Part shown: piece by piece, positions 1-64,000 of the stretch
How the letters are laid out: each line of letters begins with the position of its first letter
How positions within the stretch are numbered: the stretch's first letter is position 1
Origin: a phage
Direction: 5' to 3' (one strand)
Sequence record: PX418922.1
DNA: 64,000 nt
Made by a program: the position numbers and the translations under genes
Notes under the pieces: generated by a model
Databases searched by the model: none
The model's input: the letters and a program-made list of their open reading frames with translations, nothing else
What the model was told of the DNA's origin: nothing

Positions 1-158
1 TCCCCATCATCTACTTTTAAATAAACAATGATTTCACTAAGGTCTAAACCATTTTCGTCAAATGCATTTTCATAGACGAAAGTATCTCCTACATCCAAAT
101 CTTTAATGGTAAGGCATCGTTTATTTACTTTTTGCTCATCAATTTCGAAGTTTAACAC
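1..158 (-). CDS. hypothetical protein, N-terminal part only (gene runs off left edge)
   Basis: Minus-strand frame open from GTG at 158-156 (AGGAGG just upstream) to the window edge; not in ORF track because it is truncated. Confidence 0.3.
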   Translation of the reverse strand, partial: MLNFEIDEQKVNKRCLTIKDLDVGDTFVYENAFDENGLDLSEIIVYLKVDDG

Positions 159-387
159 TTCTTCCTCCTAATGTTATCTCCGGTTTGTATATACGAAGAA
201 TTATAGCATTTTCATTTTCTTTGTCAACCCATTCTTCATAATCAGGCCATACATGAATCTCTACTCTACTTACAATATCTTCCATTCGCACAGTCCCAAT
301 GAAATACTCTTTGAGACTGCGCATAATGAAAGCTTCTCTCTCGCGCCAATAATTTTCTATGACTTGAGAGGCAAGCTCGTCGATCAT
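139..387 (-). CDS. hypothetical protein (82 aa)
   Basis: ORF track; tightly packed with the downstream vWA gene. Confidence 0.4.
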   Translation of the reverse strand: MIDELASQVIENYWREREAFIMRSLKEYFIGTVRMEDIVSRVEIHVWPDYEEWVDKENENAIILRIYKPEITLGGRSVKLRN

Positions 388-1178
388 TTTTTAGCACCTA
401 CTTTAACAACCCACTCTCCGAACTCTTCAGATAAGAGTTTGTCATAAAGCTCTGAATCTGTCAAGTCTAAATCTTTAATGCCAATAAAACCAACATTATC
501 ATAAGCATTTGCCAGTTCTTTCAGGAAGCCAAACTTCTCATTACCAACACCAACCATGAACCAATAAATAGGTTTATTCTTATTCTCTTCGATAAGACGA
601 CGAACAGCACTAGGATCACCATTCTCACCATCCGTCTGGAAGAATACAACACCAGGGGTAATGTCAGCACCTGGTTCAGATACAGCTACAACTTTTTCAC
701 GCTCTACAGACACTGTTTCAGTTTTACCAAGCAGACGATTAAAGAAGCCTTTCTTTGGAGCCTCCTCTTGTACCACTTGTTTAGTGGTAATATATTTAGT
801 AACAGTGCCAAAATACTCATCGTAGATATCCGCCATTACAGGGGCGTAATTTGTTCCACCTCCGATACGAACATTACGCATACATTTACCAACATAGTCA
901 TCGTAAACATCTGCTGTTGCTGGAGTAAGCTCTTGGGAACTCGTATTGAAGGCCCACATATCAATTTGTTGATTATCGTCGAACAGCATACCAAAAGGAA
1001 GCAGTTTACCTACAAAATCACTCACTACCCCATTAGAATATAGACCATGCATACTACCAGAAATATCTAGAGCACATGCTACACGAAGAACAATCTTACC
1101 TTCATTCAGGTTCTTATTCTTTTTCAGAGAGAAAGCAAGGTTTTCTTGACGTTTTTTCAGGCTGATTTTCTCGGACAT
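384..1178 (-). CDS. von Willebrand factor A domain protein (TerY-like)
   Basis: MIDAS motif DISGSM (DxSxS) near N-terminus; 264 aa; 4-nt overlap with neighbour. Confidence 0.6.
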   Translation of the reverse strand: MSEKISLKKRQENLAFSLKKNKNLNEGKIVLRVACALDISGSMHGLYSNGVVSDFVGKLLPFGMLFDDNQQIDMWAFNTSSQELTPATADVYDDYVGKCMRNVRIGGGTNYAPVMADIYDEYFGTVTKYITTKQVVQEEAPKKGFFNRLLGKTETVSVEREKVVAVSEPGADITPGVVFFQTDGENGDPSAVRRLIEENKNKPIYWFMVGVGNEKFGFLKELANAYDNVGFIGIKDLDLTDSELYDKLLSEEFGEWVVKVGAKK

Positions 1179-1179
1179 A

Positions 1180-1458
1180 TTATTTCTCCTTCTTAAGTGT
1201 AATATTGGTAACTTCTAAATCTACTTCCACCATATTTGTATCTGGTGGGATGCAATGAGTATAGCCTCGTTGTGCTAGTGATCCATTAATACAGATCGCA
1301 CTGTTTGTGGAATTTTTAATGAACACCAAGTTACGGTAGGTATCCAACCCTGCGTCTTCATAGGCATCATAATACATGAATGTGGCCCCTACGTCAAGAT
1401 CTTCGAAAGCAATAGGTAAATCCTGACTTTTTTCTTCTTGAATATTGAATCTAAACAC
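1180..1458 (-). CDS. hypothetical protein
   Basis: ORF track frame; start moved to GTG 5 nt after GAGGAGG, overlapping the upstream stop. Confidence 0.45.
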   Translation of the reverse strand: MFRFNIQEEKSQDLPIAFEDLDVGATFMYYDAYEDAGLDTYRNLVFIKNSTNSAICINGSLAQRGYTHCIPPDTNMVEVDLEVTNITLKKEK

Positions 1459-2014
1459 GCATACCTCCTCTACCAATTTTGAAGCCCAAATCGTAAGCTT
1501 CCTTGGTGATCTTTTGTAACTCACTTATAGGAAGTGTTACAAGAGGATCATCTTCTTCAATTTCCATCTTATCATCTTCTGTTTCAATGAGAGTATTATG
1601 CACTTTGTGATAAGGGTTGTCAACACGTTTAAACTTATTCTTTTCTGTGCTGAAAAAACAATCTGGATCTTCTTCGCCATCACCCCAACCTTGGTTAGGA
1701 TCTCCGTCAGATTGTTCTGTAGGGATTTCACCTGTAAAGTACTCTTCCAGCACCATAGCGATACCGTCCCTTGGATTTGAGGAATGCATCAAATCACAAA
1801 CCTTACCCCAATCCATAGCCCATTCGAACCGTTCACGAACGCCGTTTTCATCCTCCTTTCCAGAGAAAACACAACCATAACTATCATAGTTGCCATACAT
1901 CTCTTCAATAACAACACCGTCCTTCAAAAGAAAGAGATAACAAGGTGATCCGTCGAAAGAAGTAGAAAGGGCAGCTTTGCCCGATTCTTTGCACAAAAAG
2001 CTAAAACAACCCAT
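1451..2014 (-). CDS. hypothetical acidic protein (187 aa)
   Basis: ORF track; coding-like composition. Confidence 0.5.
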   Translation of the reverse strand: MGCFSFLCKESGKAALSTSFDGSPCYLFLLKDGVVIEEMYGNYDSYGCVFSGKEDENGVRERFEWAMDWGKVCDLMHSSNPRDGIAMVLEEYFTGEIPTEQSDGDPNQGWGDGEEDPDCFFSTEKNKFKRVDNPYHKVHNTLIETEDDKMEIEEDDPLVTLPISELQKITKEAYDLGFKIGRGGMRV

Positions 2015-2412
2015 TACAAACCCTCCTTCAGATTATCAAGAGCTACAGTGGTTTCACAAAATTCTCCATAAGCTTTATGATGTTCCAGAAAAGCTTCGGG
2101 TCCACCCCAGTCATTATCTTGTGTATTCCAGCCATCAATAAAAGCATCTTCAATGATTGTGATCAGTTCCTGTCGAGTCAACGTAATGGTATCAGGTTTC
2201 TGCGTAGTTTCCACACGGAACCCTGGTTCTTCATAAAAACCTTTAGTTACAATGGATTCTAACTCTTCTGCATCACAGAGGAAGTAGCCACAAAGATAAC
2301 ACCAACCGTCACCATCTTTCATTACTTCATAAACTTCACCACTTGCTAACTTGGTGAAAAGAGTAGGGTCTGTTACTGTAAGTTTTAAAAGAATACCTGT
2401 TGGATTATACAT
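2014..2412 (-). CDS. hypothetical protein (132 aa)
   Basis: ORF track. Confidence 0.5.
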   Translation of the reverse strand: MYNPTGILLKLTVTDPTLFTKLASGEVYEVMKDGDGWCYLCGYFLCDAEELESIVTKGFYEEPGFRVETTQKPDTITLTRQELITIIEDAFIDGWNTQDNDWGGPEAFLEHHKAYGEFCETTVALDNLKEGL

Positions 2413-2578
2413 CTTCTTCCTCCTCTAAAATATGGAACCCGTAATTACAATAATCCTGAAAGGTTTCGTGCGCAAGATCTTCTATATCCTCTTGAGACAT
2501 ATCATCTTCAATTTCGATATCCACAACCTCATTGCATCCACACCAAGCAGTTTCAATATTCACTCGTAATATTTTCAT
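2405..2578 (-). CDS. small hypothetical protein (57 aa)
   Basis: Read manually from reverse complement; ATG overlaps upstream stop (TAATG) and its stop overlaps the next start; below ORF-track size cutoff. Confidence 0.3.
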   Translation of the reverse strand: MKILRVNIETAWCGCNEVVDIEIEDDMSQEDIEDLAHETFQDYCNYGFHILEEEEDV

Positions 2579-2775
2579 TACTCCTCCTCCTCATTGAAGT
2601 CAATATCTGCAAGGAGTTCGAATTTACGGAAGTTACGACAACCTTCATAAATATAACAATCACGACAAACTGCTAGAACACTTGGGGGATATATACCTCC
2701 CATCGGTGCGAATCGTTTTTCGTCATCATAACGGACACCAATGTCTTCATCAATTATATAGATACGGATTCTCAT
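2578..2775 (-). CDS. small Cys-containing hypothetical protein (65 aa)
   Basis: ORF track; translationally coupled to the TelA-like gene. Confidence 0.4.
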   Translation of the reverse strand: MRIRIYIIDEDIGVRYDDEKRFAPMGGIYPPSVLAVCRDCYIYEGCRNFRKFELLADIDFNEEEE

Positions 2776-3884
2776 TTACCAAGCCCTCGTTTCACAGCAG
2801 CTACCATCCCGTCTTCCAGAGATTGAACTTCATTAATATAATCAACACGAGCAGCACGGGCTTCCGTATTGATGCGGTTAGTTTCTTCCAACATCTTAAC
2901 CAAGTTTTCCTGATCGTGACGCAGAGTTTCAATATCCAACACTTGACGGTTAGCCAGTGCTGCTGCTTCGATCTGATTCTGTGTGGCAAGATCGCTACCC
3001 AGTTTAATTGCCAGGTTAAATTCATCAAGAACGTTATTCTGCGTCTCTGCTGCTTTCATTTGACGTAAGCTCTCGATATACATTGAGAAGTTAGCAGAGT
3101 AAGCAGGAATAACATTATTTACTATGTTACGCGCAGATCGCATTAAGCTTGCAGAAACTTTTTGCATACCTTGTACACGCGGTCCCATTTGGACACACAG
3201 TAGGCGCAATGCTTTTAAATCTGCAATACGAATCTCCAGAAGATCCAAAGTATCTCGGATCACTTGTCGCTGTTCTACTGCATCTTCTGGAAGAGCAGCC
3301 AAAGCTTGTTCTTCTTTTTCATAGGTTGTTGTTAGAAGCTGCATATCTCGGTTCAAACTTGCAGCATATTGTCCAATAGCTTGATGTAGCTTTTCAAGAT
3401 ATACCAAAGAATCTTCTTCTTTGCGAATATCCATTTGAAGGTTCTTTACCAACTCTTCAATACGGTTATTAACATTATCAAACTCCCCAAACAGGTCTTC
3501 TTTCATACCCATAACTTTTTTAATGAGTTTAGTAATACCCTTGCTTTGTTTAATAGAGTTTGGATCAAGTTGTTTTGCCTGTTTAATCAAAGCTGTGAGT
3601 CGTTCACTCATCTGATCGCCTTGATTACTACGTTGATGTTTTAATACCTCGGCATTCAAGGAACGCAAGGTTGTTCCTGCCTCTGCCCCAATCTCTTCGA
3701 TCTCTTGTCGGGTCATAGAAGGCAAAACTGGAACTTCTTGCGGTGCGGCTGGTGCATAAACAGGACTGGCATCTAACACGCTTGGAGCGAATACAGATTT
3801 ACTTGCATCTGTTGTTGCAGCAAATACGCTCATTTCAGGCTTCTTCTGACCGCCAGTAGCTGCTTTTAAAAATGGACTTGTCAT
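2772..3884 (-). CDS. TelA-like coiled-coil protein (toxic anion resistance family)
   Basis: 370 aa, long heptad-like coiled-coil character; family assignment by resemblance only. Confidence 0.45.
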   Translation of the reverse strand: MTSPFLKAATGGQKKPEMSVFAATTDASKSVFAPSVLDASPVYAPAAPQEVPVLPSMTRQEIEEIGAEAGTTLRSLNAEVLKHQRSNQGDQMSERLTALIKQAKQLDPNSIKQSKGITKLIKKVMGMKEDLFGEFDNVNNRIEELVKNLQMDIRKEEDSLVYLEKLHQAIGQYAASLNRDMQLLTTTYEKEEQALAALPEDAVEQRQVIRDTLDLLEIRIADLKALRLLCVQMGPRVQGMQKVSASLMRSARNIVNNVIPAYSANFSMYIESLRQMKAAETQNNVLDEFNLAIKLGSDLATQNQIEAAALANRQVLDIETLRHDQENLVKMLEETNRINTEARAARVDYINEVQSLEDGMVAAVKRGLGK

Positions 3885-4471
3885 TCTTCATTCTCCTCTT
3901 CTGCATCTCTTATATATGGTGAAACACCGTACTCTTTAGCTACTTTAACCCAATCGTCCCATTTATACAACCATAATTTTCCTTCGGTCCCTTCTTTATC
4001 TGATTTCAACCACATATTAGGTTGCTTACCCGGGTACATGCGATTAGGTTTACGATTATAACCTCTAACACATCTTGTCGCAAACCTATCTACCAGAACA
4101 AGAACATATTTATACTCGTGGTTCAACGGCTCTTTGGAAGTGGCTTTAGGATTAGCCCCTAATTCTGCTGCCAGTTTTTGCCAATGAGCACCGTGCCTAC
4201 TAAACTTACCCATACAACCATCAATAGCATGAGCAATTTCGTGCTTCATTGTATCCACGATCATATCTCTTGTGGAGTTCTTATGCAAGTGCCAATTTAC
4301 AACAACAATTTTATCTCGGTAGTTGCACCAACCGAAAGAGTTATTCACTTTGTTTCTAACACAAGCTTTATATCCTGCTTCACGTAACATGTTGTAGTAA
4401 ACAGGAAAATCTTCTTTTATTTCCTGCATCACTTCCCACCACAAGAGTTGCAAGTCTCTCTCGGTATGCAT
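3881..4471 (-). CDS. SprT-like zinc metallopeptidase
   Basis: HExxH motif (HEIAHAIDG) in a 196-aa protein. Confidence 0.55.
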   Translation of the reverse strand: MHTERDLQLLWWEVMQEIKEDFPVYYNMLREAGYKACVRNKVNNSFGWCNYRDKIVVVNWHLHKNSTRDMIVDTMKHEIAHAIDGCMGKFSRHGAHWQKLAAELGANPKATSKEPLNHEYKYVLVLVDRFATRCVRGYNRKPNRMYPGKQPNMWLKSDKEGTEGKLWLYKWDDWVKVAKEYGVSPYIRDAEEENEE

Positions 4472-4474
4472 AAC

Positions 4475-5068
4475 TTACACCTTAAAAGCGAAATGCGTGG
4501 TCGTGGCTTCAAAATCAGGGCCAGATAAACTTGCACTGAAATCTGAAATATTTGTAATTAAAAAGCTTTTATGCATACCTAACACAGCCACGCTTTCAAT
4601 ATCTTCTACTAACATTTCAATCATGTTAGAAACATGGCTGAACGTATAGTTTTGTTTTTTGATGGTGTAGAAAGAAAGACTCCCACCTGCTGTATAAGAT
4701 ACCTCTTCAAAATCTTTAATCGTATATTGTGTGCCATCAGTAAAGAAAATGGTAGCTTTATTAGTAGCACGTTTCTTGTTTTTTGGTCCTTTTTTACGTT
4801 TACTGCGAGTAGGCAAACCGTTTGGGAACACCATAGCTACAAATTCTTCAGCAGAAACCTCCTTACCGAAATCATAACCATAAGAAACAGCGTCTATAAA
4901 CTCGTCATCTTCATTTTTAAAATAATGGAAATAGGGCCGATTTGAAAGATTATCAAGCATCTTATGCTCGTCCACAGCAGAGAATGTATCCCTCAAAGCG
5001 CGTGTGATTTGCAAAGCATTAGGCAACCTTTTAACACCTACGATGGAAGTACGAATAGAAATTGTCAT
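4475..5068 (-). CDS. hypothetical protein (197 aa)
   Basis: ORF track. Confidence 0.5.
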   Translation of the reverse strand: MTISIRTSIVGVKRLPNALQITRALRDTFSAVDEHKMLDNLSNRPYFHYFKNEDDEFIDAVSYGYDFGKEVSAEEFVAMVFPNGLPTRSKRKKGPKNKKRATNKATIFFTDGTQYTIKDFEEVSYTAGGSLSFYTIKKQNYTFSHVSNMIEMLVEDIESVAVLGMHKSFLITNISDFSASLSGPDFEATTTHFAFKV

Positions 5069-5082
5069 TGTTTTTCTCCTTA

Positions 5083-5520
5083 TTAACGCCGCTTGCTACG
5101 AGATGAACTCTTTTTACTTAAAGGGCTATTGTAAGATTTACGAGTTGTATAGCTACTATTTGTTTTAAAAGTTTGTCTCGGCTTTTCATAAGTTTTTATC
5201 TCTTGTTTAGGCTTACCATAAAAATTAGTTTTCGGTTTAGGTGTATTATAATGCTTATTAATAATCGTTCTGTTATCGTTATAATCCCCACTGCTACGAT
5301 TACTACCACCACTCATCATATGCCCTAACAACATACCTGTAGCAAACTCACTAACACCGCTACTACTAGAACCGCCACCATTGTTGATAATAGTTGTATC
5401 TCCGTCAGATCCTTGTTGAGCGTATTGTTGAGGAGGTTGTTGGTATTGTGCAGGATTTGTTTCATCCTCGCAAGCTGTTAAAAAGATACAACCAATTAAA
5501 ATCAGGGCTAGTTTTTTCAT
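5083..5520 (-). CDS. putative lipoprotein, Gly/Ser-rich
   Basis: Start moved to internal ATG (MKKLALILIGCIFLTAC) with GAGGAAAG upstream; signal peptide plus lipobox LTAC. Confidence 0.5.
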   Translation of the reverse strand: MKKLALILIGCIFLTACEDETNPAQYQQPPQQYAQQGSDGDTTIINNGGGSSSSGVSEFATGMLLGHMMSGGSNRSSGDYNDNRTIINKHYNTPKPKTNFYGKPKQEIKTYEKPRQTFKTNSSYTTRKSYNSPLSKKSSSRSKRR

Positions 5521-5707
5521 ATTTGCTTTCCTCGTTTTGGCTATTAATACATCTGTGTTTGAAATCTCCAGAGAAGCAATAAAGTTGCTCTCCATCTCGG
5601 TATAAACTCACTTTACTGCCGTTGATTACGCTTGTCAATACAAAAATTACAACAAACAACCCTATTGCAAAACAGATATTTTCAAACACAACCAACAAGT
5701 ATTTCAT
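5462..5707 (-). CDS. small membrane protein (81 aa)
   Basis: ORF track; hydrophobic N-terminus; ATGA overlap with upstream gene; 3' end overlaps lipoprotein gene. Confidence 0.35.
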   Translation of the reverse strand: MKYLLVVFENICFAIGLFVVIFVLTSVINGSKVSLYRDGEQLYCFSGDFKHRCINSQNEESKYEKTSPDFNWLYLFNSLRG

Positions 5708-6054
5708 TTTAAAAACACCTCATCATCAGTCTCATTATCCCAGAAGAACAAATCCCAACCATTTGGATCATTCCATTTGGCTGCTGGAGAAGTCCATATT
5801 TGCTCAATATCAATATTCAAAACTTCACCGTTTCGTTTTGAAACAGCTTTAGTTAATTCCCAACGAGATACAGGCTCTACTTCTCCTGAACCACTTCCAC
5901 AACAAGCTACAACATTAGGAGGCAAATTAATTGGATCTTTGGTCACAATCATAACGCTTACCCCAGGGTAAACTTTTGAAAGATAATCTAAAACGTAATC
6001 CACATCACCAGATAAATCCCAAACAAGTTCTTGAATTTCATCAAAATTATTCAT
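5704..6054 (-). CDS. hypothetical protein (116 aa)
   Basis: ORF track. Confidence 0.5.
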   Translation of the reverse strand: MNNFDEIQELVWDLSGDVDYVLDYLSKVYPGVSVMIVTKDPINLPPNVVACCGSGSGEVEPVSRWELTKAVSKRNGEVLNIDIEQIWTSPAAKWNDPNGWDLFFWDNETDDEVFLK

Positions 6055-6067
6055 AAGTCTCTCCTAT

Positions 6068-6090
6068 AAAATAGCCTCCCGAAGGAGGCT
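6068..6090 (-). terminator. putative intrinsic terminator after TerC gene
   Basis: Minus-strand hairpin GAGCCTCC-TTCG-GGAGGCT followed by ATTTTAT. Confidence 0.35.
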
Positions 6091-6096
6091 CATCTA

Positions 6097-7071
6097 TTAA
6101 ACAGCAGCTTCTTCTTTTTCAGGGAAGATAAAGCTTGCAATAACACCAAGAGCTAATGTGCCTAGAACAATCATCAGACTTACGTTAGGGGAAATATCAT
6201 GCGGGAGGAATGACCACTTGGCATGAAGTGTTTCACCGAACGGGTGATACATAAGTTTAGCACCGACAAATACCAGAACCACAGCAACAGCTTTCTCTAA
6301 GTGAACCAGATATTTCACAGCTACACTTAACACAAAGAAAAGTGCACGTAAACCAAGAACAGCCATCAGCATTGCAGAATAAACTAGCAGAGGTTCTTGT
6401 GTCACACCGATCACAGCCGGAACTGAATCAAAAGAGAAGACAATATCTGTAAGCTCAATAACAAACACACAAAGAAGAGCAGGAGTTGCATATTTAATAC
6501 CATTCTTAATGGTGATGAACTTTTCACCATCCAGTGCATTGTGCACAGGCAGAACTTTACCTACTAAACGAACAGCCCAATGCTTAGAGTAATCAATATC
6601 CTCTTCTTCGTCACCACCTTTGATGATAGCCACGGCAGACCAAGCTACAATCAAACCGAACAACACTTGGACCGACCAATGAAGGTTAAACAAAGCGGTC
6701 CCTGCTGCAACAAAAATACCTCGGAAGACAATGGCTCCTGCAATTCCCCAAAGTAAAATCTTATGTTGGAGATGTGTGCTCTTAATTCCAAAGCTTGCAA
6801 AAATTGCCATGAACACCATCAGGTTATCTACAGAAAGACTCTTTTCCAACACATAGCCACTTAGGAAAAGCGCGGCAAACTCTTTACCATGTTCTACCCA
6901 AATGAATGCGTAATATCCTAAAGCTAAAGCAATCCAAAAAACAGACCAAAGCAAAGCAGATTTAATTCCAATTTCTTTATTCTCTTTATGACCAAAGAAA
7001 TCAATACCAATAGACAATGCTAAAATACCAACTAAAACAACTACATCAATAATGGGGAAACCAAGTTGCAT
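6097..7071 (-). CDS. TerC-family integral membrane protein
   Basis: Multi-pass hydrophobic protein with the two TerC-type motifs EKSLSVDN and FSFDSVPAVIG. Confidence 0.65.
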   Translation of the reverse strand: MQLGFPIIDVVVLVGILALSIGIDFFGHKENKEIGIKSALLWSVFWIALALGYYAFIWVEHGKEFAALFLSGYVLEKSLSVDNLMVFMAIFASFGIKSTHLQHKILLWGIAGAIVFRGIFVAAGTALFNLHWSVQVLFGLIVAWSAVAIIKGGDEEEDIDYSKHWAVRLVGKVLPVHNALDGEKFITIKNGIKYATPALLCVFVIELTDIVFSFDSVPAVIGVTQEPLLVYSAMLMAVLGLRALFFVLSVAVKYLVHLEKAVAVVLVFVGAKLMYHPFGETLHAKWSFLPHDISPNVSLMIVLGTLALGVIASFIFPEKEEAAV

Positions 7072-7084
7072 TATTTTCTCCTTT

Positions 7085-7143
7085 CTCTTTGCGGGGAACC
7101 ACTCCCCGCCTCATGTGATACATCTTACTCTATTCTAAAACTT
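7085..7143 (-). promoter_or_regulatory. sigma70-like promoter plus 5' leader hairpin driving TerC gene
   Basis: Minus strand reads TTGACA-N16-TAAGAT-GTATCAC-AT-GAGGCGGGGAGTGGTTCCCCGC; same architecture as the island promoters. Confidence 0.5.
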
Positions 7144-7152
7144 TGTCAACAC

Positions 7153-7374
7153 TTATTTTGAAGAACTTGAGGAAAAGATCCCACGTAGTACAGCCATGAT
7201 AAATGCCACACACACCACAGTCCAGAAGGTGACAGGAACAGTGATATCTGTGTGACCCATCATTTCAACAACGTAGTTATAAGCCAGCAGCAGAAGCCAT
7301 GCTGGAATCATACTAATCAGAAAAGCAATAACAAACACAATAATCACTGCAAGAATACCTGCTAAAACGCCCAT
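7153..7374 (-). CDS. small membrane protein (73 aa)
   Basis: ORF track; two hydrophobic segments. Confidence 0.45.
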   Translation of the reverse strand: MGVLAGILAVIIVFVIAFLISMIPAWLLLLAYNYVVEMMGHTDITVPVTFWTVVCVAFIMAVLRGIFSSSSSK

Positions 7375-7387
7375 AATATTTCTCCTC

Positions 7388-7861
7388 TTAAAGTTTATAA
7401 ATAGTCACATCGTGACCTGTTTTTACTAAAGTTTCTTCAATCATCACTTCAATGATAGCCCAATTACCTCCTGCCAACCCTGCTCCAATCATAGGTAAGC
7501 CGATCTTACATTTTTGGTCACGGAGAAGCAAATCATTAGCCATAGCTATTAGTGCATCGTACAAGGCATCATAGTCCAACTGACGACCTTTAGCATTGTA
7601 TCCATAACGATACTGCCCGTATAGATTATATACCAAAGGATCTGATTGTTCGTCTGGCACCCCTAAACTAAAACAACCTAGTTTACTTTGATCACCAGCC
7701 ATTGTGTCTAAATCTGCCGCATATGCATAAGGGAATGCTCGTTTAATTTGCGGAGCAATTCCTGCTCCCATATTACACATACAATTGCAACAATGAGCAA
7801 TAACAGTTACTTCACCTGCTTTAGCGGCATCGATAAGATTACCTGTTTTCATTTTAAGCAT
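7388..7861 (-). CDS. macro domain protein (ADP-ribose binding / processing)
   Basis: Macro-like motifs TVIAHCCNCMCNMGAGIAPQI and GLPMIGAGLAGG; start moved to ATG after GGAG. Confidence 0.55.
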   Translation of the reverse strand: MLKMKTGNLIDAAKAGEVTVIAHCCNCMCNMGAGIAPQIKRAFPYAYAADLDTMAGDQSKLGCFSLGVPDEQSDPLVYNLYGQYRYGYNAKGRQLDYDALYDALIAMANDLLLRDQKCKIGLPMIGAGLAGGNWAIIEVMIEETLVKTGHDVTIYKL

Positions 7862-7874
7862 TTTTAGCTCCTTA

Positions 7875-8702
7875 TTACAGAATGTGTTGTTTTGTGTAAC
7901 GATCCAAGAATTCAAAGTTTTCAGCATACTTTGAAATTCGGTTGTAACCTTCTCCCAAACATCCGAAGAAAAGTTGCTCTACATAGTAGTGTGGCAATTG
8001 GCTAAGAATGATTTTGAAGTCTTCGTGATTTTGGCCCATAAGATACTTAATAGGACGAACAAGACACTGTGCATCACGTTCTTCATTAATCATTTTAACA
8101 AAAGCTTCTGGTGTATTAATATAATTAAAATTCAGTTTAGCTTCGGTATCTGCTTGATTACCTTCATATTTTGCAAAATACAGGAAGTAAACATCATTTT
8201 TAACTTGATTTTCATCAAGGATCTCAATCAGTTTGTCTTCGTGCGTTCCAGTGATATTTACATCATCAATGAATACAAGCTTCTTATCACCCCAGAATTC
8301 TTTGTTGCAGTAGAATGTATCCCCATCAATAAGTTTCTTACGACTAGCTTTATCCAAGAAGCCATAATCATTAATATAGCTAACTTTACGATGAATAATA
8401 TCCAGTTCTGCTGAACGACCTTGATCATATTGTGCTTGCAACATATTAAAGTAATTAATAAAATGATCTGTCATCATTGTGGCAGCATTATGCACATGGT
8501 TGTAAGGAGAAGGAATGATAACAAATTGTTCCCCAATATGTTTCATTGCCACTTGAGCAAAAAACTGAAGTGCCAATTCTTTACCCATACGACGCGCGGC
8601 TTGGTTACTACCAAATTTCAATTTTGAATAATCTTGGATATCAAAAGTAGCAGTTTCCAGGTCATCAAATTTATTTGCAAAAATTTGAGTTTGATTACGC
8701 AT
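7875..8702 (-). CDS. phosphoribosyltransferase-fold protein
   Basis: PRPP-binding-type motif KLVFIDDVNITGTHE; 275 aa. Confidence 0.5.
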   Translation of the reverse strand: MRNQTQIFANKFDDLETATFDIQDYSKLKFGSNQAARRMGKELALQFFAQVAMKHIGEQFVIIPSPYNHVHNAATMMTDHFINYFNMLQAQYDQGRSAELDIIHRKVSYINDYGFLDKASRKKLIDGDTFYCNKEFWGDKKLVFIDDVNITGTHEDKLIEILDENQVKNDVYFLYFAKYEGNQADTEAKLNFNYINTPEAFVKMINEERDAQCLVRPIKYLMGQNHEDFKIILSQLPHYYVEQLFFGCLGEGYNRISKYAENFEFLDRYTKQHIL

Positions 8703-9351
8703 TTACAATTTCTCCTCTTTTAAGTTTCTCTAGTAAGTCGTTAGGGTTCTTAATATGACAGAAGTTAAATCCTAAGTCAACACATTTTCCATCATATTCT
8801 TCACTATCGCCTACGTGCAATACTTCGTGCCCTAACAGAGGGATCGGAGAATACGTGAGCGTGCGAGCAAAGAATCGCGGATCTGGTTTACAAAGTAAAG
8901 CTTCATCCGAGAAATGGGTGAACTCAAAACAATTCCAACTATCAAACTTACAAGCACGACGCAGGATATCCCCTGATATAAAGTTGGTATTGCTCTTAAT
9001 ACTCAAATCATAACGTCCCGAAAGATACAGCAAGTACATCGGCAGATCCACGGCTACGTGTGGTGGAAACTTAAGGAACCACTGTTCACACTCGAAACGA
9101 AGCTTTGCAGACTTCCAAGGTGTTATCCCAAGTTCAGAACCAAGTTTTTCCCAAGCGTATGCTGCACACTCGGCTTTGCCTTGAAGTGCTGCATTATCCA
9201 GTTCCTTTTTGATCTTCTTATAAGCTGCTCTTGCTTCCACTTCCGTAATATCTCCATATTTTGCGATAGTCCAGGCTCGCATGTCTGCGTAATTGGAGTT
9301 TGCTGTGATCAGTGTGTTCCATACATCAAAAGAGATATGTTTAATAGTCAT
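8695..9351 (-). CDS. HAD-like hydrolase (divergent motif I)
   Basis: N-terminal FDVWNTL and later HVGDS resemble HAD motifs; second Asp of motif I is absent. Confidence 0.4.
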   Translation of the reverse strand: MTIKHISFDVWNTLITANSNYADMRAWTIAKYGDITEVEARAAYKKIKKELDNAALQGKAECAAYAWEKLGSELGITPWKSAKLRFECEQWFLKFPPHVAVDLPMYLLYLSGRYDLSIKSNTNFISGDILRRACKFDSWNCFEFTHFSDEALLCKPDPRFFARTLTYSPIPLLGHEVLHVGDSEEYDGKCVDLGFNFCHIKNPNDLLEKLKRGEIVNA

Positions 9352-9352
9352 A

Positions 9353-9958
9353 TTAAGCCCACCATGCGTCTAAGTTAAGATTACTGTCCACTACCACTTG
9401 TTCTATGTGGTAGCCTTTTATCTGTATCCCACTGTTCAAGAGCATATCATACGCTTCATTGAAACGCAACTTATCTTCTGCGGAATATAAGCGAGCATTA
9501 TAAAATCGGTAATCAATTTCTTCAGCATTAGAAGAAATACGGAAGAAGTTTGTTTCTACTTCGGGATCACTTGCTGAAGTCTTAATGTGAACTTCTCCGT
9601 AATTTTCTTTACTTAGATCCATGAAAAGAACACAGGCAACATGTTTAAACATTCGTTCCAGTTTGTAACGAACAACATTGAAACCTGCATTCTCAAGTTT
9701 TTCTACACACTGCAACATTAAAGTAGTGTCGAGATCGCTTTGATACTTTGTTAACATACGATCACGTTGAGACTTTGTATCCCGATGTAAATCAATTGTT
9801 GTGCATTTGGCACCAATAATCTTAGCTGCTTTCATCAACTCTTCAGAACTAACGTTAGATAAAGTAAGATGAAAATGGGCTTTCCACACTTTTTTAGCAG
9901 GGACACCAAAAGATTTATCCCCACTATTCGGCATGCTGACTACTACACTATGTTGCAT
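9353..9958 (-). CDS. 2H phosphoesterase-like protein (LigT / cyclic phosphodiesterase family)
   Basis: Two HxT/S motifs: HFHLTL and VHIKTS. Confidence 0.45.
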   Translation of the reverse strand: MQHSVVVSMPNSGDKSFGVPAKKVWKAHFHLTLSNVSSEELMKAAKIIGAKCTTIDLHRDTKSQRDRMLTKYQSDLDTTLMLQCVEKLENAGFNVVRYKLERMFKHVACVLFMDLSKENYGEVHIKTSASDPEVETNFFRISSNAEEIDYRFYNARLYSAEDKLRFNEAYDMLLNSGIQIKGYHIEQVVVDSNLNLDAWWA

Positions 9959-9973
9959 TACTTATCTCCTCAC

Positions 9974-10165
9974 TTAAAATGGAAGTCTTTGAAGTTCATC
10001 TCCTCCGATATCAAGTAATTTAGCAACATCTCGATCAGAAAGCAACTCTTTTCTTTGTAAAATATCCACAAGGGTTGCAAGAATGTCCTTAACGTCCCGA
10101 TCACTGTTCTTCAAAAGTTCTCCTGCCGTCCCTACTCTATCTCCTACAGCAAAATATGTAACCAT
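9974..10165 (-). CDS. small hypothetical protein
   Basis: ORF track frame; start moved to ATG 7 nt after AGGAGG, removing overlap with nrdG. Confidence 0.35.
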   Translation of the reverse strand: MVTYFAVGDRVGTAGELLKNSDRDVKDILATLVDILQRKELLSDRDVAKLLDIGGDELQRLPF

Positions 10166-10178
10166 GAAACCTCCTAAG

Positions 10179-10649
10179 TTAATCTGATTGCCAACCACTT
10201 GCCGTTTTGGTCCATAATCTTTGATTATCTGACCCTCTGAAAGGTTTTGTAGTTGGATTGTTTATTTCATACTTTCCGTCTACAATAATGTCAACAATAT
10301 TTTTAATATACAAAGGCACTTCCTCAAAAGTATATCCTGTATACACCATTATATCTTTGCTTGACCCATAAACATCTCTAACCTTTTCTATAAGGTTTTT
10401 AACATTGTAAATATTCTGCGGATCTAATGGCTCTCCTCCTAAAATTGTTAAACCTTTTACAAACGGTCTTGACAAATCTTTTAAAACTTGCTCTACATTT
10501 TCGTGAGTAAACGGTTTCCCATAAGAATAAGACCAGGCTTTTTGGTTAAAACAGCCACGACAACCGTGGCTACAACCACTAACCCAGAGGGAGCACCTAA
10601 CTCCCTCACCATTAATAAGATCTACAGGTTCGTATCCTGCAAAATTCAA
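10179..10649 (-). CDS. nrdG: anaerobic ribonucleotide reductase activating protein
   Basis: Radical-SAM Cys cluster GCSHGCRGC; 4-nt overlap with nrdD. Confidence 0.75.
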   Translation of the reverse strand: MNFAGYEPVDLINGEGVRCSLWVSGCSHGCRGCFNQKAWSYSYGKPFTHENVEQVLKDLSRPFVKGLTILGGEPLDPQNIYNVKNLIEKVRDVYGSSKDIMVYTGYTFEEVPLYIKNIVDIIVDGKYEINNPTTKPFRGSDNQRLWTKTASGWQSD

Positions 10650-12460
10650 AAATGTTTCTCCCTTTGCAAAACTTCCTGCATTTTACCTTTGTTATAAGGC
10701 CGTGAATTAGGGGCAGAAAGATACCCTGATACACGTCTAACTACAGAAATAGTTTCTTCTTCATGGTTGCCACAATCAGGACACTCAAACCCTTTAGCCG
10801 TTGCCTTAAATTCCCCATGAAAACCACACTTAAAGCATTGATCCACGGGCTGATTAATACCAAAATAGTGAATATGTTCATAAGCGTAGTCTACTAAAGT
10901 CTCCAAAGCTTCTAAGTTATTCTTTAAGTTTGGTGTTTCGACATAACTTATGTTACCACCATTACTAATCTGTGCAAAACCTGCTTCATAATCCCATTTT
11001 TCAAAAGGATTTGTTACCAACCATACAGGTTGATGAAAAGAGTTAGTAAGATAGTCTCTTTCTACCAAACCTGGGTATTTTTCATTTAAAGCTGTTGCAA
11101 ACTTATAGCACAAAGATTCTGCTGGAGTTCCATAGAGACTAAACGCCAGCTTAGATCGTTCTTTAAACACAGCACACACATCTTTCATATGTTGCAGAAT
11201 GCTTTTACCAAGTTCCTTTTTATCTTTTTCTTCTGGATAAAGGATTTCCAAAGCTTCGGCAAGACCTACATAACCAATACTAATAGAAGCATAACCACCT
11301 TCAAACAAAACACCAATTTCATCATTGGCATTTAAACGCGCTAAAGCCCCTTCCATGAAAAGAATAGGGTTTTCAGATGCTTTGGTATGTCTGATACGGT
11401 TTACACGTAGCATGTGAGCATCGTAGGCTATCTCCATATGTTTATTAAGAAGATCGGTGAAAGATTCTCCTTTACTTCTCGCTTCCGCAGCGATCAGAGG
11501 TAAGTTGATAGAAACTACTCCAAGGTTGAATCGTCCATCGTATTTTTCTCCTTGTTCGGTGGCATAGTACGACAAAAAGGAACGACAACCCATACTCGTA
11601 ACAGTACCATCTGCTGATCCCGTAACTTCTTTGTTCAAAGGAACAGAAATAAAATCTGGATAAATACGATCAGCACAACATGCCAAAGCTTGTTGCTTAA
11701 GGTCATAGTTAGGATCACTAGGTTTCATGTTAACACCTTCTTGTAAAAAGAAAATAACTTTAGGGAATACAGGTGTTACATGATCTTTGCCTAGACCGTT
11801 ACTATGCACTTTAAGATAGTTAGCTGTGATCATTCTGCCAAAAACAGAGGTATCCAGACCCATACTGATTGTAATAAAAGGAGATTGTCCATTAACACTC
11901 ATTAAAGTATTAACCTGATACAAGAGAGTTTGCATAGCATCGTATACATCTTGTTCGGTCATTTCTAGGGCTTCTTTCCTTGCATAACAACCGTAGCGAC
12001 GTTTGGTTATCTCCATGTTTTTAAGGAAACTAGCTTCAACATAAGGACTAAGACCTTTATCAATGTGCGCACACGTCTGACCTCCATACTGACTGGAGGC
12101 AACAGCTTGGATGATTTGAGTTAGCACTGTGGTAGCTACTCCAATAGATTTTGGTTTTTCTATCTGTGCAGCACCGATCTTAAAACCATTTTCTAACATA
12201 TCTTGATAATTAACAAGACAACAGTTTGTAAGAGGAGAGAGCAGATAATCCAAGTCGTGAATATGTCCAAAACCTTCTGTATGCCATTCTGACAAGTTTT
12301 TTGGCAGTATCTGTGTCATTGCCATATGTTTGCTTAAAATCCCAGCCAAGAGATCCCTATGCGTGTTAACGAGGTGGGAAGGTTTGTTTGCATTCTCTCT
12401 AGTGTATGTTTCTGAAGTACGATCTAAAAAAGAAAAAACATCTTGGTACAAATCTTTCAT
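10646..12460 (-). CDS. nrdD: class III anaerobic ribonucleoside-triphosphate reductase
   Basis: 604 aa; C-terminal zinc ribbon (CFKCG...CPDCG) and glycine-radical motif RVSGYLS. Confidence 0.85.
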   Translation of the reverse strand: MKDLYQDVFSFLDRTSETYTRENANKPSHLVNTHRDLLAGILSKHMAMTQILPKNLSEWHTEGFGHIHDLDYLLSPLTNCCLVNYQDMLENGFKIGAAQIEKPKSIGVATTVLTQIIQAVASSQYGGQTCAHIDKGLSPYVEASFLKNMEITKRRYGCYARKEALEMTEQDVYDAMQTLLYQVNTLMSVNGQSPFITISMGLDTSVFGRMITANYLKVHSNGLGKDHVTPVFPKVIFFLQEGVNMKPSDPNYDLKQQALACCADRIYPDFISVPLNKEVTGSADGTVTSMGCRSFLSYYATEQGEKYDGRFNLGVVSINLPLIAAEARSKGESFTDLLNKHMEIAYDAHMLRVNRIRHTKASENPILFMEGALARLNANDEIGVLFEGGYASISIGYVGLAEALEILYPEEKDKKELGKSILQHMKDVCAVFKERSKLAFSLYGTPAESLCYKFATALNEKYPGLVERDYLTNSFHQPVWLVTNPFEKWDYEAGFAQISNGGNISYVETPNLKNNLEALETLVDYAYEHIHYFGINQPVDQCFKCGFHGEFKATAKGFECPDCGNHEEETISVVRRVSGYLSAPNSRPYNKGKMQEVLQREKHF

Positions 12461-12530
12461 TATTAATCCTTATTTTGTGAGTAGAACTATTATTCTACCT
12501 CTTCCAACCGAAAAAAGCTTTGAGGAAAAT

Positions 12531-12552
12531 CAAAAAAGGCGCAAAGTGCGCC
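12531..12552 (-). terminator. intrinsic terminator
   Basis: Minus-strand hairpin GGCGCA-CTT-TGCGCC followed by TTTTTTG. Confidence 0.5.
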
Positions 12553-12560
12553 TTTAAGTT

Positions 12561-13907
12561 TTATCGTTTGGAGAGGAATTGTCTTCCCATGATCTTACCG
12601 TTCTTTACAGCGGTCCCATCGTGTCCATTATAATCCCAAGTTCCATCAATGTTACGCAAGAAACTATCACGAACAGTGTAGGCTTTACCGTTCTCTACTT
12701 TACTTTCTTCCACAATGATTGCCATAACAAGCTTATTTTCAATTTCGGTAGTAACCGATTCTTTAATACCCTCTGTAACTTCACGATCATATTGGATATA
12801 AACTCGCTCCTCGGTCACTTGCACGTCTACCACATTTTTAAATGTGTATGTCTGCTGTGTAGTGTAAAGGACACGAACGACACTCTTCTTACCTACTGGC
12901 GGCTTCTGACGACGCTTGCGGTAACGGGGAGACGGGTTAAGTTTAATATAACCTACAATATCTGATCCATCTCCAGAGTGGCTCCAATAAAACGTCTCTG
13001 CCAAACCTTTTCCTTGGTCCCCATTTCGAAAAAGAACATTAACAGGACCATCACAAGGGCGTCTACCTCCAATGTGGGCTTGGTATTTTGCTGTTCTTGG
13101 GAGAACAAAATATTCTTCAATCTGCCATTCACTATCGTATTTCTCCCATTCAAAGTGGTTGGCTTTGCATACTTCTAAAACACCATTTTTGTAACGGACT
13201 TGAACAAAGTCCTCACAAGGTTGAATACCTGTATTAGGAATATAGGTAGGCTCTGTGTCTTCTGGTTCAAAAGTCTCTTTTTGTTGTTCCATATCTTCCA
13301 CTTTCCTTACATGCTTAGTATAAAACATATCTTTAAACTCCTGTGCTTCAACCTCAACTGCAAATTCATGTTCTCTGACAGCCGGAGGCACAAGGCTTCC
13401 ACACTCAAGATGCAGCGCATCCAGACCTGCCACTTTATCGTAAAAGATAACTTTTCGATACTTCTTACCGTTTTCTGGAAAAGCAGGGTCTACTCGTTTA
13501 AGACGGGAAGCATCACTTTTAGTCCAAAAACTCTTCCCTGTTGTATTATTGAAAGTAGTAATCATCTCTCCAATTTCTTCTTCAGAAAGGTTACTAGTGT
13601 CTGTGTAAACATCTTCAATTTTTAGCATTTTAGTTTTCTTAAGAATTAAATCTAGCATTGCATCTCCTGTAAAACGTAGCTCATTATCTCCTACTGTCGG
13701 CTCTCCAGAAAATTCATTGGTCCCGACTGTGTGACAGACGTATGGAAAATTTGTGCAACCGTGTAAAAGAGCATATTGTCCTGTAAGTTTAGGATCTGTC
13801 TCTTTAGTCCAACCATATGCAATTTCAATAGCTTTGCAAAGCCTATCGAACAAGCCCCGATTGTTTGCCGCTGTTACCAAATCTTGCTTATGTGTATATA
13901 CATTCAT
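12561..13907 (-). CDS. hypothetical protein (448 aa)
   Basis: Long ORF; no motif recognised. Confidence 0.6.
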   Translation of the reverse strand: MNVYTHKQDLVTAANNRGLFDRLCKAIEIAYGWTKETDPKLTGQYALLHGCTNFPYVCHTVGTNEFSGEPTVGDNELRFTGDAMLDLILKKTKMLKIEDVYTDTSNLSEEEIGEMITTFNNTTGKSFWTKSDASRLKRVDPAFPENGKKYRKVIFYDKVAGLDALHLECGSLVPPAVREHEFAVEVEAQEFKDMFYTKHVRKVEDMEQQKETFEPEDTEPTYIPNTGIQPCEDFVQVRYKNGVLEVCKANHFEWEKYDSEWQIEEYFVLPRTAKYQAHIGGRRPCDGPVNVLFRNGDQGKGLAETFYWSHSGDGSDIVGYIKLNPSPRYRKRRQKPPVGKKSVVRVLYTTQQTYTFKNVVDVQVTEERVYIQYDREVTEGIKESVTTEIENKLVMAIIVEESKVENGKAYTVRDSFLRNIDGTWDYNGHDGTAVKNGKIMGRQFLSKR

Positions 13908-14458
13908 AATAACCCTCCTCGTTTTATTGCAATAGATGCCCTAGGCTCTGCGATACCAGTGGCGTATAAATACGGATGACCTTGTGGAGAAGTTCTCATC
14001 CCAAACGAACCTAATTCTAACCCATACATATCTTCCACGTCAAGACCAATATCTGTCTCTATGATTTGAGTTTGAACTTTGTAATACGTCCAAAAGAAAT
14101 AGCGCATAGTTTCGGCATATTCTTTGACGGACGCTCCTGGATAAAACTCAATAATTTCCAACTTTAAGAAAATGTTAAAATGAGCATCATCCAACTCTTC
14201 TTCTGTTCGGTAGCAAGGTGTTAGAGCCATATAAGGATGATCTGTTGAAAATTCAAACCCGTCTTTCTCCATTTGGAGGAAAGACTGCTCTGCACTGGCT
14301 ACGTAGAACTTACCATTAGGATGCCCCAAGGGGCGATCCTCTTTACCTTCTGGTAATGTATATGCAAGGATATCCGCATCTACAAGATAAGGGACTTCCA
14401 ACATCTCCGCAAATCGCCCATAGTAATCAATAGCTTGAGCAATAACAGCTACGTTCAT
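13904..14458 (-). CDS. hypothetical protein (184 aa)
   Basis: ORF track; 4-nt overlap coupling on both sides. Confidence 0.55.
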   Translation of the reverse strand: MNVAVIAQAIDYYGRFAEMLEVPYLVDADILAYTLPEGKEDRPLGHPNGKFYVASAEQSFLQMEKDGFEFSTDHPYMALTPCYRTEEELDDAHFNIFLKLEIIEFYPGASVKEYAETMRYFFWTYYKVQTQIIETDIGLDVEDMYGLELGSFGMRTSPQGHPYLYATGIAEPRASIAIKRGGLL

Positions 14459-14706
14459 GATCTCCCTCCTGTGCGGAAAGCGCGTTTAGTAATGTTGGAC
14501 ATAATGATTAAATCTTGTAAAGTCATATCTGGGAACTGTTGTTCTAAAACTCCCTCGACAGCACCTATAATATCAGATAGTTCAACAAGTTGCATTATTT
14601 TGCAATCCTGTTCAACAGCATCGAAAAGTTCTTCCACTTCCTCTTTAATCTTTTCTATGCTTCCGTAAGATTGTTTCTTAATGTCTGTTATGTGATACCC
14701 TGCCAT
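14455..14706 (-). CDS. hypothetical protein (83 aa)
   Basis: ORF track; coupled to neighbours. Confidence 0.45.
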   Translation of the reverse strand: MAGYHITDIKKQSYGSIEKIKEEVEELFDAVEQDCKIMQLVELSDIIGAVEGVLEQQFPDMTLQDLIIMSNITKRAFRTGGRS

Positions 14707-16299
14707 TTAACGATCCTCTCTGATTTGATTAATCTTACGAGCAAGGGCAGCTATAAGTTTATCTTCTTCAGATACAGGAGCTGTGCTCTTACCTAAACGA
14801 TGCATGTCTAAAATCTCTTGAACAGTTCGGTTCCATTGCAGGCATTTAATACAACGTGTATGTGCAACATACAGAAGATTTCGTTCTGATTCTTCAAGAC
14901 CTACCCACTCACCCTTCTTATCATAATTGGAAGGAAAGTCATTTGCAACAATAACCTGATCCCATTCCAAACCTTTTGATTTGTGGGCTGTAGTTAAAGT
15001 AACTTTAGCCGTTGGAGAGTTACGGTGCATACGTAAAGTATATGCAATATTATTAGCTTTACCAGAAACAACAATATTTAAAAGTCGTTTTGCATCAGGA
15101 TCTGATTCTGCACACTCTACAAATTCTTCCCAAGAAGTGTAAGGGAGAACTGTCTCATGCTTAACTTTGTCCAAATCGCCTCTACGTAAAGCATTAACAC
15201 TATCAACCATAGAAATGAAATCTTTGGTATCTACGTTAATAATAATCTCTTCTCCGTTAGCGATTCGGTCCATAGCTTCGAGCAACAGGGTCAAATTCTT
15301 ACGGAAAATAATGGTGTAAGGTTTACTATAATCTACCACATCAGAATGAAAACTTCCAGTGACAGTATCATAACCTTTGCCTACCAGCGGATGCTTCAGA
15401 GGTGAACGATCAGAAAGGATCGCATTAGCAATGTCCGCAACTTTAGGACCAAAGCGAAAACAAGCTGTCAGAGGCAACTCAACCCCATATGTAGCCGTTT
15501 GCTTCATCATGTTCTGGCTTCCACGGAACTGATAAATACTCTGAAATTCATCACCCACAACAACAATACGTTTAGCCGATTTAGCATTGCGAAGGATAGA
15601 CAGGAATGCAGGGTTAACATCCTGGAATTCATCTCCAAAAATAATATCGTATCCTAAATCTTCTTTACTCAATTCAAAGAGTTTCACATAGGTGTCATGA
15701 GTCATAATGGTTTCTGATTTAGGATCAATACGCTCACGCCAAAGTTGCTTCGCATATTTAACAACTTCGTTAATAAGTTTTTGTTCGTTGATGTTCTTAC
15801 GTTTAAGATCTGACATATGCACTTTAGGAAAATGTTTATGTCCAATATGTTCATCGTCAGAAAACTCATATTTAGCTAAAGTTTGTTTTACCATTAACCC
15901 GATCATTGCACGAGTCAGTAGCACTTTACCATTCTTATCAATCAAGTTCTGAATCTTGAATTTTTTGGCAATCTCGCTACCAGTTCCAGCTACGTTAACA
16001 TATTGACCTTCTGGACGAGACAATTTGTGTCGAAGGTTTTGTGGAAGACGCTGGTAACAGATTGAATGTAGCGTTCGGCACATAACGTTAGGCGGCATTT
16101 TACGTCGAGCTTCCTCTGCCATACTTTTGTTAAACGCCAAGTATAGAATACTATCATTTGTGCCATTAGCCAACATATACAGTGTTGACGTTTTACCTGA
16201 TCCAGATTTAGCTTGAATTGTAACGAAACGATTTTCTTTATACCCGCTTTCAATAGCGTATTGTTCATCAGTAGGTGTAAAACTCAATTGTGTAGACAC
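14707..16299 (-). CDS. UvrD/Rep-family SF1 DNA helicase
   Basis: Walker A AKSGSGKTST, motif II DEFQD, motif III GDEFQSIYQFRGS. Confidence 0.7.
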   Translation of the reverse strand: MSTQLSFTPTDEQYAIESGYKENRFVTIQAKSGSGKTSTLYMLANGTNDSILYLAFNKSMAEEARRKMPPNVMCRTLHSICYQRLPQNLRHKLSRPEGQYVNVAGTGSEIAKKFKIQNLIDKNGKVLLTRAMIGLMVKQTLAKYEFSDDEHIGHKHFPKVHMSDLKRKNINEQKLINEVVKYAKQLWRERIDPKSETIMTHDTYVKLFELSKEDLGYDIIFGDEFQDVNPAFLSILRNAKSAKRIVVVGDEFQSIYQFRGSQNMMKQTATYGVELPLTACFRFGPKVADIANAILSDRSPLKHPLVGKGYDTVTGSFHSDVVDYSKPYTIIFRKNLTLLLEAMDRIANGEEIIINVDTKDFISMVDSVNALRRGDLDKVKHETVLPYTSWEEFVECAESDPDAKRLLNIVVSGKANNIAYTLRMHRNSPTAKVTLTTAHKSKGLEWDQVIVANDFPSNYDKKGEWVGLEESERNLLYVAHTRCIKCLQWNRTVQEILDMHRLGKSTAPVSEEDKLIAALARKINQIREDR

Positions 16300-16313
16300 G
16301 TATTTCTCCTCTC

Positions 16314-16829
16314 TTAATAAAAACTCTTGACAATCCTCATCATTTCCTTAGCTCTGCTGGCGTAAGGTTCTTTTAGATTAGGTGGCAAATGTGCATTAAT
16401 GTACCCCATTTGTTTTTCCCATGTCCACTTATCTTTAAATCTTGGCATGGTGTCTCCTGCTAAACTGTTTTCTTTTCGTGTTTGAATAATCCAATTACAT
16501 GGAAAATGCACACCACCTTTACGGAAGGGAATATAATGTCCCAATGTGAATGCCTTATTGTTCTTTAAACGTCCAGCTAAATTAAGATTAACAATAAGAC
16601 TACGAAACACGTAGTATTGATAAAGATTGTCAACAGTATATACAGAGTAGTATGCTCTAAGTGCATTATCTCGACTAAGATTACCAACATCCAAACTACA
16701 CCAGTTTAAATTACTTGGATCATAGTTGTGATTATCAATCCATTCTTCTCTTTCCTCAAATTCTGCATTAACAGCAGATTGCCCTGCTGTAGATACAAAA
16801 AGAGAATTTGCATCAAAGAACATACTCAC
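16314..16829 (-). CDS. hypothetical protein (171 aa)
   Basis: ORF track. Confidence 0.5.
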   Translation of the reverse strand: MSMFFDANSLFVSTAGQSAVNAEFEEREEWIDNHNYDPSNLNWCSLDVGNLSRDNALRAYYSVYTVDNLYQYYVFRSLIVNLNLAGRLKNNKAFTLGHYIPFRKGGVHFPCNWIIQTRKENSLAGDTMPRFKDKWTWEKQMGYINAHLPPNLKEPYASRAKEMMRIVKSFY

Positions 16830-16837
16830 TCCCTCCT

Positions 16838-17191
16838 TTAGTTTACATCGTTTAGAGCATTACCAATCTTTAAGATAATAACATCATTAAGAGCTTCTTC
16901 TCCATTAAGGCCAGAGAAAGCAGGAGTAACGAAAGTTATCATATAATAATGGTCTTCTTGTAGGATTGCGATAACGCCATCTAGTTTAACATCTCCTGTG
17001 AAACGAAAAACTTTCAACTTTTGTTCTAAAGGAAGATCTCCTTCAACATTTAAAACCATATCTCCGACACCAAACTTTTCTGCCCCGATGTAGATGTAAG
17101 CTTGGTCCTCTTTTTTATGATAATACAATGTTGCTTGTTTGTCTTGTAGTGTTGTGATACCAAACACATCTACATCAATAATATTTTTCAA
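16838..17191 (-). CDS. hypothetical protein
   Basis: ORF track frame; start moved to TTG after GGGAGGAG to remove a 61-nt overlap. Confidence 0.4.
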   Translation of the reverse strand: MKNIIDVDVFGITTLQDKQATLYYHKKEDQAYIYIGAEKFGVGDMVLNVEGDLPLEQKLKVFRFTGDVKLDGVIAILQEDHYYMITFVTPAFSGLNGEEALNDVIILKIGNALNDVN

Positions 17192-17556
17192 AAATTCTCC
17201 TCCCAAATCCAATAATTGTCTACATAAGTAGGATGCCTTTTGTCCCACTCTTTTCTAGCCCAAGCTACGGCTGCTACCAATACATCTCCATGACAAGGTT
17301 GAGGTGAGCAGTAGCAAACTAAATCTTTCCCTTCTAACTCTAATAAATCTTCAAGAGTGATCTTACCACAACGAATTTGCTCCCACAACCACTCTTTATA
17401 CCTTTGTATGGTTGATCCTCGTGGTTCATCATCTTTTAACTTAAAAGGATTTGCAAACTTAGAGGCTTTTAGTCCCATATGTGGCATTGCTCTACCAATA
17501 TAAACAGCACCCTCTGGGATTGTTTTGCCTAAATGGTAAAAGTTTAATACCTTCAT
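17188..17556 (-). CDS. DUF4326-like protein
   Basis: Motif CYCSPQPCHGDVL. Confidence 0.45.
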   Translation of the reverse strand: MKVLNFYHLGKTIPEGAVYIGRAMPHMGLKASKFANPFKLKDDEPRGSTIQRYKEWLWEQIRCGKITLEDLLELEGKDLVCYCSPQPCHGDVLVAAVAWARKEWDKRHPTYVDNYWIWEENF

Positions 17557-17557
17557 A

Positions 17558-17920
17558 TTAACCTAAACACATACGTGCGATCAGACCCTGGATGAGTTTA
17601 TCTGCTTCTTCGCGATCATAGTCGGTATCTTCTATACCACCATCTTCATCACGATAAACTTTACCTTCCAGGTACCCAGCATCGATCAAACCAATAATCA
17701 AATCGAACTGCCAGCAAGAGTTACCGAAAGGGCGTTTTCCACTGAAACTATCTTCTTCTTCCCAAAGCGTAGAGAGCAGTCGTCTGAAATATTCACGCAC
17801 AGTAACAGTGCCAAGATCATCGTCTTCAAAAACAACATCTAAAGCATCTGGTTCAGCTTTCTCTACAACAGGCACATAACGTTGACCATTAATAACAACA
17901 TCTACGATTGTTTCTCTCAT
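17558..17920 (-). CDS. hypothetical protein (120 aa)
   Basis: ORF track. Confidence 0.5.
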   Translation of the reverse strand: MRETIVDVVINGQRYVPVVEKAEPDALDVVFEDDDLGTVTVREYFRRLLSTLWEEEDSFSGKRPFGNSCWQFDLIIGLIDAGYLEGKVYRDEDGGIEDTDYDREEADKLIQGLIARMCLG

Positions 17921-18279
17921 TTTTCCTCCTTTTTGTATTCAATGAACATATCTGCATAGTAAGCTTTACGTTCTTCAAATTTAGCAGGGTTTACCACAAT
18001 GAACAACACCTTTCTGTTGTCTTGTGGTTCTTTGACTGTAATATATAAATCTTTTGTGCAATAGAAACCTGTGGCTTTGTAAGCGTCACCCCAATTATCC
18101 ACTCCACGATCTATACGATCAAACTTGCAGTTATACTTTTTATCATCCACTTGGTAGACAGCCTCCCCACCATACCAAGTGAAGAATTGGCTACCTTCCA
18201 CCCCAATCTTGAAACCATCACGGGCGGCTGTAGCATTGGTGGCAATCATCAACATCAGGACACAAAGTAGCCTTTTCAT
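17917..18279 (-). CDS. secreted hypothetical protein
   Basis: N-terminal signal peptide MKRLLCVLMLMIATNATA. Confidence 0.5.
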   Translation of the reverse strand: MKRLLCVLMLMIATNATAARDGFKIGVEGSQFFTWYGGEAVYQVDDKKYNCKFDRIDRGVDNWGDAYKATGFYCTKDLYITVKEPQDNRKVLFIVVNPAKFEERKAYYADMFIEYKKEEK

Positions 18280-18585
18280 TTAGAATTCCTCTTCAGTCTT
18301 CTGTCGGTTTTTGAAGAATACTACGTCATATACCTCTCCGTAACCATCATTTACATAGAACATAATAAAACGATCATCTTCTGCTGTTGGTGCGCGATGT
18401 TCAAGTTCAAAACTTTCAATAAAACCGCGTGAATTTACGTAGTAGATTTCATCCTCGCCAGAGAACATCCAATCCCTGTCTATCAAATAGAAAGCTAAAC
18501 TCACAGGCGACAACTCATCCTTCACAGAATCATTGTACAGCATGTGGGCTGCAACTGCCAAGCTTAAAGTCGTATTGTGCTGCAT
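18280..18585 (-). CDS. hypothetical protein, tandem paralog 1
   Basis: Shares LSLAV...YYVN.G.GE...VVF pattern with the adjacent gene. Confidence 0.5.
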   Translation of the reverse strand: MQHNTTLSLAVAAHMLYNDSVKDELSPVSLAFYLIDRDWMFSGEDEIYYVNSRGFIESFELEHRAPTAEDDRFIMFYVNDGYGEVYDVVFFKNRQKTEEEF

Positions 18586-18896
18586 TACATCTCCTCGTCG
18601 GACTTCAAGGCTTTAGAGAATACTACGTTAAACGTTTCACCGCAACCATTATTAACATAATACATGATGTAATTGTCATCTTCGTCTACAGGCGCACGAT
18701 ACTCCAGTTCATAACTGTATAAATTAGAATTACTTGTGCAACCTTGTGGATACCAAAAGTAGAGTTCATCCCCAGATTCTACCCATTTAAGACCAGTCCG
18801 ATCTTCAAATACTAATGTAGATGGATTTTCTGAATCTTTTACAGCTTCTTCGTAATACTGGTGCACCGTAACTGCTAATGATAATGTACTCATCAC
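18585..18896 (-). CDS. hypothetical protein, tandem paralog 2
   Basis: Paralogous to 18280-18585. Confidence 0.5.
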   Translation of the reverse strand: MMSTLSLAVTVHQYYEEAVKDSENPSTLVFEDRTGLKWVESGDELYFWYPQGCTSNSNLYSYELEYRAPVDEDDNYIMYYVNNGCGETFNVVFSKALKSDEEM

Positions 18897-19109
18897 GCCT
18901 CCAAATAGTGTTTACAAATGACAAAACGCCATGTTTGTTTATAATAGTCTCTTTTTTCAAGAGCCTCTTTGTAAGAGGGTATACGTTGCGACAGAAGCAT
19001 CCATTCACAATCTGCACCCATTCTTCCATAAAGCGCGTAACGGATGTTACTTTGTTTATCTCCCATAAATGCCTCCTTAATCTTGTTTACAAGTATACCC
19101 TCTAATTAG

Positions 19110-19307
19110 TTACACTTTTTCCCAAGTACCAAAAGCACAGGAAGGGTAGATTCCAACTTGAGGGTTTCCGTTATCATCTTTGAAAGTAAAACTGTTGTTG
19201 TCTTTATCAAGAACTGTAGAATAAATCTTACCAACAGTAACGCAGTTGGAAGCTTGACCCAGTTCAGTGAGAGTAAGACATTTCATTTTCTGTTTCTTTG
19301 TAGCCAT
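19110..19307 (-). CDS. hypothetical protein (65 aa)
   Basis: ORF track; promoter just upstream. Confidence 0.45.
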   Translation of the reverse strand: MATKKQKMKCLTLTELGQASNCVTVGKIYSTVLDKDNNSFTFKDDNGNPQVGIYPSCAFGTWEKV

Positions 19308-19337
19308 TTATAAAATCTCCTTAGTAAGTGAATCTTT

Positions 19338-19367
19338 ATTCTACACAAAGAGCTTTGCACATGTCAA
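19338..19367 (-). promoter_or_regulatory. sigma70-like promoter
   Basis: Minus strand TTGACA-N18-TAGAAT. Confidence 0.45.
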
Positions 19368-19389
19368 GTAACTCTTTGTCAGATTAGTC

Positions 19390-19659
19390 TTAATGATTGG
19401 TGATGTTGATGACAATCTTAGTTTCAACCTTAGCCCAACAGTAATCTGCTTCATTAAAACGACTATTCACAATGTATTCTCCTGCACGAGAACCTGTTAA
19501 GCACACTGCACCTGTATCTGTAGCCAAATAGTATTCCCGTTCTTGTTCATCTACTTCTGCAATGTAATAGTAGAAAACAGACATAGGTTCAATTTCAGAT
19601 AAACGGTATAACTTTGGAACAGGGGATTTCTCGATAAACTCAACAGAAGTTTTACTCAT
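19390..19659 (-). CDS. hypothetical protein (89 aa)
   Basis: ORF track. Confidence 0.45.
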   Translation of the reverse strand: MSKTSVEFIEKSPVPKLYRLSEIEPMSVFYYYIAEVDEQEREYYLATDTGAVCLTGSRAGEYIVNSRFNEADYCWAKVETKIVINITNH

Positions 19660-19892
19660 TTGTTTTCTCCTAGATCTAAACTAATTAAGAAGTCACGAAG
19701 GATGATCATTTGTTCTGTAGACAATGATAATACACCTTCTCCATAAATATCACCAGACCATTCAGCAGTTAGATCTAGTGTACCAGTACCAGGAAACCAA
19801 TCAACAGTGATCTGATTACCATTAGAGTCAGGTAGTATTTCACTGACTAACATAACACACTCTCCTATTATTGTTCTTGATCTTACGATCAT
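19656..19892 (-). CDS. hypothetical protein (78 aa)
   Basis: ORF track; coupled. Confidence 0.45.
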   Translation of the reverse strand: MIVRSRTIIGECVMLVSEILPDSNGNQITVDWFPGTGTLDLTAEWSGDIYGEGVLSLSTEQMIILRDFLISLDLGENK

Positions 19893-19967
19893 CTACCGAT
19901 AAGAACAAGTACTTAAATCTCTGTTCTTCGAACATCTAACGATAGAGATTAATCTATTACATAATCT

Positions 19968-20026
19968 ATACTCGCTATCGCTCGACCCTTCGGGGTTAGG
20001 GTAGCATATTTTTTGAAAAAAGTCAA
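19968..20026. repeat. conserved ~60-bp intergenic element, copy A
   Basis: TACTCGCTATCGCTCG + hairpin (CCC-TTCG-GGG) + TAGGGTAGCATATTTTTTGAAAAAAGTCAA; second copy at 52633-52690. Confidence 0.6.
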
Positions 20027-20029
20027 CAC

Positions 20030-20347
20030 TTATTTTTTGGTAAGTAGATAAATCAATTGTTCACCTGCTTCTGGTGCATATAGTGCTTTAGTATCGAAGT
20101 CAAAGAAGTGAGTGACTCCTGTTACTTTGGATGCATGAATAGATAATCGTGCAAGCTTAAGCAGATTATCCATTTCCGCAATCTTTGCACGAAATACTGC
20201 ACGTGTAGCGTCAAAAGCTGCATGTGGCATGTATTTACGATTTAGACTACTACGTTTAAATTTACGATAATCTGCAATGATCCTGTTACGTTCTTTGTTC
20301 AAGTGCTTTACCAGTGCAGTATATACATGTGGTTCTTTGTTAGCCAT
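20030..20347 (-). CDS. hypothetical protein
   Basis: ORF track frame; start moved to ATG 7 nt after GAGGAG. Confidence 0.45.
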   Translation of the reverse strand: MANKEPHVYTALVKHLNKERNRIIADYRKFKRSSLNRKYMPHAAFDATRAVFRAKIAEMDNLLKLARLSIHASKVTGVTHFFDFDTKALYAPEAGEQLIYLLTKK

Positions 20348-20552
20348 TGTTAATCTCCTCTTCATATGTTGGTAGTGCATGGTATACGATCACAGGTGCC
20401 AAGTCAAAATAAAAATGACCATTGATAACAGCTATCGTGCCATTGCGTGTTTTGTTAACTTCACAGAATCCCTTCTTGCCGTTTGCCATGATTACAAGCC
20501 ACTCTCCGATAGGAACATCCTCGGTACCAGATACTTTAATCCATCCACTCAC
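20340..20552 (-). CDS. hypothetical protein (70 aa)
   Basis: ORF track. Confidence 0.45.
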   Translation of the reverse strand: MSGWIKVSGTEDVPIGEWLVIMANGKKGFCEVNKTRNGTIAVINGHFYFDLAPVIVYHALPTYEEEINNG

Positions 20553-20809
20553 TTTACTTCCCCTTTGTAATCGGACACTATACCAGGTCTTACTTTTGCC
20601 TTAAGATGTTTCAACTCTGCCATAGGAGTTGCCACTTGTATAAGGTTAATAATTTCAACCTCGTAGATAGTATACTCATAACCCGCATACTTCCCGATGG
20701 AATGCAGGTATTTGATAGCATGTTCAGGTGAATCTGCTTCAACATACCCCAAATCTTTTGTAGTGCGGCCTTCACAGTCGCCTTCTGTAGTTACGTGATA
20801 AAGTGTCAT
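20549..20809 (-). CDS. hypothetical protein (86 aa)
   Basis: ORF track; GAGGAGG upstream. Confidence 0.45.
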   Translation of the reverse strand: MTLYHVTTEGDCEGRTTKDLGYVEADSPEHAIKYLHSIGKYAGYEYTIYEVEIINLIQVATPMAELKHLKAKVRPGIVSDYKGEVK

Positions 20810-20955
20810 AAAACCTCCTCATAGTAAGGTAAAGCCTTGATCAGTTGTTCTGAAGTGCCATTTTGCACCCACGTAACACCCTTGTCAAGAGAAACATACC
20901 CTTTCTTATTGATAAATTTACGGAGACAACCAGTGAACTTGTTTTTGTAGATCAT
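20806..20955 (-). CDS. small hypothetical protein (49 aa)
   Basis: Read manually; AAGGAAG upstream; stop overlaps next start; overlaps 3' end of 20918-21394. Confidence 0.3.
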   Translation of the reverse strand: MIYKNKFTGCLRKFINKKGYVSLDKGVTWVQNGTSEQLIKALPYYEEVL

Positions 20956-21394
20956 TTCTTCTTTCCTTTTTTAATTTGTTGTGACCTTTACCCTTATAAA
21001 GCTTGTGATTACGAGCAGACGGGTTATTTTGGTTCTCCAGTCGGCTAACAGGTGTATTCCAAAGGTTTCCTGCTACAAAAGATGCTGCCACAAGTTCTTC
21101 CAGGTATACAAAATCTAAAGCAGGTATCTTTGTTTCCCTCATCTCGCGTTCTACATTAGACAACACGCCTTCTTCCTTACTATCTTCTTTTTCAATTACA
21201 GACCAACCCTCTTCCTGCCAAGCTTCCCCTCTGAACCAAGTTTCCATGTTATAACCTTGTTCGTCGAGAATAACACCATCTCGCATCTCAAACCATTCGC
21301 CACCACAAAAATGGCGGTGCTCAACACGTCTACCTTCCTTCATTGCTTCTTTAGCTTCGGGCCAAGTCAGTTTGATGTTTTGGATGTTTTGCAT
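20918..21394 (-). CDS. hypothetical protein (158 aa)
   Basis: ORF track; first gene of the minus-strand block. Confidence 0.5.
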   Translation of the reverse strand: MQNIQNIKLTWPEAKEAMKEGRRVEHRHFCGGEWFEMRDGVILDEQGYNMETWFRGEAWQEEGWSVIEKEDSKEEGVLSNVEREMRETKIPALDFVYLEELVAASFVAGNLWNTPVSRLENQNNPSARNHKLYKGKGHNKLKKERRNDLQKQVHWLSP

Positions 21395-21423
21395 TTGTTT
21401 TCTCCTTTTGTTTGGTAGGAGTT

Positions 21424-21483
21424 GATCTTAACAAGATTAAAAAGTATGTCAATACTTGATCTGAAATTATTTTCAGGTATCAT
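21424..21483. promoter_or_regulatory. divergent sigma70-like promoter pair at the strand switch
   Basis: Minus: TTGACA-N16-TAAGAT; plus: TTGATC-N16-TATCAT ahead of 21509. Confidence 0.45.
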
Positions 21484-21508
21484 GTATGAACATTAACAAG
21501 AGAGGTAG

Positions 21509-21802
21509 ATGATGAACATTACTTTAGCAACTAAGAATATTTCTGAAACAATTAACGGTTTTGGTGTGATTGTAGCCTTGCACGGTAACAATGAGAAATG
21601 GTTGGCTTCTTTTGAAGAGGATCGTCAACACAACATTATTTTAGATGCCCCTATAAAAGTTATGCATATCGTTGGTGAAAACAAAGTGCTCACTTCCTCC
21701 CGTTCAAAGGAACAAATTACAAACGAATTAGTAAAACTGCTTGACAATGTTCTTAACATGTTTGATAATGCACCCATCGACACAAAACGTGTCTTAATGT
21801 GA
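21509..21802 (+). CDS. hypothetical protein (97 aa)
   Basis: ORF track. Confidence 0.5.
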   Translation: MMNITLATKNISETINGFGVIVALHGNNEKWLASFEEDRQHNIILDAPIKVMHIVGENKVLTSSRSKEQITNELVKLLDNVLNMFDNAPIDTKRVLM

Positions 21803-21814
21803 GAGGAGAACCAA

Positions 21815-22099
21815 ATGTATTATTCACAAAATGAAGCAGCAAACATTAAACTGGCAGTTGGCGATCTTATTGTGTCACCTAACTACCATTGGGATAACAC
21901 AGATTTGGTTGAAGTAGTAACTCATGTTGGGTTTGAGGGTGTTGTGCTCTACACATTAGGTGGAGGTGTTGTTGGGGAAATGGAACGTTATACAACAACG
22001 AAGAAACTGGTAAGCTCTTATCGCATGTTTTTACACCAAGGTTCGGAAGAGTATACAGCTTTCTTGTTGAAATTAGATGCAGATCGGGAGAAGGCATGA
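21815..22099 (+). CDS. hypothetical protein (94 aa)
   Basis: ORF track. Confidence 0.5.
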   Translation: MYYSQNEAANIKLAVGDLIVSPNYHWDNTDLVEVVTHVGFEGVVLYTLGGGVVGEMERYTTTKKLVSSYRMFLHQGSEEYTAFLLKLDADREKA

Positions 22100-22455
22100 T
22101 GAAAATTGTACACGATGAAATTCAAATAGAAGAAAGTGACCTGATGGATTTGGATGCAGCTTTGGGGAAGGTAATCTATGCAGGAATTAAAGCCTTCCGT
22201 GAGAAGGCAAACAATAGCACGTTTGTCATGATCCCCACTAAACTGATGCGTGTTTTGTATCCAAATAGAAGTGCGCCGTATACAGATGAAGAAGAGGAGA
22301 CAGGTAGAAGAGAGTGGTTAAATATTTTAGAAAAGATGGAGAATGCTTTTATTGATAGTGGTAATCCAGAAATCGTGTATGCTGAAGATCAAAGGAAGGC
22401 ACGGTTAGAGGGCCGTCTTTTATTCGCTAGTTATTTTGATAATCTTTGGAGCTAA
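22096..22455 (+). CDS. hypothetical protein (119 aa)
   Basis: ORF track; ATGA overlap. Confidence 0.5.
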   Translation: MMKIVHDEIQIEESDLMDLDAALGKVIYAGIKAFREKANNSTFVMIPTKLMRVLYPNRSAPYTDEEEETGRREWLNILEKMENAFIDSGNPEIVYAEDQRKARLEGRLLFASYFDNLWS

Positions 22456-22457
22456 AT

Positions 22458-22634
22458 ATGTCTGAATTCTTCACAATGGCTTTCTTAGGGATCTATCTGA
22501 TTATTAGTGCTGTTGGCTTAATCATGTCTCTAATAGAGGAAATGGGAATTAAGTGGAATTGTGCATTCGGTATAGCTCTTATGCTCACTCCGGTTTGGAT
22601 CTACATCTGCAAAGCAGTTGAACTAATTGGTTAA
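22458..22634 (+). CDS. small membrane protein
   Basis: Start moved to ATG after GGAG; two hydrophobic helices. Confidence 0.45.
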   Translation: MSEFFTMAFLGIYLIISAVGLIMSLIEEMGIKWNCAFGIALMLTPVWIYICKAVELIG

Positions 22635-22645
22635 TAGGGGGTAAT

Positions 22646-22897
22646 ATGATTCAGTTTCAAAAAGGTCAAAAGATGACGGTATACGACGCAAAAGATATGG
22701 AATTTGCACTTGAACTTCTCGAAGATGCAGGTTTTGTGTGGATCAACGGCGGAGAGAAGCCTACGGCTTGGCTTCCACATGAAAAAGTAGTCAACCACAC
22801 CTTTCCTGACAGTATCAACTGGCATTCTGATGGTAAGATTTGCCGTGGAAGTTACCCAACAGGTGTCGAGTGGACCATTAAATTAGGAGGGCTTTAA
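22646..22897 (+). CDS. hypothetical protein (83 aa)
   Basis: ORF track. Confidence 0.5.
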   Translation: MIQFQKGQKMTVYDAKDMEFALELLEDAGFVWINGGEKPTAWLPHEKVVNHTFPDSINWHSDGKICRGSYPTGVEWTIKLGGL

Positions 22898-22898
22898 T

Positions 22899-23237
22899 AT
22901 GTTTAGTAAAGAGATGAGAGACGTAATTGCCACTCTGGTAGTTGATCATGGTGTTGAAGTTGAGCGTCACGTTTGGAAAGATGAGCCTCCTTTCTTTGAT
23001 TTGGCATCACGGGCTAAAAGTCACATGTATCTCCTTGAAGATGATAAGGATTTTATTCTGCGTATGCGTTATGATCGAGAGTTTAGAATTCCTCTTGACA
23101 CAGATCCTGATGATGTAGTATTGTGGTTGGCAGAGCATTTCGCATTTAACGCTCTACATGGAAGAAGTTTTGGTAATGAACGTTGGGATACCATTTGTCG
23201 TAAACATAATATTGAACCAGAATACGGGAGTATGTAA
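22899..23237 (+). CDS. hypothetical protein (112 aa)
   Basis: ORF track. Confidence 0.5.
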   Translation: MFSKEMRDVIATLVVDHGVEVERHVWKDEPPFFDLASRAKSHMYLLEDDKDFILRMRYDREFRIPLDTDPDDVVLWLAEHFAFNALHGRSFGNERWDTICRKHNIEPEYGSM

Positions 23238-23488
23238 TGTTAAGCATCAAACCTAAAATGATTACTGAAGATCAAAAAGATTACATTTATAAATGTGGTC
23301 GGGTGTGGAAAGAATACACTAAAGGTAATGAAGTTATTGTAGTTACGGAACATGCTATTTCTTTATCAGATCTTTTTGGTGATTATTTGCAAGTCATTAA
23401 AATTGGTATTGACAGAGGTTTGGTGCAGGTGTTAACATTATCCCAAGTTGAAGCAGAACACTTAGACAAAATCATTGTCGAGTTCTAA
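23237..23488 (+). CDS. hypothetical protein (83 aa)
   Basis: ORF track. Confidence 0.5.
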   Translation: MLSIKPKMITEDQKDYIYKCGRVWKEYTKGNEVIVVTEHAISLSDLFGDYLQVIKIGIDRGLVQVLTLSQVEAEHLDKIIVEF

Positions 23489-23501
23489 GAGGAGAAAGAA
23501 T

Positions 23502-23666
23502 ATGATCTCTTTAGAATCAATAGCTTTTAAGAAAGGGTATACCGCAGGGTTCAAGTTTGGTATGTTTAATAAAGTAAATCCATACTGTCCAATGACACAC
23601 AAAAAGGAATTTGAAGAATGGGAAGATGGATTTTCTAAAGGCTACCAGGCAAAGGGTTGGTTGTAA
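23502..23666 (+). CDS. small hypothetical protein
   Basis: Start moved to ATG after GAGGAG. Confidence 0.45.
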   Translation: MISLESIAFKKGYTAGFKFGMFNKVNPYCPMTHKKEFEEWEDGFSKGYQAKGWL

Positions 23667-23675
23667 GGAGAGAAT

Positions 23676-23840
23676 ATGATTTTAAACTTCATCATCAACT
23701 TGTGTTTGACATTGGGACTACTCTGTGCAATAGTATCCCCTCTGATTGGTGAATATTTTTCTGAACTGGCGATGTTTATAGTTCTTGGTGCGGCTGTTGC
23801 TAACATGTTTGTCGCTGCGATTTGTATGTTGTGGGAATAG
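23676..23840 (+). CDS. small hydrophobic membrane peptide (54 aa)
   Basis: Read manually; AGGAGAG upstream; below ORF-track cutoff. Confidence 0.35.
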   Translation: MILNFIINLCLTLGLLCAIVSPLIGEYFSELAMFIVLGAAVANMFVAAICMLWE

Positions 23841-23851
23841 GAGGGAAGTTT

Positions 23852-24208
23852 ATGAAAAAATTAATCTTAGCCACATTGCTGGCTACCGTAAGCTTCACCA
23901 CTTACGCTCAAAAATTTGTAGCAGTTAAAACAGATATTGGTAAAGATGTTGTGATCACAGGCAACAAGTTTTACTATACACCTGGAAATGGTGTTCTAGA
24001 AGAGTGTAAAGATGTTGAGGCATATACAGGAAAAGAAGATAACACGGAACGTCCTTTTTATTCGATTATAGCCACTTGCAAAAATGAAATAGTAGCTATT
24101 AAACAATATAAAGATGCCCCTGGAGGAGAATACTTATTAGTCAAGAATATTAAGAGTGAAAAAACTGCAAAGTTTACAGTAATTATTTTAAAAGGAGAAA
24201 CGTTCTAA
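23852..24208 (+). CDS. secreted hypothetical protein
   Basis: Start moved to MKKLILATLLATVSFTTYA signal peptide. Confidence 0.5.
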   Translation: MKKLILATLLATVSFTTYAQKFVAVKTDIGKDVVITGNKFYYTPGNGVLEECKDVEAYTGKEDNTERPFYSIIATCKNEIVAIKQYKDAPGGEYLLVKNIKSEKTAKFTVIILKGETF

Positions 24209-25347
24209 TGAAATACACTATTTTTGGAGATGTGGCTGTTGTAAATAAGGAATATGGTGTTGAAGCTAATAAACTTCCTGCTGGAGTTTGGGTTGTCAAC
24301 TGCGATCCGCACGGTAACTACTCTTTAGTGCGTGGCGAAAGTTTCTCTCTTCCGAACACTCTTTATGGGGAAACTAAAGACCGCGCCGCACATGTTATTA
24401 AAACATTTGCTCGTCGTAGTAAAGAAGGTAAAAATACTGGGGTGTTACTGACAGGCACAAAAGGCAGTGGTAAGACGATGTTAGCTAAACTAATTAGCAT
24501 GTCCCTAATGTCCACAGAAGGTTTAGGTATTCCAACCATTTTGGTTACACAGCCTTACACAGATGCTGGCTTCTTAGAATTTATGAGTAAAATTACAGAT
24601 CGTGCTGTTGTTTTATTTGACGAATTTGATAAAGTGTACGCTAAGAAAGAAGATCAGGAAGCACTGTTGACCTTGTTGGATGGAACAGGAAGTGGGAATA
24701 AACTTTACATCCTAACTAAAAATAGTGGTTATATCTCGGAATATTTTGTAAACCGTCCTAGTCGTATCTATTACAGTTTCAATTACGATAAACTGTCTAG
24801 TGAAACTATGTTAGATTACTTGGATAAGAACTTGGTAAATAAAAAACACGTAGATAACTTCCAACGTTTATGGGATGTTAGCACAGAGTTGTCTTTCGAT
24901 GTTATTCAAGGTATTGTAGAAGAATTGAATTTCTATCCAAAAATGACTTTTAAAGAATGTCTTGAAATGATGGGTATTTCTTTAGGCAACGATGCTAAAT
25001 GGAATGTGGCTTCTATCGTAGCTAATGGCAAAACTCTGAAGGTGAATTGGATCAATAACTGGCACGACTTCACCCCTACTAAGTTTTTGTCGGGTGCTTG
25101 TTCCCTGAACATCTATCTGCAAAGCTTGAAAGATGATGAAGTGGAAGCAATGGAAACCAACAGTTATGTTATCCTGGATGAAGATGGTGATCCACATATT
25201 GATCTATGTGCAACTGCTGATGGTCTAACTTGTGATCTGATTGAAGGTGGTAAGATCCTGGTGATGAGCACTACACCAGGAAACACTCTGCGAGTGGTGC
25301 TGGAGCCTGTAACACAACGTTCCACCACATTAGGTAGCGTGTTCTAA
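24208..25347 (+). CDS. AAA+ family ATPase
   Basis: Walker A GTKGSGKT and Walker B VVLFDEFDK. Confidence 0.6.
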   Translation: MKYTIFGDVAVVNKEYGVEANKLPAGVWVVNCDPHGNYSLVRGESFSLPNTLYGETKDRAAHVIKTFARRSKEGKNTGVLLTGTKGSGKTMLAKLISMSLMSTEGLGIPTILVTQPYTDAGFLEFMSKITDRAVVLFDEFDKVYAKKEDQEALLTLLDGTGSGNKLYILTKNSGYISEYFVNRPSRIYYSFNYDKLSSETMLDYLDKNLVNKKHVDNFQRLWDVSTELSFDVIQGIVEELNFYPKMTFKECLEMMGISLGNDAKWNVASIVANGKTLKVNWINNWHDFTPTKFLSGACSLNIYLQSLKDDEVEAMETNSYVILDEDGDPHIDLCATADGLTCDLIEGGKILVMSTTPGNTLRVVLEPVTQRSTTLGSVF

Positions 25348-25366
25348 TAAGTTGAGATTTATTAAA

Positions 25367-25388
25367 CCCGCTTCGGCGGGTTTTCTCT
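25367..25388 (+). terminator. intrinsic terminator
   Basis: CCCGC-TTCG-GCGGG hairpin followed by TTTTCTCTT. Confidence 0.6.
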
Positions 25389-25422
25389 TGTATGGATATC
25401 AGATTAATAAGAGGAGCAACAG

Positions 25423-26409
25423 ATGGCAGCACCAAAATCATGGGAACAATATAAAGAAGAGTGTCAACCAATAGCAGAGAGTAAGCAAATCCAAATCTTA
25501 GGATGGACGGGAGAATGGAAAGGGGTTAATACAAAACTTGATTTGTTGTGTCATTGTGGTTATAAATGGGATACTACAAGTATTAACAATTTTAAACGTG
25601 GTAGTGGTTGTCCTTTATGTGGATATGAGAATACAAGGAAGGCACAAACAATATCCGACGATCAACATATTGCAGATTTCTTTTCTACAGGGAAGTTTAA
25701 GGAAGGCACTATTTTCACCAATACGGGGGAACGTAAAGGGTGTGATCCAGTATGGATGATTCAGTGTCCTGTTTGTTCTCATGATGAATATGTTAAAGCT
25801 GGACTATGTGATGGTAAGTTTTATATGACGCGTGGCAATCTTAAATATGGATACTTACCCTGCCGTTGCTCTGCATCTTATAGGTATACAGCGGAACAGA
25901 TTACGTATAAAGTAAGAAAGAAAATAGAAAAGAAAGGGTATGTTTGGATAGGATGGATTACCAAACCATCTTCTATAGGTAAGTTTAAATATATATGTAA
26001 GAGTCATGGGGAACAAAAAGGAACTGCAAACAACCTTTTAAACATAGGACAAGGTTGTCCGCAGTGTGCTAACAAAAATCAACAACAAGCCTACATTAAT
26101 TATATTTACGATGAGCAAGATATTATCTGTGCACTGAAGTTTGGTATTGCTAATAATAGTAATCGCCGTATGAAAGAACAAAATAGTCATAATGTGTTCA
26201 CTATGAAACAACACCAAGTGTGGCACTTCCCTACTGTTAAGCAATGCCAAAACGCAGAGAAATATTGCAAGAAGGTGTTAAACACGGAAGCAGTGAGCAA
26301 ATATTCTATGCAAGATGGCTACACAGAAACAGTGGAGCTATCTTGCATGGCATCCGTACAGAATATTTATAAACTTTATGGTGGAACATTACAGGAGGAA
26401 ACATGTTAG
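25423..26409 (+). CDS. zinc-ribbon repeat protein with C-terminal GIY-YIG / T5orf172-like domain, copy 1
   Basis: Repeated CxxC pairs; C-terminal YINYIY-(10)-KFGIA...R; paralog at 42111-43091. Confidence 0.45.
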   Translation: MAAPKSWEQYKEECQPIAESKQIQILGWTGEWKGVNTKLDLLCHCGYKWDTTSINNFKRGSGCPLCGYENTRKAQTISDDQHIADFFSTGKFKEGTIFTNTGERKGCDPVWMIQCPVCSHDEYVKAGLCDGKFYMTRGNLKYGYLPCRCSASYRYTAEQITYKVRKKIEKKGYVWIGWITKPSSIGKFKYICKSHGEQKGTANNLLNIGQGCPQCANKNQQQAYINYIYDEQDIICALKFGIANNSNRRMKEQNSHNVFTMKQHQVWHFPTVKQCQNAEKYCKKVLNTEAVSKYSMQDGYTETVELSCMASVQNIYKLYGGTLQEETC

Positions 26410-26768
26410 TTGACGTTCAAATTATGCGCAACGAAAGAATGGACTTCTTTGAAGCAGTAGAGAAACATCTGATCAGATGGGACTATGAATTTGTTCCTGC
26501 TGGATGTGGACCAGTAGAGCATTTAGCGGAAGACGACGATGTATACATGATCATTCGTCAAGTGTACCAGACAGACCAGTGTGAAGAAACGCCCGAACTG
26601 ATTTTGTTTGAGTGTAAAGATCTTGCAAAATATTTTGACTATGGCGGAAAAGAGGGTCATAATCTCTCCAGATACAATAAACGTCTACTTATCTTAGACT
26701 ACATGCGGAACAACAAACACAAACTCATCGACGCAGACGCAGTTTATGGCTACTGGTGGATGGATTAA
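26403..26768 (+). CDS. hypothetical protein (121 aa)
   Basis: ORF track. Confidence 0.5.
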   Translation: MLVDVQIMRNERMDFFEAVEKHLIRWDYEFVPAGCGPVEHLAEDDDVYMIIRQVYQTDQCEETPELILFECKDLAKYFDYGGKEGHNLSRYNKRLLILDYMRNNKHKLIDADAVYGYWWMD

Positions 26769-26781
26769 CAAAGGAGAAACT

Positions 26782-26970
26782 ATGGCACGTTTAGCAGATA
26801 ACCCTGTATTCTACCCCGTTCTTGATCTTTATGATGAATTGACATATGTTGTGGAGCGGTATAATTACAATGAAGACCTCTTGGAGACAAACCTTAAAGT
26901 AGTTCTGATGAAAGCCTATCAGCAAGGGCAACGTGAAATTTTGGAGAGTATGAAAAATGCGAATAACTGA
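26782..26970 (+). CDS. small hypothetical protein
   Basis: Start moved to ATG after AAAGGAG. Confidence 0.45.
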   Translation: MARLADNPVFYPVLDLYDELTYVVERYNYNEDLLETNLKVVLMKAYQQGQREILESMKNANN

Positions 26971-27499
26971 TGATTATGTATTCTTCTTTTCACATAAAGA
27001 TGTTTTTAGTAATTGGTATATTGCACCCTTTACAGAAACCGAACCAGGTTACAATCAGACATTTAATTGTGTCGAACAATACATGATGTGGCGTAAAGCT
27101 TTGCTTTTTAATGACCACAACACTGCACAGGCTATTCTGACTCATAGTTTGATACGGAAAGATGAGAAGATCCAAGCTTATTACAAACGTATGGGTAAGG
27201 CAGTGTCGGATTTTGATAACAACGTATGGGAAGAGAACCGTGAGCGTATTGTTATGCGAGGTTTATGCTTGAAATATGTACAGAATCCAGATTTGTATGC
27301 AGACTTACACCTTTACCAATACAAAACGTTTGTTGAAGCAAGCCCCTACGATAAGGTTTACGGAATTGGAATGGGGATGTATGAACCAGGGGTGCTAAAC
27401 CCTGCCACCTGGAAAGGGCAGAATCTTTTAGGTAAATATCATAATAAACTGATCGAAATACTTTTCCCAGACAAAATACCGCAAAGACGATATTTGTGA
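26957..27499 (+). CDS. NADAR (YbiA-like) domain protein
   Basis: FFFSHKDVFSNWY near N-terminus and YGIGMGMYEPG near C-terminus resemble the NADAR/DUF1768 fold. Confidence 0.5.
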   Translation: MRITDDYVFFFSHKDVFSNWYIAPFTETEPGYNQTFNCVEQYMMWRKALLFNDHNTAQAILTHSLIRKDEKIQAYYKRMGKAVSDFDNNVWEENRERIVMRGLCLKYVQNPDLYADLHLYQYKTFVEASPYDKVYGIGMGMYEPGVLNPATWKGQNLLGKYHNKLIEILFPDKIPQRRYL

Positions 27500-27740
27500 T
27501 ATTTTAACTTTTTTCATTTTTAGAACAAAGGTGTCACTTTGTAGCACAGAAATAAGGCTCCTACAGCACCGTAGAGAGCCTGTTATTTTGTCCTATACAA
27601 ACCCTTGTCTTTTTCAGTTTGCATCACTAGGATTCGATCTAAGTAGGTTCCTGAAGGTCTACCAATAAGATTAAAGGTTATCTCAAATTACCACTACCTG
27701 TTATCTCAAAAATTCCTCAAATTATTTAAACTTTTTAAGA

Positions 27741-27920
27741 ATTTACAAAAGTGAAAGTTGAAAACCAAAATTTAAAGTTTAGGAAAATTATCTTAAAATG
27801 TCAGATACAAAACAAAACTCAAAAGTCAAGGAAAATTTTAAAAATTTTGCGCGCCCACAGTATTTAAAGTTTTTTTGCTTTTACAAAAATGAAAGTACAA
27901 AAGCAAAATTTAAAGTTTAC
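27741..27920. repeat. two ~40-bp imperfect direct repeats in an AT-rich intergenic region
   Basis: TTTACAAAAGTGAAAGTTGAAAACCAAAATTTAAAGTTTA (27741-27780) and TTTTACAAAAATGAAAGTACAAAAGCAAAATTTAAAGTTTAC (27879-27920). Confidence 0.6.
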
Positions 27921-27967
27921 AAAAATTTATGCAGATGGGAATGAGAAGAGTTCTCATGTGGAAATGC

Positions 27968-28046
27968 AAATGATAATGATTCGCATTTAGGTTTATAAAT
28001 GAGATTGATTCTTATTTAATAAAGTAAATGATAATCATTCTCATTT
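27968..28046. promoter_or_regulatory. three Fur-box-like palindromic sites
   Basis: AAATGATAATGATTCGCATTT, AAATGAGATTGATTCTTATTT, AAATGATAATCATTCTCATTT; core GATAATCATTCTC is 1 mismatch from the Fur-box 3' 13-mer. Confidence 0.4.
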
Positions 28047-28304
28047 AGAGAATGACGCGCAGGGGCGGTGTTTGTCTCGCGCTCCCGTGTCCCCTCGCCA
28101 TGTACTAAGAATAACAGATCCAGCCAGGAAAGCAAGCGATTATTTTATCTTTACATTTCTTTACAAATATATAGCGCCCAGCCTACCGGCGATCAACCTT
28201 CCAACCAGTGCCCCTGGTATGTTAGCCCCGCCTTTACGCCGTGGGGTGGCGCTTCCTCTTCTGTATGTAAAACAGTATAAGCCCTATCCCTGGGCTTGTC
28301 AAGA

Positions 28305-28571
28305 TTATTTTTTGTTTTCTTGCCAGGTCAGGACACCTAGCCAAAAATGAATATCACCTTTTCCCCAATGTGGTATATTGCTTTCTTTCCCACCTTCACG
28401 CGCCCAGGTAAAACCGCCCGTGTAACTTTGTAATTGATAACTATCCTCGACCTTATAATCTGATAGGTTGAGAACGGTTTCAACCTTTAAGCCCGTTGCG
28501 CTTGCTACCTGGTGCACCGTGCCGCCTTGCCAGCCCAATGAGTGCATAAGATGTAATGTAGTATTTGTCAT
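28305..28571 (-). CDS. hypothetical protein (88 aa), GC-rich
   Basis: ORF track; AAGGG upstream; lies in an otherwise non-coding stretch, so uncertain. Confidence 0.3.
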   Translation of the reverse strand: MTNTTLHLMHSLGWQGGTVHQVASATGLKVETVLNLSDYKVEDSYQLQSYTGGFTWAREGGKESNIPHWGKGDIHFWLGVLTWQENKK

Positions 28572-28680
28572 GGTGTCGCCCTTTCTTTGTTGTGCGCCCT
28601 GGTTGGCGCGGTAGAAAGATGATAGCCCTTTCCTTTATATATAGCAAGCAAAAAGAAAATAAAAAAGATTGAAAAAGTGG

Positions 28681-28738
28681 TTGACGTTCGCCAGGTGGCG
28701 GCATAATATTTACCACGTAGCGCGGCAATGGTGCCGCT
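28681..28738 (+). promoter_or_regulatory. island promoter + 5' leader hairpin (P1)
   Basis: TTGACG-N17-TAATAT-TTACCAC-GTAG then hairpin GCGGCA-ATGG-TGCCGC. Confidence 0.55.
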
Positions 28739-28758
28739 CACTATTTGGAGTTAAGATC

Positions 28759-28956
28759 ATGGCAACATTGCACATTGTGGCGAAAGCTGGACAAATCAAC
28801 GTAATAGTAAACGGTTTTACTGAGTTCAGTCATCCCCAGGATGATCATGAAACGGTTTTATCTTTCATTGATTCCCTGTTAGAAATGGGAGTCATTACAG
28901 AAGACCAGCACGCTACAAAATGCAAGCGCGTTAATCAAATTGCAGGGATAGAATAA
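28759..28956 (+). CDS. island small protein (65 aa)
   Basis: ATG after GGAG; ORF-track frame trimmed so the start is downstream of the leader hairpin. Confidence 0.5.
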   Translation: MATLHIVAKAGQINVIVNGFTEFSHPQDDHETVLSFIDSLLEMGVITEDQHATKCKRVNQIAGIE

Positions 28957-28962
28957 AAAGTA

Positions 28963-29017
28963 TTGACAACAAACAACAACCTGATAAGATGTATCACATA
29001 GGGGCGACAAGCGCCCC
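28963..29017 (+). promoter_or_regulatory. island promoter + 5' leader hairpin (P2)
   Basis: TTGACA-N16-TAAGAT-GTATCAC-ATAG then hairpin GGGGCG-ACAA-GCGCCCC. Confidence 0.55.
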
Positions 29018-29041
29018 GCCTAACAGAAGAGAGAAATCATC

Positions 29042-29314
29042 ATGGCATCATATAGCGCAACAATGATCGTAACTGGCACCACTGGTAAACCTATGAGCGG
29101 TGGCGGATCTTTCGCTAATATTAATATTGACGGGCGCTTATCCCTGGACGCAGCGATCACCGTGGCGCGGGAAACATTTAAGAAAGAATGTAAATTCAAT
29201 AAACAAGATTATCTCGGTTTCGCTATTGAAAAAACCGCGCGCTTTGTTGATTATAAAAGCCCGAAAATGGTTGATACTACACTGAAAGCGCAAGATGTAG
29301 CCTTTTTGCTTTAA
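29042..29314 (+). CDS. island small protein (90 aa), Gly-rich N-terminus
   Basis: ORF track; AGAGAGA RBS. Confidence 0.55.
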   Translation: MASYSATMIVTGTTGKPMSGGGSFANINIDGRLSLDAAITVARETFKKECKFNKQDYLGFAIEKTARFVDYKSPKMVDTTLKAQDVAFLL

Positions 29315-29317
29315 GGC

Positions 29318-29371
29318 TTGACATTAACGAATAATTTGTTAATATGTTACATAAAGCGGGAATAGTTCCCG
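29318..29371 (+). promoter_or_regulatory. island promoter + 5' leader hairpin (P3)
   Basis: TTGACA-N16-TAATAT-GTTACAT then hairpin GCGGGAA-TAG-TTCCCGC. Confidence 0.55.
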
Positions 29372-29390
29372 CTATTTGTAAGGTGGTAGA

Positions 29391-29648
29391 ATGTTTTACA
29401 TCAAATTAAAAGGTCACGTGATCGCGTTCAAAGATAACGCTTTTTACAGATTAGCAAAATATGCGTTAATACATCCCCACTATGTTTATATAAGGGGGCG
29501 TGATGAAATAAATATTTTTGATCAAACAACATGCGAAAACATCGAGATCCGCAAGGTTGGCGTACGTGATTATCGTACATCTTTCTACCCTTGCAAGGAT
29601 TCAGCAAGTCTTTTTAAAGTATGCCAATTGTTGAAAAAAGGTGGTTAA
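29391..29648 (+). CDS. island small protein (85 aa)
   Basis: ORF track. Confidence 0.55.
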   Translation: MFYIKLKGHVIAFKDNAFYRLAKYALIHPHYVYIRGRDEINIFDQTTCENIEIRKVGVRDYRTSFYPCKDSASLFKVCQLLKKGG

Positions 29649-29649
29649 T

Positions 29650-30207
29650 ATGGGCCGCGAATATGTGATCCAGTCTTGGGTAAAACATGAAGCAGATGAT
29701 CCGCGCATCATTCCCGATCATCTTATCGATGAATCCACGGGATATAGCGGTGAGCAAATAGGTAACAGATTAGCACGTAGTAACGGCAACGTAAAAGCGC
29801 GTTATGTGCGCCCTGGCTGGCTGGCAAATGGTAACGCTGATTTATCCAGTGCGGAAGATGCGAGCGACGGCGCGAAAGATAATCCTTTGTACAAAATTGA
29901 TCCGGCTTTTCGTGTCCTGGATGAATACCCCAGCAAGATAGCGGCGCTCGATCAGGCCCTGGAAAGTAAGCGCATCACCTGGACCGCTTACAACATGGCA
30001 AAAAACGTACTTGATGGTAAATTGATTCAAGCTGAAAGAAAATTAGCCAAAATTGCAGCCATAACCCAGGAGGAAGACGAGGAGACAACGGAAGAGGAAG
30101 AGTACGAAGAGATCCCGCCGTTGTTGTGTGTTGATGCTTTCCCTGATTATCAGCCGACAGAGGAAGAAAAAAGGATCGCACTAGAAAACTTTGAAAATAG
30201 TCTTTGA
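29650..30207 (+). CDS. island protein with acidic C-terminal tail (185 aa)
   Basis: ATG after AAAGGTGG; C-terminus EEDEETTEEEEYEE; no own promoter. Confidence 0.5.
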   Translation: MGREYVIQSWVKHEADDPRIIPDHLIDESTGYSGEQIGNRLARSNGNVKARYVRPGWLANGNADLSSAEDASDGAKDNPLYKIDPAFRVLDEYPSKIAALDQALESKRITWTAYNMAKNVLDGKLIQAERKLAKIAAITQEEDEETTEEEEYEEIPPLLCVDAFPDYQPTEEEKRIALENFENSL

Positions 30208-30260
30208 CATATCGCCGCCACTGGCATAATATTTACCACGTAGGGCGGCAATGGTGCCGC
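30204..30260 (+). promoter_or_regulatory. island promoter + 5' leader hairpin (P4)
   Basis: TTGACA-N17-ATAATA-TTTACCAC-GTAG then GCGGCA-ATGG-TGCCGC. Confidence 0.55.
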
Positions 30261-30289
30261 TCATAGTGAAATTATGCAAGAGGTTTGCA

Positions 30290-30385
30290 ATGATTAATAA
30301 AGAAAATAGCTTGACGGTTGGAACGATTAACGCTATCATTCTTGCCGTTCCATTTTGGATTGTATTAGCGGCTATTATTTTCTAA
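30290..30385 (+). CDS. hydrophobic micro-protein (31 aa)
   Basis: MINKENSLTVGTINAIILAVPFWIVLAAIIF; only coding capacity downstream of P4. Confidence 0.35.
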   Translation: MINKENSLTVGTINAIILAVPFWIVLAAIIF

Positions 30386-30394
30386 AAAATATTC

Positions 30395-30455
30395 TTGACA
30401 ACGTTTTTTAATCTGATAAGATGTATCACATAGGGCGGCGGAATACTTCCCCGCC
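30395..30455 (+). promoter_or_regulatory. island promoter + 5' leader hairpin (P5)
   Basis: TTGACA-N16-TAAGAT-GTATCAC-ATAG then GGCGG..GGAA-TAC-TTCC.CCGCC. Confidence 0.55.
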
Positions 30456-30476
30456 AAAACAAAAAAGGGTAACACA

Positions 30477-30839
30477 ATGAGCAAGCAAATCAATACTATC
30501 ATGTTTAATCTGGTATCTTTCCGCGATGATATGAAAAATTTACCACGTGAAACGGTTGATATTCATGTTTCAGCTTATCGCGCCCTTATTGATATGTTAC
30601 CGCTAAAACGTGATCAACATGCCGCTAATATGATGCTTAATGCTATGCTTAAAAAGATGATTCAAACGGATCTCACCCTGGCGTATGAGTATCAAGGGCG
30701 CTTATATGCAACTTACAACAAGGCGGTACCTGGTCTGGGAAGTACCGAAGAGTTGCACGGCTTAAACCTGGATCAAAACACTTGGGATAGTATGCGCCGC
30801 GTTATGGTATGGGCCGAAAGCGGTAAAATTTACGAATAA
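30477..30839 (+). CDS. island small protein (120 aa)
   Basis: ORF track. Confidence 0.55.
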   Translation: MSKQINTIMFNLVSFRDDMKNLPRETVDIHVSAYRALIDMLPLKRDQHAANMMLNAMLKKMIQTDLTLAYEYQGRLYATYNKAVPGLGSTEELHGLNLDQNTWDSMRRVMVWAESGKIYE

Positions 30840-30844
30840 AAACG

Positions 30845-30902
30845 GTTGACATTGTTTAAAATTCTAGTATAGTTTACCACATAGGGCGGGAAGTGGTTTC
30901 CC
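30845..30902 (+). promoter_or_regulatory. island promoter + 5' leader hairpin (P6)
   Basis: TTGACA-N16-TATAGT-TTACCAC-ATAG then GCGGGAA-GTGG-TTTCCCGC. Confidence 0.55.
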
Positions 30903-30927
30903 GCCAACAATGAAAAAGGTTATCATC

Positions 30928-31293
30928 ATGGCTATTAATATTAATGTTTCCGCTTATGCTACCCTGGCTAACACGGCTAAAATTGAATTATCCAGCATTG
31001 AGGCGGTGCATATTAGCGCCCGTCGCTGGTTTCAACGGTCCTACGGTAACACATATTTTTCTTTAATGGTTGACGTTGAGATCGGCGGTAAACTGATCGA
31101 GGTGGTTAACGTTCCGTTTCAATATGGCTATGGTGATCATTTTGATACCGTCGCCCTAGAAGAGTTTAGCAAGGTTATCAACCTGGAAGGTAAAGAGTTT
31201 TCAAATTATGCCTACCTTTCCCGTTTTTGCCGTGACAATGGGATCACTGTATACAGTCATGCGAGCGATGTAAAACGTAAAAAAGATTTATAA
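30928..31293 (+). CDS. island small protein (121 aa)
   Basis: Second in-frame ATG chosen (AAAAAGG upstream); the first ATG abuts the hairpin. Confidence 0.5.
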   Translation: MAININVSAYATLANTAKIELSSIEAVHISARRWFQRSYGNTYFSLMVDVEIGGKLIEVVNVPFQYGYGDHFDTVALEEFSKVINLEGKEFSNYAYLSRFCRDNGITVYSHASDVKRKKDL

Positions 31294-31299
31294 AAAGCA

Positions 31300-31360
31300 T
31301 TGACAGCACGAATAAAAAGAGTAAACTGTATTACATAGAGAGCGGGAACACTTCCCGCCT
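31300..31360 (+). promoter_or_regulatory. island promoter + 5' leader hairpin (P7)
   Basis: TTGACA-N17-TAAACT-GTATTAC-ATAG then GCGGGAA-CAC-TTCCCGC. Confidence 0.55.
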
Positions 31361-31382
31361 CACTGAAAAAGAGAGAAAAATC

Positions 31383-31622
31383 ATGGCTAAATCTAAAATG
31401 TACAACGGTCACAAAAACAAAACTCATTGGAATGTAAGCCTTTGGATTAATAACGATGAATCGTTATACCGGTTGGCCCAAGATTTTATTAACGCTAATG
31501 CTAATCGTAATGATGCGGCGCGGGATATGATGCTTTTTCTGGAACAAACTGGACAAGATAAAACGCCAGACGGTTTCAAATATAGCACTACTGCGATCCG
31601 TGCCGCGATGGTTGGAATGTAA
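31383..31622 (+). CDS. island small protein (79 aa)
   Basis: ORF track. Confidence 0.55.
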   Translation: MAKSKMYNGHKNKTHWNVSLWINNDESLYRLAQDFINANANRNDAARDMMLFLEQTGQDKTPDGFKYSTTAIRAAMVGM

Positions 31623-31631
31623 TAAAAACAG

Positions 31632-31689
31632 TTGACAACGTTTAAAATTAGTGTAAGATGTATCACATAGGGCGGGAAGTGGTTTCCCG
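31632..31689 (+). promoter_or_regulatory. island promoter + 5' leader hairpin (P8)
   Basis: TTGACA-N16-TAAGAT-GTATCAC-ATAG then GCGGGAA-GTGG-TTTCCCGC. Confidence 0.55.
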
Positions 31690-31712
31690 CCAAAACAAAG
31701 AGATTAAAGATT

Positions 31713-31940
31713 ATGGCTATCAATATTGTTCGCGTATCCGGCACCGTTGGCACTTCCCAGGTTATTGCAGTTGTAACAAACAAAAAGATTAATGATGTAT
31801 GTGAGATCTTGAATAAGTGGGCTATTGCTAATTTTGGGGAATATGCAAGCGTCGAGTACATCGAATCCTACCAGGTGCCAACCATCAGCCTAACCGATCT
31901 CAACGTTGATCGCCTGTTATGCCTGGATGAATTGATCTGA
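31713..31940 (+). CDS. island small protein (75 aa)
   Basis: ORF track. Confidence 0.55.
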   Translation: MAINIVRVSGTVGTSQVIAVVTNKKINDVCEILNKWAIANFGEYASVEYIESYQVPTISLTDLNVDRLLCLDELI

Positions 31941-31949
31941 AAAAGATTG

Positions 31950-32006
31950 TTGACACCGGAAAGAAAAAGAGTAAACTGTATTACGTAGGGCGGCAATGGT
32001 GCCGCT
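31950..32006 (+). promoter_or_regulatory. island promoter + 5' leader hairpin (P9)
   Basis: TTGACA-N17-TAAACT-GTATTAC-GTAG then GCGGCA-ATGG-TGCCGC. Confidence 0.55.
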
Positions 32007-32030
32007 CACAACAAAAGAGAGATTATTACG

Positions 32031-32243
32031 ATGGCTAATATCCGCACACTGTTAAAAAATGCAAGTCAAGTTTTATTTTCAGATGACGAGTATTTCAATA
32101 AAGACATTACAGGCGTGAAGAATATCAAAGATGTAAAAAGTGTTATGGGTATATATTGCAATGTTAAACGTGTTGGAACGTTCGGTGATAAAGTATTGTA
32201 CCAATCAGGTGATTACAATTTTACTTTGACGATTATTTCATAA
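32031..32243 (+). CDS. island small protein (70 aa)
   Basis: ORF track. Confidence 0.55.
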   Translation: MANIRTLLKNASQVLFSDDEYFNKDITGVKNIKDVKSVMGIYCNVKRVGTFGDKVLYQSGDYNFTLTIIS

Positions 32244-32248
32244 AACGC

Positions 32249-32310
32249 TTGCAATACTGCAAAAATAAAGTAAACTGTATTACATCAAGGCGGCGGAATG
32301 GTCCACCGCC
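32249..32310 (+). promoter_or_regulatory. island promoter + 5' leader hairpin (P10)
   Basis: TTGCAA-N16-TAAACT-GTATTAC-ATCAA then GGCGGCGGA-ATGG-TCCACCGCC. Confidence 0.5.
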
Positions 32311-32334
32311 TAACAAAGAGAAGAGGAAAATATC

Positions 32335-32502
32335 ATGATCACTTTCGCTACCCGTGAAGCCGCTCGCAACGTTGCACGTAAAGTTAACGCCGCCAACCTG
32401 GGCGCTACTTTTAAAGCGCCTGTAAAAGATGAATCAGGAAAATGGATCTTCCCTGGTCTGCGTCACGCTGATAAGCTAGGCACTTTAAGCCTTAAAAAAT
32501 AA
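32335..32502 (+). CDS. island small protein (55 aa)
   Basis: Read manually (MITFATREAARNVARK...); AGAGAAGAGG upstream; shares MITFA N-terminus with the next gene. Confidence 0.4.
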   Translation: MITFATREAARNVARKVNAANLGATFKAPVKDESGKWIFPGLRHADKLGTLSLKK

Positions 32503-32505
32503 TCG

Positions 32506-32540
32506 TTGACTTTTCGTTATAGCGCCCATTATAAGGCGCT
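32506..32540 (+). promoter_or_regulatory. island promoter with variant hairpin (P11)
   Basis: TTGACT then hairpin AGCGCC-CATTATAA-GGCGCT; -10 element unclear. Confidence 0.35.
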
Positions 32541-32576
32541 ATAGAGAAGAGAAACCACTACTAACAAGGAAACATC

Positions 32577-32798
32577 ATGATCACTTTCGCTATTGTCGCC
32601 GTTGTCGCTGGTCAGGTTTACGTAAACGATACATTCACCACAGAAGACAAGGCCGCAGGAGACATAACCGCCGTTTACAATGAGTGCAAGGCAGTAGAAA
32701 GGATGTTAGCGCCTTGTATGTTAATGAGTGAACGCCAGGACGGGATAACAGTGTTTACTAACATTGAAACAGGGTACCAAATGGTAGTAACAAAATAA
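32577..32798 (+). CDS. island small protein (73 aa), hydrophobic N-terminus
   Basis: ORF track. Confidence 0.5.
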   Translation: MITFAIVAVVAGQVYVNDTFTTEDKAAGDITAVYNECKAVERMLAPCMLMSERQDGITVFTNIETGYQMVVTK

Positions 32799-32801
32799 AG
32801 C

Positions 32802-32858
32802 TTGACACGGATTTAATTTTCAGTAAACTGTTACACGTAGGGCGGGAATAGTTCCCGC
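32802..32858 (+). promoter_or_regulatory. island promoter + 5' leader hairpin (P12)
   Basis: TTGACA-N16-TAAACT-GTTACAC-GTAG then GCGGGAA-TAG-TTCCCGC. Confidence 0.55.
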
Positions 32859-32876
32859 TAAAAAGAGAGAAAGACC

Positions 32877-33230
32877 ATGAAAGCACAAAATGCAATTAAA
32901 GAGTACATCCTTGCCGCTATCGATTTTAATGATTACGGTATTACAACCGAAAAAGAGAAGATCGCGGAATTGATGCGCCGTTTTAATTCCGAGTACTGGT
33001 ACCCTGATAATCAATCACGTTTTAATTATAGTATTGTTAAAGCACTTGCATCATGGTTACAAGGCTTGCCATCAGATATTAATATAGCTTTCGAATATTG
33101 GGAAATTGATCGTTTGTTAACATCCTGGGGATACATTAAAGAGAATAGCAGCGATGATAAAATCCAACGAGAAAGGGAAAATTATTGGCTTTATATTGCA
33201 GGCGTGATCCTTGCTTGCTCTTATGAATGA
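32877..33230 (+). CDS. island small protein (117 aa)
   Basis: ORF track. Confidence 0.55.
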   Translation: MKAQNAIKEYILAAIDFNDYGITTEKEKIAELMRRFNSEYWYPDNQSRFNYSIVKALASWLQGLPSDINIAFEYWEIDRLLTSWGYIKENSSDDKIQRERENYWLYIAGVILACSYE

Positions 33231-33236
33231 TAAACC

Positions 33237-33289
33237 TTGACAATTTTACAAAACAGTTTAAATTAATAATATAGCGGCAATGGTGCCGC
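33237..33289 (+). promoter_or_regulatory. island promoter + 5' leader hairpin (P13)
   Basis: TTGACA-N16-TAAATT then GCGGCA-ATGG-TGCCGC. Confidence 0.5.
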
Positions 33290-33309
33290 TCATATAAAGA
33301 GGAAACAAA

Positions 33310-33456
33310 ATGAATACATCTAATCGCGCAGAAAAAATTCAATCTTCCAAGATCCGCAAGGCCTGGAATGAGGAAGTGATCCGCAAAGGCGACAAGCGCA
33401 ATAAAACAAAGCGCGGGAAGAGTGACAAATATAATTGGATGGATTTAGAGGATTAA
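33310..33456 (+). CDS. highly basic micro-protein (48 aa)
   Basis: Read manually (MNTSNRAEKIQSSKIRKAW...KRNKTKRGKSDKYNW); terminator follows. Confidence 0.4.
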   Translation: MNTSNRAEKIQSSKIRKAWNEEVIRKGDKRNKTKRGKSDKYNWMDLED

Positions 33457-33464
33457 CATAACAA

Positions 33465-33490
33465 GGGCGCACCAAGCGCCCTTTCTTTTT
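33465..33490 (+). terminator. intrinsic terminator
   Basis: GGGCGC-ACCAA-GCGCCC then TTTCTTTTT. Confidence 0.65.
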
Positions 33491-33511
33491 ACATGTAGAG
33501 GATAAACAAAA

Positions 33512-33697
33512 ATGACTTTAAACGAGCTTAAAACAGCCTATAACGCAACATTAAAAATAGCCGTGCGTTACCGTGACGAATACGGTTTTATTGCGCAGGG
33601 CGTGATCCTGGGCTTTTCTGACGATGGTTTGATCTATGTTGATGCACATCACAACAAGGTTAAACCGGAAAACGTTATCAGTATAAAATATCTTTAA
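33512..33697 (+). CDS. island small protein (61 aa)
   Basis: ORF track; GAGGATAA upstream. Confidence 0.45.
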   Translation: MTLNELKTAYNATLKIAVRYRDEYGFIAQGVILGFSDDGLIYVDAHHNKVKPENVISIKYL

Positions 33698-33703
33698 AAG
33701 TGG

Positions 33704-33760
33704 TTGACACCATAACCGGACCTGTTAAACTGTATTACATCAGGCGGGGAATAGTTCCCC
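33704..33760 (+). promoter_or_regulatory. island promoter + 5' leader hairpin (P14)
   Basis: TTGACA-N16-TAAACT-GTATTAC-ATCAG then GGGGAA-TAG-TTCCCC. Confidence 0.55.
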
Positions 33761-33783
33761 AACCATACAAAAAGGTAAATATT

Positions 33784-33990
33784 ATGATCACCGCAAAACA
33801 AGAAAAAATCATTATCGACGTTGCAGCCGTTGCCGCTATTGCTATTATTGGATCTTATTATGATACCCGTTTCCCGTCGGCTATGCATGAGATCGCCGCC
33901 GTTGCATCAGTTGGCGTGCTGTTTTACGTTGGTAAACGCTATTTATCACCAATGATTAACAAGCTGACACCGTGGAAAAATAAAGGTTGA
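33784..33990 (+). CDS. island small membrane protein (68 aa)
   Basis: Start moved downstream of hairpin; hydrophobic AAVAAIAIIG segment. Confidence 0.5.
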   Translation: MITAKQEKIIIDVAAVAAIAIIGSYYDTRFPSAMHEIAAVASVGVLFYVGKRYLSPMINKLTPWKNKG

Positions 33991-34041
33991 TCCTGTTTTA
34001 TATTGTGTTATAGTTATCGTGTAGGGCGGCAATGGTGCCGC
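33987..34041 (+). promoter_or_regulatory. island promoter + 5' leader hairpin (P15)
   Basis: TTGATC-N16-TATAGT-TATCGT-GTAG then GCGGCA-ATGG-TGCCGC. Confidence 0.5.
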
Positions 34042-34061
34042 GCCCCTTTGAGGATGCAATC

Positions 34062-34346
34062 ATGAGTAAAGCTAACACCGTGCTAATGTTTTCCCTGATT
34101 AATGATCCCGCTTACTTGTCCAACATGACGCAGGAGGGTAACACATTAACGGCAACATTCACCAATAAGCTTGACCGAGTGATCATCATCTCACTGAAAA
34201 CAGTTAGTAAAGGCTTTTACTCGTTAGCTTATCATTGGATCACTGATACCGATGAGACAAGCCAGGACTATAGCGCCCCTTTCCCTGAATCAATGGCACG
34301 GGAGATCATCGCCGCCGTTGTAAATGATGGTTTGTTTACTGCATAA
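34062..34346 (+). CDS. island small protein (94 aa)
   Basis: Start moved to ATG downstream of hairpin. Confidence 0.5.
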   Translation: MSKANTVLMFSLINDPAYLSNMTQEGNTLTATFTNKLDRVIIISLKTVSKGFYSLAYHWITDTDETSQDYSAPFPESMAREIIAAVVNDGLFTA

Positions 34347-34363
34347 ATAATTTAGAAAAAGGC

Positions 34364-34422
34364 TTGCAATCATTTTGAGATAGTGTATATTTAATTCATA
34401 GGGCGGCGGGAATAGTTCCCAA
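34364..34422 (+). promoter_or_regulatory. island promoter + 5' leader hairpin (P16)
   Basis: TTGCAA-N16-TATATT-TAATTC-ATAG then GGGAA-TAG-TTCCC. Confidence 0.5.
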
Positions 34423-34443
34423 AGCAAACGAGAGGATTACACG

Positions 34444-34563
34444 ATGAGCAAGTACACAGTAGAATACACGGTAGAGAATCCGGCAGTATCCGAAGGTAAA
34501 AAGATGACATTTGCCATCAGTATAATCGCTTTCGTTGTCACTATCTTATCAATCATCTTATAA
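34444..34563 (+). CDS. hydrophobic micro-protein (39 aa)
   Basis: Read manually (MSKYTVEYTVENPAVSEGKKMTFAISIIAFVVTILSIIL). Confidence 0.35.
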   Translation: MSKYTVEYTVENPAVSEGKKMTFAISIIAFVVTILSIIL

Positions 34564-34573
34564 GGTACACACC

Positions 34574-34735
34574 ATGAAAATAACAGACATTATCAAAGAG
34601 ATCGCCCTTGCCGCTGGCGTTGAAGTCGAGGAAGTGATCGCGCTCAATCTTACAGAAAACGATCTGCGCAACTATGAAGCGGAAAGCGTGAAAGCAAGCG
34701 GCGCGGTCCTGGTATATGATCCGGCTAACAAGTAA
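34574..34735 (+). CDS. island small protein (53 aa)
   Basis: Start moved to MKITDII... Confidence 0.4.
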   Translation: MKITDIIKEIALAAGVEVEEVIALNLTENDLRNYEAESVKASGAVLVYDPANK

Positions 34736-34744
34736 GGGGGTAAC

Positions 34745-34855
34745 ATGAATCCGAAAGATATGCAAGCATGGAAAGGGTACGACGATCTAAGCGCCTTGCG
34801 CAATAAGTCAAGCCGTAACTTTAGACGGTTGGAAGCAAAGAAAAAGAAAAAATAG
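34745..34855 (+). CDS. basic micro-protein (36 aa)
   Basis: Read manually (MNPKDMQAWKGYDDLSALRNKSSRNFRRLEAKKKKK); GGGGG upstream. Confidence 0.35.
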   Translation: MNPKDMQAWKGYDDLSALRNKSSRNFRRLEAKKKKK

Positions 34856-34856
34856 T

Positions 34857-34912
34857 TTGACAAGTCCGCCTAGTCTGATAATATGTATCTTGTAGGGCGG
34901 CAATGGTGCCGC
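34857..34912 (+). promoter_or_regulatory. island promoter + 5' leader hairpin (P17)
   Basis: TTGACA-N16-TAATAT-GTATCTT-GTAG then GCGGCA-ATGG-TGCCGC. Confidence 0.55.
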
Positions 34913-34933
34913 TCACAAGAAGAGAGAAAAATC

Positions 34934-35218
34934 ATGAAAATTACAAAAAGCCTAACTAATTATGCAGCACGTCGCGGATTATGTTTAACCGTTGAAAACT
35001 TAGGGAAAGAAGACTTTTTGTGTTTTTGGGAGCTTGAGAATGATTGCGAGTGGATGTTTTCTTATTCTATCTGCGAAGATCAAAACGGTTGTTTGTTAAC
35101 CTGGCGCGGTAATATCTATTTACCGGAAGAAATTAAAGAAGAGTTACCAGGTACGATCATGACAGAGAGACAGCTTAAGGAAGTGATCAATTTTGTAGGG
35201 CAAAACATTAAAAAATAA
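34934..35218 (+). CDS. island small protein (94 aa)
   Basis: Start moved downstream of hairpin; AGAGAGA RBS. Confidence 0.5.
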   Translation: MKITKSLTNYAARRGLCLTVENLGKEDFLCFWELENDCEWMFSYSICEDQNGCLLTWRGNIYLPEEIKEELPGTIMTERQLKEVINFVGQNIKK

Positions 35219-35219
35219 T

Positions 35220-35280
35220 TTGACAGCAGGCAAACAACGTAGTAAAGTTTACCACATAGGGCGGCGGAATGGTCCACCGC
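35220..35280 (+). promoter_or_regulatory. island promoter + 5' leader hairpin (P18)
   Basis: TTGACA-N17-TAAAGT-TTACCAC-ATAG then GGCGGCGGA-ATGG-TCCACCGC. Confidence 0.55.
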
Positions 35281-35303
35281 TCACAACAGAAGAGAAACAA
35301 ATC

Positions 35304-35474
35304 ATGATCCCGACTATGTTTTATGTATCGCGCAAAGGTCACAATATTTTTTGGTCTGAAGATTTAAATGAAGCTATGACGTTTGCCCGTGATCGTGTTG
35401 CTATCGGTGGCGTTAACATCACCGTAACCGATGAAAATGGCATTGAATACTATAACGGCGACGATGAAGAATAA
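35304..35474 (+). CDS. island small protein (56 aa)
   Basis: Start moved to MIPTMFYV... Confidence 0.45.
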   Translation: MIPTMFYVSRKGHNIFWSEDLNEAMTFARDRVAIGGVNITVTDENGIEYYNGDDEE

Positions 35475-35479
35475 TTAAT

Positions 35480-35512
35480 GAGGCGGGGGAGTATTCCCCG
35501 CCGTCAATAAAG
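35480..35512 (+). promoter_or_regulatory. orphan leader-type hairpin with no recognisable promoter
   Basis: GGCGGGGGA-GTA-TTCCCCGCC immediately ahead of the RBS of 35522. Confidence 0.4.
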
Positions 35513-35521
35513 AGGTAAATC

Positions 35522-35791
35522 ATGAAAATATCATTAGACGTTGCAATCAAGGCCATCGAATCCGGTTACACCCTGGTAAAAGATGATAAGGCTAAAACCG
35601 TGCACCACGTTAACAAAGAAACAGGCGAAAGCATGATCACATATAAAGCCGCCTACTTTCTCCAATCAGTAGCAGATCCGCGCGTACAACGCCAGGTTAC
35701 AGCGGCTATTGCTAAAAAATTATGTGCTTTACAGGGCACAAGTTTTAACGAGATCGCCCCGTGTTTTGACTGGTCGAGCTTGAAAAAATAG
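35522..35791 (+). CDS. island small protein (89 aa)
   Basis: ORF track. Confidence 0.5.
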   Translation: MKISLDVAIKAIESGYTLVKDDKAKTVHHVNKETGESMITYKAAYFLQSVADPRVQRQVTAAIAKKLCALQGTSFNEIAPCFDWSSLKK

Positions 35792-35792
35792 T

Positions 35793-35845
35793 TTGACAAC
35801 AATTATAAATCGGGTAGAATGTATTTCGTAGGGCGGGGCAATGGT
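35793..35845 (+). promoter_or_regulatory. island promoter with degenerate hairpin (P19)
   Basis: TTGACA-N16-TAGAAT-GTATTTC-GTAG then GGGCGGGGCAATGGTGCAACGCC. Confidence 0.45.
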
Positions 35846-35872
35846 GCAACGCCTACTAATGAGGGTAAAATC

Positions 35873-35977
35873 ATGTTAGAGAAAATTTTCACGGTTGTAG
35901 TAGTGGGCCTGGTGTTATCGGTTGGAGTGGTTGCAACTATGGCTAACATGATCCTATCTTCCCACGGTATTGGATAA
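35873..35977 (+). CDS. hydrophobic micro-protein (34 aa)
   Basis: Read manually (MLEKIFTVVVVGLVLSVGVVATMANMILSSHGIG). Confidence 0.35.
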   Translation: MLEKIFTVVVVGLVLSVGVVATMANMILSSHGIG

Positions 35978-35987
35978 GGTGAATCAA

Positions 35988-36203
35988 ATGATCACGAATA
36001 AGACAGGTAAAACAGAATTTTTACGCGCCTTGCAGATCGGCAAGCCTGAGATCTGGCATTGCACTAAATCCGCGCATAATGAAATGAAAGATTTTACCGC
36101 TACTTTACAACGTGTTAAAATATCTATCACACAGAAAAAAGCCTTGTTAGTAGTAGAAAACGAGATCCCGCAAACTATTATTATTGTCGAGCGTACAGCA
36201 TGA
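35988..36203 (+). CDS. island small protein (71 aa)
   Basis: Start moved from TTG to the in-frame ATG. Confidence 0.45.
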   Translation: MITNKTGKTEFLRALQIGKPEIWHCTKSAHNEMKDFTATLQRVKISITQKKALLVVENEIPQTIIIVERTA

Positions 36204-36586
36204 AAACAGAAATCATTATTGAAATCATCAACGGTTATAAAGAAGCCTTTATTTTTGCTGAATCAGCAAGGGATCATGAAGGTAATTTTATTGATAACTT
36301 AGACGATTATGATTTTTCTCCTAGCGTGGATCAACGGATCGCCCAGGATGTAACAGCCTTTATTAATGCTAATCTTGCCGCTATCTCTGAGGCAATGAGC
36401 GACGGCGCAACAGCCAACCAGATCGGGAATGATTTACATTTTACCCGTAACGGTCACGGCGTAGGCTTTTGGGATCGCCCTGAAATATACACCACTAACA
36501 CGGCGAACCGCCTAACCAATGCAGCTAAGTTTATGCCGAACGTGTCGGCTTACATTGGTGAAGATAATTTGATTTATATTGAATAA
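36200..36586 (+). CDS. island small protein (128 aa)
   Basis: ORF track; ATGA coupling. Confidence 0.5.
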   Translation: MKTEIIIEIINGYKEAFIFAESARDHEGNFIDNLDDYDFSPSVDQRIAQDVTAFINANLAAISEAMSDGATANQIGNDLHFTRNGHGVGFWDRPEIYTTNTANRLTNAAKFMPNVSAYIGEDNLIYIE

Positions 36587-36592
36587 AAAGTA

Positions 36593-36650
36593 TTGACACC
36601 GATCCCCAATATGGTACTATTTACCACGTAGGCGGGAAATGGTTTCCCGC
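36593..36650 (+). promoter_or_regulatory. island promoter + 5' leader hairpin (P20)
   Basis: TTGACA-N16-TACTAT-TTACCAC-GTAG then GCGGGAA-ATGG-TTTCCCGC. Confidence 0.55.
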
Positions 36651-36674
36651 CAGGTAATCAAAAAGGTAAATACT

Positions 36675-37064
36675 ATGCGCAACCTGGTTTCTGTTTCTAA
36701 CGTTGAAAAATTTCAATCTTTACAGGGTATCGTTAACAACGTAGCGCCTTTTTTAGTCAACGGCTTGATTGCAAAGATGAAAAATAAACATCATGCGGCA
36801 TGGTCTGCTTACTGCTTTGATAATGATGAAAAAGCGGCTGAAATGATGTTAAATATGCTGTTAGACAGTGTAGAATCATCTTTACCGGAAAACATCGCAG
36901 AAGAGATCACCTATCGTTATAATATGGCGATCACTTACCAGGAGGTTGCGCAATTTAATATGATGGACGATGACGAACAACAGGATCAGGAAATGTTTTG
37001 GGAGTATGCTGATCGTCAATCGGCTTTTGATGAAAAATTAGCGATGTATTATAACGAATATTAA
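36675..37064 (+). CDS. island small protein (129 aa)
   Basis: Start moved downstream of hairpin. Confidence 0.5.
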   Translation: MRNLVSVSNVEKFQSLQGIVNNVAPFLVNGLIAKMKNKHHAAWSAYCFDNDEKAAEMMLNMLLDSVESSLPENIAEEITYRYNMAITYQEVAQFNMMDDDEQQDQEMFWEYADRQSAFDEKLAMYYNEY

Positions 37065-37080
37065 TACACGGTAAAAGAAA

Positions 37081-37105
37081 GGGGCGCACTAAGCGCCCTT
37101 TTTTG
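37081..37105 (+). terminator. intrinsic terminator
   Basis: GGGCGC-ACTAA-GCGCCC then TTTTTTG. Confidence 0.65.
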
Positions 37106-37448
37106 TATTCTTTTTTCACGATGGAAACAACACGTAAAGAATAGGCGTAAAGGTGGCGTAAAACCATCTAAAACCGACTGTAACCGCTTAAACAAGGTAG
37201 GAATGATTAATCACCTTGCCAGGATGAAAAAGCCGTTATAAAGCTATCTAGAGCGTTTAAAGCACATAGGAAATAATTTGCTTTTTATCTTGCCTTTTAC
37301 CCTGCTTTTGATTATTATTATGGAACGGGCGGCACCTGGAGACAGGGGAAGATAATCACCGGAAGATCCCGCTATATATTGATAGCTAATACCTATTAAA
37401 CAACAAAACATCAAAGGAATAAACTATCAAATCTTTACAATTCTACCT

Positions 37449-37495
37449 ATTGACACCGGATCGCCCTTATACTAAGATGTATCACGTAGGGCAAA
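37449..37495 (+). promoter_or_regulatory. island promoter without clear hairpin (P21)
   Basis: TTGACA-N17-TAAGAT-GTATCAC-GTAGGGC; hairpin degenerate. Confidence 0.45.
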
Positions 37496-37524
37496 TGATT
37501 TTAAACGGTAAACGAGGAATCACC

Positions 37525-37908
37525 ATGAGCAATATCATCAACCTGGCAGCGACTGTAAACGGTAAAGACTTTAACGGCGCTGTAGACCGTGATCCTATGT
37601 GGTACTTGTCAGTGTTTAAAGGCGATCTGGTTGAAGTTAGAACAACCGAAGGGTATAGCGATGATTATAAATGCGAGATTCATTTACATAATTGGTACAC
37701 GGGTAAAACTTATGCGCTGAATCACGCGTTTATCGGAAAAATCGAATATCGTGAGATGATCGACGAAGAAACGGGGCAAGATTTTAGCGAAAACGTTTAT
37801 ATTCGTTCCGAGACATTAGCCGAACGTTTGATCGAGAAAATGAAAGCAAAAAATAAAATTAATTTATCTCATTGGATTGATATAACAAACGATCCAGCTT
37901 ATCAGTAA
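37525..37908 (+). CDS. island small protein (127 aa)
   Basis: Start moved to MSNIINLAAT... Confidence 0.5.
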   Translation: MSNIINLAATVNGKDFNGAVDRDPMWYLSVFKGDLVEVRTTEGYSDDYKCEIHLHNWYTGKTYALNHAFIGKIEYREMIDEETGQDFSENVYIRSETLAERLIEKMKAKNKINLSHWIDITNDPAYQ

Positions 37909-37924
37909 ATAACATTTCATACCA

Positions 37925-37950
37925 GGGCGCACAAAGCGCCCTTTCTTTTT
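37925..37950 (+). terminator. intrinsic terminator closing the island
   Basis: GGGCGC-ACAAA-GCGCCC then TTTCTTTTT. Confidence 0.65.
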
Positions 37951-39529
37951 GCCCGAACAATGTTGATAGATTCCGCCTATGGAAAACCGACACAGAACAA
38001 AACTGAATAAATAGCGGTATCAAGCTAATCAACCATTAAATGAATAACCATACCTCCCAGGGTAACAGGCTGTTAGAGAGCCATTTAAAGCGGTTAAAAT
38101 CGATCAACAACCAACAACAAACCATCAAAAACACCCTTTTACCTCCTTTCTAGTGCAATGATAACCATTATCATCTATCCATGTTTATCTATACAATATA
38201 AGTGCATAATTATAATGTTGATAATAGTTCGCAACAACTAACCAACAAACAACATAAAACAATAAGCAAACTAATCATAATCAAAGGAATAATAGCAAGA
38301 TGATTGATAACAACAAACAATCAAACCATGATGAATACTAAGCAAGATAACGATAACACGACAAAACAACCAACTAACGAACAATAACAAACGAAACCAT
38401 TAAAATAATAACTATTGCCATAATAGTGACTAAATGAAATCATTACAAAACGAATCATTCACAGAGTCATCATTAGCACGCTATGCCGGACACATAGCGA
38501 GCTAATAATAAGCCAACTACACCCCAACAATCATAACCATCGGTGATGGTTATTTCTTGTTACTGCGTAGCTTGCAATAATTGCAAGCGTAATGACGCTT
38601 ACACTTATTGCGCTGGCTTATTATTAGCATTATATGTAATTACCAAGATCATAACATTAGCGCAATAACAATAATCATTGTGGTAATTACGTAAGGAAAC
38701 AATTAGCATGGCAATAATTATGGGGCAATGGGAGGATGATTATCATCATTCCGATACATTGCACACTATGCACATAATAGAATAAAAAGCAATAATTTTG
38801 GGGGCGAAATGTTACCGCCACAGGCGGGAATGTTGAGCACTAAGAAAAGAGATAAACCTTAATCATGGGGGCGTAAATATCCGCAGGATTGCCAACGGCG
38901 ATCCGGTAGGATGTTGAGCATCTTCTCTTAAACGTAAATAAAATCAGAAAATTCTTGATTTATTTTAGTTTTTATGTTAATAAACGTTTAAATAATAATC
39001 ATTCTCATATAAATAATAGTCTGCTTGTCATGAGCGGGATTAGTTGACAATGTTCCGTCATATGATGAAGTTGCCAACCTATTGATAAATAAGTGTTTGT
39101 GTGATTTATAATCAAGTGGCCCACCTTGTCGCTACGTTGGCATAAGCCTTGCATAAGTCATTGAATACGAATGATAATTATTCTCATTCGCATGATATTT
39201 GGGAATTGTCGCTGCGTGGACCTGACGGCCCGAAAATTCGCGTTAAGCACTTCTTACGTATGCGCCATGATTTTTGCCATATGATATTGATTCTATTAGA
39301 TATTCTTGCCATGATTGCCATGAAACAGGGTGTCCCGAAATAATCTTTCCCCGTAGATATTTTGGGTTACTTTTTATACAAGAGTGGGGTGTCAAAAATA
39401 ATCGGTATATATGGGATAATTGATAGGAATCCCCTATGATAATTCGATTGTAATTCCCTGAGATTGATCGTATGATGTTGGTGATTGATGATTGCCATGA
39501 AAGATGGCTAACGATGAGAGGAGATTATC
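37951..39529. other. 1.6-kb non-coding, repeat-rich region with strand-skewed A+C content
   Basis: No ORF of 60 aa or more; CAACAA/ACAAAC low-complexity runs; palindromes; Fur-box-like sites at 38991-39010 and 39169-39189. Confidence 0.5.
38570..38588. repeat. 19-bp palindrome
   Basis: GCTTGCAAT-A-ATTGCAAGC, 9-bp arms. Confidence 0.6.
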
Positions 39530-39904
39530 ATGCAAGAGAGTAAAAATATTCCGTTGAGCAGTGCAGCATTGCTTCGCTTCTATAAAGCATGGATTGCCAA
39601 CTATCCTGCAATGAATCGCACAACGAGTGGCTTATGTGGTTGTCTGGTGGATTATGTAGATGATTTTGTTGGTGAGACAACTAGAGAAGAAGATAGAAGA
39701 TGGCGGGATAGTTTGTTGGACCGTTTGAAATATGAAATGAGGAGACAATTTACATGTGCAGGGCTGGACTATAATCTTCCGTTCAATGCAGATTGCATGG
39801 ATTACCTTTCAGAGTGTATAAACTTGGCGTGTCATACCAACACGTTACGTCTTCAGTGGGTGAAAGACAGAATTGAAGATGCAAATAATGTTTGCATTGA
39901 ATAA
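39530..39904 (+). CDS. hypothetical protein, paralog family A copy 1
   Basis: Shares Y..W......GLC.CL....PF.....WVKD pattern with 44137, 49930, 51236. Confidence 0.5.
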   Translation: MQESKNIPLSSAALLRFYKAWIANYPAMNRTTSGLCGCLVDYVDDFVGETTREEDRRWRDSLLDRLKYEMRRQFTCAGLDYNLPFNADCMDYLSECINLACHTNTLRLQWVKDRIEDANNVCIE

Positions 39905-39963
39905 AAATGTCTGTATAGTGGTTTGCATACCGCGCATAACAGATAGCCAATGAGGAGATTGAA

Positions 39964-40173
39964 ATGTCAAATATGAAAACTGTATCCTTGTATTTAGCTA
40001 ACACTGATCGTGTGCACACCCTTGCTAACGCAAGTCGTGTACTCGTGCAGTTCCGAAACTTTAAGCCGTCCGTTGTGACAGGCAGTGAAACGTGTGTTAT
40101 CGATTTCATTAACGAATACTTCCGAGGGAATCCGGTTGGTCGTTACTTTATTAAGGGTTTGAAGGATGCATAG
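39964..40173 (+). CDS. hypothetical protein (69 aa)
   Basis: ORF track. Confidence 0.45.
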   Translation: MSNMKTVSLYLANTDRVHTLANASRVLVQFRNFKPSVVTGSETCVIDFINEYFRGNPVGRYFIKGLKDA

Positions 40174-40396
40174 TATGAAACGCATGAAAATTCGTATTGA
40201 GAATGATGGTGGTTATAAAGGATTGGCACATGCAAAATTTCCACTTGTGTTGGAAGCTACGGTGGAATACAGTGGGCTTGCTCATGTGCGATTCTCGAAG
40301 ATGATGGAAGTGCAGGAATGGTTTTGGGACGAGATAGATGCACGAGAAGGAGAAGATTATGTTTTCTTTCCTCACGAATATAACATTGTTTATTAA
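40166..40396 (+). CDS. hypothetical protein, paralog family B copy 1
   Basis: Shares W.WF..D.....DYVFF..E.N with 44847. Confidence 0.45.
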   Translation: MHSMKRMKIRIENDGGYKGLAHAKFPLVLEATVEYSGLAHVRFSKMMEVQEWFWDEIDAREGEDYVFFPHEYNIVY

Positions 40397-40399
40397 AGG

Positions 40400-40648
40400 T
40401 TGTGTGCAATGATCACACCACAACAGAATGAAGCAGCAATGGATCTTCTTGATAGTTTGTATTTCGATAATTGGTACTCTGAATGTGAATGGATGAATAT
40501 GCAAACTCTGAAAGAGAAGACAAAAGCGTTGATTACAGTAGATCAATTTCTTGCAGAGACGGAAAGAATGAATTATGATATGGCATCTCGCGCACGACGC
40601 GTTTCCATTTTCAATAAAATGTTAGCATTATGGGGAGGTAGAAAATGA
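40400..40648 (+). CDS. hypothetical protein (82 aa)
   Basis: ORF track. Confidence 0.45.
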   Translation: MCAMITPQQNEAAMDLLDSLYFDNWYSECEWMNMQTLKEKTKALITVDQFLAETERMNYDMASRARRVSIFNKMLALWGGRK

Positions 40649-41106
40649 GACAACCATCTATACTGGAAGCGCATGTGCAATGTGTTGTAGATTATGTCAA
40701 AGAACACTCAAGTTTGTTGAATGTAACCTGTGCAGTGCAAAATGATGTAGGTATTGTCTGTGTGCAACATATCTTATCTGAAACTCGTTATGAAGTATTT
40801 CGTGCCACGTTGTTTGGATGTGATCGAGTGCATGTAAACTTCCTGGACTCCAATTATCGTTATGCTTTAGAAAATATTGATGATTATCTTCCTTGCTCTC
40901 CGACAGGATATGTAATGGTAACAGCAAACGAAGTAACACCGAGCAACAGTGAACAGGAAGCTTTGTTACGGAAGAAAATACGCCAACTGCAAGTGTTGAA
41001 TGAACTGAAAGAAGAGATTGAAAAAGAACTGAAAGAAGATTTTGGTATGCTTCCAAAAGACGCTTTGAAATGGTATGATGAGTTAGGAGGAGAGAACAAT
41101 GTTTAA
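40645..41106 (+). CDS. hypothetical protein (153 aa)
   Basis: ORF track. Confidence 0.5.
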   Translation: MRQPSILEAHVQCVVDYVKEHSSLLNVTCAVQNDVGIVCVQHILSETRYEVFRATLFGCDRVHVNFLDSNYRYALENIDDYLPCSPTGYVMVTANEVTPSNSEQEALLRKKIRQLQVLNELKEEIEKELKEDFGMLPKDALKWYDELGGENNV

Positions 41107-41557
41107 AGAAGGTCATGTCTACCGTTTCCAGGATGAGGATTATATGCGATTATATTCTACCTTTGATAACAGTATTGCTGCTATCATTGGAGAGAATTTT
41201 TTCGAGGTGTTGAGCACTGATGCAAATGGTAATATCTTGTCAATGGTTGTAATAGGTATGAGAGACGGTATTATCACTGCTGGTGATGGGGATCGTTACA
41301 TAATCAATTCTGCTCATATAGATTATTTTGTTGACGGTGGTGTTCGTGGTGGTCGTGGAAAACCCCAAGAAGAACCTGTTGATACAACAAAAGAAGAGTG
41401 GTATGTTGTAATGACTGATGACACCTGTATTTCTGGATTTGAAAGTTATGAAGAAGCTTTGAAAGAAGCAGCAGAGCATAAAATGGCTAATCCTACAGAA
41501 GAGGTTGAAGTTTATAAACGTTTGGTTGTTGCTACCATCGGCGTATCTTTTGTTTAA
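41099..41557 (+). CDS. hypothetical protein (152 aa)
   Basis: ORF track. Confidence 0.5.
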   Translation: MFKEGHVYRFQDEDYMRLYSTFDNSIAAIIGENFFEVLSTDANGNILSMVVIGMRDGIITAGDGDRYIINSAHIDYFVDGGVRGGRGKPQEEPVDTTKEEWYVVMTDDTCISGFESYEEALKEAAEHKMANPTEEVEVYKRLVVATIGVSFV

Positions 41558-41569
41558 AAGGGGAATGTT

Positions 41570-42007
41570 ATGTTTAAAGTTAATGCTGTTTACTGTTTCA
41601 AAAGTAAAGCTGCCTGTGAAGCTTTCTCTATGATCTCTGATGAAAATTTCAAAATGGCAGCTTTGATTGAAGGGTCTTGTTTCCGCGTCGAGGATGTTAG
41701 TGAATCAGGGTCTGTTTGCTCATTGACTTTATTGGACAGCGGGGATATTATTGAAGCTGGACAGTATCCGTTCAGGAGTTGGGAGATATTGTTAGCTCGC
41801 GGAGAGCGTAACTTTTTTATGTGCGTGTCTGCGGGGGAAGTTGTGAAAGAAACTAAGGATGTTTCTGTTTACAATTCTGAATTTATAAGTTATAGTGAGT
41901 ATCAACATCTGGAAGGCATTGTTGGTCACTTGTTATCTCTGATTGACATTGAATGTGACCTGCCTGAATCATTGAAAGAAGAGTTGAAAGCATTAGATCT
42001 GCTGTAA
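41570..42007 (+). CDS. hypothetical protein (145 aa)
   Basis: ORF track. Confidence 0.5.
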   Translation: MFKVNAVYCFKSKAACEAFSMISDENFKMAALIEGSCFRVEDVSESGSVCSLTLLDSGDIIEAGQYPFRSWEILLARGERNFFMCVSAGEVVKETKDVSVYNSEFISYSEYQHLEGIVGHLLSLIDIECDLPESLKEELKALDLL

Positions 42008-42110
42008 TGTTTCGCACAACGGAGACTAAGCATGTCGATTGTTTACCTGGCTGTTTGGTTCCGCTGTGATTTGTTTGTCCTGTCGGGGCATTTTTAGGAG
42101 TCTGGAAGTA

Positions 42111-43091
42111 ATGGCTAAAACTAAAAGTTGGGAAGAACATTTAAAAGATTGTTTAGAGGTTGTAAAACCAGGTGTTAAGATACTAGGATGGTCAGGAGAA
42201 TGGAAAGGAGCACATACCCGTTTGCGGTGCGTGTGTTCTGTTCACGGGGAATGGACTTCCACCACAATACATAAGTTTAAAATGGGGAGAAGTTGTCCAG
42301 GTTGTAGGACAGATGCTTCAGCCCATGCTAGACACAACGGAGATAAGTTTTGGTTGGATTTGTTGTATAATTTTTGTCAAGAACGAGATTTCTTTTTTGA
42401 AGTGCCTCAACCTCCTATCTACGGTAGGTCTGAAATCAAGATCTGCTGCCCGAAACACGGTACATTTAGAAGTACACTAAGTAATATACAAAAACAAAGA
42501 TCATGTCCCATGTGTAAAGTAGATGCAGCCAGAGAGAATAATCTTTTACCTGACCAATATCACGTGGAGAAGTACATGGCGACAGGTTCTTTTCCACAGG
42601 GCAGTTTATTTCGTAGAATAGGTAAAACAAGAAGTTCGAAAGGTTCAGCACAAACATGGGAGTGCTACTGTCCCACATGCAATGAAACACATCTTGCACG
42701 TGATAGCAATCTGGCTCAAGGTAAGCGACCATGTTCTTGTTCAGGGAATAATCAGAAGCAAGCGTACATTAATGTGGTATTTGACAACAACACTCCTATA
42801 GCTTTAAAGTTTGGAATAGCAAGAAACAGTGCACAAAGATTAGCCGCACAAAATAAAAAGAATTTTTTGAAGATGGATTGCTTGGCGGTATATTCTTTCA
42901 GAACAGTCAGAGAATGTAAAGCTGCGGAACGCGCTTGTAAGAGGATGCTGGTCTGTAGTACAGTAGGTAAGAAAGAAATGGTTGACGGGTATACTGAAAC
43001 AACATATATTTCTAATTACGATACAATTGTGGATATCTATAAGAAGTTTGGAGGTGTGAAGTTGCAAATGATAAAGAAGAGTACCGAGTGA
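42111..43091 (+). CDS. zinc-ribbon repeat protein with C-terminal GIY-YIG / T5orf172-like domain, copy 2
   Basis: Start moved to MAKTKSWEEH after GGAG; paralog of 25423; C-terminal YINVVF...KFGIA...R. Confidence 0.45.
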   Translation: MAKTKSWEEHLKDCLEVVKPGVKILGWSGEWKGAHTRLRCVCSVHGEWTSTTIHKFKMGRSCPGCRTDASAHARHNGDKFWLDLLYNFCQERDFFFEVPQPPIYGRSEIKICCPKHGTFRSTLSNIQKQRSCPMCKVDAARENNLLPDQYHVEKYMATGSFPQGSLFRRIGKTRSSKGSAQTWECYCPTCNETHLARDSNLAQGKRPCSCSGNNQKQAYINVVFDNNTPIALKFGIARNSAQRLAAQNKKNFLKMDCLAVYSFRTVRECKAAERACKRMLVCSTVGKKEMVDGYTETTYISNYDTIVDIYKKFGGVKLQMIKKSTE

Positions 43092-43188
43092 GGCGTACAC
43101 ATATCTATTAAATTTGGATTGTTTATAAAGAAATGGATCTAAACGGAGCATATGAGTGGATCACTATTGATTGGTCGGAGGTGAAATA

Positions 43189-43398
43189 ATGGTTACTATC
43201 ACGTTGACAGTTACACAAGAGCAAGCAGAAGAATTACGTGATGCACTGGCATATATGGGACGCGCTTATTATATGCCTCACAAATCTCAAGATGTTTTTG
43301 CTACAGCCGTTGAGAAAGCTTTAAACAAATACCGAGAAACTCATGCCGTTCCTAAAGTATCAGCAGAAGAGTTTGGCACTTGGCACGAAGTTCACTGA
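43189..43398 (+). CDS. hypothetical protein
   Basis: Start moved to ATG after GGAGGTG. Confidence 0.45.
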   Translation: MVTITLTVTQEQAEELRDALAYMGRAYYMPHKSQDVFATAVEKALNKYRETHAVPKVSAEEFGTWHEVH

Positions 43399-43408
43399 GG
43401 AGGTTTCG

Positions 43409-43663
43409 ATGAAAGGTAACAAGATGAAAGTTAATCAAGTGCCGAGCGCATACACTTTGTGGCTTGCGCGAGCGTTACACCAGACGATCAAAGACCCTAA
43501 GAAGCCAATGAAGAGTGGGAAGAAGTTTATGTCTAAGGGCAAAACAACCTTTGGCTTCACTCGTATGTCTGTTAAGATGAAAAGGCTGGGGGGTACAAGC
43601 CAAACTACGCTCGTTACCCTTCTGAATACAACTGGTTTGATTAAAGAGGAGAACAAAACATGA
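43409..43663 (+). CDS. basic hypothetical protein
   Basis: Start moved to ATG after GAGGAGG. Confidence 0.45.
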   Translation: MKGNKMKVNQVPSAYTLWLARALHQTIKDPKKPMKSGKKFMSKGKTTFGFTRMSVKMKRLGGTSQTTLVTLLNTTGLIKEENKT

Positions 43664-43944
43664 AAACATCTATTCGCGTAAAACATGATCCAAACAGCAG
43701 TTACCCATATGTGTATGTTGAACGTCATGAAGGGGACTATTACACCATAAAACGTAAAGTCCCAACTGATACAGGGTTTAACTTTGATGTTATTGCACTG
43801 GATGATCAAGGTGTTGATAATCTGGTAAATGCATTACTCGCATTGAAGGAAGTACGACATGAAAATCAGACTAAAGGTAAAGTGGCTTTCGATTCTTGTG
43901 ATCGTTTAGCCGAAGAGATTGCCGAATGGCGTGATACTCACTAA
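43660..43944 (+). CDS. hypothetical protein (94 aa)
   Basis: ORF track. Confidence 0.5.
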   Translation: MKTSIRVKHDPNSSYPYVYVERHEGDYYTIKRKVPTDTGFNFDVIALDDQGVDNLVNALLALKEVRHENQTKGKVAFDSCDRLAEEIAEWRDTH

Positions 43945-43959
43945 AACAGGAGAAAGATT

Positions 43960-44136
43960 ATGGCTACTTTTCAACAACTGAAAGATGTTTCACGTTTAGT
44001 AAGAAAAATCCGAGAAGCAGACGCTGCTGTGCGGAATGCATTAACGCCAGCAGAGCGTGAAGATCTTGAAGAGGAGGTGAAAACAGCCGAGAATGCTTTT
44101 GCTGCGTATCTTTCAACACTGTATACAGGAGGTTAA
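43960..44136 (+). CDS. small hypothetical protein (58 aa)
   Basis: Read manually; AGGAGAAAG upstream; fills the gap before 44137. Confidence 0.4.
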   Translation: MATFQQLKDVSRLVRKIREADAAVRNALTPAEREDLEEEVKTAENAFAAYLSTLYTGG

Positions 44137-44451
44137 ATGTCAGAAGAACTTAAAGAATTTTATCAAGCATATCATAACTGGCTGTTAGCTGGTGCTCCAG
44201 ATAATAATCCTTTCTGGCATGATAAAGGATTATGTAGTTGCCTCTACCTTTGGACTGGAGGTTATGATGATCTAAATTATGAAATGCAAATGCAATTCCG
44301 TGAGGCAGGATTGTCTGAAGAATACCCGTTTGATGACGGAGACTGGTTTAAATATGATTTTGCACAAAGAAACGGGCTATTGCATTTGAATGCTGCCCGT
44401 ATAAAATGGGTAAAAGACCATGCTACACAGGAGGATGTGCAATGCCAATAG
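44137..44451 (+). CDS. hypothetical protein, paralog family A copy 2
   Basis: Family A pattern. Confidence 0.5.
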   Translation: MSEELKEFYQAYHNWLLAGAPDNNPFWHDKGLCSCLYLWTGGYDDLNYEMQMQFREAGLSEEYPFDDGDWFKYDFAQRNGLLHLNAARIKWVKDHATQEDVQCQ

Positions 44452-44642
44452 TGTTTAGTTTCTTAGTAATTGTTATGGTTGTTCTTTTCGCGGCATGGCT
44501 TTGGGATTTTGACCCAGGAGCAGCGCAGCAAAGAGCTACAGACTGGAAAGAACAATGTATTGTGCTCAAACATGAACGAAATGCGGAGAAATTTCTTGAC
44601 CTAGAGTGTGATCGCCTTGTAAGATACAAGCAAGATAAATAA
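44442..44642 (+). CDS. small membrane-anchored protein
   Basis: Start moved to MPIVFSFLVIVMVVLFAAWLW after GGAGG. Confidence 0.45.
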   Translation: MPIVFSFLVIVMVVLFAAWLWDFDPGAAQQRATDWKEQCIVLKHERNAEKFLDLECDRLVRYKQDK

Positions 44643-44656
44643 CCTTGAGGTGCAAA

Positions 44657-44845
44657 ATGGTAATTGAGATTAAACTTGAATATGCTGGGGCTGTTGCTCT
44701 GATCGCACAAATGCTTGGAGCAAAGATTGAAGAAGTGTATATCAATGCCTGGAGCGTAGAGATTGATGTTCCTATGGACAACATTGCTAATCGCTTGCTG
44801 GTGGCAGAGTGTGAACGCACCAACATAATCTACAAAGGAGCATAA
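44657..44845 (+). CDS. hypothetical protein
   Basis: Start moved to ATG after GAGGTG. Confidence 0.45.
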   Translation: MVIEIKLEYAGAVALIAQMLGAKIEEVYINAWSVEIDVPMDNIANRLLVAECERTNIIYKGA

Positions 44846-44846
44846 T

Positions 44847-45068
44847 ATGAAAATTAGAGTTTGTGATGTATTGGGTTATGTTGGTTTTGAGAATGTTCAG
44901 ATTCCTTTTGTTGTTGAAGCACATCTTGTTAGCGACGATATGACAACATTCTTTGTTACGATAGAAGAAATGTCCAAAGTTGAGGGATGGGAGTGGTTTG
45001 AAGAAGATGTTTGGGAAGGTTGTGATTACGTATTTTTCTCTGACGAAGTGAATGTTCTTGCGGAGTAG
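44847..45068 (+). CDS. hypothetical protein, paralog family B copy 2
   Basis: Family B pattern. Confidence 0.45.
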   Translation: MKIRVCDVLGYVGFENVQIPFVVEAHLVSDDMTTFFVTIEEMSKVEGWEWFEEDVWEGCDYVFFSDEVNVLAE

Positions 45069-45070
45069 GT

Positions 45071-45277
45071 ATGTCTTGTTTTACAAAAGCAGTGTCCATA
45101 TGTAAGAAACAGTATGAAAGTGATTACGGAATATTTAATATTCCAGCAGATCATACAAAGTATTGTTCATGTGGTGGCAGAATGAAGAAAACAGTGATTT
45201 ATGCGGATAGTGGAGACGAACTTGTTCCGGTTATGGTTTGCAAAGCTTGTCATTCTGTTAAAACATTAAAAGCGTAA
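45071..45277 (+). CDS. small zinc-ribbon protein
   Basis: CSCGG ... CKACH cysteine pairs. Confidence 0.45.
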   Translation: MSCFTKAVSICKKQYESDYGIFNIPADHTKYCSCGGRMKKTVIYADSGDELVPVMVCKACHSVKTLKA

Positions 45278-45372
45278 GGAGTCGGGACACCCGACGATTG
45301 GAGCTAAAAATTTTGCGTACAACCCTTTCCGCCCAACAGGGGCGCGTCGGGTAAATAAAGAGGAGAGTTTAT

Positions 45373-45771
45373 ATGAAAAAGATCATCGTAGGTTTATTGT
45401 TACTCATTGCATCACTCGGAACAGCAAATGCGTCTCAAGTTTATGAGTGTGTGTCAGATGTGGTTGTTAAAAATCTGAAAGGTGAAGTGATTTCTGGTCC
45501 TAAGAAAATGGCTTCTGTTGTCATTAATAAAGATAACTCCTTTATCCTTAAAAATTCAGGTGGTGCTTTGATGAGTGGCATTCTGCAATACACAGGAGAA
45601 AAAAGTAAAGATGGTAGTGCTATGTATGGTTCACAACAGTTTATTGGCACTACTGAAGTTGTGATGATGCGCACAGAGTATCGAGACACTTTAGCTTGGT
45701 TTGCATTTCTAAAAAATGATAAAACAATAACAAATGTTCTTACTCTAGAAGCCGATTGTACGCAACGATAA
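45373..45771 (+). CDS. secreted hypothetical protein
   Basis: Signal peptide MKKIIVGLLLLIASLGTANA. Confidence 0.5.
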   Translation: MKKIIVGLLLLIASLGTANASQVYECVSDVVVKNLKGEVISGPKKMASVVINKDNSFILKNSGGALMSGILQYTGEKSKDGSAMYGSQQFIGTTEVVMMRTEYRDTLAWFAFLKNDKTITNVLTLEADCTQR

Positions 45772-45781
45772 GGGGGTATTT

Positions 45782-46237
45782 ATGACTAAAGTGCGACATT
45801 ACGCTGTAAACTGCAACGATGCTTGGCGTTTGTGTCCTGATGATCCGACAGAAGGCACATTTGTAAGATATGAGGATTATAAAGAATTATCGGATGCTGT
45901 AATCGCATTGTTAACTGATATCCGTTCACGTTATCCAGGACAAGATTTCACTTGCCCTCACATCAAACTTCTTGCTTGCCTGGTAGAAGGTGAGAAAGAA
46001 GTGGAAGATGGCTTCAAGCGTGTAGAGTATCAAGGTGAAACTTTAGATGTTCCTGAATTTGTTAATTATATTGCAACAGATTCGAGTGGCGAGCGTTATG
46101 GTTACACTCATAAACCGGAGATTCCAGATTTCGCTTATGCGTGGCGTATTCCTTATGAAGTTTTTAATGTTGCAGATTGCTGGTATTTAGGAGAAGGAAA
46201 CAACCTTAATTGGCGTGATTCCTTGGTTCAGGTTTAA
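45782..46237 (+). CDS. hypothetical protein (151 aa)
   Basis: ORF track. Confidence 0.5.
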   Translation: MTKVRHYAVNCNDAWRLCPDDPTEGTFVRYEDYKELSDAVIALLTDIRSRYPGQDFTCPHIKLLACLVEGEKEVEDGFKRVEYQGETLDVPEFVNYIATDSSGERYGYTHKPEIPDFAYAWRIPYEVFNVADCWYLGEGNNLNWRDSLVQV

Positions 46238-46241
46238 CAAT

Positions 46242-46505
46242 ATGAAAGAGACATTGCCAGCAGCATACCGTTTGAATGATGAACGTATTTGGGAGTGGAC
46301 CGACGTTTCTTGTTTTTACCCTGAAATAGTTCAATATTGGCGAGCAAAAGGGTGTGTTGTAGTTATCAACCCATGTGGACCAGTGGATGAAGATTGCTTG
46401 TATCTCGATGGAAAGTGGCACAGTTATTGTCGCTGGCCTTTTGAGTGGATGTGTAAAGAAGATCTCCCAGAGGGTTGGGAGTATCCAAAAGCAAATAGGA
46501 GATAA
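46242..46505 (+). CDS. hypothetical protein
   Basis: Start moved to the ATG just after the upstream stop. Confidence 0.45.
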   Translation: MKETLPAAYRLNDERIWEWTDVSCFYPEIVQYWRAKGCVVVINPCGPVDEDCLYLDGKWHSYCRWPFEWMCKEDLPEGWEYPKANRR

Positions 46506-46506
46506 T

Positions 46507-46869
46507 ATGTCTAAAGATTTTGTTGAAATGTTTGTCAAAGATGAAGAAACTGGTTTAGGCACAGGTTTCATTTGTGAAGAAACCTTTAAACGTGAACAAG
46601 AAAAAGCTATTCTTATGCGAAACTATGATCACGCATTAGAACAATGGAAAAATGCAGAACAAAAATGCAAAAACCTTTATGCAGAAAATAGAAAACTACA
46701 AGATCAAATGGAGTTGTTAGCTATCAGTTTACGATCTCTCATTTTGGCTGTAGAAGATGGTTTTAAAAATCCAGATGGTTTTCCTGTGAGCGATATTGAA
46801 CATGATTTGTATCTTGCTCGTGGTGCTTACTTCTATGTTAAACAGAAGTCTGTAGAAGGAGAGAAGTGA
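46507..46869 (+). CDS. hypothetical coiled-coil protein
   Basis: Start moved to MSKDFVEMF after AGGAG. Confidence 0.45.
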   Translation: MSKDFVEMFVKDEETGLGTGFICEETFKREQEKAILMRNYDHALEQWKNAEQKCKNLYAENRKLQDQMELLAISLRSLILAVEDGFKNPDGFPVSDIEHDLYLARGAYFYVKQKSVEGEK

Positions 46870-47066
46870 TGGAAGAAAAACTGGAACGTATTATCGAGTT
46901 AGCCATGTCTATTGGCTACGACGATTGTTTTCTCCAAACTATTGGAGAAATAGAGAACGATTACGACTCTTGGGTGAAAGAGTTGGAAGAACTTAAAACT
47001 TCCTTGATTGCTGACTTTGCTGAAGCAGAGGATAAAGCAGATCGTTACAACTATCTGTGTCGATAA
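46866..47066 (+). CDS. hypothetical protein (66 aa)
   Basis: ORF track. Confidence 0.45.
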   Translation: MMEEKLERIIELAMSIGYDDCFLQTIGEIENDYDSWVKELEELKTSLIADFAEAEDKADRYNYLCR

Positions 47067-47068
47067 AG

Positions 47069-47096
47069 CTTGACACACGCTTCCTGTATGGTATGC
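47069..47096 (+). promoter_or_regulatory. sigma70-like promoter
   Basis: TTGACA-N16-TATGCT then TTACCAC. Confidence 0.45.
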
Positions 47097-47126
47097 TTAC
47101 CACATCAAGACAATAAGGAGAGAAAA

Positions 47127-47471
47127 ATGACTAAACTTTTGTGCGTATCATCTTCCGTTCCATATTTCACTGTTGGTAAGCAATACCCTGTGACAAATAC
47201 GGACGAGGATGTAGATTACTACTGGATCAATAGTGATGACGGAACAGATTGTGTTATTGAGTTGAGAATGCGCTGCGCCACTTTTGAGGTGGTAACTGAA
47301 AACGTGATGCGTCTTTTCGAGATCCGATATACAAAAGATAACGGCAGTATTAAAACTTATCAGATCCCAGCCCTTTCTATCTACGACGCATGTGTACGTT
47401 TGGGTCAGATTTACGGGGACGATAAATACTACCGTGACGATGTGTCCATTCATGTGGTAGAGGTGGTGTAA
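47127..47471 (+). CDS. hypothetical protein
   Basis: Start moved to MTKLLCV after AAGGAGAG. Confidence 0.5.
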   Translation: MTKLLCVSSSVPYFTVGKQYPVTNTDEDVDYYWINSDDGTDCVIELRMRCATFEVVTENVMRLFEIRYTKDNGSIKTYQIPALSIYDACVRLGQIYGDDKYYRDDVSIHVVEVV

Positions 47472-47472
47472 T

Positions 47473-47745
47473 ATGAATAAAGATCGGTTTCTTTCTTTAG
47501 TCGCGGAAGCTCCTTTTGATGTTCTTGGGGTGAGATTATGGAAAGACAGAAACTATGGGTTAGATGTTCAAACATACTCTCTTTGGTTGGTTGGGGAGCA
47601 CAGCTTAGATGAAAGCTTGTGCATGGGTAGGGATTCTCGTTCCCTCTGTTTAAAGTTCAGAAGCTTAGAACGCGCAAACAAAGAGCAAGAAAAACTAACG
47701 AGGTGGCTAAATGAAAACAAGCGCAAGGTTGATGGAGTTTTATAA
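47473..47745 (+). CDS. hypothetical protein (90 aa)
   Basis: ORF track. Confidence 0.45.
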   Translation: MNKDRFLSLVAEAPFDVLGVRLWKDRNYGLDVQTYSLWLVGEHSLDESLCMGRDSRSLCLKFRSLERANKEQEKLTRWLNENKRKVDGVL

Positions 47746-47932
47746 AATTTATCTAGCATGGATTGATGTTGGTGCTCCTGATGGTAAACCTTTTCGGCGG
47801 GATTGACTTTGGGTCATTGTTTGGCAAACATTGAAGATGTTGTGATCCAAAGGGTTGTTTTAGAGAAAGAGGCTATTTGAGAGAAGACGGCACAATACTT
47901 AAATATAAAGATTAACCACAAAGGAGATAGAT

Positions 47933-48232
47933 ATGCAAGTTGAAGACCTGATTAAAATTTTGAATGAAGCTAAAGAGAAAGGTGCTATCAAGGACTGGAA
48001 ACGTGAAACAAGTGAAGACCTATCTCATTGTTGCCGAGAGTTTTACATCGAAGGTATTGCTGACGATCATTATACTATCGAATGGTATATCAACTTAATG
48101 ACCCTTAAGCACGGTTCATTTGAGATTTGGTTTGATGACATTGATGTAAATGGTTTTCATCCTGGCTATAAAATCGCTATGCAGTTATCTTATCGTAGAG
48201 AAGTTGTAGCACATTTGGGTTTACATAACTAA
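47933..48232 (+). CDS. hypothetical protein (99 aa)
   Basis: ORF track; AAGGAGATAG upstream. Confidence 0.5.
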   Translation: MQVEDLIKILNEAKEKGAIKDWKRETSEDLSHCCREFYIEGIADDHYTIEWYINLMTLKHGSFEIWFDDIDVNGFHPGYKIAMQLSYRREVVAHLGLHN

Positions 48233-48242
48233 GGAGAAAAGA

Positions 48243-48566
48243 ATGCAAGCAGTTGTTAACGAAGCTATTATGAACTTATCCTTCTTGTTAGCTGGTTTAG
48301 GAGGTGTTCTCATAGGTTTGGCTCTTATCTGGTGTATTCGTCGATTAATCGGGTACCGACAAAAAGGTGTTTCATGTTTTGTATCTTACAATTTTACAAC
48401 TGCTTACAGCAATGAAGTTGGATCTGGTAATGCTCAAGCATTTTTACCAACATATCCTCCTACGGTGGAAGATATTCGAAACTTGGAAGTACAACTTATG
48501 GGACTAGGTGATAACTATACATCTCTAGTTATTCAAAATATTTTTCGACTAAAACAGGGGGCGTGA
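48243..48566 (+). CDS. membrane-anchored hypothetical protein
   Basis: N-terminal hydrophobic helix. Confidence 0.5.
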   Translation: MQAVVNEAIMNLSFLLAGLGGVLIGLALIWCIRRLIGYRQKGVSCFVSYNFTTAYSNEVGSGNAQAFLPTYPPTVEDIRNLEVQLMGLGDNYTSLVIQNIFRLKQGA

Positions 48567-48779
48567 ATGAAGGTACATTACCCTCATCCATTTGATCCTA
48601 AAAACAAAGCCGTAATTCTTCGTCAGTGGCAACGGGTTTGTCGTACTAAATGTCCAATCAATAGCCCACACAATGTAGACAAGGACTATCTTGGGACATT
48701 TGTTGAATACACTTACATAGACAAAAACAAGCGTAAACAGCATGTCGAGGAATACTGCTTAAGAGTAGAATGGCTGTAA
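48567..48779 (+). CDS. hypothetical protein (70 aa)
   Basis: ORF track. Confidence 0.45.
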   Translation: MKVHYPHPFDPKNKAVILRQWQRVCRTKCPINSPHNVDKDYLGTFVEYTYIDKNKRKQHVEEYCLRVEWL

Positions 48780-48791
48780 ATAATAAATACC

Positions 48792-48820
48792 TTGACAAGT
48801 GTTTATTCGTTTTGTAAAGT
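48792..48820 (+). promoter_or_regulatory. sigma70-like promoter
   Basis: TTGACA-N17-TAAAGT ahead of the recombinase gene. Confidence 0.5.
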
Positions 48821-48849
48821 GAGAATACAGCAATGGTTTAGGAGTGGTT

Positions 48850-49521
48850 ATGAAAAAGTTTGTTGTTTACAGTCGTCTTTCTAAACAGAAAAAAGGTGAG
48901 GCACAATATGGTATGGAGAGCCAAGAGAATGATATCCGTTACTTCTTAGACTCTGTGCCTGATGCGGAAGTTATTGGTCAATTTTCTGAATACTATTCGG
49001 GTAAGGGCGATTGGAAGCAACGTAAGGAACTGGTTAAAGCGGTTGAAATGTGTAAAGCTACCGGAGCAACTTTATTGGTAGCTAAAGTTGACCGCTTGGG
49101 TCGTAACAACGCCTCCGTAGCAACTCTTCTAGAAATGATCGATGTTAAGATAGCCATTATGCCAGACGCAGATAAAATGGTTATACAGCTTCTGTCTGTT
49201 CTGGCTGAACAAGAAGTTAGAGGTATTGCTGATCGTATTAAAAAGGGTCTTGCTGTAGCAAAAAGCAAAGGTGTTTTATTAGGCAGTGCTAATCCTAAAA
49301 CTGCCGCTGCACGTAGAAAAGGAAAAATGGAATACAACTCTGTTAAAGCAGACGCTTTTGCAGAGACATTCCGTGAACGCTTGGAGATCCTTAGAGATTT
49401 AAATACACCTTACAAAACTATTGCTGAAAAATTCAATAGTAAGAAAATAGCAACAGCACGTGGTGGTAAATGGGATGCTAAAACTGTTTCTCGTTTGTGT
49501 GCCAGACTGAACATTAAATAG
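48850..49521 (+). CDS. serine recombinase (resolvase / invertase family)
   Basis: N-terminal YSRLSKQKK (catalytic Ser region) and LLVAKVDRLGRN motif; start moved to ATG after AGGAG. Confidence 0.55.
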   Translation: MKKFVVYSRLSKQKKGEAQYGMESQENDIRYFLDSVPDAEVIGQFSEYYSGKGDWKQRKELVKAVEMCKATGATLLVAKVDRLGRNNASVATLLEMIDVKIAIMPDADKMVIQLLSVLAEQEVRGIADRIKKGLAVAKSKGVLLGSANPKTAAARRKGKMEYNSVKADAFAETFRERLEILRDLNTPYKTIAEKFNSKKIATARGGKWDAKTVSRLCARLNIK

Positions 49522-49529
49522 GAGAGGAT

Positions 49530-49952
49530 ATGAAACAAGAAAATGAATCTGTAGATCACTTAATCATGCTGTCAGCCCTTTTTGCCGGATGGGACGTATT
49601 TTTTGAAAATTTGTTCAATTCTGCTACAGATGGTTCCGATTTTATGCGCCAGTTTAAACGACGAACTGTTGAGGACTATGCTTTCTATTCAGGTCGGATT
49701 GAAAAAGGTTACGAAGATACAAATACAACACTCACCATTAAAGTTTTAGATGTGATGTTTAGTGTTATAGATGCTATCGACGAAAGTCTTCCGATCCTAG
49801 ACAATTGTAATACGAAAGCCTATGTTTACAAAATAGCTCGTGCTTATGTGTCTGCAAACAGTTGTCTTCTTTCCACCCAGATTGCCGTGAACAATCTTGC
49901 CAACTTGTTTGATGAAGGAGAAACTTTTTATGACAATCGATTTGAAGTGTAA
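49530..49952 (+). CDS. hypothetical protein (140 aa)
   Basis: ORF track. Confidence 0.5.
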   Translation: MKQENESVDHLIMLSALFAGWDVFFENLFNSATDGSDFMRQFKRRTVEDYAFYSGRIEKGYEDTNTTLTIKVLDVMFSVIDAIDESLPILDNCNTKAYVYKIARAYVSANSCLLSTQIAVNNLANLFDEGETFYDNRFEV

Positions 49953-50295
49953 GAGGATTCTTTTAGATTTCTATAATAATTGGTTAGAACACCTCCGGCT
50001 CTTTCCAAGAGAAAGTGGTTACGCTGATGTTGGCTTATGCCGAGGTCTACGTATGTATATAAGTGGTGAATTTCGGGCCGAGCATTCTTTAGCATATTCT
50101 GTTTATGGTATGCAATTAGCCAGTTTTGAAAACGCTGGCTTAGATACAACTTTCCCATTTAACACAGCAAAATCTTTTGAGCAAGAGTGTAAGGAAAAAC
50201 GTTGCATGTTTAATGAAAAACGTGTACAGTGGGTTAAGGATCGAGTTAAACAACTGGAACAAGAGTTGGATTTCTTCTATGATGAGGCAGAATAA
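49930..50295 (+). CDS. hypothetical protein, paralog family A copy 3
   Basis: Start moved to ATG after AAGGAG; family A pattern. Confidence 0.45.
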   Translation: MTIDLKCKRILLDFYNNWLEHLRLFPRESGYADVGLCRGLRMYISGEFRAEHSLAYSVYGMQLASFENAGLDTTFPFNTAKSFEQECKEKRCMFNEKRVQWVKDRVKQLEQELDFFYDEAE

Positions 50296-50567
50296 TGGAT
50301 AGACAAACCTTAAAAACAATGGCAGATGCCACTAATTCCCCGTACTTTGAAAAAGTAAGTAAATTGGTAGCTAAAGCCGCAGAGGAAGGATATTATAACA
50401 TAAACATCCATAACCCAAGTCTTATACTAGAAATGCCAAGTGATAAGAAGATACAAGAGAGTATCTGTGAAGGTATTGTTAGTTACTGGCGCGAGCGTGG
50501 GTGTGGTGCAAACATGGCTTTAGACAGTGCAAACATTGTAAGATATATAAATATTTCTTGGGGGTGA
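50295..50567 (+). CDS. hypothetical protein (90 aa)
   Basis: ORF track. Confidence 0.5.
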   Translation: MDRQTLKTMADATNSPYFEKVSKLVAKAAEEGYYNINIHNPSLILEMPSDKKIQESICEGIVSYWRERGCGANMALDSANIVRYINISWG

Positions 50568-50608
50568 TTTTATGATTCAATGCACTCATATCCAAATTAC
50601 TTGGAGAG

Positions 50609-51184
50609 ATGAACTTTACCATTTTGGGACAATTTACTGTAGGGGAAACATACCCTGTCATTAAACATAATCCTAACATCGCAAACTTTGATAGGATGGT
50701 TCTTGTTGAGGACGATCTGGGTCAAACTTATTCTTTAGATCTAAAATATCCGTTTTCTTACGGCTACGATTGGATCGTTACTTTTGAAGACGTGGAGGAA
50801 AATAAAACAATGAACGAAAAAAATTCTTGGTATTATCGTTGTGAACTGCCGCCAGTAGGTGAAAAGGTTATCTTTGTTCCTGATTTGGAAAGATATTCTT
50901 GGGACAGTTCTTATTCTATTCCTAAAGAAGGCACCGAAGTTGAAGTTATTGCACATCGCACAACTTCGCATGGTAACGATGTAGCAGTTGTTTTCTGGGA
51001 TGATGAAGGTGCTGCTTGTGCAGGTGGCTTTGTTGCAGGTAATTTTGAACCCCTGCCAGATCCTTTGAAGGAGGCAATTTTAGGCGTAGCTTCTTTTGGA
51101 CTCTCTTACACATCTGCACAAGAGATCGTAGAAGGTATTTTAAACGGTACCGTTCCAAACGAAATTTTTAAACAGATTAAATAA
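50609..51184 (+). CDS. hypothetical protein (191 aa)
   Basis: ORF track. Confidence 0.5.
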   Translation: MNFTILGQFTVGETYPVIKHNPNIANFDRMVLVEDDLGQTYSLDLKYPFSYGYDWIVTFEDVEENKTMNEKNSWYYRCELPPVGEKVIFVPDLERYSWDSSYSIPKEGTEVEVIAHRTTSHGNDVAVVFWDDEGAACAGGFVAGNFEPLPDPLKEAILGVASFGLSYTSAQEIVEGILNGTVPNEIFKQIK

Positions 51185-51235
51185 TAGTTGCACCCCGTTC
51201 TGCGGGGTGTTATTGTATATGTAAAGGAGGCGCTA

Positions 51236-51574
51236 ATGTATTACACTGAAGACTACATATTGTATAACTTTTTTAAAGGTTGGTTGAAATGGGCGGAACA
51301 AGCTCCTGTCGGAGATTGTGTTTTTCCTTGGGATTCTCGTCAAGGCTTGTGTCGTTGTTTGGAAGATTGGCTTATAACCACAAACTACAATTCAGAAACT
51401 AAGAAATCTACATCAAACAGATTAAAAATGTTGTTTGAAGAAGATGGTTTAGATCCAATTTATCCTTTCGGTGAGGAAAGTTTCCACAATGGTCTTTTCC
51501 TTGGCACTCAACATTATGATAAAGATCGTGTAGATTGGGTAAAAGAAAAGGTAGCACAGTATGAATGGGGTTAA
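51236..51574 (+). CDS. hypothetical protein, paralog family A copy 4
   Basis: Start moved to ATG after AAGGAGG; family A pattern. Confidence 0.45.
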   Translation: MYYTEDYILYNFFKGWLKWAEQAPVGDCVFPWDSRQGLCRCLEDWLITTNYNSETKKSTSNRLKMLFEEDGLDPIYPFGEESFHNGLFLGTQHYDKDRVDWVKEKVAQYEWG

Positions 51575-51764
51575 GAATTATCACCGCTGGTTAGAAAGCT
51601 ATCTTAAGAAATGTGAACTTGGTGTTCCAGGTTATACTTACGACACGGACGAGATCCTTGATGAAATGGAAGTTTGGTTTAAAGAGCCTCGTGAACTATT
51701 GGAAAACATTCTAATGGCTTGGGATGGTACGGCACAAAGCATTGAAGGAGGTAGAAATGAGTAA
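51561..51764 (+). CDS. hypothetical protein (67 aa)
   Basis: ORF track. Confidence 0.45.
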   Translation: MNGVKNYHRWLESYLKKCELGVPGYTYDTDEILDEMEVWFKEPRELLENILMAWDGTAQSIEGGRNE

Positions 51765-51892
51765 GAAATTGTTTAATATTCGTGAGAATCGTGATGGATC
51801 GTTCTCTGTAGTCAATGAGTTTAATGTTTCGGTTGGGACTTTTATTACTAAACGTCAAGCAGAACAAGTAAGAGATACTTTAAACAAGTAAA
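51758..51892 (+). CDS. small hypothetical protein (44 aa)
   Basis: Read manually after GGAGG; coordinates may be off by 1-2 nt. Confidence 0.3.
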
Positions 51893-51908
51893 TTTTTAAG
51901 GGGGACTT

Positions 51909-52328
51909 ATGTTAGGTAAGATCAAAGCTTTTTTCAAACGTATTGTTGAAGGAAGTCCAACAGAAGGTGCATTAGGAAGATCTCTAACAGGAGAACCGCT
52001 TGCCATAATTTCTATCAGTCGGTATGGTGGATATTCAATTAAACAAACACCTTTAGGTATAGAAGGTAGTATGCTTTCTTGGACAATATCTCAAGTTGGT
52101 GATAACAGGCTTGCAGCTATAGCATTGCTTCGTGGGGAGTATGACTATTGTTTATCAGCGCCTTGTAAAAAGCATCTCATAGAGCACATTAGAGATAGAG
52201 TAGAAAGAGAAGGCGGATACTTCTTCGAAACTAAGAGAAACGAACAAGGAACTCTTGACTTCACTAAGGTTTACTGGGACAATCATACTCGTCAAACTGT
52301 TGAACAACTTCTGGAGGAAAGATGTTAA
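51909..52328 (+). CDS. hypothetical protein (139 aa)
   Basis: ORF track. Confidence 0.5.
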   Translation: MLGKIKAFFKRIVEGSPTEGALGRSLTGEPLAIISISRYGGYSIKQTPLGIEGSMLSWTISQVGDNRLAAIALLRGEYDYCLSAPCKKHLIEHIRDRVEREGGYFFETKRNEQGTLDFTKVYWDNHTRQTVEQLLEERC

Positions 52329-52531
52329 AAGCTTTTGCTGTATACTCTACTGTAGGATTCTTTTATTGGATTATAGTTGTTGTTGGATGTTGGTTGGGTT
52401 CTTCTGTTGTGATGGGAGAATGGTTAACATACAATGTATTTGAATGGAATGTAGTTTGTAGATCATTACTTGTTATATGGACTGCTATTGTTTGTTGGAT
52501 AACTGTTAGTCTAACATTAGATCTATATTGA
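52322..52531 (+). CDS. small membrane protein (69 aa)
   Basis: GGAGG RBS; two hydrophobic helices. Confidence 0.45.
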   Translation: MLKAFAVYSTVGFFYWIIVVVGCWLGSSVVMGEWLTYNVFEWNVVCRSLLVIWTAIVCWITVSLTLDLY

Positions 52532-52632
52532 TTAATAGATGGTAGATAGATGATCATAGTTTATCTACCTTCACTTACGTTTCATACCTCACTATCGTGA
52601 GTAACATGAAACATTATTATATAGAAATCTAC

Positions 52633-52690
52633 TACTCGCTATCGCTCGTAAACATATGTTTAGGGTACCATATTTTTTTGAAAAAGTCAA
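52633..52690. repeat. conserved ~60-bp intergenic element, copy B
   Basis: TACTCGCTATCGCTCG + hairpin (AAACA-TA-TGTTT) + TAGGGTACCATATTTTTTTGAAAAAGTCAA; copy A at 19968-20026. Confidence 0.6.
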
Positions 52691-52697
52691 TGCTGAT

Positions 52698-52790
52698 TCA
52701 CCTATCAATTATCTGTTTAAGATAAATCTTACCTATCAATCTAACTCTTAACTAGTATTGCACCTATAGTAAGACTATTCCTATAGTTAT
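52698..52790. repeat. iteron-like short direct repeats
   Basis: CCTATCAAT at 2 sites and CCTATAGT at 2 sites within about 90 bp. Confidence 0.4.
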
Positions 52791-52824
52791 TAACCCTCTT
52801 CTTCTGTAGAATGTAATTAGATCC

Positions 52825-52854
52825 TTGACAAACTCACAAAGCTTGTGTTACATT
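52825..52854 (+). promoter_or_regulatory. sigma70-like promoter
   Basis: TTGACA-N18-TACATT ahead of 52892. Confidence 0.4.
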
Positions 52855-52891
52855 GTGTCTCACAAGTGAATAATACCGAACAGGAGGAAGA

Positions 52892-53107
52892 ATGAGTTCC
52901 AATTTTCTATACAAAGCAAAAGATTCACGAGATGGAGAGAACCATTGGTGGTTGATCACAGAAGATGGTGTTATCATCCTACCGTGGGACGGAGAGACGA
53001 AAGTTCAAATACTAGAGAAAGTAAAAGGTGTTAGTTTTAATGTTAATCATGATATAACAACTTTCAAAGCTTTTGCTATGAATCCTAGTCTTGTTGCTGA
53101 ATGGTAA
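52892..53107 (+). CDS. hypothetical protein (71 aa)
   Basis: ORF track; AGGAGG upstream. Confidence 0.5.
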   Translation: MSSNFLYKAKDSRDGENHWWLITEDGVIILPWDGETKVQILEKVKGVSFNVNHDITTFKAFAMNPSLVAEW

Positions 53108-53120
53108 TCCAGGAGAAGAT

Positions 53121-53339
53121 ATGACTAAAATGTATGCAGCCGTTGATAAGCTGGATGGGTCTGATTCTGTTTTTATTTTGAATAAAATGGGTGTCTTAGT
53201 TTATGCCCGAACTTCTCAAAACATAGAGCACCAAGTGGAAGCAGCACAAATTTTAGAGCAAATAACCCCTCCATACCTATACTCAAATGTTGAGCGTTTT
53301 AACGATGCACTTGGTTTGACGTTAATAGCGGAATGGTAA
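53121..53339 (+). CDS. hypothetical protein
   Basis: Start moved to ATG after AGGAG. Confidence 0.45.
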   Translation: MTKMYAAVDKLDGSDSVFILNKMGVLVYARTSQNIEHQVEAAQILEQITPPYLYSNVERFNDALGLTLIAEW

Positions 53340-53539
53340 TAATGGCGAAAATGTTGAAAATTGATAATGTCGTAACAATCACTACGTCCATACCTTGTCC
53401 TCCTATGCCTTGCCCCTATTGTGGTGGTGCAGGATATGTTATGGCGGATGTAGGTCAAATTTACGAGTGTAACCCGTGCAAAACCACAGGTTATATCCAA
53501 ATAGAATCAGAGGAGAAACACTATGAGCCAAAACGCTAA
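53333..53539 (+). CDS. small Cys-rich protein
   Basis: CPPMPCPYCGG ... CNPC; start ambiguous (53333 or 53342). Confidence 0.4.
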   Translation: MVIMAKMLKIDNVVTITTSIPCPPMPCPYCGGAGYVMADVGQIYECNPCKTTGYIQIESEEKHYEPKR

Positions 53540-53972
53540 AGAAAAAGAAGTAATCACGGTAATCCGTCAGATGGAAGGTGCCGAAAACAATGCTTTTGTT
53601 ACTAAGATTCTTCTTAATATCTTTGAAGATGTTATTTTAAACAATCCTGGTCATAAAGATTATCAGTATGATGTTATGATGGGTGCTTTGCTTGAGATTA
53701 ACAAAAACACTTTTGCTGAATATGAGCAACACATGCTTTTACCAGAGGAAGATCAGGATTATTTGTTATCTGGTGCTTTAAGTGCACAAGAAAATTTCTA
53801 CCACGTTCTTAATATGGCTTATGCAGATGAACTTGCTGTCTCCCTTGAAGAGCGGATTCAAATGGTTCGTGACGTAATGAATGAACAAATCCAAGAAGTT
53901 GAGGATCTGGTGGCAGAGCCTTTAGCAGAAATTCGTGCAGCTATTGAAAAACAAAAAGGAACTCAATCATGA
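53523..53972 (+). CDS. hypothetical protein (149 aa)
   Basis: ORF track. Confidence 0.5.
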   Translation: MSQNAKEKEVITVIRQMEGAENNAFVTKILLNIFEDVILNNPGHKDYQYDVMMGALLEINKNTFAEYEQHMLLPEEDQDYLLSGALSAQENFYHVLNMAYADELAVSLEERIQMVRDVMNEQIQEVEDLVAEPLAEIRAAIEKQKGTQS

Positions 53973-54136
53973 TGCAAGTAGGTGATGTGGTTTGCCTTAA
54001 AGGTGCAAACAAACAAATGACAGTAATAGAAAGTTATGGTGAATCTTGTAAAGTAACTTGGTTCGATGAAAACGGGGAATTGCAACACGCCATATTCGAT
54101 CAAAAAGCTTTGAGGAAGGTTGAAGAAAAAGAATGA
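53969..54136 (+). CDS. small hypothetical protein (55 aa)
   Basis: Read manually; ATGA coupling to upstream gene. Confidence 0.4.
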   Translation: MMQVGDVVCLKGANKQMTVIESYGESCKVTWFDENGELQHAIFDQKALRKVEEKE

Positions 54137-54396
54137 GCCATCCGTCAATATTTTTCTGTTTTGTAGATCTTGAAAACGAGTCTTTAATCGTTGATAGTGA
54201 GGGTTACTTCACTTATTGGGAATCCGAGCACGAAACTATAAGTGTAGTGAAAGAAATTATGCAAACCAATCCAAACCTACCAGCACATAAGTACGGTATT
54301 GCAAAAGTGTTTGTTACTAAAACAGAGTACACAAAAGAGCGAAGCACTTTGTACCATAATATTGAAGTGATTCACTATTTCAAAGATGTTATTTAG
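54133..54396 (+). CDS. hypothetical protein (87 aa)
   Basis: ORF track. Confidence 0.45.
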   Translation: MSHPSIFFCFVDLENESLIVDSEGYFTYWESEHETISVVKEIMQTNPNLPAHKYGIAKVFVTKTEYTKERSTLYHNIEVIHYFKDVI

Positions 54397-54404
54397 GAGG
54401 TTAT

Positions 54405-55013
54405 ATGGAAGAGAAGATTTGGGATGGTAAAGATCCTTTAGAAGTTGGACACGTAGCACGTGTCAAAAAATCTACTACAGGTCCTGGTTTTTCTGGTTTG
54501 TATCATATACCAGAAGAAGGTCAGCACGTTACAATTTTGGCTCGTGACAAACAAAACGGAGCAACGCCTGTGTGGATTGTTCGCTGGTATGACAAAGATC
54601 TTAACATTTGCTTGTCACCTATTATGGCTCATTTGCTGGAAGCCCCTTGCTCTGAAGAAGCTCTAATTTTTGTTTCGGCTTTTCAGAAAGCCACAGGTTT
54701 AACATTAGATGCAAAAGATGTGCAAAAAGCATTTGACATTATTCAGGAAGACAACGATACTACATCTAACGACGAACTGGTTGAAGTTACAATCTTATCT
54801 TCAGCAGATATCCGAGAGATTGATAATTGTGATTTTCCAATCACATTTAAAATGTCGCAGAAAGACATGCAGTCATCTGGAAGTTGTTTTGGTATACCTC
54901 GTTGGTTTTTTGATTCTATCAAAAATTCTACTACAGAGGGATCAGACTATGATCAAGATGACATGCTTTGGTTCTTAAAAAACCGAGAGATTGTTCTCTC
55001 ACCACTTAAATAA
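54405..55013 (+). CDS. hypothetical protein (202 aa)
   Basis: ORF track; GGAGG upstream. Confidence 0.5.
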   Translation: MEEKIWDGKDPLEVGHVARVKKSTTGPGFSGLYHIPEEGQHVTILARDKQNGATPVWIVRWYDKDLNICLSPIMAHLLEAPCSEEALIFVSAFQKATGLTLDAKDVQKAFDIIQEDNDTTSNDELVEVTILSSADIREIDNCDFPITFKMSQKDMQSSGSCFGIPRWFFDSIKNSTTEGSDYDQDDMLWFLKNREIVLSPLK

Positions 55014-55022
55014 GGAGAAATA

Positions 55023-55124
55023 ATGGTTTCATTTATCGTAGGTGTAGTTGTAGGCTATCTGATTAACAAATATCAAGACGTTATCACGGCAAAAGTAAAA
55101 GACATTTTAGACTCATCTAAATAA
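55023..55124 (+). CDS. hydrophobic micro-protein (33 aa)
   Basis: Read manually (MVSFIVGVVVGYLINKYQDVITAKVKDILDSSK); AAGGAGAAATA upstream. Confidence 0.35.
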   Translation: MVSFIVGVVVGYLINKYQDVITAKVKDILDSSK

Positions 55125-55176
55125 TCTATCAAAGCTGCATCTTCAATAGGTGCAGCCTTTTAAAAGGAGATATGGC

Positions 55177-55350
55177 ATGACTAAACGCACTGATTTTAAA
55201 TGTATGCATTGTGGGAAATCTTTTGGGGATCATCAAGCTCGCACATTCAACTGTCCACGTAAAGGTCGCGGAAATTTTAAAGGTTTTAATCCCGCACATG
55301 TTTATTCTCCAGATTACGATAAGCCAGAAGAAGAAAAATTTGTTATTTAA
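55177..55350 (+). CDS. small zinc-ribbon protein
   Basis: Start moved to ATG after AAGGAG; CMHCG ... CPRKG. Confidence 0.45.
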   Translation: MTKRTDFKCMHCGKSFGDHQARTFNCPRKGRGNFKGFNPAHVYSPDYDKPEEEKFVI

Positions 55351-55362
55351 TAAGGAGGTCAT

Positions 55363-55644
55363 ATGGAACTCGTTCAAGAATTGTATAATGCTTTAGGAGC
55401 AAAAGGAAAAGATTGGCCCGAACATGCGCTTATTGCTATAAGAGACTCCGATGGTGAGATTAAGTTTTCAAGCGTAAGTAAAGAGCACATCGTAGAAACA
55501 AAACTGGGTATTTACATGCGTGGAACTTATTGCTTATTCAACACCAGAATGGTAGAAGCTCCTGTTATTGAAAATGGGACAAAAGATTGCCCCACAATCG
55601 TAACAAAAGCTGAATATGAGAAGTTTTTCTACGCTAAGGCTTGA
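55363..55644 (+). CDS. hypothetical protein (93 aa)
   Basis: ORF track; AAGGAGG upstream. Confidence 0.5.
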   Translation: MELVQELYNALGAKGKDWPEHALIAIRDSDGEIKFSSVSKEHIVETKLGIYMRGTYCLFNTRMVEAPVIENGTKDCPTIVTKAEYEKFFYAKA

Positions 55645-55687
55645 CACAGGAACAATACTATAGGATAGTAATCCTATCGTAGCAATA

Positions 55688-55711
55688 GAACCCGCTTCGG
55701 CGGGTTTTTTC
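55688..55711 (+). terminator. intrinsic terminator
   Basis: CCCGC-TTCG-GCGGG then TTTTTT. Confidence 0.65.
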
Positions 55712-55735
55712 ATATCTGTAGCAATAGGAGGTCGT

Positions 55736-55966
55736 GTGTTAAATAAAATCGAAGAAGGTTGTATGGCATTTTTGGTAGATAACCCGTTTCCCTTTATGGT
55801 TAAGGTCCATGTAGGAGAGTATTTAGGTTATGACGAATGGGATTGTATTATCAATAGTGAAATGCACCACTACCAACCAACAATACTTAAGACGGATCAA
55901 ATGGCGCGTATTACAGTAGAGGATGAATTGATCATTGAGTTATACGAGAGAGCACTACACAAGTAA
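55736..55966 (+). CDS. hypothetical protein (76 aa), GTG start
   Basis: AGGAGG 4 nt ahead of GTG; sits between two terminators. Confidence 0.4.
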   Translation: MLNKIEEGCMAFLVDNPFPFMVKVHVGEYLGYDEWDCIINSEMHHYQPTILKTDQMARITVEDELIIELYERALHK

Positions 55967-56004
55967 GCTAGAACCCACCTAAATCGAACAGAGACGCTCT
56001 AAAA

Positions 56005-56040
56005 TAGAAAAGGCACCCACTTGGGTGCCTTTGTTTTATT
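56005..56040. terminator. bidirectional intrinsic terminator at the convergent junction
   Basis: AGGCACCCA-CTT-GGGTGCCT flanked by an A-run and TTGTTTTATT. Confidence 0.6.
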
Positions 56041-56308
56041 CTTCGTTAGATTGCGTTTCAGACGCGTTAAATTCGGTTTCAGTACAACTTGCTAGGTAAC
56101 TTATATTTTGCATCACTACAACTACAGGTGTTTGAAGTTTATCTTCTAGCCCAGCAGCCACTTGAGCCAAAGCATTATCAATATTCGATTTCCTAACACC
56201 TGTTCCATGTCCTGTTGCCAAGTAAAGATTACCTTCCCCTTTTTGTGTAGCATTGGCAAAGTAGTAAACGTAATGTGCAAGGTAGTAATCACGGATTTCT
56301 TCAGTCAT
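56036..56308 (-). CDS. hypothetical protein (90 aa)
   Basis: ORF track. Confidence 0.45.
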   Translation of the reverse strand: MTEEIRDYYLAHYVYYFANATQKGEGNLYLATGHGTGVRKSNIDNALAQVAAGLEDKLQTPVVVVMQNISYLASCTETEFNASETQSNEE

Positions 56309-56351
56309 TTTATTCTCCTAATAAGAAAGGGGCCGAAGCCCCTTGAGTGGT

Positions 56352-57152
56352 TTATTTGTTTAAGTGGTCTTCGACCATTTTAATAAAACCTTCATTGCTG
56401 AAGGCTGTTGCAGCTTTTTCTCGGTAAACAAAAACTCCACGATCTTCATAGAGAAGTGTTTCTTCGTAATTAACTTCAGGGTTAACTACAACCATTTTTG
56501 TCCCGATGTTAAGAGCAGGAAAAAGCTCCCAGTTAAAATTGATAACTTGATTAGAGCAACCCACTACAATCACCATATCTTGAGCCGTCAAGCCGTCTAA
56601 GATGTGGTACATATCGTTATACAATGGGGCAGTCTCCCCAAAGAACACTACATTAGGCTTCACATACTTGTAATCATCTACATCGATAGCAGCATAGCCA
56701 ACATCTTTGATGATTCTATTGTCTACGATCACTTCAGGCAGGAAGCCGTGAACATGTAGAACATCTTCATGAACAACACCCGCTTGTTCCAGAAGATCAT
56801 CTACGTTTGTCGTGATGTTGATAACACGATCACAGCCGTACTCTTGAAACCATTCCGCGATCTGGTAATGCGCAGCGTTAGGAGTTACACTATCCATCTC
56901 TACGCGACGTTTATTGTAGAAGTCATGAGTTTTACGGTAGAGGTTGTATCCCTCTGCATCTAATCCGCCAACAGCCCCAGGAACACACTGTTCTTGTTGG
57001 TATCCAGCACGGAAGTTGAAAATGTCACACACTTCAGAAAGGTCGTATTCATCCCACAAAGCTTTCCCACTATCTGTATCAGTGCGGAAAGTACGTACAC
57101 CGCTATCGGCGCTTAAGCCAGCGCCGCTGATCACTATTAATCGTCTTGGCAT
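56352..57152 (-). CDS. Sir2-family NAD-dependent protein (sirtuin-like)
   Basis: NAD-binding motif GAGLSADSGVRTFR and VLHVHG (catalytic His region); no obvious zinc-ribbon Cys pairs. Confidence 0.6.
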   Translation of the reverse strand: MPRRLIVISGAGLSADSGVRTFRTDTDSGKALWDEYDLSEVCDIFNFRAGYQQEQCVPGAVGGLDAEGYNLYRKTHDFYNKRRVEMDSVTPNAAHYQIAEWFQEYGCDRVINITTNVDDLLEQAGVVHEDVLHVHGFLPEVIVDNRIIKDVGYAAIDVDDYKYVKPNVVFFGETAPLYNDMYHILDGLTAQDMVIVVGCSNQVINFNWELFPALNIGTKMVVVNPEVNYEETLLYEDRGVFVYREKAATAFSNEGFIKMVEDHLNK

Positions 57153-57649
57153 TCTTCCTCCTCATAATCATCATAATCTTCATCATCCAAATCGTACACT
57201 TCGTCTTGAGAATAACTCACTTCAAAGTAAATATCAAACTCTGCAAACAAACGTAGAATGTTGGACATGCTGTAATAGTTATCATAAGCTTCCTCTGCTT
57301 CATAGTAGAGGCGTAGCAAACGTTCAGCTTCTTCGTCTTCTACCCATTTATGATCAACATAAACAGAAGCGGCATAAATATTGTAGGCTTGTTCTCGACT
57401 ATCAGCAAGATTTCGGCTTAACAGTTCAGGGAAGTCTTTACCATTTACATTTAGTCTTCCGCATAACCACAAAGCAATATCATGCCAATCTGCATCCTCT
57501 CCGCTGAAGCAGCTTGCGACTTCGCCAAACTTGGCATCCCCTAAGTCTCCGCTAATAGTGATCATGGTTGAACTATTGTAACCACAAGTTTCGCAATTTG
57601 AACAACTGTTGTGCACATGAATTTCTACTTGAAACATATTTCCTCCCAT
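57137..57649 (-). CDS. highly acidic hypothetical protein (170 aa)
   Basis: C-terminus DLDDEDYDDYEEEECQDD; Asp/Glu-rich throughout. Confidence 0.5.
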   Translation of the reverse strand: MGGNMFQVEIHVHNSCSNCETCGYNSSTMITISGDLGDAKFGEVASCFSGEDADWHDIALWLCGRLNVNGKDFPELLSRNLADSREQAYNIYAASVYVDHKWVEDEEAERLLRLYYEAEEAYDNYYSMSNILRLFAEFDIYFEVSYSQDEVYDLDDEDYDDYEEEECQDD

Positions 57650-57680
57650 AAAAGAAAAGCCCCCTGAAACAGGAGGCTTT
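57650..57680 (-). terminator. putative intrinsic terminator
   Basis: Minus-strand AGCCTCCTG-TTTC-AGGGGGCT (one G-U) then TTTTCTTTT. Confidence 0.4.
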
Positions 57681-57695
57681 GTTCAGATTCTGACA

Positions 57696-58346
57696 CTATA
57701 CCAGACTTTGTAGGTATTTGTCAAGGGCTTCTTGATCACCTTGACAAACATAGCAACGGAAGTCTTGAGCCGAAGGTTGTTTATTCTCATCCCAGTCCCA
57801 CATTATATTACCTTTGTAACGTGAACCAGGGAAGTCGAAAAATGCTGTATGGGTGATGTGGTGTGGACCGCCCCAAACCTCTGTAAAGGTGAACTGCGGA
57901 TACGCTACCTTCACCGCCTCCATAAACCAAGCTTTACGAATCAAAGCATTGTTGATAAAATGCGCGTGACGTTCCATTTCTTCCCAGTTCTTCCACACGC
58001 TTTTCTCGTCAAGGGAAAATACAAGATCCTCTTCAATATACAAGCCATCTTCGCATTCGTCAAAATCTGCCTCAAGACCTCCTACAGGTTCGTCGAGTCT
58101 AACACCATCAAAAGCAGAATATACCCACCAACCATCTTCCAGTAAGGCTTTGATAGGGACGAAGCCTTTATCAGCATATTGATCGAATTGTTTCACACGG
58201 TGGCTTGTGCAGTCTTCAAACTCACATTCTAAACGATATGCACCTTTTCGACGAGCCTCAAGACCGTGTGTACTGAAAATAACAACACTTCCTTCACCAT
58301 CATTACGATCTACTTGATAAGCAACTACTGGTTTTGAATTTGACAT
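57696..58346 (-). CDS. hypothetical protein (216 aa)
   Basis: ORF track. Confidence 0.5.
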   Translation of the reverse strand: MSNSKPVVAYQVDRNDGEGSVVIFSTHGLEARRKGAYRLECEFEDCTSHRVKQFDQYADKGFVPIKALLEDGWWVYSAFDGVRLDEPVGGLEADFDECEDGLYIEEDLVFSLDEKSVWKNWEEMERHAHFINNALIRKAWFMEAVKVAYPQFTFTEVWGGPHHITHTAFFDFPGSRYKGNIMWDWDENKQPSAQDFRCYVCQGDQEALDKYLQSLV

Positions 58347-59029
58347 TATTTCTCCTTATCTAGAAGATTGTTAGACAAAAACACGGCACGAGCAAAACCA
58401 CGTGCGGTTAGGGATCTAAGTTGTTTTGTTTTTGCACTAGCTCCACCTAAGCTTTTCCAACCCCAGAAGCAGCCTATATGATCTACTGGTTTCTTCACTG
58501 GTTGAACAAAACCATTGCCGTGCCAAATACAAGTTTTCTTTGTATACCCATCACGGGTAGGCATTTTAGGATGAAAGCTTCCTTCCTCTTCAAACAAATA
58601 CCCACCATATTCATAAGGATTAAAGTAAAAATCGGGTTTACGCCATAAGGTTGAAAGTTTACCTACTGGGTTCTCAATCATCCAAGGAACATTATATTTG
58701 TTACCCAAAGCTTCCACTACACGAATATTAGCTAAAGCTTCATCTAATTCCTCTGTGCTACGTTCGTGTTTGCTACCACTACCTGCTAACATAGTACAAG
58801 GTGGAAATCCAAAAATAATATCGGGTTTAGGTATCCCATGATCTTCAGGGTTGAATGTAGAATCTATCCAGGCATTCACATAGGTTATGTTTGGGTGCTC
58901 CATCCTAACCTCGTATTTACCGTGATCCCCTTCATCAGCGTTTACACAAAAACACTTGTGACCTGCTTCGGCATAACGTAACACCATGATCCCAGATCCG
59001 TCAAACATAGACAAAACTGTTTTACTCAT
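58346..59029 (-). CDS. DNA (cytosine-5)-methyltransferase-like protein
   Basis: Motif I SMFDGSG, motif IV FGFPPCT (Pro-Cys), motif VI IENPVG; start moved to ATG after GGAGGGG. Confidence 0.5.
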   Translation of the reverse strand: MSKTVLSMFDGSGIMVLRYAEAGHKCFCVNADEGDHGKYEVRMEHPNITYVNAWIDSTFNPEDHGIPKPDIIFGFPPCTMLAGSGSKHERSTEELDEALANIRVVEALGNKYNVPWMIENPVGKLSTLWRKPDFYFNPYEYGGYLFEEEGSFHPKMPTRDGYTKKTCIWHGNGFVQPVKKPVDHIGCFWGWKSLGGASAKTKQLRSLTARGFARAVFLSNNLLDKEK

Positions 59030-59435
59030 TACCCCTCCATTCAAGACAAGCCATAACTTTACGCCAATCACTTTCTGTAAGAAAAATCTCGTTTGCTTTC
59101 TTCCACAAATCTAAATCGTGAAGGGTTGGAATACGATATGTTAGTTCACAGAATCTATGCTCTTCTTCTGTAATATAACCAAAATGCAGAGCCACATCGT
59201 GAAACCAACACCAACCATGCATCTCTCGAACAACATGGTCATGCTGAGACATTGTTTTATGCCGTAAACCTAACCAACAAGGAACAGATACTTTAGTAGT
59301 CTTTAATCTGTGATCAACAGTATTAGAGTATTCAATAATAGCTGTCAGTTTCAATCGTGCTTTTTCTAAATCCTCATGGGTCACTTTGAAATAACTTTCT
59401 GAAAGATATCCACACATATTAATAACCTCCTTCAA
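59022..59435 (-). CDS. hypothetical protein (137 aa)
   Basis: ORF track. Confidence 0.45.
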   Translation of the reverse strand: MKEVINMCGYLSESYFKVTHEDLEKARLKLTAIIEYSNTVDHRLKTTKVSVPCWLGLRHKTMSQHDHVVREMHGWCWFHDVALHFGYITEEEHRFCELTYRIPTLHDLDLWKKANEIFLTESDWRKVMACLEWRGNE

Positions 59436-60360
59436 AAGGCTTTACTACATGTTGATTAGCTTTAAAACGTTCAACATAGTCGTTTTCACCCATGTTTTCA
59501 TATAGTTTAGTAACAACATAAAAGTTTTCCCAAGCATATTCCCTAAACCAACCACTAGTGATGGAGGTGCAGACTTTTGATAAAGCCATTATAAAACTTT
59601 GCTTAGGGGTTGGACCTCCGATCTCTTCACCGAAAGGAATTTGTGAACGTTCCAAAGCCAAAACACACGCTTCTTCATAAACACCTAACAGGCGCACATG
59701 TTTTGGTTGAGCAAAAAACTTTTCTTTGCTGGTCATAACTTCACTTCCATCTTTCATATAAGATTTATATGCTGGAGCATCCATTAACGCGATTGCTTCA
59801 TGGATAGAATCATGATCATAAACATACGGAACCTCGTCACCTTTAAAGAACTCTTTACTTTTTACGTTTAAGTTCGGATGAGAGTAAGTGTATGTTTCTT
59901 TCTCACGCAACTCATAAATACTCTTAAGATTTTCTGGGATCTTTGCGCCCAGTGACCGCATGAAATGAATATCTTTCATAGTTTTAAAGAAGTGAGGACT
60001 ATCCTTTTTAAAACGATGACTCATTTTAAGAAGGTAGAGCACATCTAAAGGAGCAACAACATGTCCAGCGTAAGTTCGACGAACATCATCAGAATCTTCA
60101 CAATAACTAATCAAAGCTTCTGTGCTATCTCCTTGAGAAGCAATATCGTATTCCAAATGTGCACCAGCTATCATTTTGACATGGCCTTTGTTCCCTTTAC
60201 GTTCTACAAGTTCAACAAACTCGTCTTGAGAGAACATTTTTGATAATTCTTCCCACTCTTGTTCTGTACACAGGTAATCTAAATCTACACAAGGGCGATA
60301 CAAGTCTTTTCCCATGTCCATAGCATGAATTTGTAATGCACGGCTACCAATTAACACCAT
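59419..60360 (-). CDS. nucleotidyltransferase-fold protein (tentative)
   Basis: N-terminal LIGSRALQ...DLDYL resembles the GS...DxD signature of the Pol-beta-like NTase fold. Confidence 0.35.
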   Translation of the reverse strand: MVLIGSRALQIHAMDMGKDLYRPCVDLDYLCTEQEWEELSKMFSQDEFVELVERKGNKGHVKMIAGAHLEYDIASQGDSTEALISYCEDSDDVRRTYAGHVVAPLDVLYLLKMSHRFKKDSPHFFKTMKDIHFMRSLGAKIPENLKSIYELREKETYTYSHPNLNVKSKEFFKGDEVPYVYDHDSIHEAIALMDAPAYKSYMKDGSEVMTSKEKFFAQPKHVRLLGVYEEACVLALERSQIPFGEEIGGPTPKQSFIMALSKVCTSITSGWFREYAWENFYVVTKLYENMGENDYVERFKANQHVVKPFEGGY

Positions 60361-60420
60361 AATATTTCTCCTCTATTGGTTGATAGGTTAAGTTTATCAA
60401 GCTTCCAGATTCCTGTCAAT

Positions 60421-60445
60421 AAAAAACCCGCCGAAGCGGGTTATT
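60421..60445 (-). terminator. intrinsic terminator
   Basis: Minus-strand CCCGC-TTCG-GCGGG then TTTTTT. Confidence 0.6.
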
Positions 60446-60450
60446 ATTTA

Positions 60451-60723
60451 CTAACACATTGAGGAAGAAGAGATCCAAACACCTCTTGTGGTTAAACCAT
60501 TTTCATCCAACTCTACACCATAATCTTCACAAATGAAATCAATATAGTGATCTGCGGCTGGCGTTCCTGTAGGGTAATAAGTTTCTCCGTTACCGTAGTC
60601 ACCTATCCAAGCTTGTTCCTGAAACTGTTCACAAAGTTCTTCAATTTCCTTACGAAACTTTCCTTGTGCTTGTTCCATCTCTTTAACTTTCTTTTTTATC
60701 AGCAGTTCGCCTTCAGACTCCAC
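60451..60723 (-). CDS. hypothetical protein (90 aa)
   Basis: ORF track. Confidence 0.45.
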   Translation of the reverse strand: MESEGELLIKKKVKEMEQAQGKFRKEIEELCEQFQEQAWIGDYGNGETYYPTGTPAADHYIDFICEDYGVELDENGLTTRGVWISSSSMC

Positions 60724-60732
60724 AATCTCTCC

Positions 60733-60951
60733 TTAACAGCTACTACTGTGCCAAACGCCTTGAGAATTAACAACGAAACCATCATCACCTTCACCATAAC
60801 AAGAAGAGGATTGCCAATCTTCAAAACAGATTGCGTCATCTTCTAAACTAAGACCAAAACCAGCATCTTCAGCTTCTTTTGTAAGTTCGTCCACCAAAGC
60901 CATAATAGCTTGGGCTTTTTCAGTTAATTCTTCAACATTACGATAACTCAT
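60733..60951 (-). CDS. hypothetical acidic protein
   Basis: Start moved to ATG after AGAGGAG (TAATG overlap with upstream stop). Confidence 0.45.
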   Translation of the reverse strand: MSYRNVEELTEKAQAIMALVDELTKEAEDAGFGLSLEDDAICFEDWQSSSCYGEGDDGFVVNSQGVWHSSSC

Positions 60952-61265
60952 TAGTATTTCTCCTCTGGTTGGAAAACGGAACGACAAGCCCACATACTAG
61001 CTTCTTTTAAATGTTTAATAGCACAACGGATTTGATCAATACGTTCGTATGCAAGATCTAATTCTTTTTCTGTGCCGTCAAAAGACCCATGATATGCTTC
61101 ACAATACTCTTCCTCTAAAGCTTTGAAGATTAAACCTAAACGCTCTTCTGCATCTTTAATAGCGTTAACCTTGCCAATCTTATCGTCAGTATGCGCCTTA
61201 TAACCTTTGATATCTTCGATTCCCACTTTACCTCCTATTAACAACTTAAAGAAGATGGATGCCAA
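60951..61265 (-). CDS. hypothetical protein (104 aa)
   Basis: ORF track. Confidence 0.45.
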   Translation of the reverse strand: MASIFFKLLIGGKVGIEDIKGYKAHTDDKIGKVNAIKDAEERLGLIFKALEEEYCEAYHGSFDGTEKELDLAYERIDQIRCAIKHLKEASMWACRSVFQPEEKY

Positions 61266-61435
61266 TTTGTTCCAGTATTCTCATTTTCATCTTCTGGATC
61301 ATAATAGCCACCCATCCCATATTCAGGGGAGAAACGGAAACCTTTACCAGTCTCATCTGCTAACTGCTCTGCTTCCGCTAAAGCCTCATAAGCTGCTTTT
61401 ACGGCTTCTTCTACTGTTTTAAACTTGGTCGTCAT
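61238..61435 (-). CDS. hypothetical protein (65 aa)
   Basis: ORF track. Confidence 0.4.
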   Translation of the reverse strand: MTTKFKTVEEAVKAAYEALAEAEQLADETGKGFRFSPEYGMGGYYDPEDENENTGTNWHPSSLSC

Positions 61436-61709
61436 AAAATTTCTCCTCTCCTAAAGACATGTTGACATGAAATGCACGATATGTAAATTCGTTGTCCGTT
61501 GTGTTTGAATAAAACTCAAATTGAACAACACCGTCTTGAGAAGACAGATACATGCCAATTTGAACTGTTCCTTCTGGTACCAGGTAAGCATACTCTGGAC
61601 GTAGTGTTACATTGTAAAAATAAAGTTCCCCAACACCCATTTCATCCCAAGCTTCCCAAGCGGTAACGAAGTTACTTTCAAAACTTGTTACTGATCTGAA
61701 CTCTGCCAT
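61419..61709 (-). CDS. hypothetical protein (96 aa)
   Basis: ORF track. Confidence 0.45.
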   Translation of the reverse strand: MAEFRSVTSFESNFVTAWEAWDEMGVGELYFYNVTLRPEYAYLVPEGTVQIGMYLSSQDGVVQFEFYSNTTDNEFTYRAFHVNMSLGEEKFYDDQV

Positions 61710-62200
61710 AAAACCTCCTCAATCTTGTAGTTTGACTCCATCTCCAATACATTTCCACGAACGTCTCTCCGAAGAAAGGCATAAGCTTTATTAGGTATTG
61801 TAGACTCATATTTAACCATATCTGGCACAGCAAAAGATACTACTACTCCTGCTGGGCTTCTGTCAAGAGCCTTATTAATATTTCTAAGGATATCGTTAGC
61901 CAAGATTTCTGCCAATTCTCCAAGAACGGTTTCGGTTATATCTTTATATCCCATTAAGTATTTGTTGATATCTTTCATCTCTGTATTGTTCAGAGTATAA
62001 TCCAAAGGATAGAAATTCAAAGCGGAGTCACTTTTATGTGTCCACATGAAATGCACCCGATCCGAGCAGAATCGTAACCCTCTTTGAAGAATATCTTCTA
62101 CAACAGGCAGAATTTCTTTTGTCACATCATTAACCATGTTGTAATCTAAGATTTCTGCCAAGTTTGTTCTTTGTTCACCACGTTTACGTTTAGGAATCAC
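61688..62200 (-). CDS. hypothetical protein (170 aa)
   Basis: ORF track. Confidence 0.5.
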   Translation of the reverse strand: MIPKRKRGEQRTNLAEILDYNMVNDVTKEILPVVEDILQRGLRFCSDRVHFMWTHKSDSALNFYPLDYTLNNTEMKDINKYLMGYKDITETVLGELAEILANDILRNINKALDRSPAGVVVSFAVPDMVKYESTIPNKAYAFLRRDVRGNVLEMESNYKIEEVLWQSSDQ

Positions 62201-62771
62201 TTGTTATTGCCCTCATTACCAAAGGTCGTAGAAAATCGTAAATCTCTTGTTTTGTTTTCCCACGAATGTTTAAACAAGGAACATTATTGGCTTTAGCTAT
62301 CTTCCAAGCCGTAGCTGTTCCACCTTTTGCATCTCCATGTTTATCAGTATTAGCACAAGCCAACAAGAAACATGATGGAGCAGGATTCTCCAAATCTCTA
62401 CCTAACACTTGATGCACATTACGTTGGTGCAATTTTCTAGCACCCTGCTTAAGCTTTTCATAGGCTGGGTGAACATCTTTGATCCATTGCACAGAGATAG
62501 CATAGTTCATTGTATCTGGTTTTGCAAGAACAATAACATCCCCTGGAATCTGATTACCTTTGAAATTTTCCCAAGGAACATAAATCTCCTTGTTAGTAGG
62601 ATTTTCAGACTCTTGGACACCTGTTTCAAAAGCAGAATCACTACCCTCTGCCTTCCCAGACCTTAATTTAAACCCAAGGTTTGAAAGCCATTTCCCTATG
62701 CCTACCATCAAAGCCCACTCTTCTTCGGATATGTCTCTACTTCCAACTCCCGTATAGAACAGTTCTGCCAT
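62190..62771 (-). CDS. DprA/Smf-like Rossmann-fold protein (SLOG-type)
   Basis: YTGVGSRDIS ... SGKAEGSDSAF ... GGTATAW pattern; start moved to ATG after GAGGTG. Confidence 0.45.
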   Translation of the reverse strand: MAELFYTGVGSRDISEEEWALMVGIGKWLSNLGFKLRSGKAEGSDSAFETGVQESENPTNKEIYVPWENFKGNQIPGDVIVLAKPDTMNYAISVQWIKDVHPAYEKLKQGARKLHQRNVHQVLGRDLENPAPSCFLLACANTDKHGDAKGGTATAWKIAKANNVPCLNIRGKTKQEIYDFLRPLVMRAITSDS

Positions 62772-62778
62772 AATCACC

Positions 62779-63087
62779 TCAACAAGTAATTTCAAAAGGT
62801 GTATACGGTTCCGTATTTCTCATGATCCAAGGACTGCTAGGATTGCTCGGATCATAAGGACCAAAAGGTTTTATGGTCGGTTGTGTTTCTTTCTTCTGAA
62901 TCTCTTCAAAAATACGACGAAGTTCAGAATATTCTTGATCCACCATAAGATTCGGTGCATCTGATTCTACAGCTTGCAGGTTATCTTCCTTAAGAACAAT
63001 CTCACGAACAAGATTAACATCTTCTGTTTCTAAGATAACTTCTTTACGGATATTACCTACACTTTGAATAATTGTAATCTTATACAT
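62779..63087 (-). CDS. hypothetical protein (102 aa)
   Basis: ORF track. Confidence 0.45.
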   Translation of the reverse strand: MYKITIIQSVGNIRKEVILETEDVNLVREIVLKEDNLQAVESDAPNLMVDQEYSELRRIFEEIQKKETQPTIKPFGPYDPSNPSSPWIMRNTEPYTPFEITC

Positions 63088-63830
63088 TAATCCTCCTCAA
63101 GAGTTGAATAAAATTGAAGACCACCGTCCATATCGAAATAAGCAAATGTTAAGTTATTATTGAACACAGATCCAGTATCCATATAAACACGATTCGCATT
63201 GATAATAGGTGTTTTTACATAAGAGTGTCCATGAAACACATAATCCACACCCATCACAACAGGAAGTTTCATTCCCTCTTTAGCACAGTCTACCATATCT
63301 CTGTCCCACATAAGTGCTTCAGCAAAACGGTTTTCCTGTGTTTTTGTCATCTTCGAAATGTATTCTGGAATATCTGTTACAGGGAGATATTCCAAAGAAG
63401 ATGGATACCCACCATGAATAAACGCAAGTTTCATGCCTCTGTAGTTAACAATGAGAACAACAGGTAAATCTTCTGTCATCATTGTTAAGGCTGTAGCTCC
63501 TTCTTCACCACATTCTTCAAAGACCGTATATCCTCCATTTTGATACCAACACTCGTAGTAGCTACGATCTCCTTCCAGCATACCTTTAATCATCATGTCT
63601 TCATGATTGCCACGAATAGCGTAGCGATTGTGTTTACGAGTAAATTCTAAAACACAACGAAAGTTTTGCTTTCCACGGTCAGTAAGATCTCCTAGAGATA
63701 CAACCACATCTGTATCTCGGATACCTAACTTTGCCTTTCCTTTTTCATACAAATTATAACAACCGTGTAGATCTCCAATTATAAAAAGATCTTGATCGCT
63801 TTTAACAGTAATTTCTCTGTGTATGATCAC
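63087..63830 (-). CDS. Ser/Thr protein phosphatase (calcineurin-like metallophosphatase)
   Basis: Motifs GDLHG, GDLTDRG, GNHE; GTG start overlapping upstream stop (GTGA). Confidence 0.7.
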   Translation of the reverse strand: MIIHREITVKSDQDLFIIGDLHGCYNLYEKGKAKLGIRDTDVVVSLGDLTDRGKQNFRCVLEFTRKHNRYAIRGNHEDMMIKGMLEGDRSYYECWYQNGGYTVFEECGEEGATALTMMTEDLPVVLIVNYRGMKLAFIHGGYPSSLEYLPVTDIPEYISKMTKTQENRFAEALMWDRDMVDCAKEGMKLPVVMGVDYVFHGHSYVKTPIINANRVYMDTGSVFNNNLTFAYFDMDGGLQFYSTLEED

Positions 63831-64000
63831 TTATCCTCCTCAAAATCTAAGAAAATAAAAATATTCACCTTTCCTTCAATCTCTTGTTCTAAAACAAGAT
63901 CGGCAAATTCTGCATAAGCTTTCTCTTCAACTTTTTCAATATGTTCTGCGGCATCTTTAAAAGGCGTATCCCCATCCACCTTTACTAATAAGAAAAGAGA
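63827..64000 (-). CDS. hypothetical protein, C-terminal part only (gene starts beyond window end)
   Basis: Minus-strand frame open from the window edge (...DAAEHIEKVEEKAYAEFADLVLEQEIEGKVNIFIFLDFEEDK) to TGA at 63829-63827. Confidence 0.4.
   Translation of the reverse strand, partial: SLFLLVKVDGDTPFKDAAEHIEKVEEKAYAEFADLVLEQEIEGKVNIFIFLDFEEDK

Follow-up and report, generated by a model that had tools for sequence, protein, structure and literature searches.

A gene-free block of a Phapecoctavirus genome as the probable junction of its chromosome ends, with a direct terminal repeat and putative packaging signals

In bacteriophages T7 and T3, the short terminal repeat at the concatemer junction is accompanied by pac signals and by an inverted repeat in the right-end unique DNA. 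The λ cos site consists of the cosN nicking site and cosB with the IHF site I1, and one staggered cut results in 12-nt cohesive ends. For phi29, a folded packaging RNA (pRNA) of ~170 nt is encoded close to the chromosome end. In T5, an untranslated “repeat region 3”, a proposed injection stop signal, was described where the long terminal repeat meets the neighbouring DNA (Davison, bioRxiv 10.1101/866236). Genomes of Stephanstirmvirinae end in direct terminal repeats (DTRs) (PMC12695924); the DTR is already known in this subfamily and the layout is annotated in relatives, e.g., phi92. The phi92 (FR775895.2) and Schickermooser (NC_048196.1) records and the literature examined give the length of the repeat but not its internal signals. 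No description of the cut motif, host-factor sites, and folded element presented below was found in the literature searched, and the functions assigned to them are proposed from the sequence.

The window, a 64,000-nucleotide stretch of phage DNA, comes from a Phapecoctavirus, a phAPEC8-like myovirus, and its block at 37951-39529 shows 95-98% identity to Phapecoctavirus genomes. The initial annotation considered a structural or replication element or a long non-coding transcript, and regarded absence or variability of the block in relatives as an argument against these; the block is present in every Stephanstirmvirinae lineage sampled. The best reading of the data is that it constitutes a concatemer junction, i.e., the packaging and terminus region, where the two physical ends, right and left, of a linear chromosome with terminal redundancy are very probably joined. 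The assignment of the terminus in this isolate is derived from the ends of its relatives, which it presumably shares. The suggestion of a structural element was therefore right in substance, since the block would hold the chromosome ends with a direct terminal repeat and cut sites (Table 1).

Table 1. Coordinates of features within and next to the gene-free block; names of terminus features follow its reading as a probable chromosome junction, and ^ marks the proposed cut.
Feature	Position	Strand	Basis or remark
Intrinsic terminator, closes last gene of right arm	37924..37950	+	Stem 37924-37942, then T-run; terminator scan
Untranslated tail of right chromosome end	37951..38468 within 37951-38916	.	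Composition and conservation
A+C-rich, G-poor block	38100-38450	.	Composition
Fur-box-like palindrome 1, AATGATAACCATTATCAT	38157..38174	.	Conserved across genera
164-nt five-helix element, contains both palindromes listed next	38469..38632	.	RNAalifold
Palindrome ATAACCATC-GGT-GATGGTTAT	38533-38553
Palindrome GCTTGCAATAATTGCAAGC	38570-38588
Helix P0	38479-85/38493-99		Invariant loop CCGGACA
Helix P1	38501-15/38614-28
Helix P2a	38517-21/38566-70
Helix P2	38533-41/38545-53
Helix P3	38571-77/38581-87		Invariant palindrome
Helix P4	38588-95/38605-12
Variable spacer, degenerate ~70-80-bp units starting near 38711, 38789, 38860	38633..38916	.	G-run GGGGGCG in each unit
Upstream duplicate of cut motif, GTTG AGCA	38832-38839		In spacer
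Short hairpin ATCC-GGTA-GGAT	38901-38912		Abuts real left site
Left boundary cut motif GTTG^AGCA	38913..38920	+	Cut between 38916 and 38917; then conserved TTCTCTTAAA
Direct terminal repeat (DTR), about 329 bp	38917..39245	.	Exact end repeats in relatives’ records
Fur-box-like palindrome 2, AATAATAATCATTCTCAT, inside repeat	38991..39008	.
Predicted IHF consensus site TATCAATAGGTTG (WATCAANNNNTTR)	39075..39087	-	Cut sites 165 and 164 bp away
Fur-box-like palindrome 3, AATGATAATTATTCTCAT, inside repeat	39170..39187	.	Conserved across genera
Right boundary cut motif GTT(A)^AGCA	39242..39249	+	Conserved GGGG..C.GAAAATTCGCG just before
Untranslated leader of left chromosome end	39246..39529	+	Precedes first left-end gene
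ATGATTGCCATGAAA repeats in leader	39311 and 39488
Sigma-70-like matches in leader	39315-39344, 39448-39476
Conserved leader block GGGGTGTCAAAAATAATCGGTATATATGGGATAATTGATAGG	39386-39427	+
Leader end: ribosome-binding site, then first-gene ATG	ATG 39530

The boundaries of the repeat are indicated by the ends of linear records. The record of Schickermooser has at both ends an exact 329-bp repeat that maps to 38917-39245 (328 bp was stated by Korf et al. 2019, PMC6563267), and exact 328-bp repeats with the same ends are found in the Mt1B1_P17 and WPEC1 records. In the phi92 record, DTR-L and DTR-R of 343 bp are annotated, with 1.1 kb of non-coding DNA before the repeat and 355 bp after it. The repeat is present once in the window because the sequence is in circularly closed form. 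The ends are GTTG^AGC and CGCGTT(A)^AGCA in 4/4 linear records (Schickermooser, Mt1B1_P17, WPEC1, phi92); in two genera with ~72% identity in this region, TGTTG^AGC and CGCGTTA^AGCAC are the points at which the independently submitted records end. The left motif is conserved in each lineage where it was found. In all 13 sequences in which both motifs could be matched, phages of Citrobacter and Klebsiella among them, the distance between the two is 321-344 bp. The boundaries are thus fixed, sequence-specific, and conserved among relatives, as expected of a DTR. The repeated motifs ATGTTGAGCA and ATGATTGCCATGAAA, reported in the initial annotation, each occur twice, and the ATGTTGAGCA copies (38830-38839 and 38911-38920) are the upstream duplicate of the left cut site and the left cut site itself. 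Two copies of the left motif are also present in WPEC1, where the repeat starts at the proximal one, the copy preceding TTCTCTTAAA. The terminal repeat had not been recognised in the initial annotation, in which the ATGTTGAGCA repeats, palindromes, and Fur-like boxes were treated as unconnected oddities.

However, several observations speak against a terminus at this position. The 8-mer GTTRAGCA is also found elsewhere in the window and, with 11 occurrences vs 5.1 expected, it is weak evidence when taken alone; its significance comes from lying at the boundaries of the repeat. Most deposited genomes of relatives are arbitrarily permuted, and other endpoints within the block are found in several records, e.g., window ~39169 in ESCO5 and ESCO37 and ~37986 in ESCO13. 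The hairpin before the left site has a lineage-specific sequence and is missing from the phi92 group, and it is not obvious why packaging alone would need the conserved ~970 bp that precede the repeat. A 342-bp DTR determined with PhageTerm for BME3 has the right length and was not used; relative to phi92 it is shifted rightward by ~70 bp, next to an apparently rearranged junction.

The DNA on the right-end side of the repeat is conserved to varying degrees. The terminator stem is conserved in all lineages and annotated in ASO2A and Schickermooser, and the first ~80 nt of the tail (37962-38033) are conserved even in Vequintavirinae, of which TH18 shows 77% identity to 37924-38028. The initial annotation described the top strand as A+C-rich, and this is true for 38000-38480 (A 46%, C 21%, G 11%, T 23%; GC skew -0.31, AT skew +0.34), but not for the rest, as the skew reverses to the right of ~38900. 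The G-poor top strand (G 9-13%) is kept in all lineages, and the A>T skew equals 0.32-0.34 in Phapecoctavirus and phiWec181 and 0.12-0.17 in the Citrobacter and Klebsiella lineages, and phages of the phi92 group lack it. No tandem repeat could be confirmed behind a 128-bp periodicity of the A/C-rich block.

If the block is a terminus, then the following packaging mechanism might be proposed. Replicated concatemers would contain one repeat copy per junction, and terminase would cut at the two GTTR^AGCA copies bounding the repeat. On the model of T7-type short-DTR phages, each cut would be a nick, the two lying on opposite strands, and strand-displacement synthesis would then supply every packaged chromosome with a repeat copy of its own. 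Bending of the repeat centre by IHF could draw the two cut sites close to each other. Additional cis-acting roles, in recognition by terminase, in duplication of the repeat, or in controlling the DNA end as it enters, may belong to the Fur-box-like palindromes and the 164-nt element. The cutting enzyme and the strand cut, the binding of IHF or Fur at the predicted sites, and the role of the folded element are presumptive in this scheme.

Both palindromes noted in the initial annotation are present and belong to the 164-nt element, which is 98-100% identical within Phapecoctavirus. Its consensus fold is 98.5-98.8% paired, with 12-13 pairs changed on both sides in a compensatory way (controls: 0/500 shuffles, and at most 3 for slid controls). 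Among 20 distinct sequences, 806 Watson-Crick pairs, 3 G-T, 3 A-C, and 0 other pairs were counted, and the z-scores of the fold are -8.5 (plus-strand RNA), -8.8 (minus-strand RNA), and -7.8 (plus-strand DNA). Relatives obtained from metagenome contigs with a longer pattern provided 10 true loci with about five new sequence types; IMG/VR scans with the short patterns GCTTGCAANNNTTGCAAGC and TCGCGTTAAGCANNNCT gave mostly chance matches, and four contigs were true relatives. In an alternative fold of 38574-38612, which was rejected, the 5′ arm and loop of the palindrome pair with 38605-12 and an inner hairpin AAGCG/CGCTT is added. It is the minimum-energy fold of the single sequence and has some covariation, with 89% of cells paired vs 98-100% in the consensus helices; a switch between the two folds is conceivable.

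The covariation-supported five-helix fold (z about -8.5) would also be expected if the block encoded a non-coding RNA, the long transcript considered in the initial annotation. It would be transcribed rightward from a promoter overlapped by Fur-like palindrome 1 (~38168-38197), with an unstructured A/C-rich stretch as its 5′ part and the folded domain as its 3′ part. Such a gene is compatible with a terminus, and it is supported by the sigma-70-like match TTATCA-18-TACAAT, the -35 of which lies inside the palindrome, by a T-run after the P2 hairpin, and by the lack of variation in loop and junction (CCGGACA, CAACTACAC), a property that a recognised RNA would have. However, 3 G-U among 812 pairs is unusual for RNA and fits better DNA or two-strand pairing, the -10 is TGCAAT, without the key A, in most relatives, and the A/C-rich character is lost in the phi92 group. 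Rfam searches gave 0 matches in 38469-38632 and nothing relevant in 36000-41500 even at E<=1, and 0 matches in the whole window at gathering thresholds, and no Phapecoctavirus expression data or RNA-seq paper was found in the literature searched. An RNA gene is considered unlikely, although it deserves consideration.

The Watson-Crick-only stems and the stable fold with DNA parameters (z -7.8) could alternatively indicate a replication origin or priming signal, in which the multi-hairpin element, as folded ssDNA, would load primase or helicase near the end with the palindromes serving as repeats to which an initiator binds. Another region that looks like an origin (27500-28070; gene-free, AT-rich, and with many repeats) contains the same palindrome. 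The replication element put forward in the initial annotation is nevertheless unsupported as an origin and is judged rather improbable: 0 DnaA boxes (TTWTNCACA) are present in 37900-39600, the cumulative GC skew shows no sign change or global inflection beyond a local dip, no initiator gene is adjacent, and the element is not tied to replication rather than packaging. The motif GAAATCATTAGCA, considered as an iteron, was unconvincing (7 matches vs 3.5 expected).

The two Fur-box-like sites of the initial annotation, both inside the repeat, are indeed present, and a third one is located in the tail; three more are found at 27969-28044. The phi92 copy of palindrome 2 is AATGATAATCATTATC. The 18-mer AATGATAATCATTCTCAT, with <=3 mismatches, occurs 9 times in the window vs 0.23 expected. 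The window sites match 14-16/19 positions of the Fur box (GATAATGATAATCATTATC) and 12-13/14 of its 7-1-7 form (TGATAATnATTATCA), and 30 sites have >=14/19 Fur-box matches vs 4.2 in Markov shuffles. The predicted sites resemble Fur boxes in being palindromic, clustered, and conserved, but one half of the phage consensus tends towards ATTCTCA and there is no consistent promoter overlap: only palindrome 1 overlaps a -35 hexamer, and palindromes 2 and 3 lack canonical spacing. A fixed position of the palindromes relative to promoters was rejected, the geometry being inconsistent. The IHF consensus lies near the repeat middle in 12/13 delimited repeats, and its N positions drift (the tetrads across lineages are TAGG, TGGT, CTAC, TCAC, TCGG, TAGT, and TGGC).

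These sites might also form a landing pad similar to T5 repeat region 3, to which Fur and IHF would attach as the DNA end comes in, so as to control DNA entry or early expression. In favour of it, besides the match to the 7-1-7 consensus, a T5-like phage has an array of AAATGAKAATNATTCTCATTT in its terminal repeat, at the place of T5 repeat region 3, and the palindrome is found in Vequintavirinae too; such sharing by phages that are unrelated but infect the same hosts suggests a host protein. On the other hand, the proposed T5 signal relies on DnaA boxes, two-step injection is not known for these myoviruses, and the palindromes are inconsistently placed relative to promoter-like hexamers, so this function is considered improbable and is given little weight. 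With the block read as a chromosome junction, it might be speculated, at a low level of confidence, that the 164-nt element is an undescribed cis-acting signal (ssDNA or RNA) directing terminase loading or repeat duplication, that host Fur and IHF are recruited to the ends, and that the Fur-type palindrome is a host-factor site used at DNA ends by unrelated virulent coliphages (phi92-like, rV5-like, and T5-like), possibly coupled to iron status.

The absence of a credible ORF in 37951-39529, claimed in the initial annotation, was confirmed, and all motifs listed there were found in the sequence. The longest ORFs have 64, 57, 50, and 49 aa, and 0 of the 13 tested (36-64 aa) is open across lineages, stops or frameshifts being found in phiWec181 or more distant relatives, where the DNA is still alignable. 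The homologous 1.5-2.2 kb is left empty in the carefully annotated ASO2A, Schickermooser, phi92, phiWec181, and Mt1B1_P17, and ORFs of 30-80 aa are called there by automatic pipelines only. No tRNA was found with ARAGORN, and Chi sites are absent from the block. Although 7-10 small ORFs are predicted in the block by the automatic annotation of some relatives and two minus-strand ORFs (38210-38390) remain open within Phapecoctavirus, unannotated small protein genes or decayed pseudogenes are hardly tenable, since all ORFs >=36 aa are interrupted in other lineages, open minus-strand frames are expected of an A-poor minus strand, and conservation peaks at palindromes and paired stems, not at reading frames.

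For annotation, this means that the 1.6 kb should be labelled as a chromosome terminus with the repeat at 38917-39245 and not be filled with small hypothetical genes, as in several automatic annotations of relatives, and that genomes of the group could be opened at a biologically meaningful position. The paired cut motif, central IHF site, Fur-type palindromes, and covarying element would form a compact, conserved, and testable set of packaging and end-handling signals. This phage group is widely used for therapy candidates, and knowledge of the sites is required for cloning or engineering these phages or packaging-competent vectors.

Among the known systems, the T5 region is similar in that a 1.2-kb conserved gene-free block with dense direct repeats, inverted repeats, and palindromes straddles the terminal-repeat boundary, and a palindrome of the ATGAGAAT-N-ATTCTCAT type is common to both, which suggests a shared host factor at phage DNA ends, not proposed in the literature searched. 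However, the T5 repeat is ~10 kb, its family is unrelated, and the model needs paired DnaA boxes in inverted repeats, which the block lacks. The phi29 pRNA and the 164-nt element are both folded, of ~170 nt, and close to a phage chromosome end, but the element has no Rfam match at all, thus none to the pRNA family if Rfam has one, it is Watson-Crick only, its transcription is hypothetical, and the phage type and packaging chemistry differ. Site-specific terminase cutting with an IHF-type bend beside the cut sites, as proposed for the block, is known from the λ cos site, though here the IHF binding is predicted and a duplicated repeat lies between two sites separated by ~329 bp. The T7/T3 junction resembles the block in that every concatemer junction holds the short repeat once, the ends are site-specific, non-coding DNA with recognition sequences and repeats able to form hairpins lies immediately to the left of the repeat, and early promoters are found on its right side. 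There is no sequence similarity, and the same motif at both boundaries and the central IHF site are not T7 features; a further difference is that the present phages, as far as is known, use host RNA polymerase. The DTRs of phi92 and Schickermooser are homologous in sequence and have the same boundary motifs. The window, for which the chromosome ends are deduced from such relatives, differs from them by an extra ~81-bp spacer unit with the second left-motif copy (one such unit is missing in Schickermooser). The layout is the same: the last gene, a terminator, ~1 kb of non-coding DNA, a repeat of 329-343 bp, a leader of ~300 bp, and the first gene.

About 50 Phapecoctavirus genomes (phAPEC8-like myoviruses of ~150 kb, subfamily Stephanstirmvirinae) match the 1.6-kb gene-free block at window 37951-39529 and its flanks at 95-98% identity; remoter matches, at ~70-80%, come from Justusliebigvirus (phi92-like) and from Klebsiella and Citrobacter members of the subfamily. 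Several of the relatives' deposited genomes begin or end inside the block. The linear genome of Schickermooser (NC_048196.1) carries at both ends an exact 329-bp repeat, which maps to window 38917-39245 and was described by its authors as "a terminal repeat of 328 bp" (PMC6563267). Exact 328-bp repeats, with ends identical to those of Schickermooser, are present in Mt1B1_P17 and WPEC1. The phi92 record is annotated with direct terminal repeats (DTR-L, 1-343; DTR-R, 148270-148612), and non-coding DNA separates the repeat from the last gene (1.1 kb) and from gene 001 (355 bp). According to a recent paper, Stephanstirmvirinae genomes terminate in direct terminal repeats (PMC12695924). Since the chromosome ends of relatives lie inside the block, we regard the window as a circularly closed representation with the repeat collapsed to a single copy, and the block very probably consists of a right-end tail, the repeat, and a left-end leader. 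The leader contains ATGATTGCCATGAAA twice, the second copy ~30 nt upstream of the first gene's start codon; in Citrobacter and Klebsiella relatives ATGATTGTCATGAAA precedes a gene inserted at the same place. ATGATTGCCATGAAA might act as an operator, or as a motif in the leader RNA.

The deposited ends of phi92 and Schickermooser fall at the identical place in one short motif, GTTR^AGCA (^, proposed cut), despite only ~72% identity in this region. For this pair, the left boundaries read ...TTTGTTG^AGCCTACTTTCTTAAAAG and ...GAATGTTG^AGCAAGTTCTCTTAAACG, and the right ones ...ATCGCGTTA^AGCACC and ...TTCGCGTTA^AGCACT. With extended contexts, left and right motifs are 321-344 bp apart in the 13 sequences where both were matched (including ASO2A, phiWec181, Citrobacter Tr1, Klebsiella phi1_175008, KP2025, phiWec187, and ECGD1). 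The 8-mer by itself is no rarity (11 copies in the window, 5 expected); the weight of this evidence is in position and conserved context. The repeated ATGTTGAGCA pointed out in the initial annotation is the left site together with an upstream duplicate, which sits on an extra ~81-bp unit missing from Schickermooser. This unit is a second copy of a G-run/hairpin/GTTG-AGCA module; two left-motif copies also occur in WPEC1 and Citrobacter Tr1, and the number of units differs among close relatives, which explains why BLAST matches come in two pieces. In WPEC1 the repeat starts at the proximal of its two copies, continuing with TTCTCTTAAA, and the window's repeat was therefore placed as in Schickermooser. 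Directly before the left site lies a short hairpin of lineage-specific sequence, missing in the phi92 group. An IHF consensus was found close to the middle of 12 of the 13 repeats, flanked in the window by Fur-box-like palindromes (38991 and 39170) on either side. Its consensus positions are conserved and its four free positions vary, the pattern expected of a used site; an IHF site is predicted here.

Positions of sequence features in the window
Feature	Position	Strand	Remarks
Left cut motif GTTG^AGCA	38913-20
Right cut motif GTTA^AGCA	39242-49
IHF consensus TATCAATAGGTTG	39075-87	-	the two cut sites lie 165 and 164 bp away
Upstream duplicate of left motif	38832-39
Extra ~81-bp unit	38836-38916
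Folded element	38469-38632		164 nt
Insertion point of extra hairpins	38596-38604		between P4 strands
Leader motif ATGATTGCCATGAAA	39311-39325, 39488-39502
Fur-box-like palindromes, block	38157, 38991, 39170
Second gene-free region	27500-28070		Fur-box-like palindromes at 27969, 27999 (-), 28027

Both palindromes of the initial annotation proved to be parts of one folded structure of five to six helices, 98-100% identical within Phapecoctavirus, with less conserved flanks. Across 14 sequences, 98.8% of cells are paired and 12 of 46 pairs are changed on both sides, values reached by none of 500 shuffles; slid controls gave at most 3 such pairs, and a version with extended P4 gave 98.5% and 13. 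When six metagenomic sequences were added (20 distinct sequences), 806 Watson-Crick pairs, 3 G-T, 3 A-C, and no other mismatches were counted. The P3 palindrome, the P0 loop CCGGACA, and the junction CAACTACAC are invariant, and unrelated extra hairpins are inserted at one shared point in the phi92 group (CAATATAC-loop-GTATATTG) and in Klebsiella phage KP2025 (ATGATGTAT-GTGA-TACATCAT). A non-coding RNA, compatible with the terminus reading, is an unlikely but not far-fetched account of the block. Each strand folds far better than shuffles (z-scores of -8.5 and -8.8 for the two strands with RNA parameters, -7.8 with DNA parameters). No Rfam family matched the element. The near-absence of wobble pairs, in a sample of about six lineages, is no more than suggestive of pairing that would have to work as DNA or on both strands. 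In BME3 (PP239276.1), whose record looks rearranged, the annotated 342-bp DTR lies ~70 bp off the phi92 position and adjoins a junction to the hairpin loop of this element, part of which is present in two copies.

That the block is an origin or priming signal seems improbable. The second gene-free region might be an origin, or else encode a small RNA. It contains long AT-rich direct repeats (TTTACAAAAGTGAAAGT...AAAATTTAAAGTTTA, twice), and its 3' part with the GC-rich 28046-28110 is matched by 348 phage records, including Vequintavirinae and Cronobacter, Erwinia, and Salmonella phages. The homologous stretch is labelled tRNA-Met/tRNA-Ile in one record; ARAGORN found no tRNA in it.

The AATGATAATCATTCTCAT-type sites agree with the Fur consensus at 14-16 of 19 positions and with its 7-1-7 form at 12-13 of 14. 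Counting those that match 14 or more of the 19, the window has 30 sites (4.2 in shuffles), and the 18-mer has 9 matches (0.23 expected). The Fur-like palindromes are found in two places only, the block and the second gene-free region, and no consistent promoter geometry was found for them. The identical type is present in Vequintavirinae, and the T5-like Salmonella phage Kenya-K37 carries an array of 4-5 copies of AAATGAGAAT-N-ATTCTCATTT (record 9250-9450) inside its annotated DTR. As the palindrome is common to unrelated phages of the same hosts, a host protein is suspected, Fur being the obvious candidate. The Kenya-K37 array, of the palindrome type seen in the window's repeat, lies in a long terminal repeat, where T5 has its untranslated "repeat region 3". 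As a reading of the block, control of DNA entry by host factors in the manner of T5 also seems improbable.

All features listed in the initial annotation were found at the positions it gave. Hidden genes are scarcely credible: the longest ORF in 37951-39529 has 64 aa, and in a nine-genome alignment none of 13 ORFs of 36-64 aa stays open beyond the closest relatives, though the DNA is alignable. In hand-curated annotations of relatives no genes are placed in the homologous 1.5-2.2 kb, and ORFs of 30-80 aa are called there by automatic pipelines only. Genes flanking the block on either side are on the + strand. In the part of ASO2A (record 1-4040) that is homologous to window ~33900-37950, upstream of the block, an intrinsic terminator is annotated behind almost every one of the short early genes, which suggests read-through (antitermination) control of the early gene array.

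T7-type short-repeat phages and lambda cos provide the established basis for the model proposed for the terminus. Each concatemer junction would bear one repeat copy, sequences in the right-end tail would be recognised by terminase, which would cleave at the two GTTR^AGCA sites, and the repeat would be duplicated by DNA synthesis; a midpoint IHF bend might juxtapose the cut sites. We infer every one of these steps and hold each far less firmly than the identity of the terminus. The repeat itself is already known, being annotated in relatives. In the literature searched, no description was found of the cut motif at both boundaries, of the IHF site at the repeat's centre, of the palindromes that these phages share with T5-like and rV5-like ones, or of the covarying folded element.

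The A+C-rich top strand originally ascribed to the block is borne out for 38000-38480, where it is also poor in G (A 46%, C 21%, G 11%); in the right half the skews are reversed. G-depletion of 38000-38480 is common to every lineage (G 9-13%). The A>T skew reaches 0.32-0.34 in the Phapecoctavirus and phiWec181 lineages, the only ones where it is strong, is down to 0.12-0.17 in those of Citrobacter and Klebsiella, and is lacking in the phi92 group. Within 38000-39500 the polarity flips near the left repeat boundary, from A/C-rich to T/G-rich, so the strand ending 3' at each terminus would be G-poor. The skew might reflect a Rho-loading, untranslated spacer or some strand-specific property of chromosome ends. 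In TH18 (Vequintavirinae), an analogous 1.6-kb gene-free region (2490-4122) follows the homologous 369-nt gene; it lacks both the GTTR^AGC motif and the 164-nt element. It starts with the same terminator and first ~100 nt, followed by an A/C-rich block that holds two Fur-like palindromes, by several long-range inverted repeats of 15-16 bp, and by a mirrored G/T-rich block, a mirror composition arranged as in the window.

Follow-up and report, generated by a model that had tools for sequence, protein, structure and literature searches.

The closest described counterparts of the recombinase analysed here are gp053 of phage phi92 and its orthologues in the subfamily Stephanstirmvirinae, which belong to the same family; the Phapecoctavirus copies do not differ, whereas the phi92-type copies lie elsewhere in the genome, on the opposite strand, and their C-terminal domain has diverged. 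With the Tn3 and gamma-delta resolvases and with Sin, the phage protein shares the catalytic fold and residues, the E-helix, the size class and a C-terminal helical DNA-binding domain, but the identity is only about 20-25%, and the phage gene stands without a transposase, a transposon or a plasmid context. The multi-subsite res of the Tn3 family (about 90-120 bp, beside the gene) is lacking at the phage locus with its 70-bp intergenic region, and the C-terminus of the phage protein is longer than the short HTH of the resolvases and resembles the domain of large serine recombinases. The invertases Hin, Gin, Cin and Pin (e.g., Mu G segment, P1 C segment) are likewise phage-borne small serine recombinases under the same annotation label; however, a close sequence relationship is missing, and for the two ~26-bp inverted sites that flank their segments no counterpart was found here in searches for repeats of at least 16 nt, nor is there an invertible tail-fibre segment beside the gene. 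The large serine integrases Bxb1, phiC31 and TP901-1 have the same extended S..Q spacing, and their recombinase domain aligns, over its first part, with the start of the phage C-terminal domain; yet the phage protein has 223 aa against 450-600, is devoid of the zinc-ribbon and the coiled-coil, and comes from a virulent phage. IS607-type transposases carry an N-terminal MerR-like domain and a C-terminal catalytic domain, whereas the phage recombinase has its catalytic domain at the N-terminus (residues 5-142). Cre of P1, a site-specific tyrosine recombinase encoded by a phage, is no integrase; it acts in the cyclisation and dimer resolution of phage DNA. The analogy to Cre-lox is functional only, as the two enzymes belong to different families, P1 exists as a plasmid prophage and the searches of the phage examined here found no lox-like site.

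The window, i.e., the whole stretch of 64,000 nucleotides that was analysed (record PX418922.1), belongs to Phapecoctavirus, phAPEC8-like virulent E. coli myoviruses of ~150 kb in the subfamily Stephanstirmvirinae. The recombinase region is 98-99% identical to that of more than 60 Phapecoctavirus genomes, with one of which the window is colinear apart from indels, and about 60 Phapecoctavirus records in GenBank contain the recombinase protein at 100% identity. The labels given to this identical protein are ‘serine recombinase’, ‘DNA invertase’, ‘resolvase’ and ‘recombinase family protein’, and some records mislabel it as ‘methionine ABC transporter ATP-binding protein’. The SKA64 paper mentions it as ORF101 and guesses at a role in keeping concatemers as single genomes (PMC10282059), and no functional study or experimental data on it were found in the literature searched. 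The gene and its annotation were already known from GenBank; the relocation of its cassette, the split rates at which its domains evolve, the missing cis site that its relatives possess and the mapped genome ends are new. The gene is located in a region of small ORFs, ~9.6 kb inside the left end of the linear genome, and comprises the following features.

48792 to 48820, plus strand: sigma70-type promoter of the recombinase cassette (TTGACA, 17 nt, TAAAGT; 10/12 matches)
48840 to 48844, plus strand: ribosome-binding site AGGAG, read directly from the sequence
48850 to 49521, plus strand: serine recombinase CDS, 223 aa plus stop (ATG at 48850, stop at 49519-49521)
48850 to 49290, plus strand: catalytic domain plus E-helix, residues 1-147 (PF00239, invariant residues, AF2 model, Foldseek)
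49174 to 49266, plus strand: E-helix, residues 109-139 (AF2 model secondary structure)
49291 to 49518, plus strand: C-terminal helical DNA-binding domain, residues 148-223 (weak PF07508; model helices 149-219)

A listing of ORFs puts the start of the recombinase at a GTG (48844) upstream of the ATG at 48850; the GenBank relatives use this ATG, from which the CDS is 672 nt long. Intergenic space around the gene is short, 70 bp on its upstream side and 8 bp on its downstream side, and the small phage ORFs next to it in the window match no Pfam family other than DUF7202. The gene had been predicted to carry its own promoter, and the analysis agrees: position 48792 is the first base of the TTGACA -35 hexamer, and the site at 48792-48820 is the best promoter-like site between 47400 and 50400, where such sites are not enriched as a class (7 found against 8.7 expected from shuffles). 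An UP-like AATAAAT stretch lies 5' of it, as at the other early promoters of this phage, and the AATAAAAA-TTGACA layout is common to other early promoters in the window. Both the -35 and the -10 of the recombinase are kept in phiWec181 and L017 although the upstream gene differs, and in phiWec181 the conserved promoter falls within the upstream ORF.

The ORF is a small serine recombinase of the resolvase/invertase type, as originally predicted from its catalytic-serine N-terminus and its DRLGR-type motif. Pfam PF00239 (Resolvase) matches residues 5-142 at E=5.2e-18 and 66 bits against a curated cut-off of 23.3, PHROG 125, labelled ‘DNA invertase’, matches at E=3e-32, and the sequence matches in the PDB are Tn3 and gamma-delta resolvase (E~3e-6). 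The catalytic-serine motif reads YSRLS, with the codon of S11 at 48880-48882, and the DRLGR motif corresponds to D81-R85 (49090-49104) within VDRLGRN. All of the gamma-delta residues Y6, R8, S10, D67, R68 and R71 have their equivalents (Y7, R9, S11, D81, R82 and R85), and across an alignment of 45 sequences, with relatives down to ~31% identity among them, Y7, R9, S11, Q25, R58, D81, R82 and R85 do not vary. The AF2 model (mean pLDDT 88) has a mixed alpha/beta catalytic fold followed by the long E-helix, and Foldseek matches it best to the catalytic domains of Sin, gamma-delta, TP901-1 and Bxb1, with a probability of 1.00 for Sin, gamma-delta and TP901-1. With all catalytic residues present and a confident model, the recombinase is apparently active.

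The C-terminal domain is of another kind. Pfam at E<=1 gave only PF00239 and a weak match of PF07508 (‘Recombinase’) to the 30 residues 187-216 (E=0.003, below the curated cut-off), and HTH_7 was absent; PF07508 is precomputed for five of the relatives (P0073, P0074, P0076, P0082 and P0087), and the domain is similar to the helices with which the ‘Recombinase’ domain of large serine recombinases begins. The protein aligns over its full length with a clade of ~220-aa phage and plasmid proteins (93 at E<=1e-10, mostly of 213-250 aa), in which A192, N196 and T202 are nearly invariant C-terminal positions. The two parts of the protein differ greatly in how fast they evolve. When the window is set against phiWec181, identity is 95.2% over the 147 aa of the catalytic domain but only 35.5% over the 76 aa of the C-terminal domain, and every pairwise comparison made showed this imbalance; the C-terminal type of the window recurs in three metagenomic relatives (P0002, P0003 and P0004).

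Orthologues are 67-75% identical in phiWec181/188 and Citrobacter Tr1 and 55-57% identical in the phi92-like Justusliebigvirus and Klebsiella relatives (phi92 gp053, 57%), and large virulent Vibrio phages, some ICP1 isolates among them, have distant ones (30-39%). The ICP1 copy is in a block missing from the reference gene numbering and is carried by at least three 2017 DRC isolates. Schickermooser matches the recombinase in two pieces, at 80% identity. The gene occurs in about as many records as the conserved 19500-25000 region, so that it is near-core in Stephanstirmvirinae, present in essentially all members (phAPEC8-like, phi92-like and Klebsiella relatives); with a protein identical in 63 records, it is under purifying selection. 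The setting had been described as lytic-looking, with no evident repressor, integrase or att-like site, and the phage is indeed lytic and devoid of a lysogeny module. Among 5,426 complete E. coli genomes there was no match to 48567-49952, consistent with a strictly virulent life style. As the protein is of the small resolvase/invertase type and these phages are absent from the 5,426 genomes, we conclude that it is not an integrase.

We compared the position of the gene across genomes. A whole-genome translated comparison revealed one Phapecoctavirus and one Justusliebigvirus genome to be completely colinear except for the recombinase gene and an inverted module of ~1.5 kb; one further opposite-strand match was a paralogue. 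In phi92-type genomes the recombinase gene lies between gp054 and gp052, and in phi92 and the Klebsiella phage it is part of a DNA-metabolism block with methyltransferase, DprA-like, RdgC-like, ligase and RNR genes. The homologues of gp054 and gp052 are directly adjacent in Phapecoctavirus, with the recombinase cleanly absent between them. On both sides, the recombinase has different genes next to it in the window, in phiWec181, in Tr1 and in phi92; the CDS moves with nothing but its promoter region of ~70 nt, and the ribosome-binding site of the next gene comes within a few bases of the stop. These alignments indicate that the promoter and the gene are a self-contained cassette.

A gene whose locus and strand changed between genera, whose neighbours differ per lineage and which is accessory in ICP1 could be a mobile cassette, selfish or hitch-hiking, or else a vestige, and contribute nothing to the life cycle of the phage. 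We consider this improbable, given that neither terminal repeats nor flanking sites enabling self-movement of the cassette were found, that essentially every member of the subfamily has kept the gene with all catalytic residues invariant, and that no disrupted copies were noticed, the two-piece match of Schickermooser apart. The mobilisation of cassettes by the recombinase, which was among the functions proposed at the outset, is likewise without evidence. The sole indel next to the gene is a deletion of 1.07-1.38 kb just upstream, relative to other isolates, with its junction at 47796-47805; as a product of the recombinase it was rejected, because it lies between 10-bp direct repeats (GGCGGGATTG), a case of microhomology and not of site-specific recombination.

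No cognate site and no invertible segment for the recombinase were found by our searches. In the 160 nt upstream of the gene, the best 12-2-12 dyad was the following.

48782 to 48807, no strand assigned: imperfect dyad AATAAATACCTT-GA-CAAGTGTTTATT, 26 bp, 9/12, centred on the -35

As a crossover site this dyad was rejected. With up to 3 mismatches allowed, the window contains it a single time, it is kept neither in phiWec181 nor in three relatives with the same type of DNA-binding domain (L099, L100 and L101), and its left arm is ordinary UP/-35 sequence of the early promoters of the phage; the dyad is probably due to chance. A multi-subsite res beside the gene was not found, and the upstream sequence beyond the promoter is not conserved among relatives. 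An inverted-repeat pair does flank the gene (48377-48414 and 50513-50550, 38 nt, 74% complementary), and it was rejected as the ends of an invertible segment, its arms lying in the coding sequence of neighbours that are absent from other lineages and the 63 genomes compared showing no variant in orientation. In a whole-genome scan for strong 12-2-12, 14-2-14 and 16-2-16 palindromes, only terminators and AT-rich runs were obtained, none of them common to two genera.

The labels of GenBank and PHROG would suggest a DNA invertase that flips a phage segment between short inverted sites far from the gene, like Mpi of Bacteroides, and among the NCBIfam matches, all far below threshold, are Mpi-family invertases (E=7e-5). 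A possible substrate could be seen in the ~1.5 kb module (~20918-22455 in the window), which is found in both orientations within Justusliebigvirus, the segment itself being ~97% identical between the two types. This module is a divergent unit of a gp217-N-like gene on the minus strand and homologues of gp216/215/214 on the plus strand, and it is inverted in the window relative to phi92; one orientation is that of phi92, alia, muut, arall and others, the other that of PD06, VEcB NC_052663, ZYD and others. However, no inverted repeats were found at its ends, its left breakpoint falls exactly at the gp213 start and the gp214 stop, its flanks are mosaic with microhomology at the junctions, and phi92 gp217 is a fusion of the first gene of the module with the gene on its right flank. 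The inversion looks like illegitimate or modular recombination, and the module was left unlinked to the recombinase. Its ORF 20918-21394 was also considered as DUF2829-like, which was dropped as it has no Pfam match.

Further evidence speaks against a distant invertible segment. A BLAST self-comparison of two whole genomes from two genera revealed, apart from terminator hairpins and paralogues, no inverted-repeat pairs of at least 16 nt within 20 kb in either genome, so that the full-genome search for inverted-repeat recombination sites proposed initially yielded no such pair. All Phapecoctavirus records (63 or more) have one orientation, and the flipped orientation around the recombinase was seen in none of the 63 Phapecoctavirus genomes that span 47500-51000. 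Also, Hin and Gin chains are absent from the PDB sequence matches at E<=1e-3, as is HTH_7 from those of Pfam. We regard the invertase reading as improbable, and the control of an invertible segment is the least supported of the three functions put forward by the original prediction.

The ends of the linear genome were also considered. From the annotated 343-bp repeat of phi92 and the ends of GenBank records, the direct terminal repeats, ~330 bp long, were mapped to ~38917-39244 of the window, and 13 nt inside the repeat there is a 20-2-20 imperfect palindrome. With a gene that is early and near the left end, it is conceivable that the recombinase circularises the incoming genome between sites in both terminal repeats, in the manner of Cre-lox. 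This palindrome was nevertheless rejected as a lox-like site: it is not a palindrome in phiWec188 or in the Klebsiella phage, it does not co-vary with the domain type, and the window and phiWec188 have almost the same sequence there despite their different DNA-binding domains. Other palindromes in the terminal repeat are odd-centred (9-1-9), match the Fur-box consensus and are unrelated to the recombinase locus, and they were rejected as well. Rfam found nothing in 27400-39400. Circularisation is the least likely of all the readings weighed here and, in our judgement, very unlikely.

The relatives of the recombinase present a different arrangement. Plasmids commonly carry full-length relatives (35-40% identity, 97-99% coverage), and those of 5.7-6.4 kb from Klebsiella, Marinovum and Synechococcus have little in addition except replication and partition genes. 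On a 5-6 kb replicon, the usual job of such a recombinase is multimer resolution. The K. aerogenes plasmid has a 34-bp palindrome (16-2-16) that ends 34 bp before the recombinase gene, and in six viral contigs (L036, L039, L045, L055, L083 and L094) a conserved palindrome of ~40 bp (ATACAAA..TAACG-NN-CGTTA..TTTGTAT) is found 20-70 bp upstream of the gene, in a single copy per locus. The gene context in two distant relatives (L088 and L029), with terminase and defence-like neighbours, is uninformative on the role. These loci show that members of the ~220-aa clade do rely on a simple site, present singly and close to the gene. No conserved equivalent of the upstream palindrome was found in the lineage of the window, and it appears that the Stephanstirmvirinae lineage has lost, moved or changed the adjacent-site arrangement.

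The failure to find a cis site, when distant relatives possess one directly before the gene, would be expected of an enzyme aimed at non-self DNA, i.e., an early host-takeover or counter-defence enzyme that recombines, inverts, excises or breaks sites of the host chromosome, a prophage, a satellite or a co-infecting phage. The position of the gene among small early ORFs behind an early-type sigma70 promoter fits such a function, as does the ICP1 copy in its block outside the reference gene numbering, and, between close phages, a catalytic domain 95% identical beside a DNA-binding domain 35% identical is the pattern expected when the target changes. On the other hand, PADLOC gave no match, the literature searches found no such role, and the near-universal presence of the gene in a subfamily that infects different genera suggests a role internal to the phage. 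We rank this reading second and consider it possible but unlikely. Less likely again is its more specific form, a weapon for host takeover or counter-defence with swappable DNA-binding domains, breaking or rearranging sites of the host, prophages, satellites or rival phages; if true, it would account both for the missing cis site and for the turnover of the DNA-binding domain beside a near-identical catalytic domain.

Resolvase-type action on replicating phage DNA is the reading that we rank first, tentatively and as rather less than probable, because of the plasmid relatives, the gene context in phi92 and the core-gene status; some likelihood is left for roles other than those weighed here. 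Multimer resolution was among the functions initially suggested, and it is the most plausible of the three, the full-length relatives on 5-6 kb plasmids favouring a resolvase-like role, if with low confidence; the part that did not find support is the site. The missing paired sites do not contradict this reading because a resolvase needs only one site per genome, and for the same reason, one site per genome copy being enough, to count the lack of paired sites as a refutation, as initially proposed, is too strict. Against it stand the failure of our searches to find the candidate site in this phage and the linear virion genome with its short terminal repeats, circle-based replication having no support here; moreover, a target outside the phage that changes would account for the fast divergence of the DNA-binding domain no less well than an unchanging site in the phage genome.

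Host RNA polymerase would transcribe the recombinase early from the sigma70-type promoter. By analogy with the family, dimers of the recombinase would bind a short dyad site, and two site-bound dimers would synapse into a tetramer, in which Ser11 would break both strands of each site with a stagger of 2 bp and subunit rotation by 180 degrees would exchange the partners. Under the resolvase reading, the reaction would be of the resolvase type (deletion or resolution), and its partners would be copies of a site that each genome unit of the replicating phage DNA carries once, such that circular dimers may be resolved, or monomer circles freed from multimers, early in infection.

The analysis has a bearing on the therapeutic use of these phages as well. 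Screens of therapeutic phages flag any recombinase as a possible sign of lysogeny, and phAPEC8/phi92-like phages are common therapy candidates. A whole subfamily of virulent phages has kept a catalytically intact site-specific recombinase for which no target could be recognised. With a constant catalytic core and a DNA-binding domain that changes fast, these recombinases might also serve as a natural collection of variants in specificity.

Across the whole-genome comparison, and leaving the recombinase gene aside, we found a single inversion, a divergent gene module whose orientation in phAPEC8-type genomes is opposite to that in genomes of the phi92 type.

Window 20918-22455: divergent gene module, about 1.5 kb
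L011 2160-3771: counterpart in a comparison locus
L012 2128-3081: counterpart in a second comparison locus

Within Justusliebigvirus the module was found in both orientations, and the segment is about 97% identical between them. Its breakpoints are gene boundaries, no terminal inverted repeats were found at its ends, and phi92 gp217 is a fusion that arose at the module junction.

Relatives carry a further 1.07-1.38 kb, with as many as five small ORFs, that is absent from this isolate. The deletion junction (window 47796-47805) is a 10-bp direct repeat, GGCGGGATTG, which shows that the event was microhomology-mediated. The recombinase region is flanked on both sides by small ORFs that are paralogues with a common RVxWVK motif at the C-terminus, and the family includes the gene downstream of the recombinase in the relative phiWec181.

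Window, ending near 44435: RVxWVK-motif ORF
Window 49897-50295: RVxWVK-motif ORF
Window 51188-51574: RVxWVK-motif ORF

In several GenBank records (MW175890, OR352955, OR062524, NC_052662, and others), the label 'methionine ABC transporter ATP-binding protein' sits either on the recombinase or on a gene that falls within the matched region of 3.5 kb; any such label placed on the recombinase is an annotation error.

In distant relatives, a single conserved palindrome lies directly upstream of the recombinase homologue, and these palindromes are likely the crossover sites of the respective recombinases.

Viral contigs L036, L039, L045, L055, L083, and L094: palindrome of about 40 bp, ATACAAA..TAACG-NN-CGTTA..TTTGTAT, 20-70 nt upstream of the homologue
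L097 4323-4356, 5.8-kb K. aerogenes plasmid: 34-bp palindrome (16-2-16)
L016, ICP1 isolate 2017_DRC_82, record 18717-19472: recombinase homologue, 30% identical

The ICP1 homologue is situated between GP30 and GP41 in a gene block that does not bear the reference 'GP' numbering, indicating that it is accessory in ICP1.

We also noticed repeated elements elsewhere in the window. Many of the small early ORFs are preceded by copies of a composite repeat (at least 11 in all), in which a promoter is directly followed by a conserved hairpin and then an RBS; these copies are similar to the promoter-early-stem-loop elements known in T4-like phages. Two identical terminator hairpins lie 4.7 kb apart at a strand-switch region, and Justusliebigvirus has the same pair.

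Window 28700-37500 (+) and 7081-7157 (-): composite repeat, with sigma70-like promoter (AATAAAAA..TTGACA, 17 nt, TAAGAT/TAAACT), GC-rich hairpin GGGCGGCAATGGTGCCGC, and RBS
Window 55689-55710 and 60421-60442: terminator hairpins, each a 22-nt palindrome, AACCCGCTTCGGCGGGTT with a run of T or A

A segment of about 328 bp, window 38917-39244, is probably the phage's direct terminal repeat: the annotated 343-bp repeat of phi92 aligns to it, and several GenBank records begin at 38917 or stop at about 39244. Its left boundary, TGTTG|AGC, is conserved. Just left of it lies the best-conserved non-coding stretch across genera (window 38440-38640), which had no match in Rfam and may act as a packaging signal or encode a structured RNA. 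This stretch holds two hairpins or palindromes, the first of which shows compensatory changes in phiWec188, a phi92-like phage, and the Klebsiella phage.

Window 38469-38509: first hairpin or palindrome
Window 38574-38611: second hairpin or palindrome

Near-perfect palindromes of 23 bp, TAAATGATAATCATTCTCATTTA, cluster in two places, a large non-coding region rich in repeats and the interior of the probable terminal repeat, and Justusliebigvirus keeps the same two clusters.

Window 27963-28050: three copies in tandem, with a period of 29 bp
Window 38157, 38991, and 39170: further copies

These palindromes match the E. coli Fur-box consensus with 3-4 mismatches to the 19-mer, and they could serve as elements of iron-dependent control, or else as a phage operator or iteron.

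Follow-up and report, generated by a model that had tools for sequence, protein, structure and literature searches.

Within a long plus-strand run of small early-type genes, the phage DNA analysed here (sequence record PX418922.1, 64,000 nucleotides, hereafter the window) holds a stretch of about 350 bp without genes, and the question raised by this locus is whether the stretch serves as a replication origin or as a control region for transcription. An earlier note on this DNA had left both options standing, and had likened the clustered short direct repeats beside A+T-rich DNA to iteron-type origins. Based on the analysis below, we read the stretch as a divergent-promoter region controlling transcription and not an iteron-type origin, in which one promoter-like element could still prime replication. 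The 350 bp would be the spacer between two operons of the early region, acting as a compound transcription control region, and to this full reading we give about even odds.

Over positions 52,000-53,400 the DNA is 99.6% identical to Escherichia phage SKA64, indicating that the window comes from a Phapecoctavirus (phAPEC8-like E. coli phage), and identity of the same region to phAPEC8, ASO2A and about 60 further Phapecoctavirus genomes is 98-99%. Phapecoctavirus is placed in the Stephanstirmvirinae, myophages of about 150 kb. GC skew and open reading frames (ORFs) show that genes lie on the minus strand at 1-21.4 kb, on the plus strand at 21.5-56 kb and on the minus strand again beyond, and the plus-strand block is the run of early-type genes in which the stretch is located. 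The absence of genes from the roughly 350 bp, as first described, was borne out: a 39-aa CDS annotated over copy B of the conserved element treated below (ASO2A_058 / phAPEC8_0059) was rejected as a gene, since its version in the relative phiWec188 is broken and reads ATG CAA TAA (2 codons), and a frame-shifting length difference between copies A and B of the element also speaks against a protein. Regarding the six flanking ORFs, matches were obtained only to PHROGs without known function, and no Pfam replication domain was detected in them. One of the flanking ORFs, of 68 aa and zinc-ribbon-like, carries a loose DNA ligase label. A homologue of the next gene, with the motif LYKAKD, also lies behind the B-type copy in phi92-like phages. 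The features of the locus, together with the two other copies of the element, are listed in Table 1.

Table 1. Coordinates of the features at the 350-bp stretch and of the copies of the conserved element (window positions unless stated otherwise; promoter, terminator and start-site assignments are predictions).
Feature	Position	Strand	Description
Upstream gene	52322-52531	+	69 aa, hydrophobic, PHROG 24123 (function unassigned); last gene of the operon ending at the hairpin
Putative hairpin terminator of upstream operon	52541-52569	+	Inverted repeat GGTAGATA / TATCTACC; from the ASO2A annotation and folding
Second conserved hairpin	52579-52612	.	Outer 7-bp stem GTTTCAT/ATGAAAC, inner stem CTCAC/GTGAG
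Copy B, purine-rich box	52626-52648	-	CGAGCGATAGCGAG-TAGTAGATT; would be the initial transcribed region, about +6 to +30
Copy B, variable segment	52649-52661	.	Palindrome TAAACATATGTTTA between the -10 hexamer and the box
Copy B, core	52662-52690	-	-35 TTGACT 52690-52685; 17-bp spacer ending TGG; -10 TACCCT 52667-52662
ACCTATCAAT, copy 1	52700-52709	+	About -53 to -61 from the putative leftward start
ACCTATCAAT, copy 2	52731-52740	+	31 bp from copy 1; about -84 from the putative leftward start
CCTATAGT pair	52763-52770 and 52780-52787	+	In a lineage-specific module with the next gene's promoter
Putative rightward sigma-70 promoter	52825-52854	+	TTGACA-18-TACATT with TG; would serve the next gene
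Ribosome-binding site of next gene	52882-52887	+	AGGAGG
Next gene	52892-53107	+	71 aa, PHROG 16110 (function unassigned); ATG at 52892
Copy A	19969-20026	-	-35 TTGACT 20026-20021; -10 TACCCT 20003-19998; box 19984-19971
Copy C	about 59.87-59.93 kb in ASO2A	+	In a 480-bp divergent intergenic region between a nucleotide-metabolism gene block and a tRNA cluster

The four short direct repeats on which the comparison with iterons had been built, two sequences occurring twice each, are present as a 10-mer, ACCTATCAAT, and an 8-mer, CCTATAGT, which share only the core CCTAT and follow one another at 31, 32 and 17 bp. The neighbouring A+T-rich region was found as well: the 100-bp windows at 52,693-52,792, overlapping the repeats, and at 52,467-52,566 are the 3rd and 4th least stable in the 64 kb. 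An iteron-type origin, at which a phage initiator would bind to the CCTAT repeats and open the A+T-rich DNA next to them, could draw on four CCTAT-core sites within 90 bp, a cluster unique in the 64 kb, on the instability of the overlapping DNA, and on the conservation of two of the sites with their spacing. However, taking an iteron array to consist of at least three direct repeats of about 17-22 bp with one consensus and regular spacing, we found units of 8-10 bp in two different and irregularly spaced pairs, of which only one is kept in relatives, the CCTATAGT pair not being conserved. Moreover, no initiator-like (Rep or O-like) gene occurs among the six flanking ORFs, support from sequence shuffling is weak, TRF detected no tandem array in the region, and the search for perfect DnaA (TTWTNCACA) or IHF (WATCAANNNNTTR) sites gave only matches with 1 mismatch, GATC being likewise unremarkable. 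Compared with the iteron origins of R6K gamma, pSC101, P1 oriR and ori-lambda, the locus is alike in having short direct repeats beside A+T-rich DNA, but it differs in repeat length, number and regularity and in the missing cognate initiator gene and host-factor sites. Two other gene-free stretches in the window look more iteron-like or origin-like. We therefore consider an iteron-type origin very improbable; of the two options, the control region has held up (the stretch has a predicted terminator and, between two promoter-like sites placed back to back, conserved short sites), whereas the iteron origin has not.

Whether the repeats mean anything at all was judged by shuffling and by comparison with relatives. 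Dinucleotide shuffling of the 350 bp (1000 rounds) gave P = 0.10 for a direct repeat of 10 nt or longer, P = 0.13 for a 5-mer occurring four times within 100 bp, and P = 0.015 for the two features together. Chance in A+T-rich intergenic DNA, with only the terminator and the two promoters being of consequence, is favoured by three points: each repeat feature alone is reached in 10-14% of shuffles, an 8-mer repeat within 350 bp is expected anyway, and the phiWec-type relatives are devoid of the CCTATAGT pair. Against this stands the conservation of the other pair: both CCTATCAAT sites and their 31-bp spacing survive in phiWec188, phiWec186 and an IMG/VR contig (identity about 82% where the region aligns) while 6 of the 21 intervening bases are changed, and homology to these three stops directly after the second CCTATCAAT site. 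Furthermore, ATAGG lies exactly 11 nt from the -35 hexamer in four of the five B-type lineages, which belong to different genera, and is absent from A- and C-type copies; and four CCTAT within 100 bp on one strand are found only here in the 64 kb (39 CCTAT in total, 0.06 per 100 bp). Chance as the source of all the short repeats is consequently unlikely in our view, and for the CCTATCAAT sites conservation is, at the level of sequence comparison, a stronger argument than the shuffle statistics. Because their spacing is conserved and the position of ATAGG is fixed in B-type copies only, the CCTATCAAT sites belong to the B module. The CCTAT / CCTATCAAT sites are most likely putative binding sites for a regulator of an orphan promoter or of the back-to-back promoter pair, while the CCTATAGT pair could be either a further pair of sites or a product of chance. 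PHROG and Pfam comparison of the neighbouring genes yielded no candidate for a CCTAT-binding protein. The resemblance of CCTATAGT(A/G)AG to the reverse complement of the T7 promoter core was judged a coincidence, the specificity region being mismatched; moreover, no T7-like polymerase is known from Phapecoctavirus-type phages.

At the left end of the stretch, the inverted repeat that had been pointed out consists of the arms GGTAGATA (52541-52548) and TATCTACC (52562-52569), and as RNA it grows to an 11-bp stem (52541-52551/52559-52569) with a 7-nt loop; exactly this hairpin is labelled as a rho-independent terminator in the ASO2A record. In phiWec188-type relatives, two stem positions are changed to U-G and G-U on the plus strand, which correspond to A-C mismatches on the opposite strand. 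Since wobble pairing is kept on the plus strand only, the hairpin would function within the upstream operon's mRNA. Its tail, CUUCACUUACGUUUC, is U-poor, our terminator/promoter scan made no call there, and 14% of shuffles contained a perfect stem of 8 bp or more (P = 0.14; 1000 dinucleotide shuffles of the 350 bp). The inverted repeat is accordingly read as a predicted hairpin terminator of the upstream operon with a weak U-tract. In the second hairpin, two outer pairs are altered on both sides between the window and phiWec188 (G-C to A-T and T-A to G-C). At the right end, where a promoter for the next gene had been proposed, we found a good match to a sigma-70 promoter.

Copy B of the conserved element, which occupies the middle of the stretch, was likewise found where it had been reported, at 52633-52690, and matches copy A on the same strand. 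By means of a relaxed pattern, followed by an nhmmer profile built from a 12-member core alignment, exactly three copies were counted in a complete 149-kb genome, A and B in the window and C outside it (E = 5e-17, 7e-16 and 2e-13; next-best match E = 3.4). The element is about 60 bp long and conserved across the Stephanstirmvirinae, being found in Phapecoctavirus, Justusliebigvirus (phi92), Citrobacter phage Tr1, Klebsiella phage KP13-26 and several IMG/VR contigs of about 150 kb, and the intergenic DNA around it does not permit alignment between genera. A host origin was rejected, as no match was obtained in 5,426 E. coli genomes. Neither Rfam nor the inspected annotation of related records contains a description of the element, and literature searches on transcription or origins of phAPEC8, phi92 and Stephanstirmvirinae retrieved nothing relevant. 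Read on the minus strand of B, the layout of the 12 aligned members is TTGACT, a 17-18-bp spacer, (R)YATG(C/G) and TACCCT followed by A, and then 12-16 variable nt, CGAGCG, 0-2 nt, AGCGAG and (G/T)TAG. The box formed by the last motifs (consensus CGAGCG(AT)AGCGAG(K)TAG) is conserved across genera. Its pattern CGAGC-N1-3-AGCGAG has only 3 occurrences in the 149-kb genome, and among about 70 genome sites of the form TTGAC[AT]-N16-18-TAnnnT the box is carried only by the three copies of the element.

The element is best read as a putative host sigma-70 extended -10 promoter, which in copy B would fire leftwards. The -35 hexamer of copy B, TTGACT, agrees with the consensus at 5/6 positions with 17-bp spacing, and in the family TTGACT, TTGACA, TTGATT and TTTACT are found at this position, the distance between -35 and -10 being 17-18 bp in all 12 members. 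The -10 hexamer, TACCCT, is invariant (12/12); it agrees with the consensus at 3/6 positions, with T1, A2 and T6 present and preceded by TGn in the form of TGG or TGC, and falls below the threshold of the promoter scan. The hexamers are kept while the spacers drift (C-type spacers TTTGTGTTCGAAGTATGC, TTGATATACTAAGTATGC and AACGCAAAAAAGTATGC are unlike those of A- and B-type copies), and copy B departs from the -10 block at one position only, the n of TGn. Such retention of hexamers and distance with a diverged spacer is the conservation pattern expected of a sigma-70 extended -10 promoter. Some features are harder to accommodate: sigma-70 recognition alone does not explain why CCC and the box further downstream are invariant, the variable segment between -10 and box is often palindromic, the putative start lies within this palindrome, and the plus strand of A and B resembles a long stem followed by a T-run, i.e. 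a terminator. Plus-strand promoters using TAGGGT or CATATT as -10, or TATCAA as -10 for the next gene, were rejected on account of an unfit spacing or -35, and their spacing also shifts with the variable segment. The consensus sequences of sigma-32, sigma-E, sigma-54 and sigma-28 showed no fit by eye. Compared with the extended -10 promoters recognized by sigma-70 in coliphages (T4, T5 and T7 early promoters), the element is alike in TTGACT, the 17-18-bp spacer and TGn before TAnnnT, but differs in its invariant TACCCT, in a box of about 25 nt, putatively transcribed, that is conserved across genera, and in having only three copies, one of which has no gene to express.

The orientation of the copies to genes bears on this assignment. 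Copy A is aimed at a minus-strand gene (19656-19853), with DNA helicase and anaerobic ribonucleotide reductase genes further along, and copy C at a rightward unit with tRNA genes, no other plus-strand promoter candidate being present in the divergent intergenic region around it; this gene-facing orientation supports the promoter reading for A and C. Copy B is aimed backward at the 3' end of the upstream gene in all lineages, with no gene downstream, and it is antisense to the flanking genes in the window, in Tr1 and in KP13-26. Given this shared backward aim in the three phages, B would therefore be a conserved orphan promoter, and since it would fire into non-coding DNA without a downstream gene, its product would most likely be a short non-coding transcript. 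A small orphan promoter that fires backward to give a short antisense RNA is familiar from lambda, where Po, the promoter of oop RNA, lies beside ori-lambda in a region of replication and regulation. Copy B is alike in its small size, its lack of a gene and its aim back at the 3' end of the upstream gene; it is unlike Po in having no sequence similarity to it, no lysogeny circuit and no clear minus-strand terminator, of which there is none at all in KP13-26-type phages. A discrete small RNA from the minus strand was rejected, as the genera share no conserved sequence beyond the box and a terminator is lacking at this place in KP13-26.

The plus strand of the same DNA could instead encode an RNA element that works within the upstream operon's mRNA, as a stronger second terminator or as a boxA-like antitermination signal; to this reading as a whole we assign a small probability. 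In the first form, a long stem GCUAUC...GGUAGC would enclose a small hairpin and be followed by a U-run, and in the second, a boxA-like CGCUCG would be accompanied by a hairpin. What they explain is that the plus strand of A and B runs through a stem into T6-7, that copy A folds with z = -2.4 and a cUUCGg loop, and that B is co-oriented with its flanking genes. The proposed outer stem GCTATC/GGTAGC can pair in 93.5% of its cells, but it is without any covariation, its arms being the invariant promoter and box blocks, so that the pairing test is uninformative; copy B itself breaks one pair. Moreover, -35, -10 and box are kept in C-type copies, which lack the T-run and any good hairpin, copy A would be antisense to real genes, and the conserved AGTCAA at its fixed distance of 17-18 bp is left unaccounted for. 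A compensatory inner hairpin, suggested by the palindromes of A (ACCCTTCGGGGT) and B (TAAACATATGTTTA), was also considered and set aside; its potential is modest over 10 distinct variants (Fisher combined P = 0.03) and absent in C-type copies. Rfam 15 gave no match at gathering score in the 64 kb, with only chance snoRNA/snRNA matches at E <= 10 around A and B, and a tRNA/tmRNA scan gave nothing. Antitermination RNAs such as the lambdoid nut sites (boxA/boxB) and put of HK022 occur in few copies and consist of a short box beside a variable hairpin. The element resembles nut and put in its few copies, in a conserved box next to a variable hairpin and in its position near the heads of long, terminator-rich transcription units; it is unlike them in that its box is off the boxA consensus, the hairpin is not universal and, whichever strand is read, one of the three copies is in the wrong orientation.

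The DNA into which the three copies would fire is unusually unstable. In nearest-neighbour stability profiles of 8 loci from 3-4 lineages, the 100-bp window of least or near-least stability was found in every case (8/8) to begin between +19 and +98 from the putative start, downstream in the promoter direction (rank 1 in four loci, 2nd-4th in the others). In the 149-kb genome as a whole, the DNA downstream of C is the least stable (rank 1), that of B belongs to the top 0.2-0.3% and that of A to the top 0.9%, while none of 108 sigma-70-like control sites reach 0.0025 and 6.5% reach 0.01, the control set being lenient because sites inside genes were included. An A/T-rich inverted repeat with 56-nt arms lies behind copy C, and 3.9 copies of an all-A/T 15-mer lie behind the B copy of KP13-26.

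These data invite an extension of the promoter reading, in which each element would be a transcription-primed (R-loop) origin: the purine-rich initial transcript would hybridise in the downstream A+T-rich unwinding element and prime the leading strand. This extension includes the promoter and adds a function to it, B becoming an orphan origin promoter, and by analogy with known phage origins we hold it possible, though clearly on the doubtful side. It would account for the unstable DNA directly downstream in every locus and its extreme genome-wide ranks against the controls, for the A/T 15-mer array of KP13-26, for the inverted repeat behind C at a site of transcriptional divergence beside nucleotide-metabolism genes, and for the conservation of an orphan promoter across genera. 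On the other hand, intergenic DNA is A+T-rich anyway and the controls include intragenic sites; copy A, behind which a gene begins after about 130 nt, is the weakest case; and the window has gene-free stretches, at 27.7-28.05 kb and 37.9-39.15 kb, that carry no element and are no more stable, for which reason we lowered our estimate of the origin reading.

The known origins in question are those of T4, oriF (uvsY) and oriG (gene 34), where a middle-mode promoter is combined with a downstream unwinding element and the transcript forms a primer R-loop (PMC3016281). The three copies are alike in that a promoter-like sequence directly precedes unusually unstable A+T-rich DNA, that several such sites occur in the genome of a large lytic phage, that one of them (C) lies at a transcriptional divergence and that A and C would also serve genes. 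They differ in having a canonical -35 hexamer, TTGACT, at 17 bp and no MotA box ((a/t)3TGCTTtA), and in sharing an invariant -10 block and a putatively transcribed box among the three sites, whereas the T4 origins share almost no sequence. Since the MotA box is absent, the element is not a member of the oriF/oriG class and the resemblance is functional only. The full form of the proposal, that the element marks the replication origins of Stephanstirmvirinae by way of an invariant TGnTACCCT promoter and an R-loop primer, with B as a gene-less member tuned by a protein bound at CCTATCAAT, is slightly more doubtful still.

Taken from left to right, the stretch would thus be composed of the terminator hairpin of the upstream operon, the second hairpin, copy B, the two CCTATCAAT sites and the CCTATAGT pair, and the rightward promoter with its ribosome-binding site. 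Promoter B would fire into hairpin-rich, readily melted non-coding DNA toward the 3' end of the upstream gene, its transcript could be antisense or interfering, or could form an R-loop, and a regulator bound at the CCTAT sites would act on two back-to-back promoters. For the function of the element, the leading candidates are a promoter class of ordinary kind under unusual constraint, a transcript with antisense or interfering action, and an origin primed by transcription.

The anatomy of the stretch is made of familiar parts. Of most interest in it is the promoter-like element with its three copies, among which B is the one without a gene. Phapecoctaviruses and phi92-like phages are isolated widely and serve as candidates for therapy and biocontrol, and our search for publications on their transcription programme or replication origins found none. 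Should the element be no more than a strong promoter of the ordinary kind, the region is routine, and the value of the analysis lies in an annotation fix, in which the 39-aa gene is dropped and promoter and terminator are added. As a three-member promoter class invariant across genera, it predicts three start sites and three origin candidates, and the start at copy B would give an orphan non-coding transcript.

Judged by its sequence, the stretch at 27,690-28,055 of the window is far more iteron-like than the gene-free stretch with short CCTAT-type repeats at 52540-52890. It lacks genes, is very A+T-rich and contains three sets of repeats (see table), of which the 51-nt units bear four palindromic sites of the type AATGAnA....TTCTCATTT. 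The last of these sites is similar to the Fur box of E. coli, with 3 mismatches, and directly to the right of the stretch GC climbs to 0.437.

Another stretch, at 37,910-39,150, extends over about 1.2 kb with zero ORFs of at least 60 aa. The lowest GC of the window (0.342) and its strongest AT skew were both observed here, and the least stable 100 bp of the whole window lie inside it, at 38,920. Its counterpart in the related phage ASO2A (5151-6660) is likewise without annotation. This stretch, which also bears A/C-rich repeats and an inverted repeat, is a candidate for a long non-coding RNA or an origin.

Coordinates of features in the window and of copy C of the promoter-like element
Feature	Location	Strand	Details
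Direct repeat, 72 nt	within 27,690-28,055		two copies, 82% identical
Repeat unit, 29 nt	within 27,690-28,055		three copies
Repeat unit, 51 nt	starts 27940, 27969, 27998		three copies, steps of exactly 29 bp
A/C-rich repeats, 17 nt	within 37,910-39,150		three copies
Inverted repeat, 24 nt	within 37,910-39,150
Hairpin TTGTTCTT...AAGAACAA	19,866-19,909	-
CDS over copy B, 39 aa	52606-52725	+	annotated in phAPEC8 (0059) and ASO2A (058)
ORF	25423-26409	+	PHROG 681 (endonuclease)
ORF	42039-43091	+	PHROG 681 (endonuclease), HNH endonuclease family
Region of copy C of the element	L024 (locus of copy C) 870-1150		ASO2A MZ726793 about 59,870-60,150; outside window

Regarding copy B, the small CDS annotated over it is almost certainly spurious as a gene; phiWec188 reads ATG CAA TAA there. 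The genes directly to the right of 52540-52890, 52892-53107 (+) and 53121-53339 (+), are distant paralogues whose products share the C-terminal end ...AEW, and a weak match to PHROG 16110 was found for 53121-53339 as well. In phi92-like contigs, a B-type copy is followed by a homologue of 52892-53107 (LYKAKD motif). In the Klebsiella phage KP13-26, a 15-mer made up of A and T alone, ATAATTAATTAGTTA, occurs in 3.9 tandem copies (585-643 of sequence L008), located 75-135 nt downstream of the B-type copy of this phage in the promoter direction.

Copy C, the third copy of the element, is located in a divergent region, with nucleotide-metabolism genes on one side and a tRNA cluster on the other. 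After it come the least stable DNA anywhere in the genome and an A/T-rich inverted repeat whose arms are 56 nt long. Both ORFs matching PHROG 681 are in the early region of the window and may be paralogous homing-type endonucleases.

The hairpin at 19,866-19,909 sits after copy A and ahead of the ribosome-binding site belonging to gene 19656-19853; it is annotated as a terminator in ASO2A, yet has no U-tract. A hairpin, though a different one, occupies the matching place in phi92 and KP13-like phages, so a leader hairpin seems, from these sequences, to be a feature kept in A-type copies.
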